This document shows positions 1 through 64,000 of a stretch of DNA of 64,000 bases, one piece after another. The notes under the pieces were generated by a model. It was not told where the DNA came from and ran no database searches. It saw only the letters and a list, made by a program, of their open reading frames with translations. How positions within the stretch are numbered: position 1 is the stretch's first letter; every line of letters begins with the position of its first letter. A program made the position numbers and the translations under genes. The stretch comes from a virus. The stretch spans positions 17,783 to 81,782 of the IMG/VR virus record IMGVR_UViG_3300031565_014867; one strand, written 5' to 3'.

Positions 1-51
1 TCCGATTGGAGGGATGTGACAAGGGGAAGGAGAGGAGGAGGGATCGCGAGA

Positions 52-810
52 CTACGATTGGCTCTCGCGGCTGATGGTCGGCTCGACGGCATTGCACCGG
101 CCGCTGACCGAAACGGTTGCCTCGCCCAGGTCGAACTCCTTGCTGTCAGCGCGGAAGTCGGGGAAGATCGAGATTTCCATGTCGGCACCGCCGCAGGGCG
201 GGATGTGCTCGACTTCGACGTCCACGGCGAAGGGTTCACACGGGTCGGCCGAACTGCTTACCCACTCGGCGGCCCCGCCACGACCCTTGATGGCATCCAT
301 CGGCGTGATGGCCTCGCCCGTGCCGGTGGTGACAAACTCGTAGACGAAGTCGAGGTTCACGTCCATCGGCACCTGATTGCCTTCGCGCACGGTGTCCAAC
401 TGACCGCGATCCAGTTCGTACTCGTACTCCGAATTCTCGGTGTACGTCAGGTTTCCGTCGCCGACCTTCACGTCAATCTGCTGTGGCAGGAACGTAATCA
501 CGGCATCATCGACCGGGATGCCGTCGGCGGTGGCCAGTGCCGGCGTGAACTCGATGTTCGTGGTCGTTGCGCTGCCATCGGCGGGCGTGCGGCCGGTGAC
601 GGTGTAGGTCACGTCGGTCGCGCCGACGACGGTGAATCGGGCTCCGATCGGAACCACGTCGGTCCCCAGCTTGCCGTTGACGACGATGGTGTCGATGTCA
701 AAATCCGTGTCGCCGTCAGCAGGCGGCGTGGTCGATTCGTTGACGGCGGCCGTGCCGCTGAAGCCGTCAAGAATTCTGATTGTAGCGTGTCTCAACTCTA
801 TACGCGCCAT
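52..810 (-). CDS. Putative major tail (tube) protein
   Basis: Acidic, beta-rich 252-aa protein downstream of neck genes; AGGAG RBS before the ATG at 810 (MARIELRH). Confidence 0.65.
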   Translation of the reverse strand: MARIELRHATIRILDGFSGTAAVNESTTPPADGDTDFDIDTIVVNGKLGTDVVPIGARFTVVGATDVTYTVTGRTPADGSATTTNIEFTPALATADGIPVDDAVITFLPQQIDVKVGDGNLTYTENSEYEYELDRGQLDTVREGNQVPMDVNLDFVYEFVTTGTGEAITPMDAIKGRGGAAEWVSSSADPCEPFAVDVEVEHIPPCGGADMEISIFPDFRADSKEFDLGEATVSVSGRCNAVEPTISRESQS

Positions 811-832
811 TACTACATCTCCTGTCAAGAAA

Positions 833-1678
833 CTAGAGGTAACAAGTTCCGTGTGGCCAATTGCCAGACTTAGCGTGTTGCTGAAGACGCCATCTAAGTG
901 TGCTGTAATTCACACCCAAGGCTTCAGCAGCTTCTTTGACACAGCCATACTCGGCTCCATCCACAAGGACACGTTTTGCGCGGTGGGACTTTGTGCCCTT
1001 GCGTGATTCACTCATGCGACGGCGGGCTTGAGGCGAAGCCTTCCGCCCCTTTGAAGCCAAACCGATTTGTCGGCCATGTTCCTTTCGATCAAAAGGCTCA
1101 TAAGTAGCTTTGCCGCTCTCGACAAGTCGCCGCACTGTTTCACGGGACACTCCGAGACCTTCTGCTGCATCCTTCATGCAACCATATCGAACACCGTTCA
1201 GAACGGCGGATTTGGCACACGGATGGTCCGCGCCCCGCCCGTTCATCTCGCGAAGGCGAGTAAGCACTTCCGGGCTGCATTCTCTTCCTTTGCAGGCTTC
1301 ACTGATCTTTCGGCGGGTTTCCTCAGAATGCGGGCCAAGCTCGCTTCCGCTGTGAGCTTCACTCATCCTCCGTTTGGTTCCATCCGACGCTTGCCACCCA
1401 AGCGATCCATCACCACCCAGCGTTAGGTTGTACCCAGATGGTGCGAAGGTGTCTAAAGCGAGGACTGTACGGTACTCCATCATCTTGGCCCATCGATCAT
1501 CTCCCTCGTACCAAGGTTCAAATAGCAGGCTGTTGATTCCGTACTTCTGGATCGCTTGATAAACAAGTTGTGAACCATGCCCTGAGATGTGCTCTCGACA
1601 ACGTCTCTCAAAGTCGACAGTAGCACCGACATACTGCTCACCAGTGATGAGGTTCGTTATGACGTAGACCGTCGTCAT
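833..1678 (-). CDS. Free-standing GIY-YIG homing endonuclease with NUMOD3/HTH-type DNA-binding repeats
   Basis: VYVITNLITGEQYVGAT..R..EH, GYNLTLGG, HSEETRRKISEA, two YGCxKxAAExLGV HTH repeats; lower GC; ATGA overlap with the upstream stop. Confidence 0.88.
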   Translation of the reverse strand: MTTVYVITNLITGEQYVGATVDFERRCREHISGHGSQLVYQAIQKYGINSLLFEPWYEGDDRWAKMMEYRTVLALDTFAPSGYNLTLGGDGSLGWQASDGTKRRMSEAHSGSELGPHSEETRRKISEACKGRECSPEVLTRLREMNGRGADHPCAKSAVLNGVRYGCMKDAAEGLGVSRETVRRLVESGKATYEPFDRKEHGRQIGLASKGRKASPQARRRMSESRKGTKSHRAKRVLVDGAEYGCVKEAAEALGVNYSTLRWRLQQHAKSGNWPHGTCYL

Positions 1679-2175
1679 GTGGTCACCATGAGGTGCATTC
1701 TGTACCGGGCATCGACGGCGCTCTGGCGGAGCCGATCGTCGCGGCTGATCTGTCCGAAGTGAATCACGCGGATCGCATCCCGCTTGCCGGAGCGGAGCGT
1801 GAGGCAACCGAGTAGCGACTGGTCGTCATCCGGCCCTTCTCCCCACTTCCGCACGGGGATCGGCCCGCCGGCCGCTTGAAGCAACACGCCGGCTTGCTGC
1901 ACGATGTCGTAGGCGTTCTTGGTCTGGCCGCCCATCATGCTCGTCAGCAGCAGGTTCACGTCCACGTCGAGCCGAAAATAGCCCCGGCTGAGTTCCGTTA
2001 CGGCCGGGCCGTTGATGCGGAATTCGACGTGATCGTTCGCCCGCATCTTCTCGGCCTCGCGTTCGTCGAGCCCTTCAATCAGGATGGGCAGTTCGATCCC
2101 GTCGGCCGCCTGCTTGAAGTAGTCGGCGGCCGAGGCGAATATCCATCGCGGCCAGTGCGGGTTGGGGATGCTCAT
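1675..2175 (-). CDS. Putative tail terminator/neck protein
   Basis: 166 aa; lies between the head-closure-like gene and the tail gene; assigned from synteny. Confidence 0.5.
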   Translation of the reverse strand: MSIPNPHWPRWIFASAADYFKQAADGIELPILIEGLDEREAEKMRANDHVEFRINGPAVTELSRGYFRLDVDVNLLLTSMMGGQTKNAYDIVQQAGVLLQAAGGPIPVRKWGEGPDDDQSLLGCLTLRSGKRDAIRVIHFGQISRDDRLRQSAVDARYRMHLMVTT

Positions 2176-2675
2176 TGTCGACTGGCTCCCACCGCGAGGC
2201 TCAACAGGCTATCGGCCGTGACCAGGTGGACTTGTTCGGGCGCACGGCCCATCAGTTCCTTGCCGACGACGATCCATGCCGCACCGAACTCGAATTCCCA
2301 GATGGCCTTGATCTCGTAACGACGGCCGTTGTAGACCAGCCAGTCGTCGCTGGTGAACACAAAGCCATCCGGCATATCACGGGCGTCGATGATGAATTTT
2401 CGTAAGCCGCTATCGAAGCTGCCACCATAGACGAACGCCTTGTTGGCCGAAATCTGCGAGATGCTCTGGATCACCTCGCGGCTGACCTTGACGGGCAAGA
2501 CGACCGCCCGCCGGACGACGAACACGTCCTTGTCGATCTGTTTGCGGCCGGTTCGCACGTCGGTCTCGGTGTCATTGAGACGATAGACGCTCACCGTTCC
2601 TCCGTACTGCCGTTTGAGCGAGTACAAGGTTCGCTGGATCATCCGATTGAGCGTGCGGTCGGCCGGGTACATCAA
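2172..2675 (-). CDS. Putative head closure/head-tail joining protein
   Basis: Beta-rich, with DWLVYNGRRYEIKAI typical of head-closure proteins; downstream of the capsid gene. Confidence 0.55.
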   Translation of the reverse strand: MMYPADRTLNRMIQRTLYSLKRQYGGTVSVYRLNDTETDVRTGRKQIDKDVFVVRRAVVLPVKVSREVIQSISQISANKAFVYGGSFDSGLRKFIIDARDMPDGFVFTSDDWLVYNGRRYEIKAIWEFEFGAAWIVVGKELMGRAPEQVHLVTADSLLSLAVGASRQ

Positions 2676-2678
2676 CGT

Positions 2679-2912
2679 TTACCTGTCCAGGGCCCTTTCC
2701 AGCCGCTGCATAACGACCGTGTTCTGGGCGATCACGGTCGAGCAACGATCGACCAGTGGCAGCAAAACCTCCCGCTGCTCGTCTTCAAGGGTCTCGATCC
2801 GCGCGGCCAGCCGGTCCTCCCGGCGATAATCCCGCCACAGGAAGAAGATCACGGCAATCAACAGCGGCCCGAACTGCTTGAGCAGCCACATCAGGTCCAT
2901 GAAGTTGTCCAC
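2679..2912 (-). CDS. Small single-TM coiled-coil protein, holin-like (BhlA/UviB-like architecture)
   Basis: GTG start at 2912 with GAGGA RBS; QFGPLLIAVIFFLW followed by a charged coiled coil; 77 aa. Confidence 0.5.
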   Translation of the reverse strand: MDNFMDLMWLLKQFGPLLIAVIFFLWRDYRREDRLAARIETLEDEQREVLLPLVDRCSTVIAQNTVVMQRLERALDR

Positions 2913-2965
2913 GGTGCGTTCCTCGACAGCGTTGGAGACAAGACGGGCAGAGCAAGAAATGGGAA

Positions 2966-3016
2966 GGGACGCCCGGCGCGGAACACGACGAAAGCGTGCC
3001 GCACCGGGCAATCCCC
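2966..3016 (-). terminator. Hairpin after the major capsid gene, possible terminator or attenuator
   Basis: GCCCGG..CACG-loop-CGTG..CCGGGC stem followed by a pyrimidine-rich tract on the minus strand. Confidence 0.45.
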
Positions 3017-3034
3017 CGAACGACAAGAAGGCGA

Positions 3035-4447
3035 TCAGCCCTGGAGCACCACGGCCAGGTCCGGGTCGAGGACCGCGACGCCGGCCAGGATGTCCATGTT
3101 GACGACCGTGCCCTGCTTGATGCTGTTGTATTGCATCGTGATACGCATGGCGATGTCGTTGTACGCTGCCACGGCGGCCATCACGCCCATCGACTGGTTG
3201 GGCAACGCCAGCGGCCGGGTGACCAGGGCCAGGGCGTCACGGTGCAACGCGAGGTTCATCGCGCCAGCCGGGCCGGGGAAGGCTAGGTCGTTGTCGGCCA
3301 GGGCGGTTTCGAGCGGGCGGTCGAGCCAGACGACCCGATCGGAGCCCGATGCCTCCGACTCGATCACCGTGTAGGTGTGGCGGCTGCCACCGGTGCCGAA
3401 GGAGACGAGCTGACCGACCTGGAGCGACTGGGTGAAGCCGTCGACCGTGATGCCCTTGGTGTAGTCGGCCGGGTAGTCGCCCTTGACGCTCTGGGCCTTG
3501 TACACGGTGATGGCTGCGCCGGCCTCGGTGGCGAACTTGTTCGCCTCGTGGAGCGTTACGGCCGTCGTGTCGCCAGCGGCGGTCGTGGCCGCGGTCACGT
3601 AGGTAGGCTGGTCGTTGCCTTCGACCACGGCGTACTCACCCGCCTGCGCCTCATAGCCGGTGATGGCCACTGCCTGCGAGCCGGTCGCACCGATGCTCGC
3701 GGCATTGGTCACGGTTCCGGTCGCCACGTCGGACGTGCCTTCGGCGATGTCGTTGACGTTCTGGTCCATCCAGGTGTCGAAGCCGAGGATGCGGCCCAGC
3801 CGGGCGTTTTCCAGGGCCGTTCCGCCATCGCCCCGCTGATCGGCCGCGATGAACAACTCGTTCTTGAGCAGGGCCGTCTCGCTGGCCGAGCCGAGCACCA
3901 GGTTCCGCGCCGTCACCGGGGCCTTGTTGTCGTTGAGCACCTTGCGGGCTTCGAGCAGGTAGTCCTTCGAGTTGTCCTCGTCGAGGTTCAACAACCGCCC
4001 GACTCGCTTGGCCGGACCGCTGAGAAACCGGTGGACCTGACCGAGCACCGCGCGATCGACGCCGCGAGCGATGACTTGCATGGCCGGCAGCAAGTAGATC
4101 GCGACCAATTCCTGGAACGACTTGCTCGCCTCGCCATCCTTGATGACGAACGAGTTGTAGATGTGCTGATCGAGCGGGACCTGCACGTTGGTCGAACGGG
4201 CGTCCTGGGTCTCGACGTCGTCGTCATCCGTCTTGCGGCGAATCTTGAAGCTGGCCGGCTGCCGGGTGTTGACCACGTCGCCGAACTCACGGACCTCGTC
4301 CTCGAAGTCACGGTGGACCATCGCGGCGGCCACCATGTTCTCTTCGAGGATGGCCAGGCCCTCTTGCGCCCATCGCTCGGGAATGTAGGCGTCGTTGTCG
4401 TTGGCGTAGCAGGTGGGCTCCGCCGAGGAAAGGTAGAGAGGATTCAT
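3035..4447 (-). CDS. Major capsid protein (HK97 fold, P22-coat-like) with a beta-rich insertion
   Basis: YIPERW..., GDVVNTRQP, GRILGFDTWM, LALHRDALALVTRPL, DILAGVAVLDP motifs; follows the scaffold; start at MNPLYLS. Confidence 0.88.
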   Translation of the reverse strand: MNPLYLSSAEPTCYANDNDAYIPERWAQEGLAILEENMVAAAMVHRDFEDEVREFGDVVNTRQPASFKIRRKTDDDDVETQDARSTNVQVPLDQHIYNSFVIKDGEASKSFQELVAIYLLPAMQVIARGVDRAVLGQVHRFLSGPAKRVGRLLNLDEDNSKDYLLEARKVLNDNKAPVTARNLVLGSASETALLKNELFIAADQRGDGGTALENARLGRILGFDTWMDQNVNDIAEGTSDVATGTVTNAASIGATGSQAVAITGYEAQAGEYAVVEGNDQPTYVTAATTAAGDTTAVTLHEANKFATEAGAAITVYKAQSVKGDYPADYTKGITVDGFTQSLQVGQLVSFGTGGSRHTYTVIESEASGSDRVVWLDRPLETALADNDLAFPGPAGAMNLALHRDALALVTRPLALPNQSMGVMAAVAAYNDIAMRITMQYNSIKQGTVVNMDILAGVAVLDPDLAVVLQG

Positions 4448-4524
4448 CGTGAGGAGTTCTCCGTTGTGGGGTGTTGCGGCGAGTGCCGCGAAAGGTGGGA
4501 CAAACGAACCCCTGGAAGAAAAGG

Positions 4525-5385
4525 TCAACGGCCGCGCTTCGGTTTCAATCCGAGAAGCTCAGGGTTCTTCTCGCGGATTTCGCGGTACTGCGTGGGAGAC
4601 AGCTTCCGCACGTCGATCTGGCCGTTCGCTCCCGGTGCAAGGCCACCGGTAGCCGAATTTCCGCCGATGCCACTGACGACACCGGATTTGAAGAGGTTGC
4701 CGTACAGGTCGGGCAATTCCTGCATCCGCTTGACCGCGTTCTCGGGCGTGCGCTGGGTCATCACCGACTCGCCCGTTTCGAGGTCGACGTCGGCGAAGTC
4801 GATCATCGGCTCGAACTCGCCGAGCCCGCGCCCCTTCTCGTCGGTCTTCTCGACCATCTTGGTCATGGGTCGCAATAGCGCGATGACCTGCGACGGGTTA
4901 TACGCCTCGTGCGAGACGGCGGCGTCCTGGAGCGCCCGGGAGATCGTCGACTCCATGTAGCGGCGCTCCCAAACCTCGTACTGCTTCTCGGCCTCCGCCA
5001 GTCGCTCGCTGTATTCCTCTTCGAGCTTCTTGCGATCGTGCGCCGCCTGCTGCTCCTTGGTGCGATACTGGGCGCGGAGGTTTTCGAGCGACTCTTCCAG
5101 CTTGTTGCGTTCGTCCTTGCTGAGGCTCTCGTTTTCCAGGAGTTGCTGGTACGACTGCTCCAGCGATTCGTATTTCTCCTGGTGCTTGCGACGGTCACTC
5201 GCCAGGAACTTGTTAACCTCTTCCTGGGTGAACGTCCGATCGCCGCCTTGATCGCCCTGGTCGCCTTGACCGCCATCGCCTCCCTTTTGGTCGGCATTAT
5301 CGGTTTGGCCACCTTCGCCACCGCCGTCGCCTTCGTTGTCGTAGCAGGTCGCCAGTGGGTCGGAGAGGTACAGGTCGCACAACAT
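4525..5385 (-). CDS. Capsid scaffolding protein
   Basis: G/D-rich N-terminus, TFTQEEVN motif, long coiled coil, PDLYGNLFK, Gly-rich C-terminus; directly upstream of the capsid gene. Confidence 0.85.
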   Translation of the reverse strand: MLCDLYLSDPLATCYDNEGDGGGEGGQTDNADQKGGDGGQGDQGDQGGDRTFTQEEVNKFLASDRRKHQEKYESLEQSYQQLLENESLSKDERNKLEESLENLRAQYRTKEQQAAHDRKKLEEEYSERLAEAEKQYEVWERRYMESTISRALQDAAVSHEAYNPSQVIALLRPMTKMVEKTDEKGRGLGEFEPMIDFADVDLETGESVMTQRTPENAVKRMQELPDLYGNLFKSGVVSGIGGNSATGGLAPGANGQIDVRKLSPTQYREIREKNPELLGLKPKRGR

Positions 5386-5402
5386 GGTCACACTTCCTTT
5401 CA

Positions 5403-6857
5403 TCAGGAAACCCTACTCAGTCGAATGGCGTCGTCGTCGCGAAGGAACGGTCGCAGGTATCGCCACGCCAGAGCGTTGGGCACACCGTTGACAATGTGTT
5501 CGATCGGGACATGGGCGCGGGAGTAGGTTGTCCGCACCGACGCATAGCCCTGGGAAACGATTCCCAGGTTCTCCAATTCCAGTTCGGGGTCCTTGCCGTC
5601 GAGCAAGGAATGGGCGATCTCGTAACAGGCGATCCGTATCGCCTCGGGAACCTCCGTGTCGTCACCGCGCGGGAACTCCAGCACTTGCTCGGCCTCGGCC
5701 GCGCGGATCGTCTGATCGCTTGCCCCCGAGCCGAGTGCATGGACCGAGTGTTTTCGGCCCTTGAAGTTCAGCGTGTCGATCACGAGTGTCGCCGCACGCA
5801 ACGCCCTGGGACGATCGATCGGCCTGGCTTGCGACCATGCGTGCTCGTGCAACCGCATGGCGAAGTAGTCCGCCGCTTCCTGGACCGAACCGTAGGTCTC
5901 TTGCGAGATTCCTTTGGGCTTTTGAGGGTCCACGGGCTGCGGAGGGCTCGCCGGACCGATCTTCAACACCTCGGTGGCATCGAATGGAATCCCGTAGATC
6001 ATGCCGCTCGGCGCGAGGACAGCACCTTGCCATTTGTAGGTCCCGGCCAGATTCCCGAAGGTCGACACGGCGTCGATCACCGGATCGATCTTCAGCACCC
6101 CCGTGGCGTTGTAAGGAACTGCGTAAATGCAGCCGTTGGAGGCTACAACGCCGGCGTTCCACTTGTGGGCACCGGGAAGGTCACCGAAGGTCGACGTGGT
6201 GTCGGAGTCCGGATTGATCTTGAGCACCTGGGCAGCGTCTCTCGGAATCCCGTAGATGATCCCGTTCGGCGCCAGGACGCCGAAGGCCCATTTGTTTGTC
6301 TCGGTCCCCAGGCTGCCAAAGGTGGTCGCTGTGTCAGCGGCGGGATCGATCTTCAGAATCGCGGCGTGGTTCTTCGGAATCCCGTAGATACAGCCGTTGG
6401 GCGCCAGAACGCCGTCAAACCACTTGTTTGTCCCGGTAAAGTTCCCGAAAGTGGTCGCCGTGTCGGTGGCAGGATCGATCTTCAGAACTTCGGTGCTGCT
6501 GAACGGAATCCCGTAAATGCAACCGTTCGGTGCCAGAACGCCGCCGAGCCATTTGTTTGTTCCGGGCAGGCTGCCGAATGTGGATATGGTGTCGGTGGCA
6601 GGGTCAATCTTCAGGACCTTGGTGCTGCCGTACGGAATCCCGTAGATACAGCCATTGGGTGCCACAACGCCTGCAGTCCATTTGTGTGTTCCGATCAGTC
6701 CACCAAACAGGGACGCGGTATCGGTGGCCGGATCGATCTTCAACACCTGTGTGGCGTCGTACGGAATCCCGTAGATGCAGTCATTGGAAGCCAGCACGCC
6801 GCCGACCCACTTGTAGGTACCCACGAAGTTCCCGAACGTGGAGAGGGTGTCAGTCAT
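5403..6857 (-). CDS. Seven-bladed beta-propeller fused to a DnaT-like/head-completion domain
   Basis: Seven ~43-aa repeats, Pro-rich linker, then YGSVQEAADYF..W..RALRAATLVID..F.G..Q.LEFPR..VPEAIRIACYEIA..LRPFL. Confidence 0.75.
   Translation of the reverse strand: MTDTLSTFGNFVGTYKWVGGVLASNDCIYGIPYDATQVLKIDPATDTASLFGGLIGTHKWTAGVVAPNGCIYGIPYGSTKVLKIDPATDTISTFGSLPGTNKWLGGVLAPNGCIYGIPFSSTEVLKIDPATDTATTFGNFTGTNKWFDGVLAPNGCIYGIPKNHAAILKIDPAADTATTFGSLGTETNKWAFGVLAPNGIIYGIPRDAAQVLKINPDSDTTSTFGDLPGAHKWNAGVVASNGCIYAVPYNATGVLKIDPVIDAVSTFGNLAGTYKWQGAVLAPSGMIYGIPFDATEVLKIGPASPPQPVDPQKPKGISQETYGSVQEAADYFAMRLHEHAWSQARPIDRPRALRAATLVIDTLNFKGRKHSVHALGSGASDQTIRAAEAEQVLEFPRGDDTEVPEAIRIACYEIAHSLLDGKDPELELENLGIVSQGYASVRTTYSRAHVPIEHIVNGVPNALAWRYLRPFLRDDDAIRLSRVS
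5950..6854 (-). repeat. Seven tandem ~129-bp intragenic repeats encoding propeller blades
   Basis: Unit TFGxxxGTxKWxxGVLAPNGCIYGIPxxxxxVLKIDPATDT; GGAATCCCGTAGAT and GATCGATCTTCA recur in the DNA. Confidence 0.92.
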
Positions 6858-8646
6858 CGACCGGCTCCTTCCCTACACCGCGGGTGCGCTCGGTCGTCGT
6901 GTCGCGGAACGTGGTGTCCCGTGACTGGGCCTTCTCGTCACTGCCGGCACCGGCCGGATCGGTCGAAAGGTCTTTCACACCCCGCGCGGCCGGATCACTG
7001 TCGTCATCGTCGCTGCTCTGCGCCGCAGCGATGCGGAGGATGCGGGCCGTGTGGTCTTCGCGGGCGGTCAGGTGCTCATCGTCGTCGAAGCCGAGGGCGA
7101 CCGACGCCGTCTTCTCGCCGACCAGCCCGGCGTTCTTCGCGTCGATGATGATCTTGGGATCGCTGGTCGTGTAGTGCGAAGCGTCGATTTCGCGGTGGAT
7201 GCGCTCGATCCGTTCGACGCTGACCTTGCCGGCCAACAGCACGGTGACGATGTTCTTGGCGATCTCACGCTTGACCGTTCGGCCCGGCATCTTGTGCATC
7301 AACTTGGCTAGCTTGTCGGCCTCGTCGATCCGCTCCTCGTCCGACTTCAGACTGTAGCGGTCGGGGTACTTGACCGTGGCGACTTGCCTGCGGGCCTGCC
7401 GTCGCTCTTCGTAGGCGGCCCAGAACTCGGCGACCCGCCGCTCGGCGCTTTCGAGCACCAGGCCGATGTACGAGAGGCCCGCTTCGAGCCCCTGGTTGTC
7501 CATCTGCTTCGACTCGGCCGACGCGCGGGTCGCGAGGTTCACCACCGCCAGGTTGACCAGCTTGCGAACGTCCTCCTCCAACTTGCTCTGGAGCTTCAAA
7601 CTGGCTTCGAGCGGCTCCGAGGGTGGTGCGATGAACGCCGGCGCATCGGCCTTGATGTCGTACGCCCGGCCTTGCGTCGAGCCGACCTTGATGTCCGTAT
7701 CGGCCGCGCCCTGACCGCCTTGGGTGGCCGTGCCGTCGGCGCTGGCGGCGACCTTCAAGTGACCGCCGACTGCCCGCAGGTCGCGTTGTTCAATGTAGAA
7801 GGGGAAGTTGGCTTTCAGCGCGTGGTTCACGTCACTGGAACCGAGGTTCAACAAGGCGATCTGGTGTTGGCAAACGTCCTTGATAAGGCTGTCGCCAATG
7901 TCGAGCATCACGAAGGGGATGCGATCCAGTTCGAGCAACACGGGGCCGGCCGGATTGCCGTCGCGGTCGATCGGGTTGCCGTCCGTGTCGTAGAGTTGCA
8001 GGGCTACCTTGCCGGTTTCGGGATCGATCCACAACAGCCGATACCGCTGGAAGGTCTGCGTCGGCAGTCCCGTCCGCTCGTCGAGATCGAGACAAGAATC
8101 CCGCAACAGTAGCGATTGGAACTCGGACGGTTCCTCGGGCTTCGAGCAGGCCCATGACAGAATGTCTTCGACCTGGTAACTGTAGAGGTAGGGCCGGCGT
8201 CCAGTGGCGTCGGCCAGCGTACTGACCCCATCGACAACCGGATGGTCCACGTACACGCCCACGCGGCCCATCACCAGCAGATCGGTCAACACCTTCATGC
8301 CCAGGAAGGAAGTCATCGTCGCGCCCCGGCGATCGACACCGCCTTCCAGCCCGGCCACGGCCTGTTGGTATGCACCGCTGCCACCGGTCCGCAACACGTC
8401 GCTCATGCGTTGATAGATCGAGTTGCGAATGTCGTTCACAGCCGCCTTGGCAAACGCCGGGATCGGCGTGACCGCCTTGCGGCTGTTGAAGTCGCCTTGC
8501 TCTTCCCGTGTACTGAACTGTTCCAGGAACCGATCCCGAAACTCGTCGCCGCCGCGATACGTCAATCGCCACTTCTCCCAGTCCGACATGCAGGACAGGT
8601 AGTTCGGGTGCCGACTGTCGATGATGTTGTGCGAAGACCGTTTCAT
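6850..8646 (-). CDS. Portal protein
   Basis: 598 aa directly after the terminase; HPNY..W N-terminus, GRVGVYVD, LDRIPFV, acidic tail. Confidence 0.85.
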   Translation of the reverse strand: MKRSSHNIIDSRHPNYLSCMSDWEKWRLTYRGGDEFRDRFLEQFSTREEQGDFNSRKAVTPIPAFAKAAVNDIRNSIYQRMSDVLRTGGSGAYQQAVAGLEGGVDRRGATMTSFLGMKVLTDLLVMGRVGVYVDHPVVDGVSTLADATGRRPYLYSYQVEDILSWACSKPEEPSEFQSLLLRDSCLDLDERTGLPTQTFQRYRLLWIDPETGKVALQLYDTDGNPIDRDGNPAGPVLLELDRIPFVMLDIGDSLIKDVCQHQIALLNLGSSDVNHALKANFPFYIEQRDLRAVGGHLKVAASADGTATQGGQGAADTDIKVGSTQGRAYDIKADAPAFIAPPSEPLEASLKLQSKLEEDVRKLVNLAVVNLATRASAESKQMDNQGLEAGLSYIGLVLESAERRVAEFWAAYEERRQARRQVATVKYPDRYSLKSDEERIDEADKLAKLMHKMPGRTVKREIAKNIVTVLLAGKVSVERIERIHREIDASHYTTSDPKIIIDAKNAGLVGEKTASVALGFDDDEHLTAREDHTARILRIAAAQSSDDDDSDPAARGVKDLSTDPAGAGSDEKAQSRDTTFRDTTTERTRGVGKEPVDD

Positions 8647-8656
8647 ATTGGGCTCG

Positions 8657-10360
8657 TCACAGGAACGATTTGATGTCCTGGTTGGTCTCTCGTGCCGCTA
8701 CCAGCGGCAGAGCGATCTCGGCATAGGTTCGGGCGTGGGCGAAGTGGTCAGGGCCGGTCGAAACGAACGTCGCCACCACGTTGCCGCCGCTCTTGGCTTG
8801 CTGATCCTTCTTGGTGTCTTTCTTCTCGCGCTCGTAGGTCCGGACCGGCGCTTTCAAGTGCTCTTGGTATTCATGCGACACGTCGCGCGGCAGGATGATC
8901 CGCCGTGGTTGGCGAAACCGGCCGAGCGACGCACTGAGCCAGTTGGTTCGATCGACCGTGGCAAGCGGTGCTCCGTCTTCGTCGTCGGTGATCGAGATTT
9001 CCTTGGCCGTCACACCTCGCCGATAGCGGCACAGCCACACGTAGCCGGGAAACCGCTTGGCAAACCGTCGCGCTTCCATCGGCCACGGATCGGCGTCGAT
9101 CACGCAGGCGAGAACTTGCCACTCCCGCATCAGTTCGTCGAGCCGCTGGTCCCATTCGTCCTCGTAGAACTTGCCTTCCCACAGGACCTTGGCCGTGGCC
9201 ACCGCATTCAGGTCGTGCGTGTACTGGTCGTAGAACCACTCGCAGACCTCGACGTAGCTCCACTTGCCCTGGTCGACGCCCATCGTGATAATCCGCTCGC
9301 CGCCGATCTCCGGTCGGGCATCGTCTTTGGTGTGGTTGCGAACGCACGCCTGCAAATCCTCGTCGGTGACTTTGGCCCCGTCGCCAATGAACGGAAGGCC
9401 GAGCTTCGAGTTGTGGAATTCCTTATTGGCAAGCTCGTCGCCGAAGCCACGAAAATAGGCCACGACCAATTCGCCGGGCGTGACCGTGAAACTGTACAGT
9501 TGGTTGACATGAAACCCGCGAATGTCCGGGTTTGCGTTCTTCGCCGTCGCGTTCCACGTTCCCGTGCCTAGCCAATCGGGTTTCGTCTCGTGAACGAGCT
9601 TGTTCTTGCATTCCTTGCACTTGAGAAACGATTCGTGACATCGCACGTCCGCAACATGCTCGCCGATGATCTCGATGCAATCGGGCCACACGAACTCGGT
9701 CCACCGAGAACAGCAGGGGCACTTGAAGACGAAGTGCTCCTGCGTGCTTGTCATGTACAGCTTGTGGATGCCGTAGTTCGGGATCGTCGGCGTCGAGATT
9801 CCCCAGACGTGCTTGTGGACCTGGCCCGAAAGCCGCTCCAAGGCAAGCCATATCTGCTTCTGATCCATCTCGTCGATTTCGTCCAGGAACAACTCCGAGA
9901 CGGGAATCGACTTGAGATTGCTGTCGCCACGCGAGCCACGAATGTAGAGGGTGTTGGTCCCGGCCTGTTTCAGGTTGACCGTATTCGTATCCGTGAAAAT
10001 CTCGGCCAGCTTCGGACTCAAGGCCAACGCCGTGGCGAACCGTGCCTTGCTGAAATCGCTCGCATTCAGCGAAGTCGGCAAGACATAGAGGACATCGCGC
10101 CGTAGTCTGTCCAACACGTAGAGCGCCCGGTTGATCGCAACTTCCGTTACGCCTGCCTGCGCCGACTTCATCGCGTAGTTGAACGACGCATTGCTGTCGT
10201 GCATCTCGCGGACCCACGGGTGGTAGGTCCACGAATAGGGGCCAGGGAACGGTTCGCCCATCACGCGACGATTCGCCGCCCAACGCGAACAACTCGTCAA
10301 CGACCGGTCGGTCAGGCCGTCCGCGATGGACCGTTTCAATTCGTCGATCAAGTTGCTCAT
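8657..10360 (-). CDS. terL: Terminase large subunit (lambda gpA-like)
   Basis: MKSAQAGVTE Walker A, LFLDEIDE Walker B, ISTPT, CPCC/CKEC, TMGVDQG nuclease motif, DHFAHA. Confidence 0.93.
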   Translation of the reverse strand: MSNLIDELKRSIADGLTDRSLTSCSRWAANRRVMGEPFPGPYSWTYHPWVREMHDSNASFNYAMKSAQAGVTEVAINRALYVLDRLRRDVLYVLPTSLNASDFSKARFATALALSPKLAEIFTDTNTVNLKQAGTNTLYIRGSRGDSNLKSIPVSELFLDEIDEMDQKQIWLALERLSGQVHKHVWGISTPTIPNYGIHKLYMTSTQEHFVFKCPCCSRWTEFVWPDCIEIIGEHVADVRCHESFLKCKECKNKLVHETKPDWLGTGTWNATAKNANPDIRGFHVNQLYSFTVTPGELVVAYFRGFGDELANKEFHNSKLGLPFIGDGAKVTDEDLQACVRNHTKDDARPEIGGERIITMGVDQGKWSYVEVCEWFYDQYTHDLNAVATAKVLWEGKFYEDEWDQRLDELMREWQVLACVIDADPWPMEARRFAKRFPGYVWLCRYRRGVTAKEISITDDEDGAPLATVDRTNWLSASLGRFRQPRRIILPRDVSHEYQEHLKAPVRTYEREKKDTKKDQQAKSGGNVVATFVSTGPDHFAHARTYAEIALPLVAARETNQDIKSFL

Positions 10361-10468
10361 TCACCGGCCCCTTGTCGGGAAATCGCACACCCGAGAGGGA
10401 AACGACCAGCAGCAAGGCAGCGATCGACGCTTGGAAGGCTGTTGCGTTCATTCGGGCGCTCTCGTGGC

Positions 10469-10816
10469 TTACGGTTGGGGAACTTCAGGCTTGGGAGCAT
10501 CCGCCTTCTTCTCAGCGGGCTTCTCGATCGGCTTGTCAGCGGGCTTGGGCTTCGGCGGATCGTTCTTCGCTGGGGCTTCGCTTGTGGCCTTCAAGACGAT
10601 CGGCTCGATCCGCATGTCCGGCTCGCCGCAGGCGTTACACAGTTGGGCCGTGACTCCGACCTGGTGCTCGCGCATCCCCTTCGGGATCGCCACTTCCAAC
10701 GTCGAATGGGAATCGTCCAGCGTCGTCGTGGTCTCGCCCTTCGGCGTCTTCACCGTCACGCGGACCAGTGGATGCGTCTGACTCGACGGCAGATTCACTG
10801 TCAACACGTTCTGCAT
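10469..10816 (-). CDS. Hypothetical protein with a P/K-rich tail
   Basis: GAGGA RBS; co-oriented within the operon. Confidence 0.6.
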   Translation of the reverse strand: MQNVLTVNLPSSQTHPLVRVTVKTPKGETTTTLDDSHSTLEVAIPKGMREHQVGVTAQLCNACGEPDMRIEPIVLKATSEAPAKNDPPKPKPADKPIEKPAEKKADAPKPEVPQP

Positions 10817-11132
10817 GGTCTTGTTCCTCGGTGGATTGGATGATCTGGTCCAGGTCGTCCCGCAGCATATTGAGTTGCGGAATCGAACAGCCGGGGATGC
10901 CGGTCATCGCGTAGGTTTCCAGCATCCGAAGGTGGGCACCAACTGCCGTACACGCCCGAGCCCAAAGCCCCGCCCCTTGGTCATGCGTGAACTGGTCGGG
11001 CGTCACGACCGGGGCCGCTGCGGAGGACGCTTTCTTCGTCTGCCCGCAACCCGGGCACGGCTCTTTCGTTCGAGCCACGTTCGTCCCCGGCTTGGGGCCG
11101 CGTTGGTTCATCGGATCGTTGCGAACGGCCAT
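10635..11132 (-). CDS. Hypothetical protein (CPGC motif); 3' end overlaps the next gene
   Basis: GGAGG RBS before the ATG at 11132. Confidence 0.5.
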   Translation of the reverse strand: MAVRNDPMNQRGPKPGTNVARTKEPCPGCGQTKKASSAAAPVVTPDQFTHDQGAGLWARACTAVGAHLRMLETYAMTGIPGCSIPQLNMLRDDLDQIIQSTEEQDHAERVDSESAVESDASTGPRDGEDAEGRDHDDAGRFPFDVGSGDPEGDARAPGRSHGPTV

Positions 11133-11147
11133 TGGGGCCTCCGTGAG

Positions 11148-11522
11148 TTAGAACAGGCGAAGGATGAAGCGGAGGATTTTGATGAGCAGAAGGATGCTCT
11201 CAGTCCGCTCCACTTCCTCACCGTCTTTCAGGACGATGTAGGTCGGCAGTCGCCGGACCCGGTACTTCCGCACCAAGTCGGGCCGGGCGTCGTAGTCGAT
11301 CTCGATCACCTCGACGCCTTGTCGCCGCAGGTCGGCCAGTTTGGGTTTGTCCTGCTGGCACGCCTGGCACCAGTCGACCGTGAAGGCCAAGACCTGGTGC
11401 GTGGTCTGTGGCGTGGGGGTCGGACGCGAGCGGTCCGGTGTCTTCAGTGAGGGGGAAGGCGTTTGCACTTCGCACCCACAGAAGAGCACCAGGACCGTCG
11501 CAGTGAGAAGAAACCGACGCAT
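11148..11522 (-). CDS. Thioredoxin-like lipoprotein
   Basis: Signal peptide ending LFCGC; AFTVDWCQACQ active site; YRVRRLPTYIVLKDGEEV. Confidence 0.85.
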   Translation of the reverse strand: MRRFLLTATVLVLFCGCEVQTPSPSLKTPDRSRPTPTPQTTHQVLAFTVDWCQACQQDKPKLADLRRQGVEVIEIDYDARPDLVRKYRVRRLPTYIVLKDGEEVERTESILLLIKILRFILRLF

Positions 11523-11938
11523 CAGACCACCGCCGGCGTCAAGGGGGAGGGACTCGCGGGCTGCGGCGTGGCGGGCTTGTCGAACTCCGCCAACTTGGCG
11601 GCAACGTAGGTCCGGCCTTCCTTGCTTCGGAGCTTCGCTTCCAAGACACGCTCGAAGACGTGCTGGAATTCCTTGACGACGTGCTCCTCGCCGCTGAGGA
11701 ACAACCGCGACAGATCGCCGATCTTGTGGGCCATGCCCGAATAATCCCCGACGCTGTAGTCGACCAGGAATTCGGGCGTCTTCTCCAGACCGTAGCTTTT
11801 CAGCACGGCGGCCAACTTGGCGGCACCGCGCCGACGATCCTCAATCTCCGTGTCCTTCTGGAAGAGCCACTTCGCGCCGAGGAAAGTCACGAGCGGGAGC
11901 AAGACCAGGATGGCGATGCTGGAAGGGGTGAGTACCAT
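11522..11938 (-). CDS. Membrane-anchored helical hypothetical protein
   Basis: N-terminal TM (IAILVLLPLVTFLGA); GAGG RBS; abuts the next gene. Confidence 0.7.
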   Translation of the reverse strand: MVLTPSSIAILVLLPLVTFLGAKWLFQKDTEIEDRRRGAAKLAAVLKSYGLEKTPEFLVDYSVGDYSGMAHKIGDLSRLFLSGEEHVVKEFQHVFERVLEAKLRSKEGRTYVAAKLAEFDKPATPQPASPSPLTPAVV

Positions 11939-12003
11939 TTGTGTACCTCGTTGTGAAAAGGTGGTTGTCGAAGAGAACGGGACTAGACGAGACGTTGCCG
12001 AGC

Positions 12004-12675
12004 CTACTTGCTGCCCGAGGGGTAGTAGGTCTCTTTCCACTTGGCGACCAGGCCGGCACCCGCGCCGAGCACGCCCAGGCCAACGAGCGCCCACCAGGGC
12101 GGCAGGCCCGACGTCGGTTCGGGGGCCACGTCGGGCGGTCCCGTATGGTCCAACGGCTGCGGGGCCGGGTCCGGCTGAGGCTGGGGCTCCGGCTGGGGTT
12201 GCGGTTGAGGCTGCGGGCAACACCGGCGTCGGCGGAACAGTTCAGTTCGGATCGCCTGATCCAAGGCGTCGGCCGACATGGGGATATCCTGGCCGCACAC
12301 TTGGTATTGCACTTTCCCATCGGCCGACTGAATCCGGACGCACGGCACTTGTCGCGTGCTCTTCGCATAGCGGTCGCGGAAAATCGCCGTGGTCGTGGCG
12401 ATCGGATGGAAATGTGTCTGGGCCTTCAGGTGTTTCAGGCTCGGGTGCGAATCGAACCAACCCTTGACGGTCTGATACCTCGCATCGCACGGGTTGCCGA
12501 CCACGCTGATGTGCCACTTGCCCTGATCGGCGGGCAGGTCGATCACACGCTCTTCGGCGTGCAGAACGCCGTAGGCCGCATCGGCCTTCAACTCGTCAGC
12601 GGAATCGTCCGCCCAACAAGGGCAGGCTGTGGCGACAATCGCCAACAGCATCAGGGAACACAAAACTCGGATCAT
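12004..12675 (-). CDS. Exported protein with a possible degenerate thioredoxin-like domain, PQ linker and C-terminal TM anchor
   Basis: Signal peptide ending CWA; RYAKSTRQVPCVRIQ; (PQ)n; WWALVGLGVLGAGAGLV. Confidence 0.65.
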   Translation of the reverse strand: MIRVLCSLMLLAIVATACPCWADDSADELKADAAYGVLHAEERVIDLPADQGKWHISVVGNPCDARYQTVKGWFDSHPSLKHLKAQTHFHPIATTTAIFRDRYAKSTRQVPCVRIQSADGKVQYQVCGQDIPMSADALDQAIRTELFRRRRCCPQPQPQPQPEPQPQPDPAPQPLDHTGPPDVAPEPTSGLPPWWALVGLGVLGAGAGLVAKWKETYYPSGSK

Positions 12676-13271
12676 CGGTCCCTCCAATACGGTAAGGGTG
12701 GAGCGGGAGAATACACGGGCGTTGTCGCCCACGAATTGCTGTTGAACCATTCAGCGAGGAACGTCTTGCGCGGAACCCACTTGATCTGGCGGGGATCGTT
12801 GTTGTCGAGGATGCCGGCCCACTGGTCGTCGAAGTGGACCAGACAAACCATGTGCCGGCCGCCGAGAACCGTCACGCCGCAGCCTCGCCGGGTTGAGCAC
12901 GCCCATTCAAGAAAACCCACGTCATCGCCGCCGACCGTGTACGCGAAGCGGACGCCTTCTCGCTCCATCTTGTCGGCCAGACCGGCCGCCCATTCACCGT
13001 TGCCGTAGGTCCGCCGCCAGTAGTCGGCCATCGCGTTGCGGCCCTGCCATCGGAACAGCGAGATCATCGAGGCGTGGACGCACGAGCCCTCACCCTCGTT
13101 GCCTCGCCAGTTGGCCTGACGCAAGGCGACCGGCAGGTTGACGGTCGGGTATTCGATCGGCGTGGTCGGGGCCGGGCGATTGTCTACCGGCTCGTTGTCG
13201 AGACGGAGTTCGATACCGTCGCAACCCGCGACCGCGGCCAAGAGCAATGCGATGACGGACAGTCGCTTCAT
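12672..13271 (-). CDS. Papain-like (C39-like) cysteine peptidase lipoprotein
   Basis: Lipobox AVAGC; EGSCVHAS (Cys), GRHMVCLV (His), ILDNN (Asp/Asn). Confidence 0.72.
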   Translation of the reverse strand: MKRLSVIALLLAAVAGCDGIELRLDNEPVDNRPAPTTPIEYPTVNLPVALRQANWRGNEGEGSCVHASMISLFRWQGRNAMADYWRRTYGNGEWAAGLADKMEREGVRFAYTVGGDDVGFLEWACSTRRGCGVTVLGGRHMVCLVHFDDQWAGILDNNDPRQIKWVPRKTFLAEWFNSNSWATTPVYSPAPPLPYWRDR

Positions 13272-13864
13272 TTGAGCCTCCAGGGTTTCAGCAGGATTCC
13301 TCGTCGCCGCTCCGTCCGAACCAATCGGTTTGGGCTCCAACGGCCAGCGTGGTCGGTGCGGAAAACGCCGACACGGGCGTGCGCCGCTGCGCAATACTCG
13401 GAGCAAAACAAACTCGAAAGGTCTTGCCGGCGGAGTTTCGATTCGAGCCACGACCATCCGATCCCGCCTGCTCGGAAAGCGCCAATCGCGTCATAGTCCT
13501 TGCCGATGTACTCCAGCAGGAACGCACTGAGCCGCTTGCTCTCAAACGGATACAGCGGTCGGTAGAGCGGGTAATGCCACACCTTGCCGCCATACGCTTG
13601 CACACACTCGTCGAGCCGGTGAGCCTGTGTGCCCCAGACCGGCTTTCTTTGAATCGCGCACGACAGTTCTGAGAGCGATGTCGATTCAAACAGCAGCAGT
13701 TCGCCGTCGTGCTCGCCGACGATGCCGACGTGGCTCAAACTCCAGAACGGGATGCCATACGTCGCCAGGTTGATCCCGACGCTCAGCCAGCTATCGCCGC
13801 TGAAACCGATGATCTCACCGGCTTTCGGCGTGGGCCGAGGCTTCTTGGATAGAGAGAGGATCAT
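13268..13864 (-). CDS. Permuted papain-like NlpC/P60 (YiiX/YebB-like) amidase
   Basis: GEIIGF, SHVGIV (His), FES, GKDYD, FCSEYC (Cys) in permuted order. Confidence 0.8.
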   Translation of the reverse strand: MILSLSKKPRPTPKAGEIIGFSGDSWLSVGINLATYGIPFWSLSHVGIVGEHDGELLLFESTSLSELSCAIQRKPVWGTQAHRLDECVQAYGGKVWHYPLYRPLYPFESKRLSAFLLEYIGKDYDAIGAFRAGGIGWSWLESKLRRQDLSSLFCSEYCAAAHARVGVFRTDHAGRWSPNRLVRTERRRGILLKPWRLK

Positions 13865-14123
13865 GGGCGCGTGTCCGAACGGACGCTTGGTGGGCGAATA
13901 ACCCGCCGGGGCCGAGCTGCGCTTCGGCAAGTCCGGCGGGGAATGGATGGAGCCCGACAAACGGATTCGCTGCCGGACTACCCGATCGGCGCGTTTGATG
14001 GCCGCACCGGGTTTTGTAAGAAGGTGGGAGGAGGGCAGAAAAAGCTAGGTGGGAGGCCCGATGGGCTGGTAGGTCCATCGGGCAAACCCGGCTTTGGCGA
14101 GGTGAGCCGTGCCGGGGGAGTCG

Positions 14124-14669
14124 TCAGTCAGTGTCAGCCGACGTGGTGCCGGCTGCGACGATCGCCTCAACGATTCGATGGTTGATGCGATCGACGATCG
14201 CCTCGTAGTCGTCGATTCCTTCGAGTTCTTCAACGATGACTTGGGAAATGGACTGGCCCAGCGCCAGCACGGTCGGCTTCGAGAGGAGGGCACCGAGGTT
14301 CTGCTCGATGGAGTGCGCCGACTTGACAAGCCGCTCCACGGTCAGCAGGGCCGTATTGATCGGCCCGAAGGCCGCAATCAGGTCGCCGTCGTTCTTGACC
14401 TTGTTGAACCGTTCCTCGATCAACATCCGGGCCAACGCGATCTCGTCCCTGAGCGACTTGATCTGCTCGTGCTCCGACAACTGGGCCAGTCGCATCCGAT
14501 GCTGCGCCTTCGTCAGAAGGTACAGTCGCTTATCCTGCACCGCTTCCTTGTCCCGGCCCCCGTGGACGCGGCACCGATCGCAGCCGGGCTCGGCCACGTT
14601 CAAGCACTGCCCTTCGGGAGCAGCGCCCGTGCATCGTCTCGGGTCAGCCGGGTCTTTGACGCGGTGCAT
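14124..14669 (-). CDS. Candidate terminase small subunit (C-C-C-H zinc knuckle ending RCRVHGG, then helical)
   Basis: RRCTG..QC..RCRVHGG and SLRDEIALAR; first gene of the late operon. Confidence 0.55.
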   Translation of the reverse strand: MHRVKDPADPRRCTGAAPEGQCLNVAEPGCDRCRVHGGRDKEAVQDKRLYLLTKAQHRMRLAQLSEHEQIKSLRDEIALARMLIEERFNKVKNDGDLIAAFGPINTALLTVERLVKSAHSIEQNLGALLSKPTVLALGQSISQVIVEELEGIDDYEAIVDRINHRIVEAIVAAGTTSADTD

Positions 14670-14700
14670 ATTGTGTCTCGTTTGGTTCCGAACGAAAGCC

Positions 14701-14746
14701 TCTACTAAAGTAAAGTGATTTGAAGGGGGGTTTGTTTCAAGAATCT
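14701..14746 (-). promoter_or_regulatory. 46-bp motif, copy 1 (head of the late operon)
   Basis: Minus strand AGATTCTTGAAACAAACCCCCCTTCAAATCACTTTACTTTAGTAGA; two more copies at 39.2-39.4 kb. Confidence 0.75.
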
Positions 14747-14862
14747 GAAGATTATCGCTGATTCGCGGCGATTCGCGGAGACTCCACGGAGAAGCACGCA
14801 AGAAGAGAAACTGCCGCGTCGGAAGTCCAACGCGGCAGCGCGATGAAGGTGCGAACTACGAG

Positions 14863-15576
14863 CTACGAAGCCCGAAGCAGAACACGGCGGACGGCTGCCC
14901 GCGTGAACGGTTTCTTTGCCGTGGTGCGGTGGCCTTGCTCGTTGAGCCACTCGGCGATCTGTTGGAACGACTCGCCGGACACGCGCCGATCGCGGATCGC
15001 CGGCACGAGGAAGTCGTAGGCTTCTCGTGCTCGCTTGGATCGCTTCTCGGCGGCCACCTGTGTTGCCTTCGCTTGCCCTTTCGCCCGAAGGTGTTCCCGA
15101 TCCTGCCAATGATCGCAACGGGCTGAACCGAGCCGCACGCCACGGGCTTTGGCCGCTTTCAAGGCTGCCTTGGTCCGCGCACTGATGCGTTGGGCTTCGT
15201 CTTCGGCGACGGCTGCCAGGATGTGGATGGTCAGTCGATTGGCGTTTGGGTTGTCGCAGGCGACGAAGTCGACGCCGCTGTTCATCAGCCCGGCTGTAAA
15301 ATGGACGTTGCGTGCCAGCCGATCCAACTTGGCAATAACGAGCGTGGCCCCCGAGAGCTTGGCGTGGGCGATCGCCTTGGCCAGTTCGGGTCGATCCGCG
15401 CGCTTGCCGGTTTCGACCTCGGTGTACTCGGCGAGAATCTCGCCATCGTTCCGACTGGCGAAACTCCATACTTCCGCTTGTTGGGCTTCCAGGCCGAGTC
15501 CGCTGCGGCCTTGCTTCCTGGTACTGACCCGGTAGTACGGGATGATCTCCTGTTTGCTCTTCTGTTGCGTTACCAT
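14863..15576 (-). CDS. Serine recombinase (resolvase domain plus short recombinase/HTH domain)
   Basis: YYRVSTRKQGRSGLGLEAQ, RPELAKAI, LVIAKLDRLARN, ISARTKAAL..G. Confidence 0.92.
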   Translation of the reverse strand: MVTQQKSKQEIIPYYRVSTRKQGRSGLGLEAQQAEVWSFASRNDGEILAEYTEVETGKRADRPELAKAIAHAKLSGATLVIAKLDRLARNVHFTAGLMNSGVDFVACDNPNANRLTIHILAAVAEDEAQRISARTKAALKAAKARGVRLGSARCDHWQDREHLRAKGQAKATQVAAEKRSKRAREAYDFLVPAIRDRRVSGESFQQIAEWLNEQGHRTTAKKPFTRAAVRRVLLRAS

Positions 15577-15609
15577 TTGTTCCTCGCGATGCGTCGTCAA
15601 GATGGTCCG

Positions 15610-15645
15610 TTTCCTTCAGCTTGCTCGATCCTCGGCTGAAGTCAA
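15610..15645 (-). promoter_or_regulatory. Recombinase promoter/operator with CTTCAG/CTGAAG half-sites
   Basis: Minus strand TTGACTTCAG..CTGAAGGAAA, shared with the 28.9 and 33.4 kb sites. Confidence 0.5.
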
Positions 15646-15950
15646 GTCGACATTATCAGGGCGAACGCTCGCTCAGAACTGCGCACCGCCTCACTGGTTC
15701 CCGAAGACGAGAGAATTCGGCGATGACGGAGCAGGACACTGAGTCATGCAGCCAGATTGGGGGGGGCTTGAGGCCGCAAGGTCGCGAGATTGAGGACGGT
15801 GGTGAGTGGACCTGGTGGTCTCGCCCAGACAATGCCGCGGATGTACGAGAGCGCCGGCATCGGTTATCATTTCGGGGTCCAAATGTCGTTGCTTCGTTTC
15901 AAGGAATTGCACCCCAGCTTGGGGGGCCATAGGTTCATGGGCGCATTCCG

Positions 15951-18900
15951 ATGAGTGCCGACACGTTTCCCTTCGAGATCCATTCCAACCTTGAACTGGG
16001 TGCCCTTCCTCCGCAATTGCGGGCGCTTAGCCGGTTCGTCGCCGAACGCTCAGAGACTGCCCACCCTTGGGGAAACCTTCATGTTACCTGGTCCAGTGAC
16101 TGGTCAGATCTGACCCTTCTTGCGTACTTCGGGCAAGTGCTGCGACTATGCCAGAGGCGATTCGCCCAGGTCAACCTTCAACTGGATGGCCCGATGGTCA
16201 AGAAGATCCCGTTCTTGTGGAAGTGTGGGTTCTTTGACTGCGTGCGGGCCAACCGCGTCGGGAGCATTCTGGAATGCTTCCCGGATCCTTGGCGCCATCG
16301 CCCAGACACCGACCTCGTCCGCGCCAACTACACGCCTCTCGTCATGTTGGATGTCGCTCCAGTTGGCCAAGGTGACACCAAGCCCCAGTTCAGAGACCGT
16401 CAGGTGACCGACTGCATTAACGATTGGGACGTCGGTCTCCGTTCCACCGCATCTTTTCCTGTGGTGCGCAACGCCGATGCTATCCACTCGCGAGAGTATC
16501 TTTACTTGTTATTGTGGGAACTCCTGAATAATGCATACATCCACTCCGAAACTCATCATGTCACGCTCGCGGGGCAGATATTTTTGTCGCAAGAACACAT
16601 CGCCGCCTTGAAGAACCTTGCCGATGATATCAGCAACGATTATCTGCTCCAATCCGCGGGCTCAGTCCCTTCGCTTCTCGACGCGTTGGCAGTGCAGCAC
16701 AGAATCGAAGTACAACACACCCAGTTGACGGCTCGCCGTACCTGGTTGAAAAACCACAGAGATCGGTCTTTCCTGTTGCTTAGTTGCACCGATTCCGGAA
16801 TGGGTATCCCGCAATCTCTGAAAAGGTCGGAGGTCGTCGCAGAGCAAGAAACCGATGGTCACGCGCTGGCGCGTGCCTTCAGTCCGTGGACATCGACGCG
16901 ACGGAATGATCCTACTTTGTATGACGTTCACGGGTTGTCGCAGATCCTCCGACTCGTGGAAGAGTACGACGGATATTTGTTCCTGCAAAGTGGTGCCGCG
17001 TACCTAGAGTTCACGCGCACTACGCCGTTGTCCGATGGACAACGACTCCCCGAAGAGAGGGTCCTAGACGGCTCGCTATTTCAAATCCTTCTACCTCTGA
17101 GCGCGGAGCCTGCCAGTCGGCCGGTTCGCAAGTGGATGGCGCCCGGCCACTCGCCGGGATCCCCGGAGCCCGCCGATCCCGAACACAGAAGTGTCTTCGT
17201 GGTCGGCGAACTACGGCGTGCCGGAATCGACGTTCCCGTACGAGAGGAGGACTGGACGCGAGCGGCCGACGTGGTGATCCGTTGTGCTGATGCGATCACT
17301 ACCGATCCCCTATTTCTCGATCTTGTCCGGATGCCACACGATCACCAGTTCCTGAGTTTCCTTTTGCGAAGCGTCCGCCGCACCAGACTCTCGCACGGCG
17401 TTGTAGTGGTCAACGCGTCGCGTGAGTTTCTAGCGATTGCCAAGAACATGCAGAGGATCGATCTGGGTGACATCGCGGATGAACAAGTGAAGAGTTGCGC
17501 CGAACTAGATCGAGACTTGGCCCTGGCACTCAGCCGAGGAGAGATCGGGTGCTTGCCGCTGTTGCTGCCTTTCTTGGCACTCGCTGACGACGGAAGTCCC
17601 GCGGGTGTTCTGTGGCTTGGACTAGGTTGCTACGCACCGACACGGCGACGGGCAGTGGAAATCGCCTTGAACTATCTCCTGGGCTCGGAGGGAGCTGAGT
17701 TCAGTTGGAAAGAACTGTTTGAAATCGCTACTGCCCACGATCCAGTAGAAGGTCTTACCGAACAGGAATTTGGCTTACTCTTTGACGCTATCGTTCGCTG
17801 CAATCGGTCATTACTCGCCCCGGTTGCTGGCGGATGTCGCTCGGTGTTGACATCTTACGATGTGGAGTACGTTTCACTGGCCTCACTCCGAAAGGAAGTG
17901 GAAAACCTGATACCGCGGATGGAACACCAAAAGGCTCGCGACCAGCAGGACTTCCTCTATAGTCTCGCCTGGCACCCGCCCGAGCGGCGTTTCCGTAAGC
18001 GCTACTATCGTACTTGGCCTGTGCTCGCGGATGAGCACTATCGTCACATCTGCGCGCGATTGCTCGTGCAACAAGCCTATGAGACTCTGGGAGACGTGGT
18101 TGCGGCGGCCCGCGCCGTCGTTTGCGCCACGCCCTCGGCAGGGCTGCTGGGACGAGAGGTCGCTGCGATTCTCGGTACGGCCTTCTACGAAGTCCCGAGC
18201 ATTTATGAGATCGATCATCGGGATTGGATCCCACGGCTCAACGGACCCGCGATTGTGGTCGACGACGTTCTCGACACTGGTACACTTACACAGCAGTTGG
18301 TGCAGTACCTACAAAAGGTCGGGGCACACTGTCCCTGTGTCCTCACACTCCTGGAAAACGCGGAAACAGCGCAAGAAAGGCCCAGCCTGCCCCTCGTTCT
18401 GAAGGGGAGTGCCATCGACCTCGGTATTCCGACGACGGAAGAAGTGGCAAGGGCTATCGAGTCTCAAGGCTACTTTGAGGTCGATCCGCACACACTCGAC
18501 CCGCTTCCTCCCAGAACCTCGGCTCGTGATTCCCTGTCCAGGGAAACGCGCCGGCGCCTCGAAACGCTGGCGCATGAAAAGGCCATCTTCAGCGGGCATA
18601 TCGTGCATGGAGACCACCACTACAACATGTACTTCAGCCTGCGCGATGCTCTCGCGTCACCGACAGCGCGCGATGAAATCCTGACATGGGTGCTCGACGA
18701 GATCCGCGCGTTTGCCCGACAAGCACAGAAGCAAGGGGCTCACGCGATTACGCTCGTATATCCGTACTACTCGCCCGTCTACAGACTAGTCTCGCGAATA
18801 CTCGCTCGTTGGTACCAAGAAGCCGCAGTTGGCGTCGAACTTCGCTGCCTGGTGGCCAAGCCATGCCAATTGAGTGGAACTCGCATCGGGTATCAACTGG

Positions 18901-20759
18901 CCGATGTAACAAACCGCGGGACGCGCGACCTAGAACATGCCGTGTTCTTGGATGACGGCATTGCCTCCGGTGGCACCATGTCGGCGGTCCTGGACGAATT
19001 GGTTTCGCGCAACGCACGCGCCGTCGTGGCTCTAATACTATTTGACCGAATCGGCCTTCAGCCGCGACGCCATCTGCGCAGTATCCGCTCATACCGTACG
19101 CCAAACGGCCGCTCCCTGTCGTTTTCGTTTCGCACTCTTGTTTCGATAAACGTGCGGTCGCACTATGTCAACAACTGCCCTGAGTGCCTGTTGGCTCGGG
19201 ACATACTCGGACATGCTCGTTTGCACCCGGGCTTCCTTTCTACTGGAACGGCGACTCTCGAATCTCTCCTGGCGAGGACCATTGTGAGTTCTGAAAGTGT
19301 CCATATAGCCTCCCGGCTCGGGGCTGAGGATGTTCTTTCCGTACTCAGTTTCCGGCACGCGGTTCTCTCGGACATGCCAAGCCCCCAAGAGATCGAAAGG
19401 AGCTTGGCTGGCCGTGCAGGCGCTCCCCGGCTAGAGTGCCTCGCGACCGTGTTGTCCGATCCCAAGCTGTTCCGGCAGATCACGGATCACGAGGCCTGTG
19501 AGCGATGGATGACCGAGGACATCGCCGACCCATCTGTGGCTCCTGACTTCCGTGCCCGCTTTGTCCTTCACTTGGGCGCATGTGCTGACAGGAGCTTCGC
19601 GCGGGGATACGTTACGGAAGGTCTTCCTCAAGCCTACATTCGTTTGGCTGGCCGGCCGGAAGCCAAGTGTGACGGCTCGCTCAACCGTTACTTCAATGCG
19701 CACCCGATCGAATTCCTTGCGGTGGCGGCGGCCCTCTACTCGCTTGCTGACCGAGTTGGCCGCGACAAAGAGGCACCAGTAGCATGTCTACAAGGATGGA
19801 AGACAGCGCTAGGTTCTGGCTCGGAGATGAATACCGAGGCCAATCTCTATACGTTCCATTTGGAAACCCTATTTGATCCAGAATCTGAACTCCCCGTGAA
19901 AGAGGCGGAGCACTTGGTCGCGAACTTTGCCGGCAGTTTCTCGCACCACGGTGACAGCTTCGCCGTGCGCATGTCGCGTTGCCGATTGGCAGTGAATACC
20001 CATCTCGCTGGCGTTGCCTGCGAGCAGATGCCACCGGAAATGTTCAGCGTTCTAACCGATATGGTCAGACGCACGCAGGACCACTTCAAGGTCTGGCCGT
20101 TCGGAAAGGACGAACGAGACGAGATAAGGGAGGCTGAGGCGCGATGGCAGGAGGATCGCGATGGCACCATCTTGGCAACGGTCATCAGCCGCCATTTTCT
20201 CTCGGAAATGCCTGCCACACGCCCGGCAACAATTGACCGACTCCTCGCCCACCTTGCACCACGCTTGGGTTACATCCTTGGTAAGGCCATCGCCGATTAC
20301 CGTACCCGCACACGGGCACCTGTTAATGTGCATAATGAGTTCGAATCCAACACATCAGAAGACAGCCGCGTACTCGGCACCTCCTTCTATTTGTGGAGGG
20401 TGTTGTCGAACCTGCTCGATAATGCACAGGAAGCGTGGAACAGGCGCCGCGGAGAGGAGAGCGGCGCCCCGACGCCCGACTTGGCAGTGCGGATACTTGT
20501 GCGCCCCGTGCCGCCCCACCGGCTCGCCATTGAAGTCCGAGACAACGTCCCCTGCGAAGATCAAGACGTTGAGGGGTTCTTTGTGCCTGGCAGTGCATTG
20601 GCCACGCACCGGTCTGAGATCGTGAACTGGGGTGGGGCTTTACGGGGAGACAAACTTCCCAACGGTTGGAAACGTATTGTGGTAGAACTGAGAACGCTCG
20701 ACGTTGAGCGCCCATTGCAGGACCCTGAAGATGAGAATCCCCAAGCTGCTTCTATGTGA
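15951..20759 (+). CDS. Giant multidomain protein: STAS-like, HATPase, STAS-like, two type I PRTase domains, C-terminal HATPase (putative defence sensor)
   Basis: WELLNNAYIH/TDSGMGI/HGL; IVVDDVLDTGT and VFLDDGIASGGT PRPP loops; CPEC; SNLLDNA/IEVRDN. Confidence 0.78.
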   Translation: MSADTFPFEIHSNLELGALPPQLRALSRFVAERSETAHPWGNLHVTWSSDWSDLTLLAYFGQVLRLCQRRFAQVNLQLDGPMVKKIPFLWKCGFFDCVRANRVGSILECFPDPWRHRPDTDLVRANYTPLVMLDVAPVGQGDTKPQFRDRQVTDCINDWDVGLRSTASFPVVRNADAIHSREYLYLLLWELLNNAYIHSETHHVTLAGQIFLSQEHIAALKNLADDISNDYLLQSAGSVPSLLDALAVQHRIEVQHTQLTARRTWLKNHRDRSFLLLSCTDSGMGIPQSLKRSEVVAEQETDGHALARAFSPWTSTRRNDPTLYDVHGLSQILRLVEEYDGYLFLQSGAAYLEFTRTTPLSDGQRLPEERVLDGSLFQILLPLSAEPASRPVRKWMAPGHSPGSPEPADPEHRSVFVVGELRRAGIDVPVREEDWTRAADVVIRCADAITTDPLFLDLVRMPHDHQFLSFLLRSVRRTRLSHGVVVVNASREFLAIAKNMQRIDLGDIADEQVKSCAELDRDLALALSRGEIGCLPLLLPFLALADDGSPAGVLWLGLGCYAPTRRRAVEIALNYLLGSEGAEFSWKELFEIATAHDPVEGLTEQEFGLLFDAIVRCNRSLLAPVAGGCRSVLTSYDVEYVSLASLRKEVENLIPRMEHQKARDQQDFLYSLAWHPPERRFRKRYYRTWPVLADEHYRHICARLLVQQAYETLGDVVAAARAVVCATPSAGLLGREVAAILGTAFYEVPSIYEIDHRDWIPRLNGPAIVVDDVLDTGTLTQQLVQYLQKVGAHCPCVLTLLENAETAQERPSLPLVLKGSAIDLGIPTTEEVARAIESQGYFEVDPHTLDPLPPRTSARDSLSRETRRRLETLAHEKAIFSGHIVHGDHHYNMYFSLRDALASPTARDEILTWVLDEIRAFARQAQKQGAHAITLVYPYYSPVYRLVSRILARWYQEAAVGVELRCLVAKPCQLSGTRIGYQLADVTNRGTRDLEHAVFLDDGIASGGTMSAVLDELVSRNARAVVALILFDRIGLQPRRHLRSIRSYRTPNGRSLSFSFRTLVSINVRSHYVNNCPECLLARDILGHARLHPGFLSTGTATLESLLARTIVSSESVHIASRLGAEDVLSVLSFRHAVLSDMPSPQEIERSLAGRAGAPRLECLATVLSDPKLFRQITDHEACERWMTEDIADPSVAPDFRARFVLHLGACADRSFARGYVTEGLPQAYIRLAGRPEAKCDGSLNRYFNAHPIEFLAVAAALYSLADRVGRDKEAPVACLQGWKTALGSGSEMNTEANLYTFHLETLFDPESELPVKEAEHLVANFAGSFSHHGDSFAVRMSRCRLAVNTHLAGVACEQMPPEMFSVLTDMVRRTQDHFKVWPFGKDERDEIREAEARWQEDRDGTILATVISRHFLSEMPATRPATIDRLLAHLAPRLGYILGKAIADYRTRTRAPVNVHNEFESNTSEDSRVLGTSFYLWRVLSNLLDNAQEAWNRRRGEESGAPTPDLAVRILVRPVPPHRLAIEVRDNVPCEDQDVEGFFVPGSALATHRSEIVNWGGALRGDKLPNGWKRIVVELRTLDVERPLQDPEDENPQAASM

Positions 20760-22374
20760 GGACGATATCTGGGAACGTGAAAACCTTCCAGGGATCATCG
20801 AGTCCTCTTGGAAGGACATGTTTGCCGGTGAACAAGTCGAGGTCCACGGTTGCTCCGATGTTGCCCGCGAGGACCGGCCACGTCCCCCGATTATTCCCCT
20901 TGACAAAGTCGGACAATACGATGCTCTTCTGCTCGATATTTGGTGGGGAAAACCCAGTTCCGGGTCACCTCATGGCGTCGAGATTGCCGAGACAGTACGT
21001 CGGCGCTATCCGGAAATGCCAATTATCGTGTTCTCACGACACGTCTCGCTTGAAGACTTTCAATCTCTGATACCTCACGGCATCGCAGGATATCTGACCA
21101 AAACCGATCCCACGGCCCAAACCTGGTGTGCCGAAATCCACCGCGTCTTGGAAACCACTGGCCGCGAACGTTCCGGTCACCCTCTGTATCAACTCCTCAG
21201 GCATCTGCTAGCTGAAACCCCCAACGCCTGGTGTCGGAATGAGGTCGACCAAGCTGCCTCTGAAGTCTGGCGTCATGAGAACCCTTATCAGAAATGGGAA
21301 CAGTTTTGGGGAGTGTGGGTGCCGTATTTGGGGCAAAAACGCATCAACATCCCCTGCGACGACATCGCTCGGTTCTTTGCCAAGGAAGAACTCCTAACGA
21401 TCTCTGTAGGCGAAGCCTTGCGCGGACATCTGGAACATGTCTTGCATGTGTATTTCACCGGGTACATTATAAGCCATGTCGCACCGGGGTTTCGCGATCA
21501 TGTACTGAACGCCGTTCGCTATCTTCTAAAGGAAGATTATCGCGAGGACCAGACGGAAGCCTATTGGGACATGTTCCAAGCAAGTTGGCTCGTCGCCGCC
21601 ACGCTGCACGACGCCGCCTATCCGCTAGAGATTCTCCCTGACGTCGTGCATGAAGCATCCCAGATTCAAGACATGTTTCCCTTTGCGCAACTCACTCCCA
21701 CCGTTCCGTCTGTGGCTCCTTCGGGCGTAGCGTGGAACAGTACGGAGGGGCGAGCGGCACGGGATGCGTTTCGTTTTGTTCTTGACCGCCTCTACGACAA
21801 TACGAGTGCCCTCCGCTTTGTGCAAGCGAACGCATTGTTCTCCGACGGGAAGGTACAGCGGTTCAACCATGGTGTCGCTTCTGGCGCATGCTTCATGAAG
21901 GAAGCTCAAAAATGGGGTGACCTTCCCAATTCGCTGCCATTGGTGTTCCTTCAATGGGCCGCCACAGCCATGGCCCTCCATGCCTTGAAACATGCTGCGG
22001 AGCCAAACGGCGTGTGCATTGCTCTCCAGCGAGATCCTTTGTCGTTCCTGTTGGCTTTGTGTGACGAGTTGCAGGTGTGGAATCGCAGTCGTCCCGATGA
22101 GACACCAACGTCATCAGATTTCCGTCGCGTCGATTTGCACGCAATGGAATTTGACGGCAACAAGCTCTCTGCCACCATTGAATACGATTTGTTTCCACTG
22201 GTTGATACACATCGACAGAAGAAGGCTGTAAATGCGATCACAAGCCGTCTCAGCAAAGACCAGCGTTTAATGAAGATCTATCTTAAGCCGGAACCACTAG
22301 GAGTAGAGATTCTGAGCCGGATACGGGATCCATTCACCGAACTGCCGCCGATCCTGCTGGGCGATGCTGATTGA
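20731..22374 (+). CDS. Receiver (REC) domain fused to an HD-superfamily phosphohydrolase
   Basis: LLLCEDD, LLLDIW, IIVFS, YLTK; HLEHVLHVY, LHDAAYP, NHG, DELQVWNR; overlaps the upstream gene by 29 nt. Confidence 0.8.
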   Translation: MRIPKLLLCEDDIWERENLPGIIESSWKDMFAGEQVEVHGCSDVAREDRPRPPIIPLDKVGQYDALLLDIWWGKPSSGSPHGVEIAETVRRRYPEMPIIVFSRHVSLEDFQSLIPHGIAGYLTKTDPTAQTWCAEIHRVLETTGRERSGHPLYQLLRHLLAETPNAWCRNEVDQAASEVWRHENPYQKWEQFWGVWVPYLGQKRINIPCDDIARFFAKEELLTISVGEALRGHLEHVLHVYFTGYIISHVAPGFRDHVLNAVRYLLKEDYREDQTEAYWDMFQASWLVAATLHDAAYPLEILPDVVHEASQIQDMFPFAQLTPTVPSVAPSGVAWNSTEGRAARDAFRFVLDRLYDNTSALRFVQANALFSDGKVQRFNHGVASGACFMKEAQKWGDLPNSLPLVFLQWAATAMALHALKHAAEPNGVCIALQRDPLSFLLALCDELQVWNRSRPDETPTSSDFRRVDLHAMEFDGNKLSATIEYDLFPLVDTHRQKKAVNAITSRLSKDQRLMKIYLKPEPLGVEILSRIRDPFTELPPILLGDAD

Positions 22375-23262
22375 ACACTTCGCAGCTTGGGCGACTTGTT
22401 CCCCATCCCTCCAATTCTCGTGCTTGTCACCGGGTCAAACGTTGCGTGACGGAGCCAATTGCGACGCAACTGGTGCTAGTGGCCCCGTGTCCAACACTCC
22501 GACCGCTGCCTCCGCAGGATATTGGCACTTCTCTGCCGCGTATGCTGGAAGTCTGCTCTCATCCCGAGCGCTGTACTTTTCGACCGCCCGGCGCTGCGCT
22601 TTCGGACCGCCGTTCATAATTTGCCGCGTCAATGGTTGGAACGGCCAAGCGCAGGCAGTCGAAAGGGCAGGGAACGGCGTGCCAACCCTACATTCGTTTC
22701 AATCGGCAAATTTGACCCCGCCCCCTTCGCCCCGCACGACCGGACTACCCGGCCCGGTACAACCCGAATGCCATCCACCCAACGGCTGGGTTTTCGTTGG
22801 GTTTGGGCGGGTTCTGCCGGCTGGTTGGCCGCAATATCGGCATGGGTCGACACCGTTGACGTCCGACAAGGGTGTCGACACAACGGGGCGAGAATCACGG
22901 CTTTCGGGGCAACCTGATTGCCGTAAGTGATTGCATAGAAATGTGTTATGTCGTCTAGTGGCGGGGTCCAGCGCGGGTATCGGGCCGAATCGGGGCGAGA
23001 ATTCCGAGAAAATGACGCGGCCGGGCCGGTTGGGGTGGTTGTCGGAAGTGTGCGGCCGGATCGGACCGGATTCGGTGTGGGTGGGTTGTGTCGGCTCCCC
23101 CAGTTATGTCTATTCGAGCGATTCGGCGGGGAAAACCTGGAACATGGCGCGCGCACCTAACCGCGCGAGAGAAAACGGAAACTCAGTCGTTGTAACTGGC
23201 GTTGTGACAACGGGTTGCGGCGCGCACATTGGATGGTTGGTCTTGTCTTGCCGCGTCGGGGA

Positions 23263-23377
23263 GAATGATTACTTCTCTGGTTTGCCCTATTTACTCATAT
23301 ATTTATTGTGTGTGTACACAGTATGTAGAAGTGTTTGCATAAAGCGATAATAGGTGAAACTAGAGAAGTAATCATTC
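23263..23377. repeat. 29-bp imperfect inverted repeat around an AT-rich core
   Basis: GAATGATTACTTCTCTGGTTTGCCCTATT (23263-23291) versus AATAGGTGAAACTAGAGAAGTAATCATTC (23349-23377); 26/29 complementary. Confidence 0.9.
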
Positions 23378-23605
23378 CGCCTACACTCGCCACCTATCGC
23401 AACCTGCCCGAACCGCCAGTCCCGCCCCAGAGCCACGACGTCGCCCGACGTCGCGTTTCGCATCCCGCCCCCGTCTCGGAACGCCCCGATTTGCCAACGG
23501 CCCTTTACGGGCCGACGTCGGCCGACGTCGGCTGCGCATGAAGAAAGCCGCCCGTTGGACGGCTTGCCGCGTTCATCCCGCCCGCGTCTTGCCGCAATGC
23601 CGCGT

Positions 23606-23932
23606 CTATCCTGCCCGCATTGCCGCGTACACTCGGCCGGCTTCAAACGAGCGTTCCCGGTGCATTGCCGCCGTAGCCCGGTGGACCACGCGCGGCCGGT
23701 AGCCGATCCGCTCCAATTCCCGGACAAGGGGCGCGCCTTCCGCGCTGGTTGCCGGTCGGCTTGCCCGGACGCAACGCCAGTAGTCGGCCCCGCTATGTTG
23801 GCCTACGTGCGCGTAGGCGTCGCAATACCGGCCGTGTTCGTCACTTGGCAACGTAGGGAAGAGCGCGAAGACTCCGCCCCCGTCCCGCCAAACCCGCAAC
23901 ACAACGGGGATAGCTTGCTGGTTGTCTGTCAT
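23606..23932 (-). CDS. Phage hypothetical protein
   Basis: VFALFP..YAHVGQHS..LVRELERIGY; last gene of the early operon. Confidence 0.75.
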   Translation of the reverse strand: MTDNQQAIPVVLRVWRDGGGVFALFPTLPSDEHGRYCDAYAHVGQHSGADYWRCVRASRPATSAEGAPLVRELERIGYRPRVVHRATAAMHRERSFEAGRVYAAMRAG

Positions 23933-24035
23933 GGTCAATCGTCCCATCGGTTCAAGGTATCCGGCGCCAACCCGGCGCTATCACGGCGCGCCGCCTGCGC
24001 CATGGCGGCGCCATCCGGGCGCGCCGGTTTCGGTG

Positions 24036-25235
24036 TCAGTCTCGGGGTTCAACAGACGACAACGTGTAGACGTCGAACCAGACGGTTTCGCAGTCAAGGC
24101 AGTACATACGTTGCGTGCAATAGTCGCCACCGAAGTCGACGGAATCCCCTTCGGTTTGGTGTGACTCACAGTTGGGGCAGAAGCCCCCTCCCATTTCGAC
24201 GTACCGCTTTGCGTGGGGCAAGGTCGAATCCTGCGCCGATTCCTGCGCGGGTTCGCGTGACGCTATGCCCAGTTCAACCAGTCTCTCGAAAGCCGCCTTG
24301 TCGGACGGATACCGCCCGCAGGAATCGCAACGTTCAACCTTCGCGCCTTCCGCCAGTCGGCCGTTCTCGACACGCGCCAGAATTCCGGGAACACCCGAAC
24401 GGAAGCGGCCGGGTTGTTCGCACTCACACACCGGGGCAGCCCCGTTAGCCAGCCCGAGAAAGGTTGCGCCAATCGTTGGGTTTCCGTATTCGTCCAGAAT
24501 CCCTGGGGTCGACATTGCCGTGTCAAGCAGACGGTCGAAGGCATAGCCCAATGCGTCGGGATCGGTGACGTCCCGATCGAAGTAGACTGGAAAACTGAGC
24601 ACGCATTCTCCCGTTGCCATTGGCTGTTCGCACTCAGACACCGGCGCAACCTGTTGCTCGAATGCCAACGCCAATATCATTACGTTGTCGAGTTGGGAGG
24701 CATCATCGGCGGCCTCTTCGTAGCTGGTGTAGACGGTGGTGGTTGCCAAGTCTTCAGTGTCGTGATCGTAGAGTATGTAGCGGCGCGTTTCCGTGGCCCC
24801 GTGTTCGGCCACTTGCGGCGGGAACATTTCGCGGAGTCGCGCGACGGTCAGCGGTGGCGTTTCAAAGTACGTTCCATCGTCGCCGTGTTTTGCGGCCGCG
24901 CGCCAATGGATCGAATCGGCGGTGACAACTACCGTTGCGGCCGATACCGATTGTAGACAACCATCGGGCCACCGGTGGTTGTCGGGTGCTTGCACCCACT
25001 CGCCATCCGAGTCAATCAGTTCGCTGGTTTCATCGTTCAGCGCGCCAAGCACCGAACCGTATTCGACGGCCGAGTCAAACAACTCGACCGCGTAGAACGT
25101 ATCATGCGCTCCCTTGAATTCTGCCGCCTTGTCGGCAACGCGAAGCAACCACGCCGCGTAGTCGGGCGTTATGTCGACGGTTGCGTACTCGAAAGCGAAA
25201 CCGTCCCCGTTGGTCAGACTGCAGGCTAGACGCAT
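24036..25235 (-). CDS. Mosaic multi-module protein with C-terminal zinc ribbons
   Basis: GGAAAG RBS; several short modules; CxC/CxxC pairs. Confidence 0.7.
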   Translation of the reverse strand: MRLACSLTNGDGFAFEYATVDITPDYAAWLLRVADKAAEFKGAHDTFYAVELFDSAVEYGSVLGALNDETSELIDSDGEWVQAPDNHRWPDGCLQSVSAATVVVTADSIHWRAAAKHGDDGTYFETPPLTVARLREMFPPQVAEHGATETRRYILYDHDTEDLATTTVYTSYEEAADDASQLDNVMILALAFEQQVAPVSECEQPMATGECVLSFPVYFDRDVTDPDALGYAFDRLLDTAMSTPGILDEYGNPTIGATFLGLANGAAPVCECEQPGRFRSGVPGILARVENGRLAEGAKVERCDSCGRYPSDKAAFERLVELGIASREPAQESAQDSTLPHAKRYVEMGGGFCPNCESHQTEGDSVDFGGDYCTQRMYCLDCETVWFDVYTLSSVEPRD

Positions 25236-25236
25236 C

Positions 25237-25950
25237 TTAGGCTTTCCTTTCCGCAATGTCCCTGATGCAAGTTTCAACGTCGCCGATCCCCAGTTGGTCG
25301 ACCAGCCAAGCTACTTGTTCGTCCAAGCCCGCGTTGTCGATCGATGCCGCCAGATTGCCCGCCGCATCGTGTACCATTTCGTCCAGGTCTTCCGGCTGAA
25401 GCCCCAGTTTGCTTGCCGTATCGACAAGCCGCGCAATGTCCTTCTGTAGCCCGTGTCGTTTCTCTTGTTGCTCCACGAATAGCCAAGCATTGAAATACTC
25501 GATATTCGTAGCGGTAACGAACACGGCCCCGCCCCCGAATTCGCCTACGCGCGGCTTGGAGCAAGTACCCGCGTAGGTGAGTGACCAACACGCATCGGGC
25601 CGAAACGCGCGTAGAAACTTCTGGACAAGATGCGCCACCCGATCCACGCAACCGTGTTCCTCGGAGTGAATCCACAAGTGTCGGCCCCGGTCTTCGTCGA
25701 CGCCTTCGGAAAACGAGTAGCCGAAGCCGACGTCCTCGCCGAAGTCGGGGTCATAATCTTCCATGTCGCGGTATGCGCGGCAGCCGATCCACGTTGCGTC
25801 CCCGGTGTCCCCATTGTCGGGCAACGTGTCTTCCGTGTACTCTGCGCCGTCGATGACGTGGACCAATTCCAGTTGGTTCTGCAGCCAGTCGACTTCCGCG
25901 TCGGTCAGATGCGTTAGCGTTTCCGAGAATTCCAAGTAGTGATCGGCCAT
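25237..25950 (-). CDS. Acidic hypothetical protein
   Basis: GGGAG RBS; CSKPRVGEFGGGAVFVTA motif. Confidence 0.75.
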   Translation of the reverse strand: MADHYLEFSETLTHLTDAEVDWLQNQLELVHVIDGAEYTEDTLPDNGDTGDATWIGCRAYRDMEDYDPDFGEDVGFGYSFSEGVDEDRGRHLWIHSEEHGCVDRVAHLVQKFLRAFRPDACWSLTYAGTCSKPRVGEFGGGAVFVTATNIEYFNAWLFVEQQEKRHGLQKDIARLVDTASKLGLQPEDLDEMVHDAAGNLAASIDNAGLDEQVAWLVDQLGIGDVETCIRDIAERKA

Positions 25951-25986
25951 TGGGGTTGTCTCCCGTTGTGTTGTGGTTTGTTGTTC

Positions 25987-26532
25987 TCAGTCGGTTACAA
26001 TCTCGAAAGGTTCAAGCGGGGTGACCACGGGGGGCAGTTGTGCGCGTAGTTGCCCGTGCGCGTCCCGTAGCATCGATGCGGCTTTGTCGGTCGATCCGTT
26101 CTCCAATTGCTCAAGCGCGCCGGTCAGCAATTCGTCGACCGGCCGCAACACGGAAGCGTCGACGACCGGTTCGCCATCCGCGTCGGTCGGGATACAAACG
26201 GGGTCCTGCCCCGCGCGGAATTCGACAATCTCGCCGTTGTATACGGCCCCGCCATCGTCGCGCCGGGTGAAGGGGATATCGTGTTCCTGCAGGAATCCTT
26301 CCAGGCTATCGAATCGGCCCCATGATGCTTGCTCGTCGCAAAGGTAGAGAACCGCCGCGCCTTCACAGTCAACGCGGGCCTGCAGCAATTCCTCGGCAGT
26401 CTTCGGGGCGAATCGCCCCGCGCCCCAATCCAGGGCCACCCCCTCGGCGTCAATCTCGCCGCATAGCCCGTCGACCAGTTGTGCGGGAACCTTGCCGCCG
26501 ATCCAGATTTGCGCCGCCATACGTTCGGACAT
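25987..26532 (-). CDS. Acidic hypothetical protein
   Basis: GGGAG RBS; co-oriented. Confidence 0.7.
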   Translation of the reverse strand: MSERMAAQIWIGGKVPAQLVDGLCGEIDAEGVALDWGAGRFAPKTAEELLQARVDCEGAAVLYLCDEQASWGRFDSLEGFLQEHDIPFTRRDDGGAVYNGEIVEFRAGQDPVCIPTDADGEPVVDASVLRPVDELLTGALEQLENGSTDKAASMLRDAHGQLRAQLPPVVTPLEPFEIVTD

Positions 26533-26552
26533 AGTGCTATTCTCCCATCGGT

Positions 26553-26762
26553 TCAAGTAATCAGTTCAAAGGTGAGACTTGCCAACCCGTCGCCCTGGAC
26601 GGTATACGCTCCGTCCGGGTGCGCGGTCATGCTGTAGCGTCGCCCCAATACGTTCAAGATGTAGCCGGCTTGTTTGTACGCTTCGCGCCGCGGGTCGCGC
26701 GCTTCCACCGTGTTCCCGCGCTTCGTTTGATAGATAGCCGCAAACGCAATTCCCGTTGTCAT
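26553..26762 (-). CDS. Small hypothetical protein
   Basis: GGGAGG RBS; fills the operon gap. Confidence 0.6.
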   Translation of the reverse strand: MTTGIAFAAIYQTKRGNTVEARDPRREAYKQAGYILNVLGRRYSMTAHPDGAYTVQGDGLASLTFELIT

Positions 26763-26778
26763 GGCGCGCCCCTCCCCG

Positions 26779-27306
26779 TTAGCAGTTACGGAAGACGTAA
26801 AGCCGGCCCGAATCGCCCGTTACGCTGTAGTTGTCGCCCATGAAAACGTCCCGCGCGAATGCGTCGTAATCGATGTAGTTCTGGACGTGTTCGGGGACGT
26901 CGTGCAAGTAGCATTCGTCAAACAACTCTTCAGCGTAGGCCCGTTCCGAATCGTATTCCCCGCAATACGCTTCCTGGAACCCGTCCGCCGTTGCGTGGTC
27001 GATTCCGACGTTATCCGCGTAGGCTGCGAACGCTTCCCCGTGTTCTTCAATCAGTGCGCCCACTTCGGCAACCCGGTCGATGTCTTCCCATTCCGAAAGG
27101 CGAATACCGCCGAAGTTTTCGTAATCGTGAATCGCCCACTCCTCGGCAATCGGTTGCCGAGACTTGGCAAGCATGTTTTCGATTGCTTCGCGTATTTCGT
27201 CGGCGTCGGTTGCGTCGATCCATTCCCCGTGGAGAATGCCCGCGTTGTAGGACGCCAAACAGGCAACGTAGATTCTGGGGGTGTCGGTGTCGGTTGTGGT
27301 TGTCAT
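26779..27306 (-). CDS. ardA: Antirestriction protein ArdA
   Basis: RIYVACLASYNAGILHGEWID, EEWAIHDYE, YCGEYDSE, YIDYDAFARD; highly acidic. Confidence 0.93.
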   Translation of the reverse strand: MTTTTDTDTPRIYVACLASYNAGILHGEWIDATDADEIREAIENMLAKSRQPIAEEWAIHDYENFGGIRLSEWEDIDRVAEVGALIEEHGEAFAAYADNVGIDHATADGFQEAYCGEYDSERAYAEELFDECYLHDVPEHVQNYIDYDAFARDVFMGDNYSVTGDSGRLYVFRNC

Positions 27307-27310
27307 GGTG

Positions 27311-27496
27311 TCAGTTCCCGTTGTGTTGTGTCGTATCTGCGGTAGTGAATTCTGTATCCGGTGGACATAGGCAAATGTCGCCGTCAACAAACGCCACCCG
27401 CTGCAATGCCCCGTTCACTGCGGTAGACGATTGGACTACCTTTCGGCCGCGGGCGGTTTCTACGGTCATGCCCTTGCGTAGGTCGGTTGCTATCAT
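27311..27496 (-). CDS. Small hypothetical protein
   Basis: AAGGAG RBS; fills the operon gap. Confidence 0.55.
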   Translation of the reverse strand: MIATDLRKGMTVETARGRKVVQSSTAVNGALQRVAFVDGDICLCPPDTEFTTADTTQHNGN

Positions 27497-27508
27497 GGTG
27501 TCTCCTTC

Positions 27509-28357
27509 CTACCCGCAAGGCCACGGGGCAAGATGCAACAAACCGCCGCAATAGGGGCAATGCCCGTTGTGGTCATCGTCTACCCAAACCACGCCCGCGC
27601 ACGGTTCGGGCCGTTCGGGTAGGTCGATCGGCAAGCTACGCTGCGCGGGGTCGGGCCGTTCGGGATAGTCGGGCCGTTCGTCGGTTGCCGGGTAGTCTTC
27701 CAGGTTTGTGCGGTCCCGACCGCAACACCCATCGGGATACCAATTGCAGCTATCGTCGGTGTCCCAATGCTTGCCGCAATCGTCGCAATAGATCGACGCG
27801 CGGGCATTGTCGAGAATCGACGTCCCATCGTAGTCGGCTACGTCAAACGCAACGGGCGTTGTGTATCCGCCCCGCGCGTCGCAACCCCCGTGAATCTGCA
27901 GCATGACGTGGACCCCATCGTCATCGGTCCAGTAGACGTACTGCAGAATCTGGGAAAGCAAGTCTTCCCCGTTGTACGTGTTGACGGTCAGCGGTTCGCC
28001 TTCCCCGTAGATCCCGCTTGCACCGTCCAGGGTTTCGACAAACGCCCGCGCCGACGGTAGGTCAAGGCGCAGCGCTTCCCGCTCGACGTATTCGCGGTAG
28101 CGCTCGTCTAGTTCCGGGTTGTATTCCAGCCGATCCTTCAGGAAGTGGTAGACGTTGACGGTAGGGAGAATGTCCGATTCCCCGTCCCGTTGCCAGAATT
28201 CGAGCCGGCCTTCAGGCTGCGCTTCAAAGTCTGCGCCCTGATTGGCTTCCCAATTGCGGCCGTAGTGGTCGCCCGAATCCAGGAAGCTACGGCCCGTGTT
28301 CTCTTGGAGCATTTCGGCCAGTTTGTCGGCGGTTGTGTCGGTTACGGTTGCGGTCAT
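27509..28357 (-). CDS. Phage hypothetical protein with C-terminal CxxC motifs
   Basis: ENTG..LDSG..YGRNW, NTYNGE..LSQ, QIHGGCDARGGYT. Confidence 0.75.
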   Translation of the reverse strand: MTATVTDTTADKLAEMLQENTGRSFLDSGDHYGRNWEANQGADFEAQPEGRLEFWQRDGESDILPTVNVYHFLKDRLEYNPELDERYREYVEREALRLDLPSARAFVETLDGASGIYGEGEPLTVNTYNGEDLLSQILQYVYWTDDDGVHVMLQIHGGCDARGGYTTPVAFDVADYDGTSILDNARASIYCDDCGKHWDTDDSCNWYPDGCCGRDRTNLEDYPATDERPDYPERPDPAQRSLPIDLPERPEPCAGVVWVDDDHNGHCPYCGGLLHLAPWPCG

Positions 28358-28413
28358 GTTTTTTATCTCCGGTTGGCGGTTGTGGTCGGTTGCGTTGTGT
28401 TCGCGGGTGTCGA

Positions 28414-28836
28414 TCAAAGGGGGCGGCAATGCGGGGGCAAGAGGTTTTCGTCAAGGCAGGCATGGTTGCGGCAATCGGTTCGCCCGCAAGCATCGCAGCG
28501 CGTCGCCCCGGCTTCGTTCCATCGAATCGAAACGTGGTAATGCGCTTCGCCCGTTTCATCGCAGCCGAATTCGGCCGCTACGCTTGGCGTTGTGGGAATT
28601 GCCTTCAGCCCCTCTTGCGCCATGATTCGCGCTTCCATACCTTCCGTATCCCACCCGTCCGTTGCGACTTGCTCTAGGCAATCGTCGATAGCTTCGGCCG
28701 GGTTGTCGCCGATGCCCGTTGCGACATTGGCGAACCGTGTAAAGGCAACCCCGCAACCCTGGAAGTATTGGGAATGCTCTATCCCGTGGTCGATCAATTC
28801 AAACTCGCCGATACGCTTTGCCGTGTTGCTGGCCAT
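28414..28836 (-). CDS. Hypothetical protein
   Basis: GGGAG RBS; first gene after the 28.9 kb promoter. Confidence 0.65.
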   Translation of the reverse strand: MASNTAKRIGEFELIDHGIEHSQYFQGCGVAFTRFANVATGIGDNPAEAIDDCLEQVATDGWDTEGMEARIMAQEGLKAIPTTPSVAAEFGCDETGEAHYHVSIRWNEAGATRCDACGRTDCRNHACLDENLLPPHCRPL

Positions 28837-28889
28837 GTTCGTTGTCTCCCGTTGCGTTGTGGTTCGTTGTGGTTTCGTCGGCCGGGTAT

Positions 28890-28924
28890 CTGAAGCCTTT
28901 CCTTCAGACAGCCTTCAGTCAAAC
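28890..28924 (-). promoter_or_regulatory. Sigma70-like early promoter overlapped by a CTGAAG-N6-CTTCAG palindrome (copy A)
   Basis: TTGACT-N17-AAGGCT on the minus strand; near-identical site at 33384-33418. Confidence 0.6.
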
Positions 28925-29238
28925 TTGCAAACATCGACTACGATTGCCGCGCAATTGCGCGGCAATGTCGCAATACGCAAGGGGCCGATTGCCCCAACCC
29001 GACGCTCCGGCCGAACCACACCAAAGTCCTAACGCGCCCTAACTATGTGCTTAACTTCCGGTGAGACTTCTACGGCCGACAACCGCAGGCAAACCAGCGG
29101 CGACGCCAACCGTGTAACAGCCGCTGGCGCGACTACGCTTATGGCAACCGCCACTCGCTTCGTTCTTTCGGTCTGTGCTGAATCATCCCCAACGCCTTCT
29201 TCACGCACGCCAGAATCCAGACGCGCCCCAAGCACACG

Positions 29239-29514
29239 TCAGTAGGGCAACCGGCCGTAGTGCTTCTGGATTGCCGTCTGCATATACGGTTCCAACACCA
29301 GGAACTCGCATACGAAAAGGATGTACGAATGGTCGTGAATGGGGCTCTTCGGAACCGCTAGGTTGACCTGCACGCGCACGCCGCGGTTCTTCCGGGCGAA
29401 GTCCATTGCATACTGGACCGCCGTATCGAAGTCGGTCGGGTGAAACTCGGAGATACGTGGCTCGCCGGGGAAGTTGAGAATGATTTGAAGCTGCAAGTCT
29501 GGTTTGTTGGGCAT
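29239..29514 (-). CDS. Small hypothetical protein inside module A
   Basis: AGGA RBS before MPNKPD; 91 aa. Confidence 0.45.
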   Translation of the reverse strand: MPNKPDLQLQIILNFPGEPRISEFHPTDFDTAVQYAMDFARKNRGVRVQVNLAVPKSPIHDHSYILFVCEFLVLEPYMQTAIQKHYGRLPY

Positions 29515-29812
29515 AGTAGGTTTCCTGATGTTTGCCCGCGCGTGGCGCGACTGTTCGGCCGGTTTCGGATCGAACGGCCGCCCGGGCGAGTGTAAGTAGG
29601 ACTGACCAGGCCGGCGCGAACCGGCCAGAAGCGTGAAGAGCATCGGATGAGAACACAGTGCGGTGAGTGTTGCCGCCGTGTCGAAGTGGTGTAGTTTGCG
29701 TAAGCGCCTGAAGGGGTCCAAGCGCGAATGGAGCGCCGCCTTGGGGCGGTCCGTTATGACCCTCCCCTTACGGCCGCAAGCGCGAAGCGCCGTCGGCCGT
29801 CGCCAAGCGCTA

Positions 29813-30181
29813 TCAATACTCGCTCGGGAGCATCAATGTCCCGTTGCAGACATAGAACTTGATTTGCGCCAGCGGGAAGTCAGTGAAGGGAATCTCTTGT
29901 GTGATGACGGCCGGTAGGCCCGAATCGCCGCGCATCGTAAGGACTGCGCTCTTGTCTTCGGCCACGACCAGTTCCCAAAGCTGGAAGTCCACCAGGTCGG
30001 GCCGTGACGCGATTCGCTTGTCCGGCTGGTAGGACGCCACGGCGTCGATCAGCCAGTAGGCCCCACCGTGCTCCGCCATGTGCCGAACACCCTCGGTGTA
30101 GACCAGCCGCTTGGTCCAATGCTGAAAGAACTCGCTACTGCCGCAGAACTGGATCAGGTCGGATTCTCGAAGCGTCGTCAT
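29813..30181 (-). CDS. DUF6876-like protein
   Basis: YTEGVRHMAE..AYWLIDAVASYQ, FQLWEL, QEIPFTDFPL, LMLPSEY. Confidence 0.8.
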   Translation of the reverse strand: MTTLRESDLIQFCGSSEFFQHWTKRLVYTEGVRHMAEHGGAYWLIDAVASYQPDKRIASRPDLVDFQLWELVVAEDKSAVLTMRGDSGLPAVITQEIPFTDFPLAQIKFYVCNGTLMLPSEY

Positions 30182-30286
30182 GGTGTCGTTCTCCAATGCC
30201 AAATGATCGTCGTTGTGATTCCGTTTTCAATTCGTTGTCAGTCGACTTTCGGTACGGTGTCCTAGTGAAACGCCATAGGCCGTTGG

Positions 30287-30502
30287 CTAGTCAAGGTTTC
30301 GTCTCCGCTTCATTTCGTCGGTGGTGACAATATCGCCGGAGGGAACCATCCGGTGCATCCCGTTTCCCACCGGGTCAGAACCGATGTCACCGGACACCGG
30401 GAGGAGTGGTTCGCGGATGACACTACCATCTGCGGCGATGTCATACGCACCCAGAACACGCAAGGGCTTGCCAGTGTCTTTCGCTATCAATCGCTTTGTC
30501 AT
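30287..30502 (-). CDS. Small hypothetical protein
   Basis: GGAGG RBS. Confidence 0.6.
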   Translation of the reverse strand: MTKRLIAKDTGKPLRVLGAYDIAADGSVIREPLLPVSGDIGSDPVGNGMHRMVPSGDIVTTDEMKRRRNLD

Positions 30503-30517
30503 GCCCAGTGCCTCCGA

Positions 30518-30958
30518 TCAAGCCGGTTGTTCAAGCTGGCCCCATACCACGTCCCAAAGGCGTCCGTCACAGATATACGGCGTGTCGATCAGGTCAGCGC
30601 CGAGTTCCTTGCCCAGCCGCTGAAGGGTTTCTTCGTCGGCCGGTTCGTCCCACAAGCCGATGCCGTGGCCGAGACTGTTCATAAACAGCCGGTACAGGCG
30701 AAGCGAAACGTCGGTGCCGTCGTCGAGCCAACCGGCCCGCTTGAAAACCTCGACGACGGGCACGCCCCAGTGTTCGCCAATGGCCTTGAGGTACTCGTTC
30801 GCAATCGGAAGCAGTTCTTCTTCAGGGCCGTAGTCGGTGATGGAGCACAACTCCGCGCCGGCCGGAGGGCCGTCGCCCCGTTCCTCCATTTCAGACCAGT
30901 ACAGGTCGGTGTAGGGAACGTGAATCGCTTCCAAGAGGATTTGTTTGTCGAATTGCAT
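30518..30958 (-). CDS. Acidic hypothetical protein
   Basis: GHGIGLWD motif; co-oriented. Confidence 0.7.
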   Translation of the reverse strand: MQFDKQILLEAIHVPYTDLYWSEMEERGDGPPAGAELCSITDYGPEEELLPIANEYLKAIGEHWGVPVVEVFKRAGWLDDGTDVSLRLYRLFMNSLGHGIGLWDEPADEETLQRLGKELGADLIDTPYICDGRLWDVVWGQLEQPA

Positions 30959-31006
30959 CGGGCTGTTCCGTAGTGAGAAGACAAAGGAGAAGAGGGGCGT
31001 AGCCGG

Positions 31007-31675
31007 TCAGTCGGTCCAAGAGAAGAGGGTTCGATTGCGCCGGAAGCGGTCGCGTTTCTGCTGTCGCGTATCCGCCGGGTCCGGCGTCGGCTTGCCCGTG
31101 ACGACGCAGCCGGCCTGTTCCAGTTGGTGGGCAATGTTCTCGGCACACTCGCGGCGCACTTCGTCGTGGGCGTAGTCGAAGTCGTCAATCCCGCCCACGC
31201 CGTCAGAGAAGCCTTTGTATTCGCCCCCGCAGCACCACCACTCCCATCCGTGTTCGTACCACTTGCGGAGTTGGTCAAGCCGCTTGCGGAGCGACAGCGC
31301 CACCATTTCCCGGGCAACCTGCTTGCTTGCGCCGTTGTCGCGATACCAGCGGTACAGGTCGTCGTCCCATCCGGCGGTGATGACGATGCGCTCGCGGTGG
31401 CCGTCGCTGTAGCAGTAGCCACGGCGCTGGTCGGCTGTATCCCGCCCTTCGTCAAGCCGCGAAACCCGTTCGACCGTATGCACGTATCCGTCGCACCAGT
31501 CCCACGGCGTTTCGCCATTCATGGTGATATCAGGGAAGACTTCCACGGCCGCCAGAATGTCGTCGAAGTCGACGTAGACGGATTCCACGTCCGTAGTGAC
31601 CGTGGTATGTACCAGCACGTCGCCCGTGCGGATCGTCGTGGTTGCGGTCTTGCTTTGTTTCAGTTGCGTTGTCAT
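31007..31675 (-). CDS. Hypothetical protein
   Basis: AGGAG RBS. Confidence 0.7.
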   Translation of the reverse strand: MTTQLKQSKTATTTIRTGDVLVHTTVTTDVESVYVDFDDILAAVEVFPDITMNGETPWDWCDGYVHTVERVSRLDEGRDTADQRRGYCYSDGHRERIVITAGWDDDLYRWYRDNGASKQVAREMVALSLRKRLDQLRKWYEHGWEWWCCGGEYKGFSDGVGGIDDFDYAHDEVRRECAENIAHQLEQAGCVVTGKPTPDPADTRQQKRDRFRRNRTLFSWTD

Positions 31676-31695
31676 GGTTGTTATGCTCCTGTTGA

Positions 31696-32340
31696 TTAGT
31701 ATTCACTCTGACAATGCGCTTCTCTCACTTCCTCGATCGCGTCGTCCGCCATCACACTTGTCAACTCGTTTACTGGCATCCCGCCATTACCCTCTTGCGG
31801 AAGAAAGCCCTCACGAAAAGGCGTGTCGAGAATTCGGTCAATCTCGGGCACGCCAAAGTAGCTCACGTCCTCTGTCTGTGTGTCTCCCTCTCGAATCGCC
31901 TCCCATAGCTCCTCGTCTTCGGTGTCTGTGAGTTCGCGGCTTGTCTCCCATTGGCTTCCGAGAAAGTGAAGCTCATAAGTGGCCTCGAAGCTACAAAGGT
32001 GGAAGTGTTGGCGACGATCAAACACGTAGACACCATACAGCCGACTCGTGCGTTCCAAGATCATTGGATCAACCCAATGTTCCCGTTCGTCGAGTTTGAC
32101 AATCCACAAGTCGGGGAGAAGTTCTACGCGCTCGTTTTCTTCCAAGCCCTCATGCCTCCCGTAGCGACGATAGATACGGGGCTCCCGGTTGTTCTCCCAT
32201 TCGTCTTGCGTGTAAAGCCAACCGCTGTTGTTCTCGCTGTCGAGGTGAAGCAATGTCCGGTTATCTTCAGCAATGAGAACAGCGGTAGGTTTGAAAGGTG
32301 CCCTTGAGTCGCTCATGGTTTGTTCCAGTTGTGTCGTCAT
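31696..32340 (-). CDS. Acidic hypothetical protein
   Basis: GGGAG RBS. Confidence 0.7.
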   Translation of the reverse strand: MTTQLEQTMSDSRAPFKPTAVLIAEDNRTLLHLDSENNSGWLYTQDEWENNREPRIYRRYGRHEGLEENERVELLPDLWIVKLDEREHWVDPMILERTSRLYGVYVFDRRQHFHLCSFEATYELHFLGSQWETSRELTDTEDEELWEAIREGDTQTEDVSYFGVPEIDRILDTPFREGFLPQEGNGGMPVNELTSVMADDAIEEVREAHCQSEY

Positions 32341-32344
32341 GGTG

Positions 32345-32716
32345 CTATGCTCCCACTTTCAGGTCATAGTCGCGGTAGTAGTCAGCCCACAATTCGGCCA
32401 CTTCCCCGCCTTCTCGAATCGCTTCACACACATACTCGACGCCATCGGTGGTCAACTCGTTTTCGAGCCAAGCGCCGACTTTGTGGCTGTCGTCGAATTC
32501 AATGGCGTTGACACACTGCGGCCCCGCCCCGCAATGTTGCGGGCAATCGGCTTCTCCGCCCCCGTCCGGGTACGGCCCTTTCGGGAATTCCTCGGAATCG
32601 TAGCTCCGTTCGTCGTCCGGATCGGCCGGCGCGAGCCCTTCGCGGGTTATTCGCTCGCGGATTGCTTCCCCGCACTGTTCGCAGTAGATGTCAGCAGCGT
32701 AGATGTAGACCAACAT
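32345..32716 (-). CDS. Acidic Cys-containing hypothetical protein
   Basis: YCEQCG, DSEEFPKGP, EADCPQHC, LTTDGVEYV; AGGAG RBS. Confidence 0.75.
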   Translation of the reverse strand: MLVYIYAADIYCEQCGEAIRERITREGLAPADPDDERSYDSEEFPKGPYPDGGGEADCPQHCGAGPQCVNAIEFDDSHKVGAWLENELTTDGVEYVCEAIREGGEVAELWADYYRDYDLKVGA

Positions 32717-32737
32717 GGCGATTGCTCCTGTTGAACC

Positions 32738-33340
32738 CTATTGAGCGGGGATGAACCGGCCGTGTTCTTCGTCCCAATCCCATCGGTCATAGTCCAGGGG
32801 ACTGATTCCTTCGGGCGGGAAGCCGGGGGCGTGATACGTGACGGGGAACGGCATTCCCTTACCGCTGGCGATACCCTCTTGCCCTTCCACGTAGAGGTTG
32901 TCGGTGTCGTACCATACGCCTTGCCCCGACATACTTGGTTGGCCGATGCAGCCGCCTTCAACGAAGTTCCCTTTCAGTGTCAGCCACAATTCGCTCTCGG
33001 GAATGCCGAGTCGCCGGGCAGCTTCTTCGGCCTTGGCGGACATTTCGGCCGTCAGTTCCATCCCGTCGCTTAGGGGCTCGCCGTAGTCGTCACCTTCAAC
33101 GTCGACGTCGATTGCGATGATGCTGCCGTGCTCTTCAGACTCGGCCAGTATGTCGATAGCGTCAGATACGTTGTCGGCTTCGACGATGTAGTGTGGGCCG
33201 CCCGTATTGGAGATACAGACGGACAGATGCCACGTCTTACCGAACCAGTCGCCGGCGTTGACGACGGGCGCTTCGTAGTCTCTTCCGTCAACAGTCCACT
33301 TGGCCGTAACCTTCGGCTCGCTTGTGTCGTTGCTAGTCAT
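32738..33340 (-). CDS. Acidic hypothetical protein
   Basis: First gene after the 33.4 kb promoter. Confidence 0.7.
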   Translation of the reverse strand: MTSNDTSEPKVTAKWTVDGRDYEAPVVNAGDWFGKTWHLSVCISNTGGPHYIVEADNVSDAIDILAESEEHGSIIAIDVDVEGDDYGEPLSDGMELTAEMSAKAEEAARRLGIPESELWLTLKGNFVEGGCIGQPSMSGQGVWYDTDNLYVEGQEGIASGKGMPFPVTYHAPGFPPEGISPLDYDRWDWDEEHGRFIPAQ

Positions 33341-33383
33341 GGTTGTTTCTCTTCGATCAAAGTGCGTTGCGTTCGTCTTGTAC

Positions 33384-33418
33384 CTGAAGCATTTCCTTCA
33401 GTCGGCCTGAAGTCAAAC
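33384..33418 (-). promoter_or_regulatory. Sigma70-like early promoter overlapped by a CTGAAG-N6-CTTCAG palindrome (copy B)
   Basis: TTGACT-N17-AATGCT on the minus strand. Confidence 0.6.
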
Positions 33419-34279
33419 AGGAACCATGCGAAGCAAAACAGCGCGCAAGTGCGCAAGTATTCGGATGCAATTGCTACACACCTAGCCGTGTCCAACGCCA
33501 TCCCAACCGGACCGGCGCCGGGCATGTTCGCCCTAACTATGTGCTTAACCGATGGCGCTGAAGTACGGCATGAAACCATGCCGGTAGCAACACGCGCTTA
33601 ACCGTATGGTTTCCGCTAGTGTTCGCATGTCGCAGGCACGTTGCGATCGAGTGACTGCACCATGCCACGCGAACCAGGGGCCCCGATGCCTTCTGTTCAC
33701 TCATTGCGATACATCCCCTGCTTGTCGCTCCATGCTGCGTGCGGTTTTTCTTCACGGTTCATTCGTTCTCCGAGCGAGCAGTCTCCTCCCAAGTTCCGTG
33801 TTCACGCAGCATCTCGTGACGCCAGCGCGAACACAGCAGCTTTCGATACAGTGGATTACTCAACGACAAGGCAGGTGTGTGTGTCTTGGCTCTCAAACGA
33901 CGGCCATCGACGGGCGAGTGCGCGGCCGCCGGTGGTCATCGTGGCATTCGGAGCCGAAGCAGCCACGTTCTGTTCCTTCGGAGGCCAGGATTGCGCGCAC
34001 CGTGAGCGCAACAGGGCACCGGTTCGACGGCGACCATGCGACTGCGTGGCGCAGCCAGGTCAACGTCGGGTCAACACGGCAGGAAGATCACAGATGCAAG
34101 CGACAAGGATGCAGGTAGGTGGGCACGATCCATTTGGGCAGTTGCGGTCCGGCCGCCCCTTCGGGTCGATCGTGTTGTGGCAGGTGTAGTTATTCGTAAG
34201 CGCCAAATGGGGTCCAAGCGCGAATCAAGCGCGCCCTCGGGGTGGTCTGTTCTGACCCACCCCGAAGCGCTAAGCGCCG
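33384..34279. repeat. ~900-bp diverged module, copy B
   Basis: Perfect 21-bp CGCCCTAACTATGTGCTTAAC (33529-33549 versus 29035-29055) and GGGGTCCAAGCGCGAAT (34209 versus 29713). Confidence 0.8.
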
Positions 34280-34297
34280 AGTGGCGGCAGTGTTTCG

Positions 34298-34918
34298 TCA
34301 GAACAAGTCCATTGTCACCATTGCACGGTACACCGCTGCTTCGGCCAGGGCATCACTCAGCGCATCGTGGGGATTCTCATTGGTGACGCGGAACCTGCGG
34401 CAGAGGGAGCCGAGGCCGACCTTGTTGAAAGGCAGCTTCTCGCCGGCGAAGGCGGCACGGTCGTTCATCGAGAGAGCTAGCAGGAAAGCATCACGGGCGT
34501 GGGAATGGAAGAGCGTCTGTTTCTCGTCGATGCCCAGCCAGGCCGTGAGAAATGCAGACTCGAAGGCCCAGTTGTGGGCCAGGGGCACCAGCGTCTTGCC
34601 GGCCGGCAGATCGAGCCGCTCCCACCATTCTCGCAGCAGATCGGCCACCTTGCCGGGATGCGGGGCATGGAGGATCAAGTCTTCGAGATTCAGACCGTGG
34701 ACCTGGGAGGCTTCACGCTCGGCCCGCTCCGGGTGGAGCGGACGGACGTTGTGATAGAACGGGCGGACGCCATGCAATGGTCGGATGTCGGAATCAAGCG
34801 GCACGACGGCGATCTGCAGAATCTCATGGTAGCCGGGCCGACGCCCGGTCGTTTCAAGATCGACCGACGCCAGCAGGTTGCCGTTGAGCGCAACAAGGCC
34901 CGAGTAGATGTTAGGCAT
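34298..34918 (-). CDS. DEDDh 3'-5' exonuclease (DnaQ/RNase T-like)
   Basis: VDLETTG, AHNWAFE, HDALSDA. Confidence 0.88.
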   Translation of the reverse strand: MPNIYSGLVALNGNLLASVDLETTGRRPGYHEILQIAVVPLDSDIRPLHGVRPFYHNVRPLHPERAEREASQVHGLNLEDLILHAPHPGKVADLLREWWERLDLPAGKTLVPLAHNWAFESAFLTAWLGIDEKQTLFHSHARDAFLLALSMNDRAAFAGEKLPFNKVGLGSLCRRFRVTNENPHDALSDALAEAAVYRAMVTMDLF

Positions 34919-35582
34919 CAGTGGCAACCTCCACCTTGAGGTTTTCGGCACGGTCCTCTGGAGTCTGCTCGGGCCGGGGGCCACCACCGACCAGCCAGCA
35001 GGCGCAGCGGTCGGCCCAGACGCGAAGCCGACCGATGGATTTGCTGCTGCCGGCGTCGCCGCCGATCACGTAGTCCCATCCGTCGTAGCCCAAAAGCGCC
35101 CGGTCGGCGACGTCGGGGCCGGGACCGTAACCTGGGCGGACGATCTTCACCAGCACACCGCCCGACTTACGGATCGCCTCGGCTTCGTTGGGGAAGCGCA
35201 CGTCGGGGATGACCAGTACGTCGAGGTCGTGCCGGCCTTTCAAGAGGTAGTCCAGCCACGTCGGTTCGTAGACGTTCTCGCGGATCGCCTTGGTTCCCAT
35301 GTCGATCCAGATTTGTCGAGGACTCTTGCCGATCTCGGGCAGGACGACTTCGCGGTAGTGTTCGCCATCGCATGTCTCGTAGAACTCCGGCTCGCGCAGT
35401 CCTGCCCAACCATAGAGATCGTGGCAGACCTGCTTGAGCTTGTACGCGAATGACCGTTTGCCAATAGCGAAATGCGGGTCACGTTCGCGGCACGCCTCGA
35501 CGAGAAAGTTGGCGAATGTATCCTTGCCAACGCGTTTGTATGCCCCCAAGCCGATGATAAGCGTTGCTGTTGTTGTGTTCAT
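34911..35582 (-). CDS. Deoxynucleoside monophosphate kinase
   Basis: IIGLGAYKRVGKDT, SFAYKLK, SPRQIW..GT..R, IPDVRFPNE. Confidence 0.88.
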   Translation of the reverse strand: MNTTTATLIIGLGAYKRVGKDTFANFLVEACRERDPHFAIGKRSFAYKLKQVCHDLYGWAGLREPEFYETCDGEHYREVVLPEIGKSPRQIWIDMGTKAIRENVYEPTWLDYLLKGRHDLDVLVIPDVRFPNEAEAIRKSGGVLVKIVRPGYGPGPDVADRALLGYDGWDYVIGGDAGSSKSIGRLRVWADRCACWLVGGGPRPEQTPEDRAENLKVEVATDA

Positions 35583-36094
35583 ACCGCAGTCCTCCCAGTA
35601 AGATAAGACCAGTTTCTGCCTTTGAGAATTGCCCCTATGGATGCTTTGCTCACGCCGTACTTGCGGGCGATGTCGATCCAGCGCATCTTGCCTTCGTGGC
35701 CCAGTATTTCGAGCACTTGCTTTTCTGTGAGCTTTGCCAGATGGTGCCGGGTTCCTCTGCACCGGCGACCTTTCTCGTGGCAATCCACCATGTTGTCGTG
35801 ATGCGTTCCGAGGAACAGGTGATGGGGATTCATGCACCTTGGGTTGTCGCACGTATGGCAGACAAGCAAGTCACCAGGTTGCTTTCCGTAATGATCGAGG
35901 TACGCGATTCGAGTTGCCGTGAATTGGACATTGTTGATCCACACCAGCGGGTAACCAGAACCACCGATTCGACCTTGCCAAGGCCAACAATCGTGCTTGG
36001 GCCCTTTCTTGACTTTGGCCCACAAGTTGTCCCGCTGTTTCTGCGAAAGACATGGTGGAAGTGGCAGCACGTTGTGCGTTGTTGGTGTGGACAT
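35579..36094 (-). CDS. HNH homing endonuclease with a C-terminal HTH
   Basis: CWPWQG, VCHTCDNPRCMNPHHLFLGTHHDNM, AKLTE..IARKYGVS; lower GC. Confidence 0.9.
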   Translation of the reverse strand: MSTPTTHNVLPLPPCLSQKQRDNLWAKVKKGPKHDCWPWQGRIGGSGYPLVWINNVQFTATRIAYLDHYGKQPGDLLVCHTCDNPRCMNPHHLFLGTHHDNMVDCHEKGRRCRGTRHHLAKLTEKQVLEILGHEGKMRWIDIARKYGVSKASIGAILKGRNWSYLTGRTAV

Positions 36095-36197
36095 GAGATT
36101 ACCTCTTGAACAAGAGTCAACGTCGCCAAGGTGGGACCGGTGTGCGCCGGTGGACGACAGGGTGAGAAGTGAGTAAAGGAAAGGACCAGAGGAAGAC

Positions 36198-39062
36198 TCA
36201 ATCGCCTTCAAGCCGCAGCTTGCCGTCGATGCGGACGTATCGCTTGGCGTCTGCCGGCAACGTCCCTGGCTTCTCCCAGGCGAGGTTGCCGATGAACTTC
36301 TTGTTGTCCGTCCCTGCACCAACCGGGAATCGCGTGGGCATCGCGCGGGAAGTCTTGATCTTGCCCCATTGATGACAGTCCTCGGCCGGAAGCCACTTAT
36401 GGAATGCTCCGTGGAACTCGGCAAGCAGCACCTTCGAGCCGGGGACCTCATGGCAGTGCTCGGCCAGGAACTCCTCCAACGCATTGCGCGAGAACTGCTC
36501 GGCCTCTTGCTTGTGTCCGGTCGCCACGATAGGGATGCGCAGCCGACCCACGACAGGCGGCAGGTGCAGGTCCACTAACGTCCGCATGAAATGCGATGCC
36601 TCTTCTTCGAGCTTGCCCAGCAGAACCTTCTTAGGGATTTCTTCCACCAGGTCTGGAACGTAGATCATCGTGATACGGGTATCGCCGGGAAAGATCGGGC
36701 AGGCATCTTGTCGGTTGGCACACTGTATCCAGTGCGTCGTGTTGGGTTGCGAGTAACTGTCGGTCCGCATCTTGCGAATCGAAATCGTTCTGCCCGTGAC
36801 CCATTCCTTGATCCGATTGTGCGCCGAGGCCCCGGCCACGCTGATGTTCTTTTCCTCGACGACGCAGAGCACGGCGTTTGCCAGTTCACCGTTGAAGTCG
36901 TTCTTGTTCGTCAAGGACCGGTCCGCGAAAACGACTCCCGAAGTCATCAACAGACTGATTGCTTCGTGCAGGATCGACTTGCCGCTGTTCTCCGGGCCAA
37001 AGAGAAAGAGGTATGGCAGCGGCTCGAACGGATCACGCAGCAGGCAGGCGGTCCACGCCAATAGGTAGTCAGCGCCCGACTTGATGTTGGCTCGCTCGGC
37101 CCACGGCAGTTTGCGCAACGATGGTGTGAGGTCTTGACCGATGTGCTGGAGAATCTTGTCCCAATGCGGATGTTGGGGAACCTGGTCGTCAACCAGTTCG
37201 ACCGGTTGATACCGATACTGGGCCGCTTCAAGGTTCCAGCGCCGATTGCCGGGGTACTCGGGTTGGAACGGCAGGTTGACCAACTCCCATGCTTTCAAGA
37301 TGGCTCCACCCATGATGATGTCGGCCTCGGCCTTCTTGCAGCCGAGGGCCATCAGAGCCGACCTCACGTCATCCTTCGGCTGGCGAATCCAACGGCCGTT
37401 CTGCACCCTCCCCATCCAGCCCGCCCGCTCACCGGCCGGAGTGTAGAGACATCGAAGGGCATTGTCATGCTCCGCAGCATCGAGGTCTTCCTTCCTCTGT
37501 TCGGTGTGTACGTTGCACACCCGCTCCCACCAACCACGTCCTTTTGCCCAACCCTCGCCCGGCTTCTGGTCGACTATAGGGTCAGGATCGCCCAAAATCT
37601 CCATTTCGACACCGTCGAGAATTACCAAGACGCGATCGTCGTCGGTCCTCTTGACTTCTGCCCCCTGCTTGCGCCACTTTTCGAGGGGGTCGGCAGCGCG
37701 ATTCCTTCCAGTTCCATTACCCTCTCGGTGCTTTATCAGCACAACGAGTTGACCATTCTTGTTCTTCTTGAGCTTGGCTTCACGGTCCAGCCACTTCTCG
37801 TCGAGTTCGATTTTCTGGCCGAGGGCCTCCGCCGCTTTGAGTGCGTCCCTGGCACGGTCGAACTGAAATGTGCCATCGGACAATTCCGCACCGCCGGCGA
37901 CCCTTGCTGCCAAGGCCAGGTCGGGCAGACGATTGAAGTAGCAGCACGTCCACCCCTCGCCATCCTGTTCCCACGTCTCAGCCTCCGCGATGCCGGGCGA
38001 AAAGCGAAAGACGCGCCACGCGCCGTCGAGCATCGGGAACATGAAGCAGTTCGGCGTGGCCCGGTCGTTACCTTCCGAGATCGTCCTAAAGATACCCCTC
38101 AGTCCCAGTTCGCGCCGTTTGTCGGGGTCATCGATCAAGTTGGCCAGGACCTTTGTGTGAGTTTGCAGCAGGTGGTGGTCGGTGGTCCATACTGTGGAGA
38201 ACCTGCTCGTGGTCAATTCGTCGATAAGGGCTTTGTGCTTGTCATCCAGCAGTACGGTGGTGCGTGACGAAGCTAATGCCTCAAACGGGTCGAGATGCTC
38301 GTCGGCCACGGCCTGGACGCGAACCTTGGCACGACGACGGGTGACGACTTCCACATGGTCTCGCCAATTGGCCGGCAGGTCGGTCACCGACAGTCCCTTC
38401 TCGGCGGCTGCGAGCAGTTCCAATCCCCGGTTTTCCGGGGTCATCTTCCGTGCCCAAATCCAAAGCAGTCCGCCGCAGCAGTCGATCTGGCTGGCAAAGT
38501 CGAAACCTGTTTCGTTCGACATCATCCCGAGGATCGCCCGCGCCAGTGCGGCGTGCTCCGTATGGTTGTTCGTCGGGATGCCCTCTTCGTCGAAGTAGAC
38601 ATAGAGATGAAGGCCGTTGCCGCCGGTGCTCCGGCGGGCCTCGACGTAAGGCAGGTCTTCGGCCGCTTTGCGAATCTCGGCGAGTTGCTCGTAGGTCACG
38701 CCAATCCCAGCCGCGTGCCCAGTAATACTGTCGAAGTCGAAGCCCACCCAACGCGATCGCCGGGCTTGCCAGTCCCAGCCCGTGCAGCCGATCGCATCGG
38801 CGTGCAGGTCCAACGGCCACGTCATTTCATAGTCGCGGAACTCGGGATCAGCGTGGGCGTTCTTCGGAATACGGATGTTCCACCACTCGTCGACACCATC
38901 CGTGTACGTGTTTCGTTTGCCAGTGACCGGCTCGCCCTTGCCGGCGGCCACGTTGATCTGCGTTTCCATTGCCGGCGTCCAGCGGTCCAGCAGATCGGGA
39001 CCGTTGTGCGAAGCACGCCGCGCGCGGAAGAACGATCGCAGCGATTCGGTGACCGTGGGCAT
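36198..39062 (-). CDS. Primase-polymerase (AEP-like) fused to an SF3/D5-like helicase
   Basis: GFDFD, STGGNGLHLY; GPENSGKS, FNGEL, VVEE, DTRI; GGAGG RBS. Confidence 0.85.
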   Translation of the reverse strand: MPTVTESLRSFFRARRASHNGPDLLDRWTPAMETQINVAAGKGEPVTGKRNTYTDGVDEWWNIRIPKNAHADPEFRDYEMTWPLDLHADAIGCTGWDWQARRSRWVGFDFDSITGHAAGIGVTYEQLAEIRKAAEDLPYVEARRSTGGNGLHLYVYFDEEGIPTNNHTEHAALARAILGMMSNETGFDFASQIDCCGGLLWIWARKMTPENRGLELLAAAEKGLSVTDLPANWRDHVEVVTRRRAKVRVQAVADEHLDPFEALASSRTTVLLDDKHKALIDELTTSRFSTVWTTDHHLLQTHTKVLANLIDDPDKRRELGLRGIFRTISEGNDRATPNCFMFPMLDGAWRVFRFSPGIAEAETWEQDGEGWTCCYFNRLPDLALAARVAGGAELSDGTFQFDRARDALKAAEALGQKIELDEKWLDREAKLKKNKNGQLVVLIKHREGNGTGRNRAADPLEKWRKQGAEVKRTDDDRVLVILDGVEMEILGDPDPIVDQKPGEGWAKGRGWWERVCNVHTEQRKEDLDAAEHDNALRCLYTPAGERAGWMGRVQNGRWIRQPKDDVRSALMALGCKKAEADIIMGGAILKAWELVNLPFQPEYPGNRRWNLEAAQYRYQPVELVDDQVPQHPHWDKILQHIGQDLTPSLRKLPWAERANIKSGADYLLAWTACLLRDPFEPLPYLFLFGPENSGKSILHEAISLLMTSGVVFADRSLTNKNDFNGELANAVLCVVEEKNISVAGASAHNRIKEWVTGRTISIRKMRTDSYSQPNTTHWIQCANRQDACPIFPGDTRITMIYVPDLVEEIPKKVLLGKLEEEASHFMRTLVDLHLPPVVGRLRIPIVATGHKQEAEQFSRNALEEFLAEHCHEVPGSKVLLAEFHGAFHKWLPAEDCHQWGKIKTSRAMPTRFPVGAGTDNKKFIGNLAWEKPGTLPADAKRYVRIDGKLRLEGD

Positions 39063-39160
39063 AATGCCCTCCACAAGACATGGGGAGTGAGGTGGGGCGG
39101 GACGAGGAGCGGGACGAGGAGCGGGCGTACCTTGCGAACGAAGGCACGACTTCCTAGATG

Positions 39161-39206
39161 TCTACTAAAGTAAAGTAATTCCGAGGGGGGTCTGTTTCGA
39201 GAATCT
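39161..39206 (-). promoter_or_regulatory. 46-bp motif, copy 2 (head of the primase operon)
   Basis: Minus strand AGATTCTCGAAACAGACCCCCCTCGGAATTACTTTACTTTAGTAGA. Confidence 0.75.
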
Positions 39207-39313
39207 CCAGAATTCTTGGAATCTCCCGACACCAGTGCGATTACGCCGCGTCAGTGGGCCGTTTATGCGGGCTCGTGCCGCGTCGAATAGCAACGTCTTT
39301 GGTGCTTTCTTGT

Positions 39314-39359
39314 AATATCTCGAAACAGCCCCCCGTCAAAATCACTTTACTTTAGTAGA
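39314..39359 (+). promoter_or_regulatory. 46-bp motif, copy 3 (head of the rightward replication operon)
   Basis: AATATCTCGAAACAGCCCCCCGTCAAAATCACTTTACTTTAGTAGA, ending 21 nt before the ParB-like ATG. Confidence 0.75.
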
Positions 39360-39380
39360 TACGCTTCGGAAGGGAGCAAC

Positions 39381-40280
39381 ATGCAGGACAAAGCGGCGGA
39401 CATTCCGATCGACCAAATCACCGAGCCGAGAACCGTGCTGCGCCTTGTGGATAAGGACTCGGTGGAGTACCTCGAAATGCGCGACTCGATTGCCGCCGAG
39501 GGCTTTTGGAACTCGATCTCGGTCCGTCCGGCGAAGGACGACGGCAAGTACGAGATCATCGACGGTCTATACCGCTATACCTGCGCACGCGAGTTGAGTC
39601 TGCAGTCGATCCCCTGCATCATCAAGTACAAACTCTCGGATGATGCGGTGCTTGCCGCACAGATTCAAGCAAATGCCATTCGGCCGGAGACGAAGCCGGT
39701 GGAGTTCGCCCGGCAAATGAAGCGGATGTTGACCCGTCGTCCCGAGATGACGTTCGACGAATTGGCCCACCTGATCCACAAGTCGCCAAGCTGGGTGCGG
39801 AAGACCCTTGGGTTGCTCCGGCTCGTCCGCAAATCGCGGAAGATGGTCGATCGGGGTGAAATTGCGATCCAATCTGCCTACATGCTGGCCAAGATTCCGC
39901 ATCACCTTCAAGCGGGCTACCTCGACCCGGCTCGGACACTGCCAAGCCGGGAGTTTCGAGCGCTGGCGGCCAGTGTCATCAAACAGTACACCGAGGCGGT
40001 TAAGCAAGGGAGGATGAAAGCGTTTTGGTGTGGCGAGTTCCGGCCGCAGGCCCACCTCCGTTCGTTACGCGACATCCAATCGGAAACGCAACGGCAGGAA
40101 GTGGGCGCGTTGCTCGTCACGGCAGAGCAATGCAAAACGCCCGTGGACGGATTCTACGCCGCCTTGCGCTGGGCCATGCACTTGGATCGTCAGAGCGTCG
40201 AGGACCAAGAGCGATCCGCCCTCGCCCGTTTACGACAATCACTGCCCGAAGAAAGTGAGGTGCAACATGTGACCGACTAG
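39381..40280 (+). CDS. ParB/Srx-family protein with HTH
   Basis: SIAAEG..ISVRP..YEIIDGLYRY; ELAHLIHKSPSWV. Confidence 0.85.
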   Translation: MQDKAADIPIDQITEPRTVLRLVDKDSVEYLEMRDSIAAEGFWNSISVRPAKDDGKYEIIDGLYRYTCARELSLQSIPCIIKYKLSDDAVLAAQIQANAIRPETKPVEFARQMKRMLTRRPEMTFDELAHLIHKSPSWVRKTLGLLRLVRKSRKMVDRGEIAIQSAYMLAKIPHHLQAGYLDPARTLPSREFRALAASVIKQYTEAVKQGRMKAFWCGEFRPQAHLRSLRDIQSETQRQEVGALLVTAEQCKTPVDGFYAALRWAMHLDRQSVEDQERSALARLRQSLPEESEVQHVTD

Positions 40281-40351
40281 CCGCTGCCCGCCCGCCAACT
40301 CCTCCCTCCTCATCTTTTCCCACCCCATCCTCTCTTCTTTAGGACCATGCT

Positions 40352-41080
40352 ATGTCCACATCTACCGATCTGGTTCCCGTCGACATGACCCAGTTGCCTT
40401 CCACGCAGGTCGGCAGCGACGAAACCTTCAACGAGTTGGCCAAGAGCGGCGACTTCCTCGGCCGTTTGCAACTCTTCACCAAGGGCAAGGCGATCGACAA
40501 GGGCCTGATCCGGCCCGGCCATTACGGCATCCCCGAGTCGGGTGACGAGATCGTCGATCTGGGCGACACGATCGATGTCGTCCCGCTGGCACGTCGGCCG
40601 AAGGCGATCGACATGAACGACAAGGAAGCCATCATCGTCTGCCACGACCACGAGTCGGACGAGTTCAAGCGGATCGCGGCGCAGTCGCTCGAAAAGGAGT
40701 CGCACTGCATGTACGGCCCCAGCTTCCTCGTCTTCGAGCGGTCCAGCGGCCGGCTGCTGGAGTTCTTCTGTGGCTCGAAGAGCACACGTGGCGAAGCGAA
40801 GAAGATATACCCGTACCTGCCGCTCACCGAGGCCGACATCGCGGCCCGCGAGCTGTCCGGCGCGGAGCCGCACGGCCCGTTGCCGCTCACACTCAAGAGC
40901 CGGTTGGTTGAGAAGGGCACGTATTCGTGGCACGTTCCGGTCGTGGTGAAGTGCTCGACGCCGTTCACGAACCTGCCGTCGATGGCGGCCATCGTGCGGG
41001 AGATCGAGAAGTTCGTCAACGTCAAGGACGACGGCGTGGAGAAGGTCTCCGAGGAACAGGCGAATCGACGCGCCCGCTGA
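40352..41080 (+). CDS. Phage protein, possibly ssDNA-binding
   Basis: Strong GC3 bias; position in the replication operon; function guessed from context. Confidence 0.5.
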   Translation: MSTSTDLVPVDMTQLPSTQVGSDETFNELAKSGDFLGRLQLFTKGKAIDKGLIRPGHYGIPESGDEIVDLGDTIDVVPLARRPKAIDMNDKEAIIVCHDHESDEFKRIAAQSLEKESHCMYGPSFLVFERSSGRLLEFFCGSKSTRGEAKKIYPYLPLTEADIAARELSGAEPHGPLPLTLKSRLVEKGTYSWHVPVVVKCSTPFTNLPSMAAIVREIEKFVNVKDDGVEKVSEEQANRRAR

Positions 41081-41139
41081 TCGGATGCGTCGGGACCGGA
41101 CTTCTCTGCATTTCCCACACGCTTTCCTGGAGCCACGCT

Positions 41140-41346
41140 ATGAAAGCCGTTACCGCTACGTTTCTGTCAGTCATACTGGTCGTCTCTTTCGGCTGTGAAT
41201 TCTCGCAGTCGCCAGCCGTTCACCCCACATCTCCGCTGCAACGTAGCGACAACATGGATGTGAATCCCGACGAAACGGATTCTCCATTCCAACTGCTCGA
41301 AGGCTACCAGGTTCGTCCGGCCCGGAAGCGAGACCAGACGGCGTAG
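41140..41346 (+). CDS. Small putative lipoprotein
   Basis: GGAG RBS; MKAVTATFLSVILVVSFGC. Confidence 0.4.
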   Translation: MKAVTATFLSVILVVSFGCEFSQSPAVHPTSPLQRSDNMDVNPDETDSPFQLLEGYQVRPARKRDQTA

Positions 41347-41371
41347 TCGCTGATGCTGGGAGTTTCTCAGC

Positions 41372-41423
41372 AGACCCCGTTGCCGAATGGGGCACGCGCG
41401 GGTTCGATTCCCGCACGGGGTCT
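41372..41423 (+). ncRNA. tRNA-like structure lacking the anticodon arm
   Basis: 9-bp closing stem AGACCCCGT/ACGGGGTCT, D-like arm TGCC-GAATGG-GGCA, T arm GCGGG-TTCGATT-CCCGC. Confidence 0.6.
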
Positions 41424-41478
41424 TTTCCTACCCTCCCCCTATCCCACCTATCGCGTTCTGCGAACAACCGAGTTTTCC

Positions 41479-42006
41479 ATGCAACCCGACGCCGTGCTGA
41501 TTCAGCGGCCGGCAGTCGACTTCACGACGTTTTTGGGCCTGAGCCACCAGATGCTCGGCTACAGCCCGGCGCGTGCGGTCGACGCCTGCCCTCGTGAACT
41601 GACCGATGCCGAACGATTCCTTTCGTGTCTTGCCGCGCTGCGTGATCCGGATGCACCGGTCGGGCTGACTCCCAATCTCCTGGCGCACGTCTCATTCAGC
41701 GTGTTCGTTGCAGCCGACGAACGGGACTTGCTCGACGTTCTCGAAGCGGCGTCGGGTATGTCGTTCGTCACGACGGAGACGCTCGCCCGCGGCGTTCAGG
41801 TAGCTGTCATCACCGGCACGCTCGGCCAATGGCGCGATGCGGTCCGGTCCGGCACGAAGCAGACGGCCGAACCGACCGTTCGGGCCTGCTACTGCAAGAT
41901 TCTCGTCCTGTTCGAGCAGGCCGGTCTCGGCCACGTCTGGGCCGACTGCGAAAAGCGTCCCGCCCCGAACCAACTCTTCTACCTCGAAGACAAGAGAAAT
42001 CGATGA
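41479..42006 (+). CDS. Degenerate ThyX-like protein
   Basis: LLAHVSFSVFV and ITGTLGQWRDAV..EPTVR resemble ThyX segments; no RHR motif. Confidence 0.4.
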   Translation: MQPDAVLIQRPAVDFTTFLGLSHQMLGYSPARAVDACPRELTDAERFLSCLAALRDPDAPVGLTPNLLAHVSFSVFVAADERDLLDVLEAASGMSFVTTETLARGVQVAVITGTLGQWRDAVRSGTKQTAEPTVRACYCKILVLFEQAGLGHVWADCEKRPAPNQLFYLEDKRNR

Positions 42007-43985
42007 TCGCCACGCCCCAAGACATCTCCACCAAGCTCGTTACGGAAACGGCCAAGGGCACTCTCATCAAGGTTCCCGTGACACTTCGCTACGTCGCCGG
42101 TCGGATCGAGTTCGTCAAGTCGCCGTTCGCGCTCAAGTCAGAGATCAAGGCGATGGCCGGTTCGCGGTGGCACGGCTACATCGAAGGGGACAAGCGGAAG
42201 ATATGGTCGGTGGCGGACTGTCCACGCAACCGGTTTCAACTCGGCTATCTCCAGGGTGAGAACGTCTACGAGTGGTTCGATCGTGAGCTTGTACGGCACC
42301 AGTACCGGCGTCCGCTCATGCCGCATCAACGCGATATGGCCAACGCCGGACTGACGTATCACTTTCAAATCTGGGCAGCGGAAATGGGCACCGGCAAGAC
42401 CCTCTCAGCCCAAGAAGTGATGGAACGCTCAGGGGCGGACTGCTGGTACTGGATCGGTCCCAAAACAAGTCTGCCCAACATCCGGCGCGAGTTCCGCAAG
42501 TGGAGCATGGACCCGATGGTCCGCGTCGAGATGATGACCTACGAGGCGCTCGTCCGCAAGGTCGACGACTGGAAGTCCGACGACGAGTTGCCGCGCGGCG
42601 TGATCTTCGACGAGTCGAGCAAACTCAAGACGCCCACTTCGCAACGCTCGAAGGCCGCCCAACGCCTGGCCGACATGATCCGTGCCGAGTATGGCTTCGA
42701 CGGCTATGTGATCCTCATGTCTGGCACGCCGTCACCCAAATCACCCATCGACTGGTGGTCGCAAGCCGAGATCGCCTGGCCCGGATTCCTGCGCGAAGGT
42801 TCGGTCAAGGCTCTGGAACAACGGCTGGCGTTCATGGCCGATAAGCAGTTCGACGCAGGGGTCTTCAAGAAACGGGTTGGCTGGAAGGACGACGACTCCA
42901 AGTGTGATGTCTGCGGTGAGACCGAGCTTGAGGGGCCGCACGAACTTGACGGCATCACCGATCCCGACGACTACCACCGGTTCGAGCCGAGCAAAAACGA
43001 AGTCGCGTTCATGTACGAGCGACTCTCGGGGCTCGTCATTATCAAGCACAAGAAAGACTGTCTCAGTCTGCCCGAGAAAAGCTATCGCAAGATCGTCTGC
43101 AAACCGACTACCAGCACCTTGCGGGTCGCCCAGGCCATCGCCTCGTCTGCGCCGAACGCCGTGACTGGCATGACACTCTTGCGGGAATTGAGCGATGGCT
43201 TCCAGTACCGCGAGGTCAAGGACGGCAAGACGAAGTGCCCACACTGTCCCGAGAGTTGTGGCACGGTCCACGAATGGTTCGATCCCGACGACGACGATCG
43301 CACGTTCCGCGCCATCGACATGCTCGACGAGGCGCTTGTCGCTCGACTGGAGAAGCGGGAAGTGGCCTGCCCGCGGTGCGGCGGATCGGGCGAGGTCGAC
43401 AAGATGAAGCGGATCGTCCGCGAGGTGCCATGCCCGAAAACCAAGGCTCTCAAGGCCCTGCTCGAAGAGAACGAAGAGGTCGGCCGTATCGTGATCTTCG
43501 CCGGCTTCACCGGGTCGGTCGATCGCGTGACCGGCATCTGCCACAAAGAGGGCTGGGATGTCGTTCGCTGCGACGGTCGTGGCTTCCAGGTCACCAAACA
43601 CGACGGCCAGGTCATTACTGACGTGGACCCGCTCGACTACTGGGCCGACGCGGAGAACAACCCGCGAGTCGCCTTCGTCGCCCATCCCGAATCGGGTGGC
43701 ATGTCGCTCACGCTGGTCGAGGCCCGCACAGCGGTCTACTGGTCAAACAGCTTCAAACCCGAGTACCGCGCCCAGTCCGAGGACCGCATTCACCGCAAGG
43801 GGATGGACGAGAACCTTGGCTGCACGATCGTCGACCTGGTCCACCTGCCGACCGATGAACGTGTGCTCGAAGTCATCCGTGAAAACAGACGCCTCGAAAA
43901 GATGACGATGGGCGACTTCAGCGACGCCCTGACTGAAGACGCAGCCGACGAGTCGGAGGCGATGGAGGTGGTTGATGCTTGTTGA
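42003..43985 (+). CDS. SNF2-like helicase with CxxC insertions
   Basis: LMPHQ, EMGTGKT, IFDES, MSGTP, GGMSLTL, QSEDRIHRKG. Confidence 0.9.
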   Translation: MIATPQDISTKLVTETAKGTLIKVPVTLRYVAGRIEFVKSPFALKSEIKAMAGSRWHGYIEGDKRKIWSVADCPRNRFQLGYLQGENVYEWFDRELVRHQYRRPLMPHQRDMANAGLTYHFQIWAAEMGTGKTLSAQEVMERSGADCWYWIGPKTSLPNIRREFRKWSMDPMVRVEMMTYEALVRKVDDWKSDDELPRGVIFDESSKLKTPTSQRSKAAQRLADMIRAEYGFDGYVILMSGTPSPKSPIDWWSQAEIAWPGFLREGSVKALEQRLAFMADKQFDAGVFKKRVGWKDDDSKCDVCGETELEGPHELDGITDPDDYHRFEPSKNEVAFMYERLSGLVIIKHKKDCLSLPEKSYRKIVCKPTTSTLRVAQAIASSAPNAVTGMTLLRELSDGFQYREVKDGKTKCPHCPESCGTVHEWFDPDDDDRTFRAIDMLDEALVARLEKREVACPRCGGSGEVDKMKRIVREVPCPKTKALKALLEENEEVGRIVIFAGFTGSVDRVTGICHKEGWDVVRCDGRGFQVTKHDGQVITDVDPLDYWADAENNPRVAFVAHPESGGMSLTLVEARTAVYWSNSFKPEYRAQSEDRIHRKGMDENLGCTIVDLVHLPTDERVLEVIRENRRLEKMTMGDFSDALTEDAADESEAMEVVDAC

Positions 43986-44802
43986 CCGAATCCTCCACGG
44001 CGACTGCCTCGACATCATGCCGACGATCCCCGACGCGAGCGTCGACATGGTGCTGGCCGATCTGCCCTACGGTGTGACGCAGAACCAGTGGGATCAAGTC
44101 ATCCCGTTCAACCGGCTGTGGGACGAGTACCGCCGCGTGACGAAGTCCAATGCGGCGATCGTGCTCACGGCCACCCAACCGTTTGCCGCGCAGTTGATCG
44201 CCTCGAACCGGAAGATGTTCCGCTATGACCTGATTTGGCGGAAGAACAAATCGACCGGATTCTTGAACGCCAACCGGATGCCGCTTCGGCAGCACGAATC
44301 GATCCTCGTTTTCTATCGCCGACTGCCGGTCTACCATCCGCAGAAGTCGCACGGCCACGCCCCGGTCCATTCGTTCACAAAGCACACGAGCGACGGGACC
44401 AACTACGGGCAGACGAAGCGAGGCGTGCAAGGCGGCGGCCAGACCGATCGACATCCTACTTCGGTGATCGACATTCCCGTGGTCAACAACGACTCGAACG
44501 GGAAGAGTCATCCCAACCAGAAGCCGGTCGCGCTTTTCGAGTACCTGATTCGGACATTCACCGCTGAAAACGCCATCGTCCTCGACAACTGTATCGGCAG
44601 CGGCACGACCGCCATCGCCTGCCTCAACACGGGCAGACACTTCATCGGCATCGAGCAGGACGCCGAGTTCTGCAGGCTCGCGAATGAACGAGTCGCCCAG
44701 CATCAACCCTCCGAACTGCAAATCACATGCCCGACCAAACCCCAACGCCACCGCAAATGCCCTCGATTCCCGATCGGGCATGGAACCTTGCCAAAGCCTT
44801 GA
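43975..44802 (+). CDS. N6A/N4C DNA methyltransferase (beta class)
   Basis: HGDCL, ADLPYG, HPNQKP, LDNCIGSGTT. Confidence 0.92.
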   Translation: MLVDRILHGDCLDIMPTIPDASVDMVLADLPYGVTQNQWDQVIPFNRLWDEYRRVTKSNAAIVLTATQPFAAQLIASNRKMFRYDLIWRKNKSTGFLNANRMPLRQHESILVFYRRLPVYHPQKSHGHAPVHSFTKHTSDGTNYGQTKRGVQGGGQTDRHPTSVIDIPVVNNDSNGKSHPNQKPVALFEYLIRTFTAENAIVLDNCIGSGTTAIACLNTGRHFIGIEQDAEFCRLANERVAQHQPSELQITCPTKPQRHRKCPRFPIGHGTLPKP

Positions 44803-44984
44803 CGGCCTTCGCCGCTGATGGTTGCCGGACCGTGCCCAGAACGACCTACCGTATCCGCCTTCAGACCTGCGCGTCGTGCCCACGACGAAATGACAACTGG
44901 TGCCTGGAGTGCGGTTGCTTCTTGCCCGTCAAGGCCAAGGGGCGGGCTTGGCAATGTCCGCTCGACAAGTGGCCCGCAGCTTGA
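44727..44984 (+). CDS. Small Cys-rich protein (DUF6171-like)
   Basis: RLQTCASCP..CLECGCFL..K..CPLDKW. Confidence 0.75.
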   Translation: MPDQTPTPPQMPSIPDRAWNLAKALTAFAADGCRTVPRTTYRIRLQTCASCPRRNDNWCLECGCFLPVKAKGRAWQCPLDKWPAA

Positions 44985-45024
44985 GCGGTCCACACATTGA
45001 ACACGACCTACGTGGAGATACCCC

Positions 45025-46338
45025 ATGCCTCGATTGAAAACGGAGAAGGTCCGGCGCATCAAGGCCGACTTGTGCAAACCCGGTGCAACGCAGCCCCAGG
45101 TGGCGAAAAAGCATCGGGTCAGTCGGTCGGCCGTCTCCGACATCGCTACCGAACGTACTCACAAGGACGTCCCCTGGCCTGATGGTGGTCCGCCGAAAAA
45201 GCGATCCGGCGGACAGCGGAAGCCGATCACCGACTACGATCCGACCAACGCCCGCATCCTGGAACTCGAAGCCGACATCGCGCACCTCACCGAAGAGCGC
45301 AATCGGGAACGACGCAAAGCCAAAGCCGGGGCTCGGGATCGGGGCTTGTTCAACGCGATGGCCGACGTACTGTCCGAGAAGATCGTTGCCGTCAAGCCGC
45401 TGCCCAAGGTGCGCCGGGATGTTGGTAAAAAGGGCAAGGTCATCGAAGAGCACTGCGTGATGCACATTTCCGACGGCCATCACGACCAGATCGTCCGGCC
45501 CGAGGAGTGTGGCGGCCTTGAGCAGTATGACTTCCCCATCTCCTGTTGTCGGGCGGAGCGGTACGTCGATCGGGTCATCCACTGGACTCAACAGACGCTC
45601 CATCCACAGTTCTGCTTCACGCATCTATGGGTACTCGCCTATGGGGATCACACATCGGGCGAGATTCACGGTCACACGCAACGGTCCTACTTTCGCAACC
45701 AATTCAAGAACGTCATGGCGATCGGCAAGCTGCACGCCCTGATGTATCGCGACCTGGCCCCGCACTTCGACCAGGTCAACGTCGTCTACGTGCCGGGCAA
45801 CCACGGTCGGCGATCGAAGAAGAAAGACTATCATGGGGCGCACGACAACTGGGATTACCTCATTGCCGAGTTGGCCCGCCTCTACTGCGCCGACGTCGCC
45901 AACGTCGAATTCGTGATTCCCGATGCCTTTAGTGTGAATCTCGACATCGGCGGCGTCGGCTTCAATATCTCACACGGCGACGATGTGCGCGGATCGTTGG
46001 GAATCCCGTACTACGGCTTGCAGCGTCGCCAGCGGAGCCTCACGGCGTTGGGACACACGCAGGACGGTCCCCGCACTCGTTACTTCTGCTGCGGCCATTT
46101 TCACAAGCCCGGCATCGTCGGCGACATGGACGGCGAAATGTTGGTGAACGGCCCGTGGGTGGCGACCGACGCCTACTCCTTCAATGCCTTCGCCGGCTAC
46201 ACCGAGCCAAGCCAATGGTTGCATGGCGTCAATCCTAAGTACGGCATCACCTGGCGAATGGCCGTCAACCTCCGCAGCGAGCAAGAGAAGAAAGGACCGC
46301 AACGATACGTGATCGACGTGGATGCAGACGAAGTGTAG
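45025..46338 (+). CDS. HTH and coiled coil fused to a calcineurin-like metallophosphoesterase
   Basis: VAKKHRVSRSAVS; SDGH, GD, GNHG, HG, GHFH. Confidence 0.85.
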   Translation: MPRLKTEKVRRIKADLCKPGATQPQVAKKHRVSRSAVSDIATERTHKDVPWPDGGPPKKRSGGQRKPITDYDPTNARILELEADIAHLTEERNRERRKAKAGARDRGLFNAMADVLSEKIVAVKPLPKVRRDVGKKGKVIEEHCVMHISDGHHDQIVRPEECGGLEQYDFPISCCRAERYVDRVIHWTQQTLHPQFCFTHLWVLAYGDHTSGEIHGHTQRSYFRNQFKNVMAIGKLHALMYRDLAPHFDQVNVVYVPGNHGRRSKKKDYHGAHDNWDYLIAELARLYCADVANVEFVIPDAFSVNLDIGGVGFNISHGDDVRGSLGIPYYGLQRRQRSLTALGHTQDGPRTRYFCCGHFHKPGIVGDMDGEMLVNGPWVATDAYSFNAFAGYTEPSQWLHGVNPKYGITWRMAVNLRSEQEKKGPQRYVIDVDADEV

Positions 46339-46356
46339 TTCCGATCGGCACAGACC

Positions 46357-47166
46357 ATGAAGCGACTGGAGCAATACGACGTGTTCTCGTTGCCCGTGTC
46401 GGAGGTGTTCTACGACGCGGACTTCAACTGTCGTGGTGCGTTCACGCTTCAGTCGGTCGAGGAGCTTGCCCAGAGCATCGACGAACTGGGGTTGCAGTTC
46501 CCGGTGGTCGTGCAGCCGTCCGAGGAAATCGAGGAGTTGGAGCATGAGGGGTTTCGATGGCGACTGATTGCCGGGCATCGACGATTTCGAGCAGTAACGA
46601 CCTTCCTCAAGTGGACGGAGATACCGGCGTCTGTGTGGCAAGGGCTGACGGAGCGGCAGGCCCGGATGTTCAACTTCACCGAGAACCTGGAGCGGAAAGA
46701 CCTGAACGTGTTGGAGGAAGCCCGGGCGTTGGGCCGGCTCTTCCCCCAGGGCACATCGTTACGAGAGGCCGCAAGGGAACTGAAACGGCACACCCGATGG
46801 GTCCAGGCCCGGTTCCGACTACTCAGGCTGCCCAAGGAAGTGCAGATCAAGGTGGCGGCTGGGACGCTGAGCCTGGTGGACATGGAGGCCGTCGCCCAAT
46901 TCGAGACGCCAGACGAACAGATCAAGGCGGCCAATGACATCGCCAAGGCGAAGCGGCGCGGCCGCCATCCGAGCGAGACCAAGCCGGGCCGCAGCTTCCG
47001 CTATCGGAAAACAAAATCGCAGATTAACCAGATGATTGCGAAGTTGATGGAACACGGGCTCGACGGACTCACGACACGCGCACTGGCTTGGGCTGCCGGT
47101 TCTATTGGTGACAACGAGTTTGACGAGGACATTCGGCAAATAGAGCGTGAGTGCGAGCGATCGTAG
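46357..47166 (+). CDS. Second ParB/Srx-family protein
   Basis: LAQSI..GLQFPVVV, LIAGHRRFRA, ENLERKDLNVLEEA, HTH. Confidence 0.9.
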   Translation: MKRLEQYDVFSLPVSEVFYDADFNCRGAFTLQSVEELAQSIDELGLQFPVVVQPSEEIEELEHEGFRWRLIAGHRRFRAVTTFLKWTEIPASVWQGLTERQARMFNFTENLERKDLNVLEEARALGRLFPQGTSLREAARELKRHTRWVQARFRLLRLPKEVQIKVAAGTLSLVDMEAVAQFETPDEQIKAANDIAKAKRRGRHPSETKPGRSFRYRKTKSQINQMIAKLMEHGLDGLTTRALAWAAGSIGDNEFDEDIRQIERECERS

Positions 47167-47168
47167 AT

Positions 47169-47204
47169 ATTCCAGCGATTCCGATGATTCCAATGATTCC
47201 AGTA
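47169..47204 (+). repeat. Four 9-bp tandem repeats (ATTCCRRYR)
   Basis: ATTCCAGCG ATTCCGATG ATTCCAATG ATTCCAGTA, intergenic. Confidence 0.8.
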
Positions 47205-47349
47205 GTTGTAGGGGTACACGGAATTCCTTTGATTGTGGCAATCCCGCATCTTTTGCCTTTTTTAACATTCTCGCAGCGAAGAGTCGATTTCGCTTTGTAC
47301 GAGGACGCATAACCGGCATGGATTGCCTGACTTCACACAGGGGACATCC

Positions 47350-49776
47350 ATGTCCAAGGTCTTCATCGACAGCGAAACGTGCGGCTTGCACTCGATGATG
47401 GTCCTCCTCCAGTACGCGGAGGAAGACGGGCCGATTCACCTCTACGACGTGTGGAAGCGGCCGATCCGCGAGACGCTACGGCTGATCGAGTGGCTCTGTG
47501 AGCATACCGTCGTCGGGTTCAACCTCGCGTTCGATTGGTTCCAAATCGTCAAGGTCTATACGACGTTTCGGCTGGCCGATCCTGATTGGAATCCGGAAGA
47601 GCATATCGACGAGATCGCCCTACTGGAGCCGCAGGCCCAGGAAGGGCCGTGCGTGAAGCCGGCCAGTGCGCTCGACCTGCTGCTGCACTCTCGCAAAGGG
47701 CCATACCAGTCACTCATGGCACGAGAGGACATTCGCATCCGTCGGGTGCCGACCGCCCTGGCCTACGCCTTGGCCGAGGAACTCGAAGGGCGCGTCGAGT
47801 TGGACGGCATCTACTTCGCCCGCAGTGCCGACAAAGACGCTCCCCGCTGGAAGGTGTTTGACGTCAAGGATCGGGACGGCGAGATCGACCCGAACTTCAA
47901 GGACGTGGTGCTCAAGTTCAACCCGTCCGGCGGACTGAAGTTCCTGGCCGAGTACGCGATGGGGTTCAAGCCCAAGTACCACTACAAGGATGTCGAGCCG
48001 AACCCCAAGTGGTTTCCCAGGGAACTCGGCTATGCCCCGACCGCATTGGCGCTGAGCAGCCCCGAACAGAATTGGGAGGTCTACGAGACGGATAAGAAGA
48101 CCGGCGAACGTGTGCTCAAAGGCCACGCCTGGCCCGCCGTGATTCAGAAGTTCATCGACCATTGGGCGACCAACGAGCCCGCCCGAGACTATGCCCGCGA
48201 TGACATCGTGTACACCCGAGCCCTCGATAAACACTTCGGCAATCCCGAGCCCGGCGACGACGACAGCATTCTCGCCTGCATGGTGCCGGTTGTTCGATGG
48301 CGCGGGTTCCAGATCGACCTTCCCGGCATCAAGGAACTCTTGGCAAAGGCCCAATGCGTCGTGGCCAATTCACCCGTCAATGTCAACAAACCATCGGAAG
48401 TCCGCGCCTTCCTCGGCGAGTGCATGGACGAGATGGAGAAGGTTACGATCGAGGAGACGACCAAGAAGGCCAAGCTCGAAGCGGTTTCCAAGTGGCACCT
48501 CACTGAGGATGAAGAGTGCAGCAAGTGCCTGAGTGAAGACCCAGACTGCCAGCGGTGCAATGGCACGGGCATGTTGTCGAGCGCCGGTGACATTACCGAC
48601 TATTCCGGCAACCATCCGGCCGCAGTCCGTGCCGCCAGGATTCTCGCCGTGAAAACGGCCGTCAAGGAGATCGAACTGTACTCGAAGCTCTTGGTGGCCG
48701 GCAAGTTCCACGCCTCGTTCAACGTCGTCGGCACACTTTCGTCCCGCATGTCCGGCGGCGACGGACTGAACGCCCAAGGCATCAAGAAGACGAAGGAAGT
48801 CCGGCGGATGTTCCCGCTGGCGTGGGATGGCTACGAACTGTGCGGCGGCGACTTCGACTCGTTCGAGGTGACGTTGGCCGATGCGGTCTACAACGACCAG
48901 ACGCTCCGCTCGGACCTTCTGAGCGGCAAGAAGATCCACGCGCTGTTCGCGATGGCCCTGTTTCCCGGCAAGACCTACGAAGAGGTCATCGCCTCGGACG
49001 GCTCGTCCTTCGACATGTACCACAAAGGCAAGACGGCCGTGTTCCGGATGATCTATGGCGGCGGCTGGGAAGGACTCGCCGACGCCCTGGGCATCCCCGA
49101 GGACGCTGCGCGAGGGGCCTTCGAGAGTTTCGGGCAACGATACAAGGGCGTCGAAAAGGCAAGGGGCAAGACGTTCGATTCGTTCTGCTCGATGCGACAG
49201 CCCGCCGGTGTCGGCAGTGCGGTCATCTGGCACGAGCCGGCCGAGTACGTCGAATCGTTCCTGAAGTTCCGCCGCTATTTCACGCTTGAGAACACGATCA
49301 CCAAAGCCCTGTTCGACCTGGCCCGCAAGGTGCCGGCGGCCTGGCGAAAGACGGACATCAAGGTGATGCGTCGGCCTGGTCGCATCCAAACCGCCGGCGG
49401 CGCTGTCTCCTCGGCGCTGTACGGGGCAGCCTTCGGTATCCAGGCCGCCAACATGCGGGCAGCAGCGAATCACGAGATTCAGTCGCCCGGTGGACAAATT
49501 ACCAAGGCCGTGCAGCGTCGCGTTTGGGACTTGCAGCCGGCAGGCGTTCACGAGTTGCGCGTGGCCCCTATGAACATCCATGATGAAATCATGTGCGTTA
49601 CGCATCCCAGCCAGGTCAAACAAGTCACCGAGCAGGTGCGTGATACCGTCGAATCGTTCCGCCCGCAGGTGCCGCTGATCGGCATGTCGTGGTTCGAGTC
49701 GATGGCGAACTGGGCCGAGAAGAAGGCCGGTGCCGAGAAGGTCAAGATTCGTTGTCCCGAGATGATGGAGGTTTGA
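47350..49776 (+). CDS. Family A DNA polymerase with a 3'-5' exonuclease domain
   Basis: IDSET, FNLAFD, YARDD; GTLSSRMS, DFDSFE (motif A), KTAVFRMIYG (B), NHEIQS, IHDEI (C). Confidence 0.9.
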   Translation: MSKVFIDSETCGLHSMMVLLQYAEEDGPIHLYDVWKRPIRETLRLIEWLCEHTVVGFNLAFDWFQIVKVYTTFRLADPDWNPEEHIDEIALLEPQAQEGPCVKPASALDLLLHSRKGPYQSLMAREDIRIRRVPTALAYALAEELEGRVELDGIYFARSADKDAPRWKVFDVKDRDGEIDPNFKDVVLKFNPSGGLKFLAEYAMGFKPKYHYKDVEPNPKWFPRELGYAPTALALSSPEQNWEVYETDKKTGERVLKGHAWPAVIQKFIDHWATNEPARDYARDDIVYTRALDKHFGNPEPGDDDSILACMVPVVRWRGFQIDLPGIKELLAKAQCVVANSPVNVNKPSEVRAFLGECMDEMEKVTIEETTKKAKLEAVSKWHLTEDEECSKCLSEDPDCQRCNGTGMLSSAGDITDYSGNHPAAVRAARILAVKTAVKEIELYSKLLVAGKFHASFNVVGTLSSRMSGGDGLNAQGIKKTKEVRRMFPLAWDGYELCGGDFDSFEVTLADAVYNDQTLRSDLLSGKKIHALFAMALFPGKTYEEVIASDGSSFDMYHKGKTAVFRMIYGGGWEGLADALGIPEDAARGAFESFGQRYKGVEKARGKTFDSFCSMRQPAGVGSAVIWHEPAEYVESFLKFRRYFTLENTITKALFDLARKVPAAWRKTDIKVMRRPGRIQTAGGAVSSALYGAAFGIQAANMRAAANHEIQSPGGQITKAVQRRVWDLQPAGVHELRVAPMNIHDEIMCVTHPSQVKQVTEQVRDTVESFRPQVPLIGMSWFESMANWAEKKAGAEKVKIRCPEMMEV

Positions 49777-49904
49777 ACTATGGCATTGCCGTCACGACTC
49801 ATCACATTCCGCGATGCTTGCACGTTCGTCAACCGGGAGAACATGCACAAGCGCAAGGACTCATGCCGTGACCGACAACGCCTGCCCGAATCAACGCACC
49901 GACA

Positions 49905-50306
49905 ATGCGAAAACTAACTATCCCAGGTAGACGAGGGCCGGAATGGCACATCCAACGCGACTTGAAACAGTTCCTTTCAGATCGCGGATGGTTGGTCGAG
50001 CACACGCACGGCAACCTGTACCAACAGGGATTGCCCGACCTGTTCGTGGCGCATCCGCGATACGGACAGCGTTGGATCGACTGCAAACACCCCAAGCGAT
50101 ACTCGTTTACCAAAGCGCAACGAATCAAGTGGCCGCTTTGGGAACAACACGGCGTCGGCATTTGGATCATCACTGCCGCAACGCAGGAACAGTACGACAA
50201 ACTGATGGGGCCGCCGAACTGGCGAGACTATTGGAAACCGTCCTGGGGCGAGATGCCGGACATTGACGCCTTGCTCGACGAACTCGCCGTGAGTGAGATC
50301 GAGTAG
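49905..50306 (+). CDS. VRR-NUC/PD-(D/E)xK nuclease (resolvase-like)
   Basis: EWHIQ, GLPDLF, WIDCK, FTKAQ. Confidence 0.8.
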   Translation: MRKLTIPGRRGPEWHIQRDLKQFLSDRGWLVEHTHGNLYQQGLPDLFVAHPRYGQRWIDCKHPKRYSFTKAQRIKWPLWEQHGVGIWIITAATQEQYDKLMGPPNWRDYWKPSWGEMPDIDALLDELAVSEIE

Positions 50307-50418
50307 ACAACCCACCGCGACCATTCGTGTCGCACAACAACCTGCCTGAAAGAAGAACCCCCCAACCCCAACTGCGCTCCCCGTGCGCGCTCACTGAGAC
50401 AACCCAAACCAACATCCC

Positions 50419-51618
50419 ATGAAACTCCAAACGAAACCCAACCCCTGGTCGTGCGTCGGATCGGCGTTCGCAATGGTGCTCGACATTTCCGCGGCCGACT
50501 TCTTCGGCCACGTCGGGCACGATGGCAGCGAGATCGCTTTTCCCATGCTGCCCGATCCGATGGCACGTCGGGGGCTTCATATCCAAGAGTGCATCACCGC
50601 TTGTGTGAAACTCGGCAATGCTGTCACGCCGATCGAGTTGTTCCCGGTGATTCAGGCAACGACCCCTGACGAGAACAACGTCCTCGTTCTCTTCGGCGAC
50701 GACGAGTCGGCCAATTGGCATCGCTTGGAGAAGGTCGTTCAAACATCAACCGGTGTGCTCGAAGGCGTCGGCCGCCGATGCCTCCATGCTGTGGCCTACG
50801 ACCACGGCATGATCTTCGATCCGGACGGCGACCACTATCCCTATTCCCGCCCCGCCTGCGAGTCGCGTGGCTTTTGGCCTCGCCGTGCATGGCGCGTAGA
50901 CCGTCTCCACTCTCCACCTCCCAATCCATCTATCCCAGAACTCCTCCGAAAGGACCATACCGTGAGTTCCTATGACTACGATTTGACAAGCAAGATTCCA
51001 AAGGCATTGGACCGCAAACAGAACGAGCGGCTCTACGCCCGCGTCATGGCGGGCGACGGCAAAGCTCGCGAGGAAATGATTGAGGGCAACATGCCGCTGG
51101 TGATTGCCAAGGTGGACGCCTATGTCGGCTGCCATCCGCAGGTCGCCTATCTGCGCGACGACCTGCACAGTGCCGGCTTCCTCGCGTTGGTCAAGGCGGT
51201 CAACACGATGGCCGATCACGACCAACCGAGCAACGTGAATCCCACGGGCTACATCTCAGTCGCCATTACCCACGAGATCACCAGAGTGACAGAGAAGGAG
51301 TCGGCAATGGGCCTGACGAGCATTCCCGAATCAGTGGATGGTCCTGTCAGCAACCACGACGTTCCCGAGGTGGAACACGACATTCCCGATTCAACCACCG
51401 ACGTGAACGAGAGCGCAGTGCAGGGACTATTCGAGTTGCGAGACGTGCTCCAGTCGTGCTGTGAATCCGACAAGGAGCGCACGCTGCTCCGGATGCGCGA
51501 AGAGGGTTACTCGGACCGTGAGATTGCCGAGACGCTCGACCTTCCCCACATCACCACGTTTCGACTCCGCAAGGAACTGGAAGAGCGTTTCAACCAGAAG
51601 TGCCGCGAATTGGAGTAG
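50419..51618 (+). CDS. Single frame: C39-like peptidase domain followed by a sigma70-family sigma factor (internal GTG start at 50962)
   Basis: Q..WSCVG/HAVAY/FDP; GDGKAREEMIEGNMPLV, DDLHSAGFLALVKA, GYSDREIAETL; AAGGA before the GTG at 50962; no stop between the domains. Confidence 0.8.
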   Translation: MKLQTKPNPWSCVGSAFAMVLDISAADFFGHVGHDGSEIAFPMLPDPMARRGLHIQECITACVKLGNAVTPIELFPVIQATTPDENNVLVLFGDDESANWHRLEKVVQTSTGVLEGVGRRCLHAVAYDHGMIFDPDGDHYPYSRPACESRGFWPRRAWRVDRLHSPPPNPSIPELLRKDHTVSSYDYDLTSKIPKALDRKQNERLYARVMAGDGKAREEMIEGNMPLVIAKVDAYVGCHPQVAYLRDDLHSAGFLALVKAVNTMADHDQPSNVNPTGYISVAITHEITRVTEKESAMGLTSIPESVDGPVSNHDVPEVEHDIPDSTTDVNESAVQGLFELRDVLQSCCESDKERTLLRMREEGYSDREIAETLDLPHITTFRLRKELEERFNQKCRELE

Positions 51619-51623
51619 TAGCC

Positions 51624-52223
51624 ATGCTTCCAACGCGAATCCTATTGGACCTGGACGACGTGTGCAATCGGTTCACGATGTACGCGCTCAAGCAAGTCGG
51701 TTGCCCCGTTGACGAACTGGCCTACCGCGACTTCAACCCCGCATGGGGCTGGGACATCGTGGGTGCGGCCAACGCGCTGCATTTGACCCGCGAGTTCACG
51801 CCGGCCGAGTTCTGGGACTCGCTGGACAGGGACGTGTGGGCAAGCGTGCCGGAGTCGGGCGAGTTCAAGACTCTGCTTCGTCGGTGCGAAGCCCTGGTCG
51901 GTCCCGAGAACGTCTGCATCCTCAGCAGCCCGACGCTCGATCCAGACTGCCTGGCAGGCAAGCTCGAATGGATTCACCGTCACTTTCCGAAGCGGATGCA
52001 CCGGCAATTCCTGATCGGTCCGCGAAAGCACTTTTGCGCCCGGCCAGATGCCTTGCTGATTGACGACGGCGACCACAACGTCGAAGCGTTTCGCGCCCAC
52101 GGCGGCCAGGCGATCCTCGTACCCCGCCCGTGGAATTCGCTTCACTACATGCCCACCGAGACCCACCTTCACGACGCACTCTCCATGTTCTTCCACATGA
52201 AAGAACATGCCGGAGTCGCGTGA
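51624..52223 (+). CDS. HAD-family 5'(3')-deoxyribonucleotidase
   Basis: LLDLDDV, ILSSP, GKLEWI, LIDD, PRPWN. Confidence 0.85.
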   Translation: MLPTRILLDLDDVCNRFTMYALKQVGCPVDELAYRDFNPAWGWDIVGAANALHLTREFTPAEFWDSLDRDVWASVPESGEFKTLLRRCEALVGPENVCILSSPTLDPDCLAGKLEWIHRHFPKRMHRQFLIGPRKHFCARPDALLIDDGDHNVEAFRAHGGQAILVPRPWNSLHYMPTETHLHDALSMFFHMKEHAGVA

Positions 52224-52301
52224 CCCACCTTCGTTTCCCCTCCTCGTCCTACTCCTCAGTCATCCCGTCCAACAACATCTCAACGTGAAAGGTACGCGCC
52301 C

Positions 52302-53399
52302 ATGTCGCGTCGAGAACTGCTGCAACTGGCCCACACCTACAAGCCGGAGAAGCACAAGATCGCCGGTTGGTTCATATCAGAGAAATGCGACGGCACACGC
52401 TGCTTCTGGGACGGCGGACTCAGCCGTGGTGTACCGACCGACCAGGTGCCGTGGGCGAGCATCACCGATCCGAAAACCGGTAAACGCAAGGCCAAGATCA
52501 AGCCTGTCGCTACTGGCCTCTGGTCTCGTTACGGCAACCCGATCATGGCTCCCGACTGGTTCCTCAATCTCTTGCCGTGTTGCCCGCTCGACGGCGAACT
52601 TTGGGCCGGTCGTGGGAACTTCCAACTCTGTCGATCGATCTGCGCCGGCGACGCTCCGGACCCGCGGTTCGACCGGATTCAATACGCCGTCTACAGCACG
52701 CCGGCTCTGCCCTACGTGTTCGCGGATGGCGAGATCAAGAACGCCAACATGCACCGCACAATCAAGTTGGCGGAGATCGAGTCGTGGATCAACGGCCGAC
52801 GTGCCGAACTGGCTGACTTTGCCTCGGTCGACACGCCCGCCACGTTTGACGGTGAGTTGGCTTTCCTCTGCGAAAACATCCCGTCACAAGACGACCGGGT
52901 GTTCTTGCATCGCCAAGTCAAGCTGGCAAACAGCGAGACGGAAGCCCGCGACAAGGCCAATGCCTTCCTCGAAAAGGTGCTCGACCAGGGTGGCGAGGGG
53001 GTAGTGATCCGCGATCCGCAAGCGTCGTGGTTCCCCAAACGCAATCGGGGCCTGCTCAAGTACAAGCCGTTCGACGATTCCGAAGCGACCATCGTGGGTT
53101 ATGTGGCCGGCAGGGAAGGCAAGCAAGGCAACGTGCTCGGCAAGATCGGAGCCCTGCGGGTCCGCTGGCGCGACATCGAGTTTGAGATCGGCTCCGGCAT
53201 GACGATGGCCGAACGCGAATTGCTCGACGACCGGGCCTTCGACTATGCCGCCGCGCATCCCGGCGAAGTGCTGCCCGACTGGTGCGACGGCAAACACCTC
53301 AAACGTCGGCAGACCATCACGTTCAAGTACCGCGAGCTGTCTGACGACGGCGTGCCCAAAGAGGCCCGCTTCTGGCGGCGACGAGAGGGCGTCGAATGA
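52302..53399 (+). CDS. ATP-dependent DNA ligase
   Basis: SEKCDGTR, LDGELW, GEGVVIR, LLKYKP, FEIGSG, GVPKEARF. Confidence 0.93.
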   Translation: MSRRELLQLAHTYKPEKHKIAGWFISEKCDGTRCFWDGGLSRGVPTDQVPWASITDPKTGKRKAKIKPVATGLWSRYGNPIMAPDWFLNLLPCCPLDGELWAGRGNFQLCRSICAGDAPDPRFDRIQYAVYSTPALPYVFADGEIKNANMHRTIKLAEIESWINGRRAELADFASVDTPATFDGELAFLCENIPSQDDRVFLHRQVKLANSETEARDKANAFLEKVLDQGGEGVVIRDPQASWFPKRNRGLLKYKPFDDSEATIVGYVAGREGKQGNVLGKIGALRVRWRDIEFEIGSGMTMAERELLDDRAFDYAAAHPGEVLPDWCDGKHLKRRQTITFKYRELSDDGVPKEARFWRRREGVE

Positions 53400-53569
53400 A
53401 GTTGCTCCTTTTCTATGTACTGTGCTTGGCTGCCTTCTACGCAACGAGCCTTGTCGGCGGTCAGTGCCACGCAAAGAGAAACCCGTGGCTGGCGGCAGTC
53501 TGCGCGCTCAGTTGCGTCGCCTGGACCGTGCTGATGATCTACTCACTTTTCATCTGGTTGATCCCATGA
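53396..53569 (+). CDS. Small two-TM membrane protein (57 aa, below the ORF-track cutoff)
   Basis: MKLLLFYVLCLAAFYATSLV..WLAAVCALSCVAWTVLMIYSLFIWLIP; ATGA overlaps at both ends. Confidence 0.6.
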   Translation: MKLLLFYVLCLAAFYATSLVGGQCHAKRNPWLAAVCALSCVAWTVLMIYSLFIWLIP

Positions 53570-54915
53570 CTGACAAACGCACACCGACCACGCTCGACCA
53601 AGCCACGCTTTACTGCGGTGATTCGTGGGACGTGCTTCCGTCGCTGGAGCCGGAGCAGTTTACGGCCTGTGTGTGCGATCCGCCCTATCACCTGACGCAG
53701 GCGAGCCGAAAAGGCAGTCCGCGCAACAACGATCCTGAGACGCCGTTCGGCCGCACCCGTCTCGGCTCCAAAGGGTTCATGGGCAAGACGTGGGATGGTG
53801 GAGACATCGCCTTCCGCCCCGAGTTCTGGACTGAGGTACTGCGGGTTCTCAAACCTGGAGCGATGCTCCTGGCCTTCGGTGGCACGCGGACCTTTCACCG
53901 TCTGACGTGTGCCATCGAAGATGCCGGCTTTGAGATACGCGATTGCCTCATGTGGCTCTATGGTTCGGGGTTTCCGAAGTCGCTCGACATCTCGAAGGCC
54001 CTCGACAAAGCGGCCGGAGCAGATCGCGAAGTCGTGGGAAGCAAAGTCAGACTTCCGGGGTACTCTCTCAATCAATCTGATAGTCCCGGCGGCGTTGCAA
54101 TGTCCGGCAACATAGACAACTCCCTTCGCAATCCTGAAAAGGAGTGTGCCATCACCGCGCCGGCCACCGGACTCGCCCGGCGCTGGGACGGCTGGGGCAG
54201 TTCGCTCAAACCGGCATGGGAACCTATCGTCCTGGCGATGAAGCCACTCGACGGGACGTTCGCCAGGAATGCGCACCGTTACGGCGTGGCGGGCTTGAAC
54301 ATCGACGACTCGCGGATCGGCGTCGGCAAGGGCGGGCATCGCAACGGTGAGAAGACTGCCGAGAAGCGATACGCCGACCGCGGCTCGACCAACTTCGCGC
54401 CGACGCCCGGACCGCGCGGCGGCGATGCGAAAGGCCGCTGGCCTGCCAACCTTCTGCTCGACGAAGAGTCGGGGGCGATGCTCGACCGGCAGAGCGGTGA
54501 GCGTCCGGGGTGCAAGTCGCGCAGCCACGCCAAGCCGGAAAGCAAGTTCCGCCCCAACCAGGGCGAATACATGCCCCAAGGACCGATCTACCCCGACACG
54601 GGCGGCGCGTCTCGCTTCTTCTACTGCGCTAAGGCCAACAAGCGAGATCGAACGTGCGACGGCCAGGTCGAGAACAGCCACCCGACCGTTAAGCCGCGAT
54701 CGCTGATGGAGTATCTCTGCCGTCTCGTCACGTCGCCCGGTGGCGGAGTCATCCTCGACCCGTTCATGGGCTCGGGATCGACCGGCATCGGCGCACTCTC
54801 AACCGGCAACCAGTTCGTCGGGATTGAGCTTGAACCCGAGAGTGTCGAGACCGCGCGACGACGCATCGAAATCGTTTCACAAGCCATTTCTGCATCGGAG
54901 ACAACCAATGCGTAA
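53566..54915 (+). CDS. N6A/N4C DNA methyltransferase (beta class, long TRD)
   Basis: CDPPY, WLYGSGFPKS, LKPAWEP, GRWPAN, HPTVKP, DPFMGSGST. Confidence 0.93.
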   Translation: MTDKRTPTTLDQATLYCGDSWDVLPSLEPEQFTACVCDPPYHLTQASRKGSPRNNDPETPFGRTRLGSKGFMGKTWDGGDIAFRPEFWTEVLRVLKPGAMLLAFGGTRTFHRLTCAIEDAGFEIRDCLMWLYGSGFPKSLDISKALDKAAGADREVVGSKVRLPGYSLNQSDSPGGVAMSGNIDNSLRNPEKECAITAPATGLARRWDGWGSSLKPAWEPIVLAMKPLDGTFARNAHRYGVAGLNIDDSRIGVGKGGHRNGEKTAEKRYADRGSTNFAPTPGPRGGDAKGRWPANLLLDEESGAMLDRQSGERPGCKSRSHAKPESKFRPNQGEYMPQGPIYPDTGGASRFFYCAKANKRDRTCDGQVENSHPTVKPRSLMEYLCRLVTSPGGGVILDPFMGSGSTGIGALSTGNQFVGIELEPESVETARRRIEIVSQAISASETTNA

Positions 54916-55945
54916 GCCGGAACACCTCAGCTACTCGTCGCTGTCCCTCTGGTACAAGGATCGGGACGAGTTCTTCATCCGCTACCTTTCGGACACCAAG
55001 GCCCCACGCCTGCCGCAAGAGAACTATATGTCGATCGGCTCAGCCTTCGACGCCTACGCGAAGTCGGCCCTACACGAGGCGCTTTTCGGAAGTGGGGCCG
55101 ACCCGCAGTTCGAGTTCGACGCAATCTTCACCGATCAGGTCGAAGAGCACAACCGCGACTGGGCACGCGAGCATGGTCGGTATGTATTCGACTGCTACGT
55201 CCACACGGGAGCCTACGCCGAACTTCTCGCGATGCTCTTGAATTCCCGCGAGGAGCCCCGCTTCGAGTTCACCGTCAAGGACGTCATTGGTGACCGCGTG
55301 CCGTTCCTCGGCAAGCCCGACTGCCAGTTTGTCCACGAGTGCGGCGTCCACGTCATCCTCGACTGGAAGGTCAAAGGCTACTGCTCGAAGTATGGGGCCA
55401 GCCCGAGCAAGAACTACATGCTCTGCCACGATGGTTACGACGCGGTGAAGCTCGGCGTTGGGGCGACCAAGAAGAACCCCGAGGGCAAGCAAAGCGCCAG
55501 TCACGGCAAGCCCCACAAGAACTTCGAGCCTCACGACCACCACGGCATGACGATCCATGCCGGCTCGATGGAATACTCCAACCCCGAGTACGCCGACCAA
55601 CTCTCCATCTACGGCTGGCTACTCGGCGAGAAGCCCGGCGACGAGAACGTGGTCGTCTGCGTCGACGAGATCGTCTCGAAGTACATGGGCGAGGGCAAGA
55701 AGCCGTTGTTGCGTGTCGCCAATCACCGCGCCCGAGTCCAACGCGACCACCAAATGCAACTGCTCGATCGAGCGACCGCCTGCTGGGACGCGATCACCAG
55801 CGGCCACATCTTCACCGACCTCTCGCGCGAGGACAGCGACGCCCGTTGCGAGGTGCTCTCCGAGGTGTCGGTCGGCCTGCACAGCAACGGCTCCTCGAAA
55901 GAGGACTGGTTCGCTGAAGTCGTCCGGCCCCAGTTCGCAAGGTAA
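54908..55945 (+). CDS. PD-(D/E)xK exonuclease (RecB/Cas4-like)
   Basis: LSYSSL, GSAFD, FE, GKPD, LDWK, QLSIY. Confidence 0.8.
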   Translation: MRKPEHLSYSSLSLWYKDRDEFFIRYLSDTKAPRLPQENYMSIGSAFDAYAKSALHEALFGSGADPQFEFDAIFTDQVEEHNRDWAREHGRYVFDCYVHTGAYAELLAMLLNSREEPRFEFTVKDVIGDRVPFLGKPDCQFVHECGVHVILDWKVKGYCSKYGASPSKNYMLCHDGYDAVKLGVGATKKNPEGKQSASHGKPHKNFEPHDHHGMTIHAGSMEYSNPEYADQLSIYGWLLGEKPGDENVVVCVDEIVSKYMGEGKKPLLRVANHRARVQRDHQMQLLDRATACWDAITSGHIFTDLSREDSDARCEVLSEVSVGLHSNGSSKEDWFAEVVRPQFAR

Positions 55946-55950
55946 TCGTC

Positions 55951-56178
55951 ATGCCCATCCACCAACCCACATTCGACCGACTCCGCGCTGCGAAGATCAG
56001 CGGCGCTGGGCTGGCAACCATCCTTGAGCAAATGGCCGCCGGCGTCGAGACGCTTGGGGCCGCCACATCACAGCTTCAACTCGACTGGCAACAACCCGAC
56101 GACGAGGTTCGCGAGGGCGACCTGCTGCCCGTCGTCACGTTGTCTCTGCGGCCGGCGCTGCCGGAGGAGGCCCGATGA
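55951..56178 (+). CDS. Small hypothetical protein
   Basis: Fills the operon gap; ATGA overlap with the next gene. Confidence 0.6.
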   Translation: MPIHQPTFDRLRAAKISGAGLATILEQMAAGVETLGAATSQLQLDWQQPDDEVREGDLLPVVTLSLRPALPEEAR

Positions 56179-56507
56179 TTCGCACGTTCGACGACTACCA
56201 GACGGTCGCTGTCTTGACTGCCATTTATCCAGACGACATCCGCATTCTCTACCCGGCCCTTGGCCTTGCCGGAGAGGCCGGCGAGGTCGCCAACAAGGTC
56301 AAGAAGATTTACCGCGACGATGGTGGCCAAGTGACCGACGATCGGCGGACGCAGATCGCTAACGAACTCGGCGGCGTGCTTTGGTACGTGGCAGCGGTCT
56401 GCACGGACTTGAACCTCAACATAGGCGATGTGGCCCGCGAGAACGCTGCCATCCTCGCTTCACGTCAAGAGCGTGGCACGCTGTACGGTGACGGAGACGA
56501 ACGCTGA
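56175..56507 (+). CDS. MazG-like nucleotide pyrophosphohydrolase
   Basis: LGLAGEAGEVANKVKK, ELGGVLWY, GDGDER. Confidence 0.88.
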   Translation: MIRTFDDYQTVAVLTAIYPDDIRILYPALGLAGEAGEVANKVKKIYRDDGGQVTDDRRTQIANELGGVLWYVAAVCTDLNLNIGDVARENAAILASRQERGTLYGDGDER

Positions 56508-57283
56508 TGCAAAACCACAAGCTGATCCACGGCGATTGTCTCAAAGTGCTTCGGGTGTTGGACGAGGCGACTTGCCTGTTCGCCGACCCGCCTGACAACA
56601 TCGGCCTTGGCTACAACGAATTCAAGGACAAACAGCCGGACGACACCTACGTGGCATGGCTCGGCGACTGCCTGCGGCTGTTCATCCAGAAGGCCGGCAT
56701 CGTGTGGGTCTCGTACAACGCCAAGTGGAGCTTCGCGATGGGCATGATCGTCCACGATCTGCTCCGCGAGCACCAGTGGCTCGAAGCGAAGCCGTGCGTG
56801 CAAACATTCACGTTCGGACAGCATCGCCACAACGACCTGGGCAACAACCACCGGCCGCTTCTCCGTCTCAAACGAGACGACGCGCCGCTCTACCCCGACG
56901 CCATTCGCGTCCCGTCCTGGCGACAACTCAACGGCGACAGGCGGGCCGATCCGCGTGGCCGCGTACCCGGCGATGTCTTCGATGTCCCGCGAGTGACCGG
57001 CAACTCGAAGCAGCGCCGCCGATGGCATCCGACCCAACTCAACGAAGAACTGGTCGAACGATGCGTGAAGCTGAGCACGCGGGAAGGTGAACGAGTGATC
57101 GACCCGTTCGGCGGCACCGGCACCACGCTCCGTGTCTGCGACCGGATCGGCCGACCCTGCACGCTAGTCGAGTACGACCGCGCGTACTGCAACCACATTG
57201 CCGCAGAACACAACCTCAAGCCGCAAGGCACCAATGCAACCGTTTTCCTGCCAACCAAAGAACCTGGAGCCCAACCATGCTGA
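56507..57283 (+). CDS. N4C/N6A DNA methyltransferase-like protein (DPPD variant)
   Basis: HGDCL, ADPPDN, HPTQL, DPFGGTGTT. Confidence 0.85.
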   Translation: MQNHKLIHGDCLKVLRVLDEATCLFADPPDNIGLGYNEFKDKQPDDTYVAWLGDCLRLFIQKAGIVWVSYNAKWSFAMGMIVHDLLREHQWLEAKPCVQTFTFGQHRHNDLGNNHRPLLRLKRDDAPLYPDAIRVPSWRQLNGDRRADPRGRVPGDVFDVPRVTGNSKQRRRWHPTQLNEELVERCVKLSTREGERVIDPFGGTGTTLRVCDRIGRPCTLVEYDRAYCNHIAAEHNLKPQGTNATVFLPTKEPGAQPC

Positions 57284-57477
57284 ACCGTACCCCGTTCTTT
57301 CTTCGCCATGATCCCGCCGTCACCTATGCTCGTCGAGTCTTCGGCTATGCCACGTTGGGCGAGTTGGGCGTTGTCCTCACCAACCTCTCGCTGTTTGTCA
57401 CTTGCCTCGGTGCGAGTGTGTTCACGGCCACCCTGGCGGCAAGCCTCGGACTGAAACTGACCGGCATCCTGCCGTAA
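57277..57477 (+). CDS. Small hydrophobic protein
   Basis: GGAG RBS; hydrophobic C-terminal half. Confidence 0.55.
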   Translation: MLNRTPFFLRHDPAVTYARRVFGYATLGELGVVLTNLSLFVTCLGASVFTATLAASLGLKLTGILP

Positions 57478-57525
57478 CGAACCTCCGTCGTCCCTAGCCA
57501 CCTCCCAACCCGTCGGAGAGAAACC

Positions 57526-57780
57526 ATGCTCGACACACCCGCGCAGAACATCGACCAGCCCACGGTTCCTGCCAACGACTTCCTCGGTCGCCTGATCGAA
57601 GTCGGCCACACGATCGTCTACCCGACTCGTCGCGGCTCGAAGATGTGGATGCAGAAGGCGAACGTCACGCAGGTCGTCCAGCACGACCGCACGCAGCCGC
57701 CGTTGCTCGTCTGCCAGAACCCGACCGGCCGCAAGGTGACGATCCAGAACCTCGACAACTGCATCGTCGTCGGAGGGTAA
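57526..57780 (+). CDS. Small hypothetical protein
   Basis: GGAG RBS; DFLGRLIEVGHTIVY (SH3-like). Confidence 0.65.
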   Translation: MLDTPAQNIDQPTVPANDFLGRLIEVGHTIVYPTRRGSKMWMQKANVTQVVQHDRTQPPLLVCQNPTGRKVTIQNLDNCIVVGG

Positions 57781-57784
57781 AACC

Positions 57785-57979
57785 ATGCCCGCATACGACT
57801 ACATCTGCGACGCCTGCGAACACAAGTTCGAGGGGTTGCACGGAATGGGCGACAAACCGCCCAGGACTTGCCCGGAGTGCAAACGTCGGAAGGTCCGCCG
57901 CGACTTCACGTCGCCACCGGCCATTCACCATCACTACTCACTCATACACCCGCGCCGCAATCGCGGGAGAGGATACTGA
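57785..57979 (+). CDS. FmdB-family zinc ribbon protein
   Basis: MPAYDYICDACEHKFE..CPEC. Confidence 0.88.
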   Translation: MPAYDYICDACEHKFEGLHGMGDKPPRTCPECKRRKVRRDFTSPPAIHHHYSLIHPRRNRGRGY

Positions 57980-57980
57980 C

Positions 57981-58607
57981 ATGACGAATAGCAAACCTGT
58001 GAATCGGATCGCCAAACACCTTGGCAACGGCCAGGTAACGACGAAAGCCGCTGCCCGCGAGGACTACGTCGGCAAGATCGCCCTGGTCGAACCGCCGGTC
58101 GGAACCTTTGGGGCCGGCGAGTACATCATCGTCGACCAGACCGACAACGCCTTGTACGGCGTGAAGCTCGGTTCGGCGTTTGACGGCAGCGAGGTCAAGC
58201 TGATCCCACTCGTCGGCCCGGTCGCCTGGACGATCGTTCGCGTCGAGCCGGACACGTATGGCCTGACCGAATCGACGATCCTCCTCTTGAGCAACTTCGC
58301 CGCCACGCCGCCCGAGGACCGACACGAGGACCTCGAAGCCTGCATCTATGAGGGTGCCGATTACGCCGCCGGTGCGCTCTTGCGGATGCTCGAACGTCGC
58401 CAGCACGAGCGGTGTGAGGCCCTGGTCCACGAGTTGGAACGTATCGAGCGGGATGCCGCGGCTCACTTCAACGGCAACCCCTCAGCCAATGGTTCCGGCT
58501 CCGACGACACGAAACTCACAGCCAACGCAGCCGCCGACAACAATCCCATCCCCGTGTTGCTGATCGACCTGAGCAGATTCGACATGGCCTTCGCCTGGCT
58601 CGTCTGA
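57981..58607 (+). CDS. Hypothetical protein
   Basis: GAGGA RBS before the ATG at 57981. Confidence 0.65.
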   Translation: MTNSKPVNRIAKHLGNGQVTTKAAAREDYVGKIALVEPPVGTFGAGEYIIVDQTDNALYGVKLGSAFDGSEVKLIPLVGPVAWTIVRVEPDTYGLTESTILLLSNFAATPPEDRHEDLEACIYEGADYAAGALLRMLERRQHERCEALVHELERIERDAAAHFNGNPSANGSGSDDTKLTANAAADNNPIPVLLIDLSRFDMAFAWLV

Positions 58608-58701
58608 TCTTCTCTTCCCTTCCTCTCTTCGATGACAAGCCGATGGGTCGGGCTCGACGTGCGCCTGACATACGCCCGGCCCATCGGCGGCGGGTAGTCC
58701 C

Positions 58702-59151
58702 ATGCAGTTCAAACGCAAACGAATCCGCGGCAAGACGCAGAAGACCTACAAAGAGTGGCGTTCCGACTGCGGCCACTACCGGGTCTGCTGGCGCAACGAA
58801 ATCCCCGGCCTCGGTTCCGCCCGGTACTACGCCGCGGTCCGTTGCGACCGCGGCGACGGTCGCGAGCTTTGGGACTTCGCGGCCGATCGCCGCCCCTACC
58901 GAACGCTGAAGGCCGCGCAAGAAGCCTGCCAGAAGAACCAGTGCGTGTGGCAACAGTTCATCGGCCTGGCCGACGCCCCGCGCAAAGGCCGCCTCGATCT
59001 CGCCCGGCAACAGATCGCCAATTCGGTCGTCGGCACCAAACCCACAGCCGGCCGCATCCTCAATTCCTGCCCGCCAGTCTGGGCATTGCCCAAGCTCGCT
59101 CCCTGGCTCTTGAACCTCGTCTCTCCAGATTACAGGGAATCCCACACATGA
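58702..59151 (+). CDS. Basic hypothetical protein
   Basis: High GC3; co-oriented. Confidence 0.65.
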   Translation: MQFKRKRIRGKTQKTYKEWRSDCGHYRVCWRNEIPGLGSARYYAAVRCDRGDGRELWDFAADRRPYRTLKAAQEACQKNQCVWQQFIGLADAPRKGRLDLARQQIANSVVGTKPTAGRILNSCPPVWALPKLAPWLLNLVSPDYRESHT

Positions 59152-59241
59152 ACACGACCCCAACGTCGGTCCCTGCGTCAGCATCGACATCGAAACCACC
59201 GGACTCAATACGGAGAATTGCCAAATCCCGGAGATCGGTGC
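59148..59241 (+). pseudogene. Frameshifted 5' remnant of the exonuclease at 61253
   Basis: 59177-59241 encodes VSIDIETTGLNTENCQIPEIG versus VSIDIETTGLNPENCQILEIG; out of frame with the ATG at 59148. Confidence 0.8.
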
Positions 59242-59265
59242 ATTTGCCGCTCGGGCCAATTGCCC

Positions 59266-60072
59266 CTAGTCAAAAAGGATGTCGAAAACCGTGCGACGCT
59301 TGAGATCGATATTCGCAAAAGTGACATGTGGATAGGGGACAACACCGGGCGATTCAAACTCCACCATGAGAAACCGATTCGTGGAAGCTGACAGGCAGTC
59401 TTCTATGAGTTTCGGTTCCGAGTCGAGAATCCAACTCCAAACCAACGTCTGATACCCTCCCATGCCAAATGCGACCAGAAGCTTCACATTGTCTGCAATG
59501 CCAGGAACAGCAAGCCACAAAAGAACTCCGATGGTCCGTTCGTAATCGAGAGACCGCCCGGACAGGCTCGTGATTTCCGCGGCATCACCGTACTTGTTGA
59601 TTTTGAGTGATTCGTACTGCGATGCGTCCTCGGAAACCTCCGAATCTATAGACGGATGAGAAATCGCCTCCATGACCCTCTCCGAAAGAAACGCTGATCC
59701 TCGATCGAGACTATCGAACGCTGCACGAAGAGAAGCAAATAGTGACTGTTCCACGGAGTTCCCGCCCTGGTCTACACGACGACGCGGGCCCGCGTCTGCA
59801 TCATCAAGCGGAGGGCGAGTGGGCAGGATCAAGACATCCCCAGGGGCAATCGGTGGTAAAGACGTTCTTTCATTCACGATTGGCTTGTCCGAAGGTAGGT
59901 TCAGAATCTGGCCACCGAACCGGTAGCCCTTACCTGCAAGTTGCGAAGCGAGGGCTACGGACATCGTGGTATCTCTTATGCGATGAATATCGACAGGAAA
60001 CGATTTGTGCGAATCCTTTTCACGCAGACTTTGTTTGGGAGTCTGGTAACCCACGAGGAAAAAGCTCGGCAT
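59266..60072 (-). CDS. Cargo hypothetical protein (start uncertain)
   Basis: 268-aa ORF in a lower-GC, opposite-strand insert. Confidence 0.65.
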   Translation of the reverse strand: MPSFFLVGYQTPKQSLREKDSHKSFPVDIHRIRDTTMSVALASQLAGKGYRFGGQILNLPSDKPIVNERTSLPPIAPGDVLILPTRPPLDDADAGPRRRVDQGGNSVEQSLFASLRAAFDSLDRGSAFLSERVMEAISHPSIDSEVSEDASQYESLKINKYGDAAEITSLSGRSLDYERTIGVLLWLAVPGIADNVKLLVAFGMGGYQTLVWSWILDSEPKLIEDCLSASTNRFLMVEFESPGVVPYPHVTFANIDLKRRTVFDILFD

Positions 60073-60123
60073 GTGTGGAATTCCCTATCCTGCGGACAAC
60101 ACGAACCTGACGCAGCACGTAGT

Positions 60124-60924
60124 CTATCGTGGAATGGTCCAGTATTGGAAGTCGCCAGAGTATTTTTCGTAGGAGATTCGGCCCGCCTCAAGCTTGGCAT
60201 CCTCGTAGCCTCCCGAAAACTCATGCTCGGCGTAGAAGTCGTTGTCAGGGCAACCGCATCCAGGCTCATCCGGCGTTGAGCAGGCAAAGCAAATGAGCCA
60301 ATCGCCGGCCTCGACGAACTCATGGACACGCCGAGAAAACTCCTGATCGGACTTCATACGCAACAGAACCCTTCCAAGCCCATCGGCGCAGAACTCGGGG
60401 TTGCTTTCGCAGCGACAGAGTAGTTCGGCCAGCGGGAACCAACAGACGTCAAGGGACACCAACTCGTCATTGTCATCGATATCCTGTGCTTCCACCTCGT
60501 AGAACTCATGGATACGAACGCCGACCAGCGTTGACCATTCTCGATTTGTTCGGGAATCCATCACCATTTCACACGGCTCCGAGATTGCCTTGAAGACATC
60601 ACTCTTCCAGGTATCACGCCATCCGTTGCCCGCCGAGAAGCGATGGTGGAGGCTGAGTTCCTCATTTGCTTCGCGAAATGCCGTACGAAGATGCACATCA
60701 CCGCCTCCGGACAAGTCGACCGGGTCTTCGTGGCCGCCTGGGATGTCGATGCGTCCGGCGAAAGACTGATGTTGCCCACGAGTTATCGTGAGAACACGCC
60801 CTGCCTGACAAACGAGAAGCAGGGCAGATTTATGCCAAAGACCCTCTTGATGCACGACTTGCTTCGTTTTCTCGCCGATGAGTACGCCTTTTTTGTCGTA
60901 GCACGGAATCAATTGCTGGCTCAT
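60124..60924 (-). CDS. NUDIX hydrolase (Idi-like) with a C-terminal Cys-containing extension
   Basis: VHQEGLWHKS, PGGH..TAFREANEEL; CFAC..CGC tail. Confidence 0.8.
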   Translation of the reverse strand: MSQQLIPCYDKKGVLIGEKTKQVVHQEGLWHKSALLLVCQAGRVLTITRGQHQSFAGRIDIPGGHEDPVDLSGGGDVHLRTAFREANEELSLHHRFSAGNGWRDTWKSDVFKAISEPCEMVMDSRTNREWSTLVGVRIHEFYEVEAQDIDDNDELVSLDVCWFPLAELLCRCESNPEFCADGLGRVLLRMKSDQEFSRRVHEFVEAGDWLICFACSTPDEPGCGCPDNDFYAEHEFSGGYEDAKLEAGRISYEKYSGDFQYWTIPR

Positions 60925-61252
60925 GGTTTGGTCCCTTATTGAGGTGGTGAAGTGAACGCCTACTGGTGATTTTATCGCCCGACCAAGCGTTTCGATTTTC
61001 CGCCGGAAAATCTCCGCGGAGGCGAACCGGAGCCGCGAGAACACCGCATGTGAAAGAGAACAGAGTGGCGTCAATCGCATTGTCGCTTCTGCGACACATT
61101 CTGCCGCAGGGTGATGTCCCGCCCTGCGGTCATTCCGACCGTCAAACTGCCAACCAGCCGTATCCTCAATTCTTGCCTGCCAACCTGGGCAATCCCTCAC
61201 CTCGCCCCCGGCTCCTCCATCTCGTCTCACTAAATAGAAAGGTTCCAAACCC

Positions 61253-61858
61253 ATGACCACAACCTACGTCAGCATTGACATCGAAACGACCGGGCTCAAT
61301 CCCGAGAACTGCCAGATCCTGGAGATCGGCGCGGTGATCGACGATGGCACCACGTCGCTCGAAGACTGCCCCACCTTCCACTGTTACGTCGACCACGGAC
61401 TGATCCTCGGCGAGTCTTATGCGTTGTCGATGCACCCGACGATCCTCCGCCGCATTGCCACGAAAGAGGAAGGCTACACATACATCCAACCTTGGGAAGT
61501 CGCCACCCGTTTCCGTGACTTCCTCAAAGAACACGGTCTCGACTCGGAAAACGAAAAGGTCTTCGTTGCCGGCAAGAACTTCGCCAGCTTCGACGCCCGT
61601 TTTCTGAGCAAGATCACCAGTTGGGACAAGCACGTCCAGGTCCACCACCGCAGCCTGGACCCGGCCGCTCTGTACTGGCAGCCGGAGACCGATGGCGTCG
61701 AACTCCCCGACACAAAGACCTGCATGGAACGAGCCGACATCCCCGGCGAGGTTGCCCACACGGCCGTCGAGGACGCGCAAGTGGTCGTTCGTCTCATCCG
61801 TCACGCGATCAACAATCGGAAGACGCTCACCACGGACAACCTGACCCTGGCCAGTTGA
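61253..61858 (+). CDS. DEDDh exonuclease (oligoribonuclease-like)
   Basis: SIDIETTGL, GKNFASFD, HHRSLD, HTAVEDA. Confidence 0.88.
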   Translation: MTTTYVSIDIETTGLNPENCQILEIGAVIDDGTTSLEDCPTFHCYVDHGLILGESYALSMHPTILRRIATKEEGYTYIQPWEVATRFRDFLKEHGLDSENEKVFVAGKNFASFDARFLSKITSWDKHVQVHHRSLDPAALYWQPETDGVELPDTKTCMERADIPGEVAHTAVEDAQVVVRLIRHAINNRKTLTTDNLTLAS

Positions 61859-61911
61859 ACCCCGCCGTGTCGCCCCCTCCAACACCATCTCTTCTACGGA
61901 GTTCTTTCACC

Positions 61912-62127
61912 ATGCCTGAAACCACTGTAGCCCTCCCGCCGGCCAAGGAAGTGCGGCTGTTGGACGTGAAAGCGGTTGCACGATTCTTGTCGTGCAGTGC
62001 GCGGCACGTTTACCGGCTGGCCGACTCGGGCCGGATGCCCCGCCCCCAGAAGCTGGGGGCGTTGGTCCGATGGGACCGTATCGAACTCGAAAAGTGGCTC
62101 GCCGACGACTGCCCGGTGTGTCGGTAG
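61912..62127 (+). CDS. Excisionase/AlpA-like HTH protein
   Basis: LLDVKAVARFLSCSARHVYRL..GRMPRP.KLG.LVRW; upstream of the integrase. Confidence 0.85.
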   Translation: MPETTVALPPAKEVRLLDVKAVARFLSCSARHVYRLADSGRMPRPQKLGALVRWDRIELEKWLADDCPVCR

Positions 62128-62171
62128 ATGCTGCAAAACGCGCCAACATTCCACCGTTCGATCGAAAGTCG

Positions 62172-62210
62172 GGCTTCAGCGAGGGACGTCCTTGCTGAAG
62201 CCTCTTTCTG
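62172..62210 (+). terminator. Hairpin between excisionase and integrase
   Basis: GGCTTCAGCGAGG-GACGT-CCTTGCTGAAGCC followed by TCTTTCT. Confidence 0.5.
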
Positions 62211-62281
62211 CAATCACAATGTCGACAAGAGCCGGCGATTGCCACCGGGCCGGTAATCGCGTCTTCCGTGGGAGAAATGAA

Positions 62282-64000
62282 ATGGGTAGCGTCTACAAGA
62301 AAGCTGTCACGAAGCCTTTGCCGCCTGACGCGGAGATCGTCACCAAGAAGAAGGGGCAATGCGCTCAGTGGAAGGATCGGCGAGGCAAGACCTACTCTGC
62401 GCCTCTCACGACCGGCCGTGACGGGAAGCCGCGAATCCGTGTCGAGGCCAAGACCTATACGGCCAAGTACCGTGACGGTTTGGGTGTCGTTCACGAACAT
62501 GCCACCGGCTGCCGGGGCAAACGTGCGGCGGAGATGGTGCTCGCCAAACTGGAGGAAGAGGCGGAGAAGGTGAAGGCCGGTGTGCTCACCAGCGTCGAAA
62601 GCGAGATGTCGAAGCATCGCGACACGCCTCTGCTGGAGCATGTCGACGAGTACATCACGCATCAATCGGCCAAGGGCGTGAATGCCCAACGAGTGAAGAG
62701 CACGAAGAGCCGGCTGCTACGACTTTCCGAGCAGTGCAATCTTCGTCGGCTCACCGACATATCCGCCGACGCCTTGGAACGTTGGATGCTCGAAAAGGCC
62801 GAGCATGATGACCGAACCAAGAAACCGATGGGGGCCGGTGCTCGCAACGGTTATCGGGAAGCCGCCATCGGTTTCGGAAACTGGCTGGTCAGGAAGAAGC
62901 GAATTCCGGCGAATCCGTTTTCCGACGTTCCCAAAGCCGATGCCAATGTGGATTGCCGTCGTAAACGACGCGCCTTGAACGAAGACGAACTTCGCCGACT
63001 ACTCGACGTGGCCCGACGCCGGCCGCTCGAAGATGCGATGACGGTTCGACGCGGCCCGAAGAAGGGACAACTCACGGCCAACGTCCGGCCAGAGGTTTGT
63101 GAACGACTGGAGCGACTTGGGCGCGAACGGTCGCTGATCTACAAGACGATGGCCCTGACCGGGCTGCGCAAGAACGAACTGGCGACCCTGCTGATTGGCT
63201 GGCTGGAGCTTGGAGCCGAGCCGCCCCATCTGATCCTCGACCCGAAGAACGAGAAGAACCGGGAGGGCAACAGCATCCCGCTCCGCTCGGACCTGGCCGA
63301 AGACCTCCGAGCTTGGATTGCCGAGAAGTCGGAGGCGGAAGCCGGCCCTGACGCTCCGCTGTTCAACGTCCCGACCGGCCTGCTGCGGATTCTCAACCGC
63401 GATCTGAAGTCCGCCGGCATCCCGAAGAAAGACTGCCGCGGCCGGACGGTTGACATCCACGCCCTGCGGCACACCTTCGGCACGATGCTTTCGGCAGCCG
63501 GGGTCAAGCCAAGGACGGCCCAGGAAGCCATGCGGCACAGCGACATCAAACTGACGATGAACGTCTACACCGACCCGGCACTGTTGGACGTGGCTGGGGC
63601 CATCGAGTCGCTGCCCGACCTCCCCCTCGACCGGGGCCAGCCGAACGGTCGACGTCTGCGCTCGGAGCGGAAACCGAGAGAAGAAGCCCATCTCCAGTTT
63701 GCACCAGAGTTTGCACCAACCACGGGGCACCCTGGGCAATTTGGGACAATTCCTGTCAAAATGGCAGTCCCGGACGATCCTCCGCCCGCGTTGTTGTCTC
63801 GCGCCGTAAAGTCATGCTATGACAACAGTAAAGGGCCGCTGTCAACTGCTGACAACGACCCTTTCAAGGTCGGGGCGACTGGATTTGAACCAGCGACCTC
63901 TGCGTCCCGAACGCAGCGCTCTATCCAGGCTGAGCTACGCCCCGATGTTCTAAGTTGTTGCTGGCAATGGCTTTGCGACGAGTGCTTTCGCAACCGATGA
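62282..64000 (+). CDS. int: Tyrosine integrase; the frame continues through att and antisense across the tRNA
   Basis: TGLRKNEL (R), KN (K), HALRHT, MRHS, TMNVY; start at MGSVYKK; first stop at 63998-64000. Confidence 0.93.
   Translation: MGSVYKKAVTKPLPPDAEIVTKKKGQCAQWKDRRGKTYSAPLTTGRDGKPRIRVEAKTYTAKYRDGLGVVHEHATGCRGKRAAEMVLAKLEEEAEKVKAGVLTSVESEMSKHRDTPLLEHVDEYITHQSAKGVNAQRVKSTKSRLLRLSEQCNLRRLTDISADALERWMLEKAEHDDRTKKPMGAGARNGYREAAIGFGNWLVRKKRIPANPFSDVPKADANVDCRRKRRALNEDELRRLLDVARRRPLEDAMTVRRGPKKGQLTANVRPEVCERLERLGRERSLIYKTMALTGLRKNELATLLIGWLELGAEPPHLILDPKNEKNREGNSIPLRSDLAEDLRAWIAEKSEAEAGPDAPLFNVPTGLLRILNRDLKSAGIPKKDCRGRTVDIHALRHTFGTMLSAAGVKPRTAQEAMRHSDIKLTMNVYTDPALLDVAGAIESLPDLPLDRGQPNGRRLRSERKPREEAHLQFAPEFAPTTGHPGQFGTIPVKMAVPDDPPPALLSRAVKSCYDNSKGPLSTADNDPFKVGATGFEPATSASRTQRSIQAELRPDVLSCCWQWLCDECFRNR
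63696..63718 (+). repeat. Tandem AGTTTGCACCA direct repeat, probable integrase arm-type site
   Basis: Two exact 11-bp copies with 12-bp period, about 150 bp from the tRNA 3' end. Confidence 0.65.
63870..63944 (-). tRNA. trnP: tRNA-Pro(CGG), integration site
   Basis: CGGGGCGTAGCTCAGCCTGGATAGAGCGCTGCGTTCGGGACGCAGAGGTCGCTGGTTCAAATCCAGTCGCCCCGA; full cloverleaf; followed by CCT, so CCA is not fully encoded. Confidence 0.97.

What the first reader, a model, noticed from the sequence alone, without database searches (positions are those of the whole stretch)
3035..5385. Capsid and scaffold share an N-terminal leader LYLSxxxxTCYxN: candidate new maturation signal
Seen: the capsid starts MNP-LYLS-SAEP-TCY-ANDNDAYIPERW and the scaffold starts MLCD-LYLS-DPLA-TCY-DNEGDGGG, with identical spacing in two otherwise unrelated proteins. 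After TCY the capsid reads like a usual mature start (AN...IPE.W). Known: staphylococcal phage 80alpha capsid and scaffold share an LNLQ(F/H)F/A leader cut by the host cysteine protease Prp. Inference: an analogous system with a different motif, cut after TCY by a host protease or one of the three phage papain-like domains (12672, 13268, 50419). No HK97-type prohead protease is visible in the window.
Basis: partly seen in the sequence, partly recalled or inferred. Interest (0 to 1): 0.8.

Follow-up and report, generated by a model that had tools for sequence, protein, structure and literature searches.

The report
Shared removable-looking leader on phage virion proteins
The coat and scaffold proteins of this Planctomycetes prophage start with the same short tag, which in hundreds of related uncultured phages changes in step between a phage's own virion proteins and travels with a small phage-encoded protease-like gene, so it looks like a new kind of cut-off assembly leader that nobody has tested.

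Summary
Observation confirmed and much widened. The capsid (3035-4447, minus) starts MNPLYLSSAEPTCY|ANDND and the scaffold (4525-5385, minus) MLCDLYLSDPLATCY|DNEGD. In 28 of 28 related loci that hold both gene starts, both proteins carry the leader. Across a family of over 2000 capsid representatives the leader differs from lineage to lineage but matches within each phage. It is kept at the peptide level, not the DNA level. In some lineages the tail-tube protein and the portal carry it too. Leaderless homologues of capsid and tail tube begin M-A..., exactly at the predicted cut. A head-internal protease cannot explain a leader on a tail protein. No Prp, extended L27, HK97-type, ClpP or S49 protease was found in host or phage. 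It is present in 15 of 15 leader-bearing phage records that cover its neighbourhood and missing at the syntenic spot of the one leaderless record. Cleavage itself is not shown, and the domain matches no protease family by Pfam or PDB sequence search. This scan found the same leader before on other DNA (e1-6098456, e1-5798644, e1-6062077, e1-6028507). Verdict: new variant of the 80alpha/Prp kind.

The parts
3035..4447 (-). Major capsid protein, 470 aa, P22-coat-like
   Evidence: Pfam PF11651 at E 3.6e-23. phrog_283 at E 1.6e-54, with protein residue 15 aligned to profile position 2. AF2 model has mean pLDDT 80; residues 1-35 are below 50.
4406..4447 (-). Capsid leader, codons 1-14 (MNPLYLSSAEPTCY); predicted cut between Y14 and A15
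   Evidence: Sequence. Alignment to leaderless capsids starts at A15 = subject A2. 11 of 136 family representatives begin at this point.
4525..5385 (-). Scaffolding protein, 286 aa: leader, acidic/Gly linker, coiled coil, basic C-terminus
   Evidence: phrog_206 at E 2.9e-6. PF06810 at E 1.6e-4, below its cut-off. Alignment A3 of 23 scaffolds.
5341..5385 (-). Scaffold leader, codons 1-15 (MLCDLYLSDPLATCY); predicted cut between Y15 and D16
52..810 (-). Tail tube protein, leaderless here (MARIELRHATIRILDG). Its homologues in other lineages carry that lineage's leader.
   Evidence: AF2 model pLDDT 78. Foldseek PDB top hits are phage T1 tail tube 9l0f_G at E 3e-5, then FCWL1 and phiXa. Leader-bearing homologues are shown.
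5403..6857 (-). DUF6923 repeats fused to an Ad1-type head-tail adaptor domain (last ~175 aa). Context gene in the usual protease slot; not leader-specific.
   Evidence: PF21959, PF20557 and phrog_477. The adaptor domain lies upstream of the scaffold in 83 of 136 loci, including leaderless L116 and L210.
6850..8646 (-). Portal protein, leaderless here. The portal of the L135/L140 lineage starts MKTWIPIF|ARAK.
   Evidence: phrog_145 at E 8.6e-33. 43-44% identity to the leader-bearing portals.
8657..10360 (-). Terminase large subunit (context)
   Evidence: PF05876, PF20454 and phrog_675.
50419..50913 (+). Candidate leader peptidase: N-terminal ~165 aa of ORF 50419-51618, with invariant Cys12, His123 and [DN]-Pro135 and no signal peptide
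   Evidence: Alignment A5 of 8 homologues. Present in 15 of 15 leader-bearing records that hold the neighbour gene, and absent from the leaderless record that holds it. No Pfam or PDB sequence match. The ESM Atlas lead to Peptidase_C39 is weak: 13% of one cluster.
50914..51618 (+). C-terminal part of the same ORF, with a helix-turn-helix. I read it as sigma-factor-like; that reading is recalled, not tested.
   Evidence: Weak HTH_23 and GerE matches. A separate ORF in G002, G015, G016, G025 and G010.
13268..13864 (-). Considered and set aside: C92-like (permuted papain-like) ORF
   Evidence: No Pfam match. ESM Atlas cluster has PF05708 in 23% of members. Found in G002, G003, G006 and G015 (the query is G000's own ORF) and not in any of the other 15 records searched, which include complete G016 and G025 and terminal-repeat G021.
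12672..13271 (-).
   Evidence: Starts MKRLSVIALLLAAVAGC. Only a faint LPAM_1 match. Homologues occur only in close relatives.

Best explanation
The 14- and 15-residue N-termini of capsid and scaffold are two copies of a phage-private leader. A large family of uncultured siphophages places this leader in front of the normal start of its main virion proteins: always capsid and scaffold, and in some lineages also the tail tube and portal.

Most likely the leader is a propeptide cut after its last residue. That residue is aromatic in 166 of 219 capsids; here the cuts would be Y14|A15 and Y15|D16. The cut would happen in the cytoplasm before assembly. The enzyme would be a phage-encoded papain-type cysteine peptidase, the N-terminal domain at 50419-50913.

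Shown: the leader, its co-variation, its exact boundary, its all-or-none pattern, and its co-occurrence with that gene. Inferred: the cut itself, the fold and activity of the domain, and what the leader does before removal (holding subunits assembly-incompetent, or guiding folding).
For: 1. Co-conservation. Both starts carry the leader in all 28 of the 32 close loci that hold both gene starts.

2. Co-variation. I read 76 loci with a leader-bearing capsid and an upstream scaffold, giving 45 distinct capsid P6-P1 hexamers. The phage's own scaffold scores higher than every unrelated scaffold in 24 of the 45. Mean BLOSUM score is 20.7 for own pairs against 8.0 for cross pairs. Examples: IWNPVF/IWNPVF, PFRLVY/PFRLVY, PVVSLY/PVVSLY, ARFVGY/ARFVGF.

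3. Peptide-level selection. At identical leader residues the codon is the same in 75 of 168 cases, against 84.7 expected from codon usage.

4. Exact boundary in three protein families.
- Leaderless capsids begin M-A-N-[DNS] (11 of 136 representatives), and cultured Nanhaivirus capsids align A2 to query A15.
- Tail-tube homologues begin either M-A-x-I-[DE]-L or leader|A-x-I-D-L.
- The portal of L135/L140 starts MKTWIPIF|ARAK.

5. Site conservation. In 219 capsids, P1 is F in 89 and Y in 77; P1' is A in 116, D in 56 and E in 10.

6. All-or-none. The two leaderless capsid loci that also hold a scaffold (L116, L210) have leaderless scaffolds, and L210 also has a leaderless tail tube.

7. A tail protein carries the leader (fold match to tail tubes).

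8. The candidate enzyme has an invariant Cys...His...[DN]P.
- It is part of the gene set shared with all four complete or terminal-repeat genomes.
- It is found in 15 of 36 related records. Those are exactly the 15 that also hold the neighbouring gene p133, and include 3 of 3 records at least 90% complete.
- Leaderless G026 keeps polA, p133 and the 154-aa gene that precedes the peptidase elsewhere, but has no peptidase.
- 0 of 5 cultured leaderless distant relatives have it.
Against: - No protein data: cleavage is inferred only.
- The candidate domain matches no Pfam family at E up to 10 and no PDB sequence profile.
- The leaderless contrast within the family rests on one record, G026, which is 41% complete. 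The five cultured leaderless phages are distant and lack many other genes too.
- The gene lies in the replication region next to a sigma-like gene, so it may have another substrate.
- G004 and G005 carry leaders, but their contigs lack the whole neighbourhood, so they say nothing either way.
- Classic C39 peptidases cut after Gly-Gly, not after Tyr or Phe. Only 12 of 219 capsids have G at P1.
- In 80alpha the scaffold leader is needed for assembly while its cleavage is dispensable (PMC5744158, passages). A leader can therefore matter without being cut.
Confidence: 0.4

Rival explanations
1. The leader is a cleaved propeptide, but the enzyme is a host housekeeping protease with loose specificity (hydrophobic stretch, aromatic P1, small or acidic P1'). 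This is the 80alpha logic without Prp.
For: - 80alpha sets the precedent for a host enzyme cutting capsid, scaffold and, in relatives, a tail protein (passages of PMC5744158).
- No known prohead protease was found in 11 phage records.
- The boundary and P1/P1' evidence fits any endopeptidase.
Against: - No Prp, and L27 is unextended in a host MAG.
- No host ORF with the leader in four Planctomycetaceae MAGs. Non-phage hits were at control level, and the 4 in-frame ones and 1 heptapeptide hit were not credible gene starts.
- Fast, lineage-specific co-variation of the leader is hard to reconcile with a conserved host enzyme that has host substrates.
- MAGs are incomplete and my patterns were strict, so this test is weak.
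Confidence: 0.2
2. The leader is not removed. It is a sticky N-terminal tag that a common partner binds (a chaperone, or the leaders bind each other) to coordinate folding or co-assembly of the abundant virion proteins.
For: - In 80alpha the scaffold leader is essential while cleavage is not, and the authors raise a common-chaperone idea (PMC5744158).
- Homotypic pairing would favour matching sequences.
- The leader is hydrophobic and, in the scaffold, sits on a long flexible acidic linker.
Against: - The leader stops exactly where leaderless homologues start in three unrelated protein families.
- Its length varies from 2 to 37 residues.
- Leaderless rows are scattered: 11 state changes for 11 leaderless rows on a FastTree of 136 capsids. 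That fits a dispensable, removable module better than a structural element.
- The AF2 capsid model gives the first 35 residues no confident place.
Confidence: 0.25
3. The leader is cut by another phage enzyme of this window: the C92-like ORF at 13268-13864 or the lipoprotein ORF at 12672-13271.
For: - Both lie in the late operon between the small and large terminase genes.
- The C92 lead comes from the ESM Atlas: PF05708 in 23% of one cluster.
- The C92-like ORF is present in G000 (the query's own ORF) and in G002, G003, G006 and G015.
Against: - The C92-like ORF is absent from complete G016 and G025 and from terminal-repeat G021, all leader-bearing.
- Local profile searches found both ORFs only in close relatives.
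- The 12672 ORF starts with a lipoprotein-type signal, so it should act outside the cytoplasm.
- Neither has a Pfam peptidase match.
Confidence: 0.05
4. The similarity is a DNA- or RNA-level element (shared translation signal or recent gene conversion), or chance.
For: The two leader-coding stretches lie about 940 bases apart in the same orientation, so recombination is conceivable.
Against: - Synonymous sites differ.
- Codon identity is not above expectation: 75 of 168 against 84.7 expected.
- The pattern repeats in dozens of diverged lineages and on other proteins.
Confidence: 0.02

Closest known systems
Prp-dependent processing of capsid and scaffold of Staphylococcus phage 80alpha (host cysteine protease Prp, MEROPS C108; leaders ME-ENKLKFNLQFF'ADQS and MEQTQKLKLNLQHF'ASNN, as printed in PMC9405229)
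   Same: - A 13-14-residue N-terminal leader shared by two unrelated head proteins.
- It ends in an aromatic residue and is followed by Ala.
- The same motif sits on a major tail protein in a related phage (phi13).
- There is no prohead protease gene.
- Processing is possible outside the prohead (passages in PMC5744158 and PMC9405229).
   Different: - No Prp in the host MAG or in the phage records, and no L27 extension.
- The motif is not fixed. It differs from lineage to lineage and co-varies within each phage.
- The host is Planctomycetota, a name that does not occur in the main text of PMC9405229, which lists the Prp-bearing phyla (0 occurrences).
- The candidate enzyme is phage-encoded and unrelated in sequence to Prp.
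Peptidase C39 leader peptidases of bacteriocin exporters (double-glycine leaders). This description is recalled knowledge, not from a call.
   Same: - Enzymes whose job is to remove a short N-terminal leader.
- Catalytic order Cys...His...Asp/Asn, as in alignment A5.
- ESM Atlas lead to PF03412.
   Different: - No Pfam or PDB sequence match.
- The site here ends in Tyr or Phe, not Gly-Gly.
- The domain is soluble, not fused to an ABC transporter.
- The substrates are virion proteins.
Prohead proteases of HK97 (S78), lambda (S49) and ClpP type, and T4 gp21. Their general description is recalled knowledge.
   Same: Removal of N-terminal parts of capsid and scaffold during head maturation.
   Different: - None of S78, ClpP or S49 was found in 11 records.
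- The slot between portal and scaffold holds an adaptor-like gene.
- A tail tube protein carries the leader, and a head-internal enzyme could not reach it.
Leaderless relatives with the same capsid type: Dinoroseobacter phage vB_DshS_R26L and Pseudanabaena phage Pan1 (Nanhaivirus)
   Same: P22-coat-like capsid at 28% identity over about 310 residues, with a scaffold gene just upstream.
   Different: - Capsids start MANTLGNYNPEF and scaffolds MPFFDQEGNE / MPEDNIPGG, with no leader.
- No peptidase-like domain.

Membership tests
80alpha/Prp-type leader processing | Prp protease (PF04327) encoded by host or phage | tested here: not met
   No match in the own record, in host MAG G001 or in 5 further phage records. 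The control genomes did give matches.
80alpha/Prp-type leader processing | Host ribosomal protein L27 carries the same N-terminal extension | tested here: not met
   L27 of G001 starts MAHKKGQGSS directly after its Met.
80alpha/Prp-type leader processing | Capsid and scaffold share a short N-terminal leader that ends in an aromatic residue before the mature start | tested here: met
80alpha/Prp-type leader processing | The leader is removed from the proteins found in particles | not testable with these tools
   Needs N-terminal mass spectrometry or Edman sequencing.
Prohead-protease maturation (S78 HK97-type, S14 ClpP-type, S49 lambda-type) | A protease gene of one of these families in the phage, usually between portal and capsid | tested here: not met
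   0 of 11 records for each of PF04586, PF00574 and PF01343. The head-module genes give no protease family.
P22 coat protein family (PF11651), for the capsid | Profile match above Pfam's cut-off | tested here: met
   82.5 bits against a cut-off of 24, E 3.6e-23.
Peptidase C39 / papain-fold cysteine peptidase, for 50419-50913 | Profile match to PF03412 or a related family | tested here: not met
   No peptidase family at E up to 10 for the whole ORF, nor at E up to 1 for any of 8 homologues. No PDB sequence hit of note.
Peptidase C39 / papain-fold cysteine peptidase, for 50419-50913 | Conserved catalytic Cys, then His, then Asp/Asn, in that order | tested here: met
   C12, H123 and P135 are invariant, with D or N before P135, in 8 of 8 sequences at 25-50% identity. 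This is compatible with the family but not proof.
Peptidase C39 / papain-fold cysteine peptidase, for 50419-50913 | Papain-like fold | not tested
The ESM Atlas holds no model.
Peptidase C39 / papain-fold cysteine peptidase, for 50419-50913 | Substrate leader ends in Gly-Gly (Gly-Ala or Gly-Ser) | tested here: not met
   P1 is F or Y in 166 of 219 capsids and G in 12.
Siphophage tail tube protein, for 52-810 | Tail-tube fold, and a gene position before the tape-measure gene | tested here: met
   Foldseek top hits are tail tubes of T1, FCWL1 and phiXa at E 3e-5 to 1e-3, with modest TM scores of 0.29-0.41. A 1291-aa ORF follows two small genes downstream.

The most novel reading that the evidence does not exclude
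A self-contained maturation system of a new type. A small phage-encoded papain-type peptidase recognises a private, fast-evolving N-terminal leader that the phage places on its capsid, scaffold and, in some lineages, its tail tube and portal. It cuts them in the cytoplasm, outside the prohead. Enzyme and leaders co-evolve as a lock and key and are lost together.
Probability: 0.35. Interest if true: 0.85.

Novelty: new variant of a known kind. Interest (0 to 1): 0.72.

Why it matters
Head maturation by proteolysis is a textbook step of phage assembly. The known routes are a protease packed inside the prohead and, in one case, the host enzyme Prp.

Here a very large, uncultured phage family (2375 capsid representatives at E up to 0.001) shows a third pattern. 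The leader is shared by head and tail proteins and is specific to each lineage. A conserved but unclassified Cys-His gene travels with it.

If the cut and the enzyme are confirmed, three things follow:
- a new protease family with a short, portable and apparently orthogonal recognition tag;
- an explanation of how these phages keep abundant structural proteins in check before assembly;
- a sequence rule for correcting the mature N-termini of thousands of metagenomic capsid, scaffold and tail-tube annotations.

It is directly testable by co-expression in E. coli.

Tried and rejected
- Complex prediction, capsid (alignment A1) with scaffold residues 1-60 (A3): no verdict, score 0.00, controls not run. 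It says nothing either way.
- The AF2 capsid model leaves residues 1-35 below pLDDT 50, so it cannot place the leader.
- The adaptor-like 175-aa gene in the protease slot was considered as the enzyme and rejected. It matches phrog_477 and DnaT_2 and is also present in the leaderless L116 and L210.
- The giant ORFs (2502 and 1866 aa) and small ORFs between portal and adaptor in G004 and G005 have no Pfam family.
- The conserved 242-aa ORF at 40352-41080 has no Pfam or PHROG match, and nothing in its sequence looked like a protease to me.
- The C92-like and lipoprotein ORFs are not general.
- Host scans for leader-bearing host proteins found nothing credible. The MAGs are incomplete and the patterns strict.
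- Literature: four searches turned up only the staphylococcal Prp case. None of the 10 listed papers holds the term 'peptidase C39'. Apart from passages of PMC5744158 and PMC9405229, I saw only the search listings. Supplements are closed and were not consulted.
- The tree is a FastTree. Rows dropped: proteins outside 430-500 aa or without the HRDF-like anchor, and P0249 (truncated start). Only L116 and L210 could be checked on DNA for true leaderless starts.
- Rows dropped before the count: L030 and L031 (capsid 5' end joined to a terminase-like ORF, no scaffold), L116 (leaderless), and duplicates of the same hexamer (76 loci reduced to 45).
Full report
**What is there.** The window belongs to an 81,782-base IMG/VR provirus record, estimated 79% complete. 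On the minus strand lies a head module: large terminase 8657-10360, portal 6850-8646, a DUF6923-repeat protein ending in an Ad1-type adaptor domain 5403-6857, scaffold 4525-5385, and a P22-coat-like capsid 3035-4447. Each start has a Shine-Dalgarno-like site. The proteins begin MNPLYLSSAEPTCY-ANDNDAYIPERW (capsid) and MLCDLYLSDPLATCY-DNEGDGGG (scaffold). A strict leader pattern occurs nowhere else in the six frames of the record, apart from one stretch broken by stops.

**Host.** Contigs with 93-95% identical capsids lie in Planctomycetaceae MAGs. A 36%-identical prophage sits in a 1-Mb contig of another such MAG, G001.

**Co-conservation.**
- Of 32 viral contigs with capsids 53-97% identical, 28 hold both gene starts, and in all 28 both proteins carry the leader.
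- The two leaders change together: TCY/TCY here, ACF/SCF, ACY/SCF, ALY/GLY, and PVVSLY/PVVSLY in a lineage with a leader one residue shorter.
- The best 120 of 1606 database capsids nearly all start MNxLY[LVI]S...C[YF][AD]NDND.

**The wider family.**
- An exhaustive profile-free search found 2375 capsid representatives at E up to 0.001. Most of the best 148 carry a hydrophobic leader of varied sequence.
- In 219 capsids with the standard spacing, the last leader residue (P1) is F or Y in 166, and the next residue is A, D or E in 182. Median leader length is 14, with a range of 2-37.
- I fetched about 110 more loci around distant capsids.
- In 76 loci with a leader-bearing capsid and an upstream scaffold there are 45 distinct capsid P6-P1 hexamers. 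The phage's own scaffold N-terminus matches better than every unrelated scaffold in 24 of the 45. Mean BLOSUM score is 20.7 for own pairs against 8.0 for cross pairs.
- Some lineages keep only the general features (for example L089, L091, L099, L120); I count these among the 21 of 45 that do not stand out.
- The match is kept at the protein level. At identical leader residues the codon is the same in 75 of 168 cases, against 84.7 expected (examples).

**The boundary.**
- Two cultured distant relatives (Dinoroseobacter phage R26L and Pseudanabaena phage Pan1) have capsids starting MANTLGNYNPEF. blastp starts the alignment at query A15 = subject A2, and their scaffolds have no leader.
- Three cultured actinophage capsids also start M/V-A-N-T-F or M-A-H.
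- Eleven of 136 family representatives begin M-A/S/P/G-N..., at the same point. On a FastTree of the capsid bodies they need 11 state changes, so they are scattered.
- The two leaderless capsids that I could check on DNA (L116, L210) have a stop codon just upstream. Both have leaderless scaffolds, and L210 also has a leaderless tail tube.

**More proteins carry the leader.**
- Homologues of window ORF 52-810, which here starts MARIELRHATIRILDG, carry their own lineage's leader in at least 14 distinct N-terminal contexts among the rows printed, and in 3 of 5. Examples: MHNFVRIWTPVF|ATIDLK beside capsid ...KIWTPVF|DGND, and VEFLRSEPRLVAY|APIDLK beside capsid ...ARFVGY|DNS.
- The leaderless versions start M|A-x-I-[DE]-L, again exactly at the boundary.
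- An AF2 model of this protein (pLDDT 78) matches siphophage tail tubes: T1 9l0f_G at E 3e-5, then FCWL1 and phiXa, with modest TM scores of 0.29-0.41. The gene lies before two small genes and a 1291-aa ORF.
- In one lineage the portal (MKTWIPIF|ARAK, 43-44% identical to the window's portal) and a 273-aa ORF also carry the leader.
- A leader on a tail protein means that whatever reads it works outside the prohead. The 80alpha group shows the same thing: a Prp motif sits on the major tail protein of phi13 (PMC5744158, passage).

**Which enzyme? Negative results.**
- Prp: none in the own record, in host MAG G001, or in 5 further phage records.
- L27 of G001 starts MAHKKGQG, with no extension.
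- S78, ClpP and S49 proteases: 0 of 11 phage records each.
- Host proteins with the leader: a start-anchored pattern in four MAGs gave non-phage hits at control level, and the 4 in-frame ones are not credible gene starts. A heptapeptide pattern in G001 gave the phage capsid and scaffold plus one hit in a frame without a start codon. T-C-Y-[AD]-N-[DE] in three MAGs gave 6 of 6 phage hits.
- The adaptor-like gene in the protease slot is also present in leaderless phages.

**Which enzyme? The positive lead.**
- I compared the own record with three complete genomes (G015, G016, G025) and one with terminal repeats (G021). The shared gene set, besides structural and replication genes, includes the first ~160 residues of ORF 50419-51618.
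- Eight homologues at 25-50% identity keep an invariant Cys12, His123 and [DN]-Pro135 and have no signal peptide.
- A profile of them hits 15 of 36 related IMG/VR records, including 3 of 3 that are at least 90% complete. In one of the 36, G031, the capsid 5' end is interrupted and its leader could not be read.
- The neighbouring gene p133 (49905-50306) hits exactly the same 15 records, plus the leaderless G026.
- So every leader-bearing record that covers the neighbourhood has the domain. G026 keeps polA, p133 and the 154-aa gene that precedes the domain elsewhere, but lacks the domain.
- None of the five cultured leaderless phages has it.
- Caveats: the within-family contrast is n = 1. The domain has no Pfam or PDB sequence match. 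The only family hint is an ESM Atlas cluster in which 13% of members carry Peptidase_C39. The gene lies next to, and here is fused to, a helix-turn-helix part that I read as sigma-like, so it may have another role.

The C92-like ORF at 13268 and the lipoprotein ORF at 12672 occur only in close relatives and are missing from complete leader-bearing genomes.

**Reading.**
- That the leader is a real, selected, shared signal I hold at about 0.9.
- That it is cut off I hold at about 0.65. This rests on the exact boundary in three protein families, the conserved P1/P1' pair, the variable length, and the all-or-none and scattered loss.
- That the 50419 domain is the enzyme I hold at about 0.4.
- An uncleaved chaperone or zipper tag remains possible. 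80alpha shows that a scaffold leader can be essential while its cleavage is not.

**Comparison and novelty.** In form this is the 80alpha/Prp scheme. It fails the two membership tests that define that scheme (Prp and extended L27). It also differs in having private, co-varying leaders and a phage-borne candidate enzyme. I file it as a new variant of a known kind. My searches of the held library found only the staphylococcal case.

**Earlier notes of this scan.** Notes on other genomes describe the same leader (e1-6098456, e1-5798644, e1-6062077, e1-6028507), and one links a C39-like protease to such leaders in a Deinococcus prophage (e1-5930419). I re-derived the leader claims on my own data. 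The C39 note made me look again at the peptidase-like ORFs.

Noticed in passing
window 833-1807 (-): A GIY-YIG/NUMOD3/I-TevI-type homing endonuclease gene sits between the head-tail connector genes and the tail tube gene (Pfam). Close relative L004 has only a short remnant match there.
   Followed up: partly
window 5403-6857 (-): The Ad1-type adaptor domain is fused here to about 310 residues of DUF6923 repeats. In most relatives the adaptor is a stand-alone protein of about 174 aa, and the repeat part lies elsewhere or is absent.
   Followed up: partly
L086 3764-11272; L087 3381-8981: Relatives G004 and G005 carry a giant ORF (2502 and 1866 aa), with no Pfam family, between portal and adaptor. 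The connector gene homologous to window 2172-2675 is part of another giant ORF there.
   Followed up: no
window 50419-51618 (+): Here the peptidase-like domain and the helix-turn-helix (sigma-like) part form one ORF. In G002 and G015 they are two overlapping ORFs in different frames, and in G016, G025 and G010 they are separate genes. G016 has two copies of the peptidase-like gene.
   Followed up: partly
L030 and L031 (IMG/VR contigs): The capsid gene lacks its first residues and is joined in frame to a terminase-like ORF, with portal, adaptor and scaffold missing. This is a deletion or an assembly artefact.
   Followed up: no
window 40352-41080 (+): A 242-aa protein with very high GC3 (0.88) and no Pfam or PHROG family is conserved in every related genome that covers the replication region.
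   Followed up: partly
L105, L130, L122, L144, L129, L010 and others: Many relatives have two tail-tube paralogues in tandem, the second often longer. The window has one.
   Followed up: no
window 11148-11522 (-): A thioredoxin-fold lipoprotein (WCQAC; PF00085 at E 1e-10) lies in the late operon between the terminase genes, beside exported and membrane ORFs. No classical endolysin was seen in the ORFs I scanned.
   Followed up: no
L090 and L098: The capsid 5' end is interrupted just upstream of the conserved LEENMV region, and the upstream ORF looks like an inserted mobile-element gene rather than a scaffold.
   Followed up: no

Follow-up and report, generated by a model that had tools for sequence, protein, structure and literature searches.

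The island described here, a pair of overlapping genes inside a prophage, encodes a giant kinase-like protein and a partner in which a receiver is joined to an HD-superfamily domain. By analogy, we read the pair as a candidate Detocs-like phosphorelay that would activate an HD hydrolase in a setting of conflict, and we put the probability of this reading at roughly 45%. Detocs is an anti-phage relay running from a kinase to a receiver-effector, and it is made up of a sensor kinase (DtcA), a stand-alone receiver (DtcB), and a receiver-effector (DtcC) (bioRxiv 10.1101/2023.01.24.525353). The original prediction, made from the window (the whole 64,000-nucleotide stretch analyzed), had already proposed a phosphorelay. 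Its anatomy has held, with a kinase-like giant, PRPP domains, a receiver, an HD output, coupling of the two genes, and a prophage setting, but the STAS partner-switch element that it included could not be verified.

The island consists of two ORFs as first described, both on the plus strand, while the neighbors on either side are all on the minus strand (Table 1). The partner ORF overlaps the 3' end of the giant by 29 nt when read from the ATG at 20731, or by 56 nt from an alternative TTG start at 20704. The lower GC content noted earlier was confirmed, at 0.54-0.59 for the island vs 0.60-0.64 outside it, and GC3 is 0.63 in the giant and 0.57 in the partner, compared with 0.72-0.88 in the recombinase, TerL, coat, primase, and PolA genes. 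Within the prophage, the island has the recombinase on one side and, on the other, an early region containing an ArdA-type anti-restriction gene (26779-27390; phrog_2059, E = 2e-41), which is 4.4 kb away. The sequence suggests that the island is accessory, foreign in codon composition, and mobile in character. The divergent intergenic region is likely to be its promoter or operator region; it contains an inverted pair, CTTCAG (15614) and CTGAAG (15636), and a sigma-70 consensus scan found no plus-strand promoter in it. There is no third gene, as an ORF at 22364-22930 that overlaps the partner stop has neither coding periodicity nor a Pfam match, and its GC by codon position (0.59/0.63/0.59) is unlike that of real genes here.

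Table 1. Coordinates of the island and of its observed and predicted features in the window.
Feature	Positions	Strand	Details
Divergent intergenic region	15601-15950	.	Between serine recombinase (-) and giant (+)
Giant gene	15951-20759	+	1602 aa, protein P0001 (ORF map)
N-terminal GHKL (Bergerat-fold) ATPase	16443-17135	+	Residues ~165-395; motifs, HMM
PRTase domain 1	18048-18560	+	Residues ~700-870; NCBIfam and Pfam matches at 768-808
PRTase domain 2	18561-19220	+	Residues ~871-1090; Pfam Pribosyltran and NCBIfam at 987-1034
Putative phosphotransfer (DHp-like) region	19851-20300	+	H-box NFxGxYSxHxES
C-terminal histidine-kinase-type ATPase (CA)	20301-20756	+	Residues ~1451-1602
Partner gene	20731-22374	+	547 aa from ATG 20731, the start used by database copy P0004
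Receiver (REC) domain	20731-21114	+	Pfam, PDB profile, AF2 model
Divergent HD/PDEase-superfamily phosphohydrolase domain	21421-22110	+	Ligands, AF2 model, structural matches
Small C-terminal alpha/beta domain of partner	22111-22371	+	Four strands, one long helix (AF2 models)

The giant is without any hydrophobic window, and we read it as cytoplasmic. Its domain order is N-terminal GHKL ATPase, two type I phosphoribosyltransferase (PRTase) domains, His1333, and C-terminal histidine-kinase-type ATPase, and full-length homologues show 26-49% identity. The N-terminal ATPase carries the GHKL motifs WELxxNAxxHS (N-box), DxGxGIP (G1 box), and HGLxQ; E190/N194, D281-G283-G285, and H327-G328-L329 are invariant in the alignment of 18 core giants. 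A core HMM of this domain matches 54 of the 72 distant giants described below, and phrog_3364 matches residues 261-358 (E = 6e-8). ESM look-alikes of the region are all HATPase_c clusters (score 0.94), and in one of these clusters 16% of the members have DUF4325. This part of the giant had been described as an anti-sigma-type HATPase between STAS-like segments. The ATPase is borne out by motifs kept in 18/18 giants, whereas the STAS segments are not: in Pfam searches of 29 giants, STAS_2 was matched in one (E = 0.034), as was HATPase_c_2 (E = 0.0025), and a PDB profile search with residues 1-640 returned no match, and no STAS protein.

The PRPP loop of type I PRTases is a hydrophobic strand followed by two acidic residues and then TGxT. 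By this sequence criterion the giant is a predicted type I phosphoribosyltransferase protein with both PRPP loops present, and the two loops anticipated in the original prediction were recovered by alignment, Pfam, and NCBIfam, whose matches cover both. Pfam Pribosyltran matches the window giant in two stretches (27.6 bits vs a cut-off of 26.3) and is found in 27/29 giants; PRTase-CE and PRTase_2 are each found in 10/29, the former with a best E = 1.5e-9 and, in the window's own giant, E = 0.15. PRTase 1 combines a T(P/A)SAG loop with a VVDDVxDTG PRPP loop (VVDDVLDTGT in the window giant, residues ~768-778), which is also matched by HGPRT chains in the PDB. D772 is invariant, whereas variation in the TG and at the first acidic residue leaves the loop partly eroded in several homologues. 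PRTase 2 is defined by the motifs GHxxxxxHHY, VYPYYSP, an FLDDGIA(S/T)GGT PRPP loop, FDRIGxxPRxHL, and CPxC. Its PRPP loop (FLDDGIASGGT in the window giant, residues ~999-1009) is nearly unchanged in 17 of 18 core giants, and H883, H890, Y937-P938-Y939, S941, D1001, G1003, G1007, T1009, R1033, C1076, and C1079 are invariant in all 18. Among the distant giants, core HMMs match PRTase 1 in 64/72 and PRTase 2 in 70/72.

A C-terminal kinase-like HATPase preceded by SHH had also been foreseen. The histidine, His1333 (codon 19947-19949), lies within FSHHGDSF in the window giant; it is invariant in 18/18 core giants and present in 90% or more of the 29 giants, though the H-box matches no Pfam HisKA model in the window giant or across the 29. 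Pfam HATPase_c covers residues 1481-1580 at 26.2 bits, just under the cut-off of 26.4, and matches 16/29 giants (best E = 6.8e-9), counted per protein wherever the match falls. FixL chains in the PDB match this ATPase at E = 0.055, and a PDB profile search with the last 500 residues of the giant gave nothing relevant. N1491 of the N-box is kept in 18/18, while the G1 Asp is kept in 13/18 and lost in 5/18 and there is no canonical DxGxG; consequently, autophosphorylation at this domain is not assured. The core HMM matches it in 11/72 distant giants.

The receiver of the partner had been called intact on the basis of its EDD, D, S, and K residues, and this holds: the phospho-acceptor Asp69 (codon 20935-20937), Ser102, and Lys124 are kept in 21/21 sequences, and the acidic pair Asp11-Asp12 is present. 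Pfam Response_reg scores 27.8 bits, under its cut-off of 30.2, and a PDB profile search matches YycF (E = 1.4e-5). The AF2 model (pLDDT 89.6) aligns with 3hv2, which we take to be the receiver of an HD-domain protein, at Z = 15.7 and rmsd 2.2 over 122 residues, and with 49 further receivers. As modeled, the N-terminus of the partner is a CheY-like two-component receiver with the acidic pair, Asp, Ser, and Lys in place.

The predicted HD domain was likewise supported. Its putative metal ligands, H233, H293-D294 (codons 21607-21612), H380, H417, and D445, follow the pattern H...HD...H...H...D, which is read as a di-metal site, and all six are invariant in 30/30 sequences, including distant HD-RyR proteins. 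The AF2 model of the domain has a pLDDT of 91.8, and its best 50 structural matches (VIA) are mostly HD or PDE proteins, at Z 10.9 to 6.6. The top matches are 6pc0 (Z = 10.9, rmsd 3.3, 163 aligned), YhaM (10.4), and 2pq7 (10.0), with cyclic-nucleotide PDEs at Z = 9-10 and HD-GYP structures at 7.3-7.6, although Z values of about 10 do not settle a fold assignment among helical proteins. Foldseek found no match to the model at E <= 1e-3, and Pfam HD appears sub-threshold (E = 0.03-0.07) in 3/6 distant relatives. The output of the partner is, on this model, a divergent HD phosphohydrolase superfamily fold with conserved ligands and predicted hydrolase activity. Since its fold relatives are as varied as PPX/GppA, the nuclease YhaM, cyclic-nucleotide PDEs, SAMHD1, Cas3-HD, SpoT, HD-GYP, and PgpH, the fold does not identify a substrate. 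An HD-GYP (RpfG-type) identity was rejected, as the partner has no GYP tripeptide and HD-GYP structures rank below PPX/GppA, YhaM, and the PDEs.

The two genes appear to belong together. In all four loci for which sequence was available (the window, L002, L003, and L004/L010), the giant is directly upstream of the partner, with gaps of -29 to +9 nt, and eight further giant/partner cases are on equally long contigs (7009, 32980, 7683, 18063, 819474, 6534, 7692, and 9495). Identity matrices for nine pairs show that giant and partner co-diverge (Mantel r = 0.91, reached by 0/5000 permutations), and the conservation of both genes across phyla excludes chance. The core giant family has ~20 representative clusters and the superfamily 269 representative proteins at E <= 1e-3; among the 150 matches listed, 72 are distant giants that reach 1400 aa or more and have their domains in the same order. 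There are 33 full-length REC-HD homologues, the window partner included. The module is sporadic and rare: the giant was present in 1/135, 1/151, and 1/151 genomes searched, each time only in the query genome itself. No other viral contig, GenBank phage, or plasmid has a relative, in searches that covered 2.9 million viral contigs and 50,697 phage records, so the window is to date the only case of carriage by a phage. The other three sequenced loci are bacterial MAG contigs, and those with readable flanks have no phage genes among the ORFs scanned. Flanks could be read in three loci, and the contexts are mixed. The window copy has its prophage setting with the anti-restriction gene 4.4 kb off, the L003 copy is flanked by transposases (IS21, Mutator, IS3) and by a C5 methylase, and the L004 neighbors are housekeeping genes (ClpB, PEPCK, subtilase).

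Neither protein fits a described system in PADLOC-DB v2.0.0, a release that may not hold Detocs models; the giant has only a chance-level DpdF match (E = 0.053) and the partner nothing. With Detocs, the window pair shares a cytoplasmic kinase-like sensor adjoining a receiver whose fused output is enzymatic and does not bind DNA, together with a conserved His and receiver Asp, predicted nucleotide or phosphoester chemistry, and an accessory cassette. It differs in having two genes rather than three, with no buffer receiver (DtcB), in a sensor with a GHKL ATPase and tandem PRTases vs the TPRs of DtcA, and in an HD-fold hydrolase output vs PNP, REase, TOPRIM, or TM hydrolase. We do not assign the pair to Detocs, because there are two genes only, no stand-alone receiver, and no conserved third ORF in L002-L004. 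The partner also resembles RpfG-type REC-HD-GYP and other REC-HD regulators in joining a receiver, closest to 3hv2, to an HD-superfamily domain. Unlike the RpfG type, however, it lacks GYP, and its output is nearer, at Z = 10-10.9, to class I PDEs, YhaM, and the C-domain of PPX/GppA. The partner also ends in an additional alpha/beta domain, and its cognate kinase in the window is not a membrane sensor.

The simplest reading of the anatomy, judged from sequence, is a phosphorelay from His1333 to Asp69. The island would then be a self-contained two-gene phosphorelay carried as cargo of a temperate phage, with the giant as a cytoplasmic sensor kinase. Its GHKL ATPase and tandem PRTase-like domains may bind ATP as well as a ligand of the PRPP or nucleotide type, as their intact loops suggest, and this input could gate phosphorylation of His1333 beside the C-terminal kinase-type ATPase. 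Intact receiver chemistry and strict gene pairing point to transfer of the phosphoryl group from His1333 to Asp69 of the partner, whose phosphorylation would release or assemble the six-ligand HD phosphohydrolase, an activity and substrate that we infer. The most likely setting is inter-genomic conflict: on infection, a lysogen, or elsewhere the bacterium itself, would hydrolyze nucleic acid, a nucleotide, or a nucleotide signal. The relay logic would be that of Detocs, with another sensor and another effector. Weighing against this reading are the lack of a PADLOC match, the housekeeping flanks of L004, phage carriage in a single case, an H-box that fits no HisKA model, the degenerate G1 box of the C-terminal ATPase, an HD fold that points to no one substrate, and the erosion of PRTase 1. 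More tentatively, and with some doubt, the giant may represent an undescribed immune sensor platform (~270 representative clusters) that passes PRPP or nucleotide state to interchangeable receiver-effectors; the HD-armed window copy would then be the first seen on a temperate phage and would act in superinfection exclusion.

The pair could also serve ordinary signaling outside any conflict, which we consider unlikely. The giant would monitor PRPP or purine/pyrimidine supply and the REC-HD protein would tune a second messenger or alarmone, making the island an auxiliary metabolic regulator of the phage. RpfG-type and SpoT-type HD enzymes adjust nucleotide second messengers or alarmones, REC-HD regulators are a common signaling class that includes the best receiver match (3hv2, Z = 15.7), and HD-GYP, PgpH, SpoT, and cyclic-nucleotide PDEs are among the HD relatives; the housekeeping neighbors of L004 and the lack of a PADLOC match fit as well. 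However, a module confined to the query genome among the 135, 151, and 151 searched is very sporadic for such a role, its codon composition is foreign, and 2/3 loci with readable flanks are in a prophage or IS setting. The missing GYP motif and the 1600-residue cytoplasmic sensor with two ATPases, unusual for housekeeping control, also argue against it.

The prophage accessory location, the nearby ArdA-type gene, and the alignment of the HD model with cyclic-nucleotide PDEs (Z = 9-10) would suit phage counter-defense or host take-over, in which the relay would activate an HD phosphodiesterase to degrade alarmones or the nucleotide signals of host immunity. We regard this as rather improbable, given that 3/4 sequenced loci are on bacterial MAG contigs whose readable flanks show no phage genes among the ORFs scanned, that searches of 2.9 million viral contigs and of 50,697 phage records gave no relative, and that, for an anti-defense gene, a regulated module of 6.4 kb is large. 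Slightly less probable again, in our estimate, is a giant that is itself the effector, with PRTases making a toxic or signaling nucleotide and the REC-HD protein as regulator, antidote, or signal-degrading arm. Such synthesis has been proposed for the PRTases of ShosT, retron type III, and Ophion (bioRxiv 10.1101/2025.09.30.679545; PMC13712802), PRTase-CE is a retron type III effector family (PMC13712802), and defense PRTases are stated to form one clade and ShosT to disrupt purine metabolism (bioRxiv 10.1101/2025.09.30.679545). The giant shares with ShosT, PsyrT, retron type III effectors, and Ophion OpnC a type I PRTase fold and an intact PRPP loop; the conservation of the PRTase 2 loop (17/18) and the PRTase-CE and PRTase_2 matches (10/29 each) point the same way. 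In the giant, though, the PRTases are not a free toxin but a pair of domains lying within a kinase-like protein of 1600 residues. Several members have an eroded PRTase 1, and a receiver that is intact and joined to an HD site with all its ligands usually marks an output rather than an antidote.

If the phosphorelay reading is true, it would bear on how immunity can be built. To our knowledge, Detocs is so far the only validated defense system in which a kinase truly relays to a receiver. Another, unrelated family of sensors, built on two ATPases and PRPP-binding domains, prophage-borne and paired with an HD hydrolase, would make phosphorelay immunity a broader design principle and would suggest that infection is sensed through pools of PRPP or nucleotides. 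The HD domain itself reaches further. No giant was seen beside the HD-RyR proteins (for instance those in L005-L009 and L011), which have no receiver but RyR domains and further C-terminal regions. They share with the partner the divergent HD domain, the six ligands, and an LCDELQ(V/I)W(N/D)R motif. As several hundred HD-RyR proteins of 650-800 aa in gut Firmicutes have the same domain, identification of its substrate would annotate a large dark family.

The island sits in a phage genome whose source IMG/VR record (81,782 bases, of which the window is bases 17783-81782) is classed as a provirus. ORF mapping recovered both the giant and the partner gene on the + strand, and GC is 0.54-0.59 over the island against 0.60-0.64 beyond it, so that the lower-GC, two-gene unit put forward in the original prediction stands as described. 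GC3 is 0.63 in the giant gene and 0.57 in the partner gene, whereas the genes for the recombinase, terminase, coat, primase, and polymerase reach 0.72-0.88; the pair is foreign in composition to its carrier phage. With coat, terminase, and recombinase genes to the left and early genes to the right, the island represents cargo of the phage genome, flanked by the recombinase on one side and the early region on the other. Two further candidates were rejected. A frameshifted large serine integrase had been considered upstream of the island, but ORF 14863-15600 is complete and the next ORF encodes a different protein. A third gene, ORF 22364-22930 over the partner stop, has no codon-position GC pattern and no Pfam match, and within 22375-24035 (about 1.6 kb 3' of the island) no ORF has a coding-like codon composition, with 22364-22930, 22629-23156, and 22931-23350 all showing no pattern. 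The combination of a small serine recombinase and ParB makes the mode of phage maintenance a question. The 230-aa protein of the late block may be a member of the crotonase/ClpP-type fold.

Features of the island, its phage surroundings, the domains of the giant, and loci encoding HD-RyR proteins (positions in the window unless marked otherwise)
Feature	Position	Strand	Details
P22-type coat, scaffold, portal-region gene, gpA-type large terminase	left of island	-	
230-aa protein	13268-13960	-	late block; phrog_1128 'enoyl-CoA hydratase/carnithine racemase-like', E = 2e-11
Small serine recombinase, 245 aa, complete	14863-15600	-	Resolvase E = 1.7e-25; DNA invertase/integrase PHROGs
Inverted pair CTTCAG ... 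CTGAAG	15614-15641		divergent region between recombinase and giant genes
Giant gene (P0001)	15951-20759	+	1602 aa
Giant: N-terminal GHKL ATPase			WELxxNAxxHS, DxGxGIP, HGLxQ, all invariant among 18 aligned giants
Giant: PRTase 1			T(P/A)SAG, VVDDVxDTG; D772 invariant; first acidic residue and TG variable in several members
Giant: PRTase 2			GHxxxxxHHY, VYPYYSP, FLDDGIA(S/T)GGT (near-unchanged), FDRIGxxPRxHL, CPxC
Giant: helical segment	between PRTase 2 and NFxGxYSxHxES motif		
Giant: NFxGxYSxHxES motif			His1333 invariant in 18 aligned giants
Giant: C-terminal kinase-type ATPase	Pfam match at residues 1481-1580		Pfam HATPase_c, 26.2 bits, just under cut-off 26.4
Partner gene	20704/20731-22374	+	database copy P0004: ATG start 20731, 547 aa, 29-nt overlap with giant
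ArdA-type anti-restriction gene	26779-27390	-	phrog_2059, E = 2e-41; early region, 4.4 kb downstream of island
DUF5906 primase, ParB, family A DNA polymerase, N6/N4 methylase, Nudix gene	right of early - strand genes		
ParB	39381-40280		
tRNA-Pro	end of window		
HD-RyR proteins, Firmicutes MAGs	L005:9689-12022, L006:9554-11767, L007:4724-6676, L008:9722-12019, L009:43-2400		
HD-RyR protein, metagenome contig	L011:1651-3738		

The domain order of the giant, its intact nucleotide- and PRPP-binding loops, and an invariant histidine ahead of the kinase-type ATPase are all seen in an alignment of 18 full-length homologues (22-49% identity). The two PRPP-binding loops that had been predicted are borne out by Pfam (Pribosyltran in two stretches, 27.6 bits for a cut-off of 26.3), by NCBIfam PRPP-loop matches at 768-808 and 987-1042, and by the aligned motifs. 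A C-terminal kinase-like HATPase preceded by SHH had also been proposed, and here the picture is mixed: His1333 and the N-box Asn (18/18) are invariant, but the G1 Asp is present in only 13/18 and there is no DxGxG. For the N-terminal ATPase, the label "anti-sigma type" and the "STAS-like" flanks found no confirmation, as HATPase_c_2 and STAS_2 were each matched, weakly, in one of 29 giants. This domain matches phrog_3364, a PHROG without an assigned function (E = 6e-8), and its language-model look-alikes are HATPase_c clusters throughout (score 0.94). Profile searches of PDB sequences returned only a chance BLUF match for the N-terminal 640 residues (three sequences), only invertase inhibitors for the last 500 residues (four sequences), and only PRPP-loop matches and FixL (E = 0.055) for the whole giant. 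Neither the giant nor the partner sequence contains a hydrophobic window of the membrane-span type. Two histidines before PRTase 2 (H883, H890) and two cysteines in the CPxC after it (C1076, C1079; window 18597-19187) are invariant and, judged purely by their conservation, could coordinate Zn and thereby clamp PRTase 2. The database also lists P0052, an 827-aa entry with 98.8% identity to giant residues 1-818 (window 15951-18404), which is probably the same gene truncated at a contig end in another assembly.

The full-length AF2 model of the partner has a pLDDT of 89.6, and its residues 1-128 form a receiver (3hv2, Z = 15.7, rmsd 2.2, 122 residues) with a PDB profile match to YycF (E = 1.4e-5). 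Asp69, Ser102, and Lys124 are invariant in 21/21 partner sequences, and the acidic pair at 11-12 is mostly retained. The receiver is chemically complete and intact, as anticipated. Because all matches listed for the full model fell on the receiver, the output domain was folded separately (pLDDT 91.8). Foldseek returned nothing for this model at E <= 1e-3. In an exhaustive VIA search, HD or PDE proteins made up most of the 50 best chains, including the PPX/GppA C-domain (Z = 10.9, rmsd 3.3, 163 aligned), YhaM (Z = 10.4), PDE7A (10.2), the HD hydrolase 2pq7 (10.0), HD-GYP (7.3-7.6), SAMHD1 (7.4-7.6), Cas3-HD (7.3), PgpH (7.0), and SpoT (6.7); the HD fold was seen in this search only, and a Z of about 10 is by itself indecisive for helical proteins. 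Two-metal HD enzymes have the ligand pattern H...HD...H...H...D. The HD-fold output of the partner is fully liganded in this sense, with H233, H293-D294, H380, H417, and D445 invariant in 30/30 sequences, very distant relatives included. These six putative ligands, along with the VIA matches, argue for the HD hydrolase domain of the original prediction. A small alpha/beta domain lies C-terminal to it in the AF2 models.

Giant and partner form an obligate pair. A word-index search, excluding the window's own copies, identified one full-length relative of the giant and 22 of the partner, and an exhaustive search of representatives with a profile of the giant's PRTase-to-C-terminus region gave 269 proteins at E <= 1e-3, with 29 of these reaching E <= 1e-30; about 20 of the matches are full-length members of the giant's own family. 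The giant is directly upstream of the partner in all four sequenced loci, namely the window and the Verrucomicrobiota (giant truncated at the contig end), Bacteroidota, and Hydrogenedentota MAGs. The last of these is counted together with L010, the one locus added by a metagenome scan, whose ORFs are arranged as in the Hydrogenedentota locus (L004). For eight further couples, both members come from equally long contigs, which suggests that they share a contig, not necessarily as neighbors. Across nine couples, the identity matrices of giant and partner correlate at r = 0.91, a value reached in 0 of 5000 permutations; this demonstrates co-inheritance and is not in itself proof of interaction.

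The occurrence of the module is sporadic and in mobile contexts. With the same profile, the only genomes found to have a giant were the query genomes themselves: one of 135 in the Hydrogenedentota MAG's phylum, one of 151 around the Bacteroidota MAG, and one of 151 around the Verrucomicrobiota MAG. The two other matches were ordinary kinases at 25 bits. The Bacteroidota copy neighbors a C5 methylase, IS21 IstA/IstB, a Mutator transposase, and an IS3 transposase, and the Hydrogenedentota copy neighbors ClpB, an Ig-domain protein, a subtilase, and PEPCK. No further relative was found in the viral contig collection (queries A1 and A7), and none was found in GenBank phages (query P0001) or PLSDB plasmids (queries P0001, P0060, and P0092). 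Contigs from three soil metagenome runs, possibly including the source run, match the island DNA letter for letter, and one contig of run X1 covers window 14172-25303; no RNA run was listed among those containing the island. A sediment run from 2024 (X4) holds pieces 90-99% alike to the flanks at 12000-15600 and 22800-27500, and so a related phage is present in another habitat and study. Word depth in X4 is up to 16 over the flanks and 0-1.5 over the island, a gap that is uninformative on an island-less form since no contig bridges the island.

We propose that His1333 of the giant would be phosphorylated and would donate the phosphoryl group to Asp69 of the partner, switching the HD enzyme on. 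The tandem PRTase pair may provide the input of this relay, and its purpose would be conflict. The closest validated system is Detocs, composed of the sensor kinase DtcA, the stand-alone receiver DtcB, and the receiver-effector DtcC; the logic proposed for our pair is the one described for Detocs (bioRxiv 10.1101/2023.01.24.525353), but the pair has no buffer receiver, a different sensor, a different effector, and no profile match in PADLOC, where neither giant nor partner was matched. In the article texts searched, we saw no account of a giant with GHKL, tandem-PRTase, and kinase domains that is paired with a receiver-HD protein. According to the legend of DefensePredictor Fig. 6, the domains of the systems predicted there include HATPase and REC. 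Our tentative reading, at a probability of roughly 45%, is a Detocs-like conflict relay, that is, a phosphorelay-type conflict module that differs from Detocs in sensor and effector.

Other readings were weighed against it. The pair could serve ordinary nucleotide signaling, which we consider unlikely; the partner is not an RpfG-type HD-GYP regulator, and its sequence has no GYP motif. For cargo of a phage genome, a role in phage counter-defense also comes into question, and we judge it rather improbable. Lowest in our estimation is that the PRTases of the giant are the true effector. The Pfam families among 29 giants are Pribosyltran (27), HATPase_c (16), PRTase-CE (10), and PRTase_2 (10). 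PRTase-CE appears in an excerpt of PMC13712802 as the effector family of type III retrons, and a passage of another report places the PRTases of retron III, ShosT, PsyrT, and Ophion in a single defense-associated clade (bioRxiv 10.1101/2025.09.30.679545). Of the best 150 among the 269 representatives, 72 are distant giants with lengths of 1400 aa or more; in these, HMMs of the core-family domains matched the N-terminal ATPase in 54, PRTase 1 in 64, PRTase 2 in 70, and the C-terminal ATPase in 11, at positions that correspond to those of the core family.

The HD domain of the partner also occurs in other proteins. Its profile matched 546 proteins at E <= 1e-5, of which 33, the window's own included, are full-length REC-HD proteins. 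The relatives listed outside this group are mostly 650-800 aa, and several have RyR domains. In the HD-RyR proteins of the six loci in the table, which have no receiver and are 650-790 aa long, this divergent HD domain precedes the RyR domains; some of these proteins have an extra C-terminal domain with the motif GxGHRF...YGxxQLIAECA.
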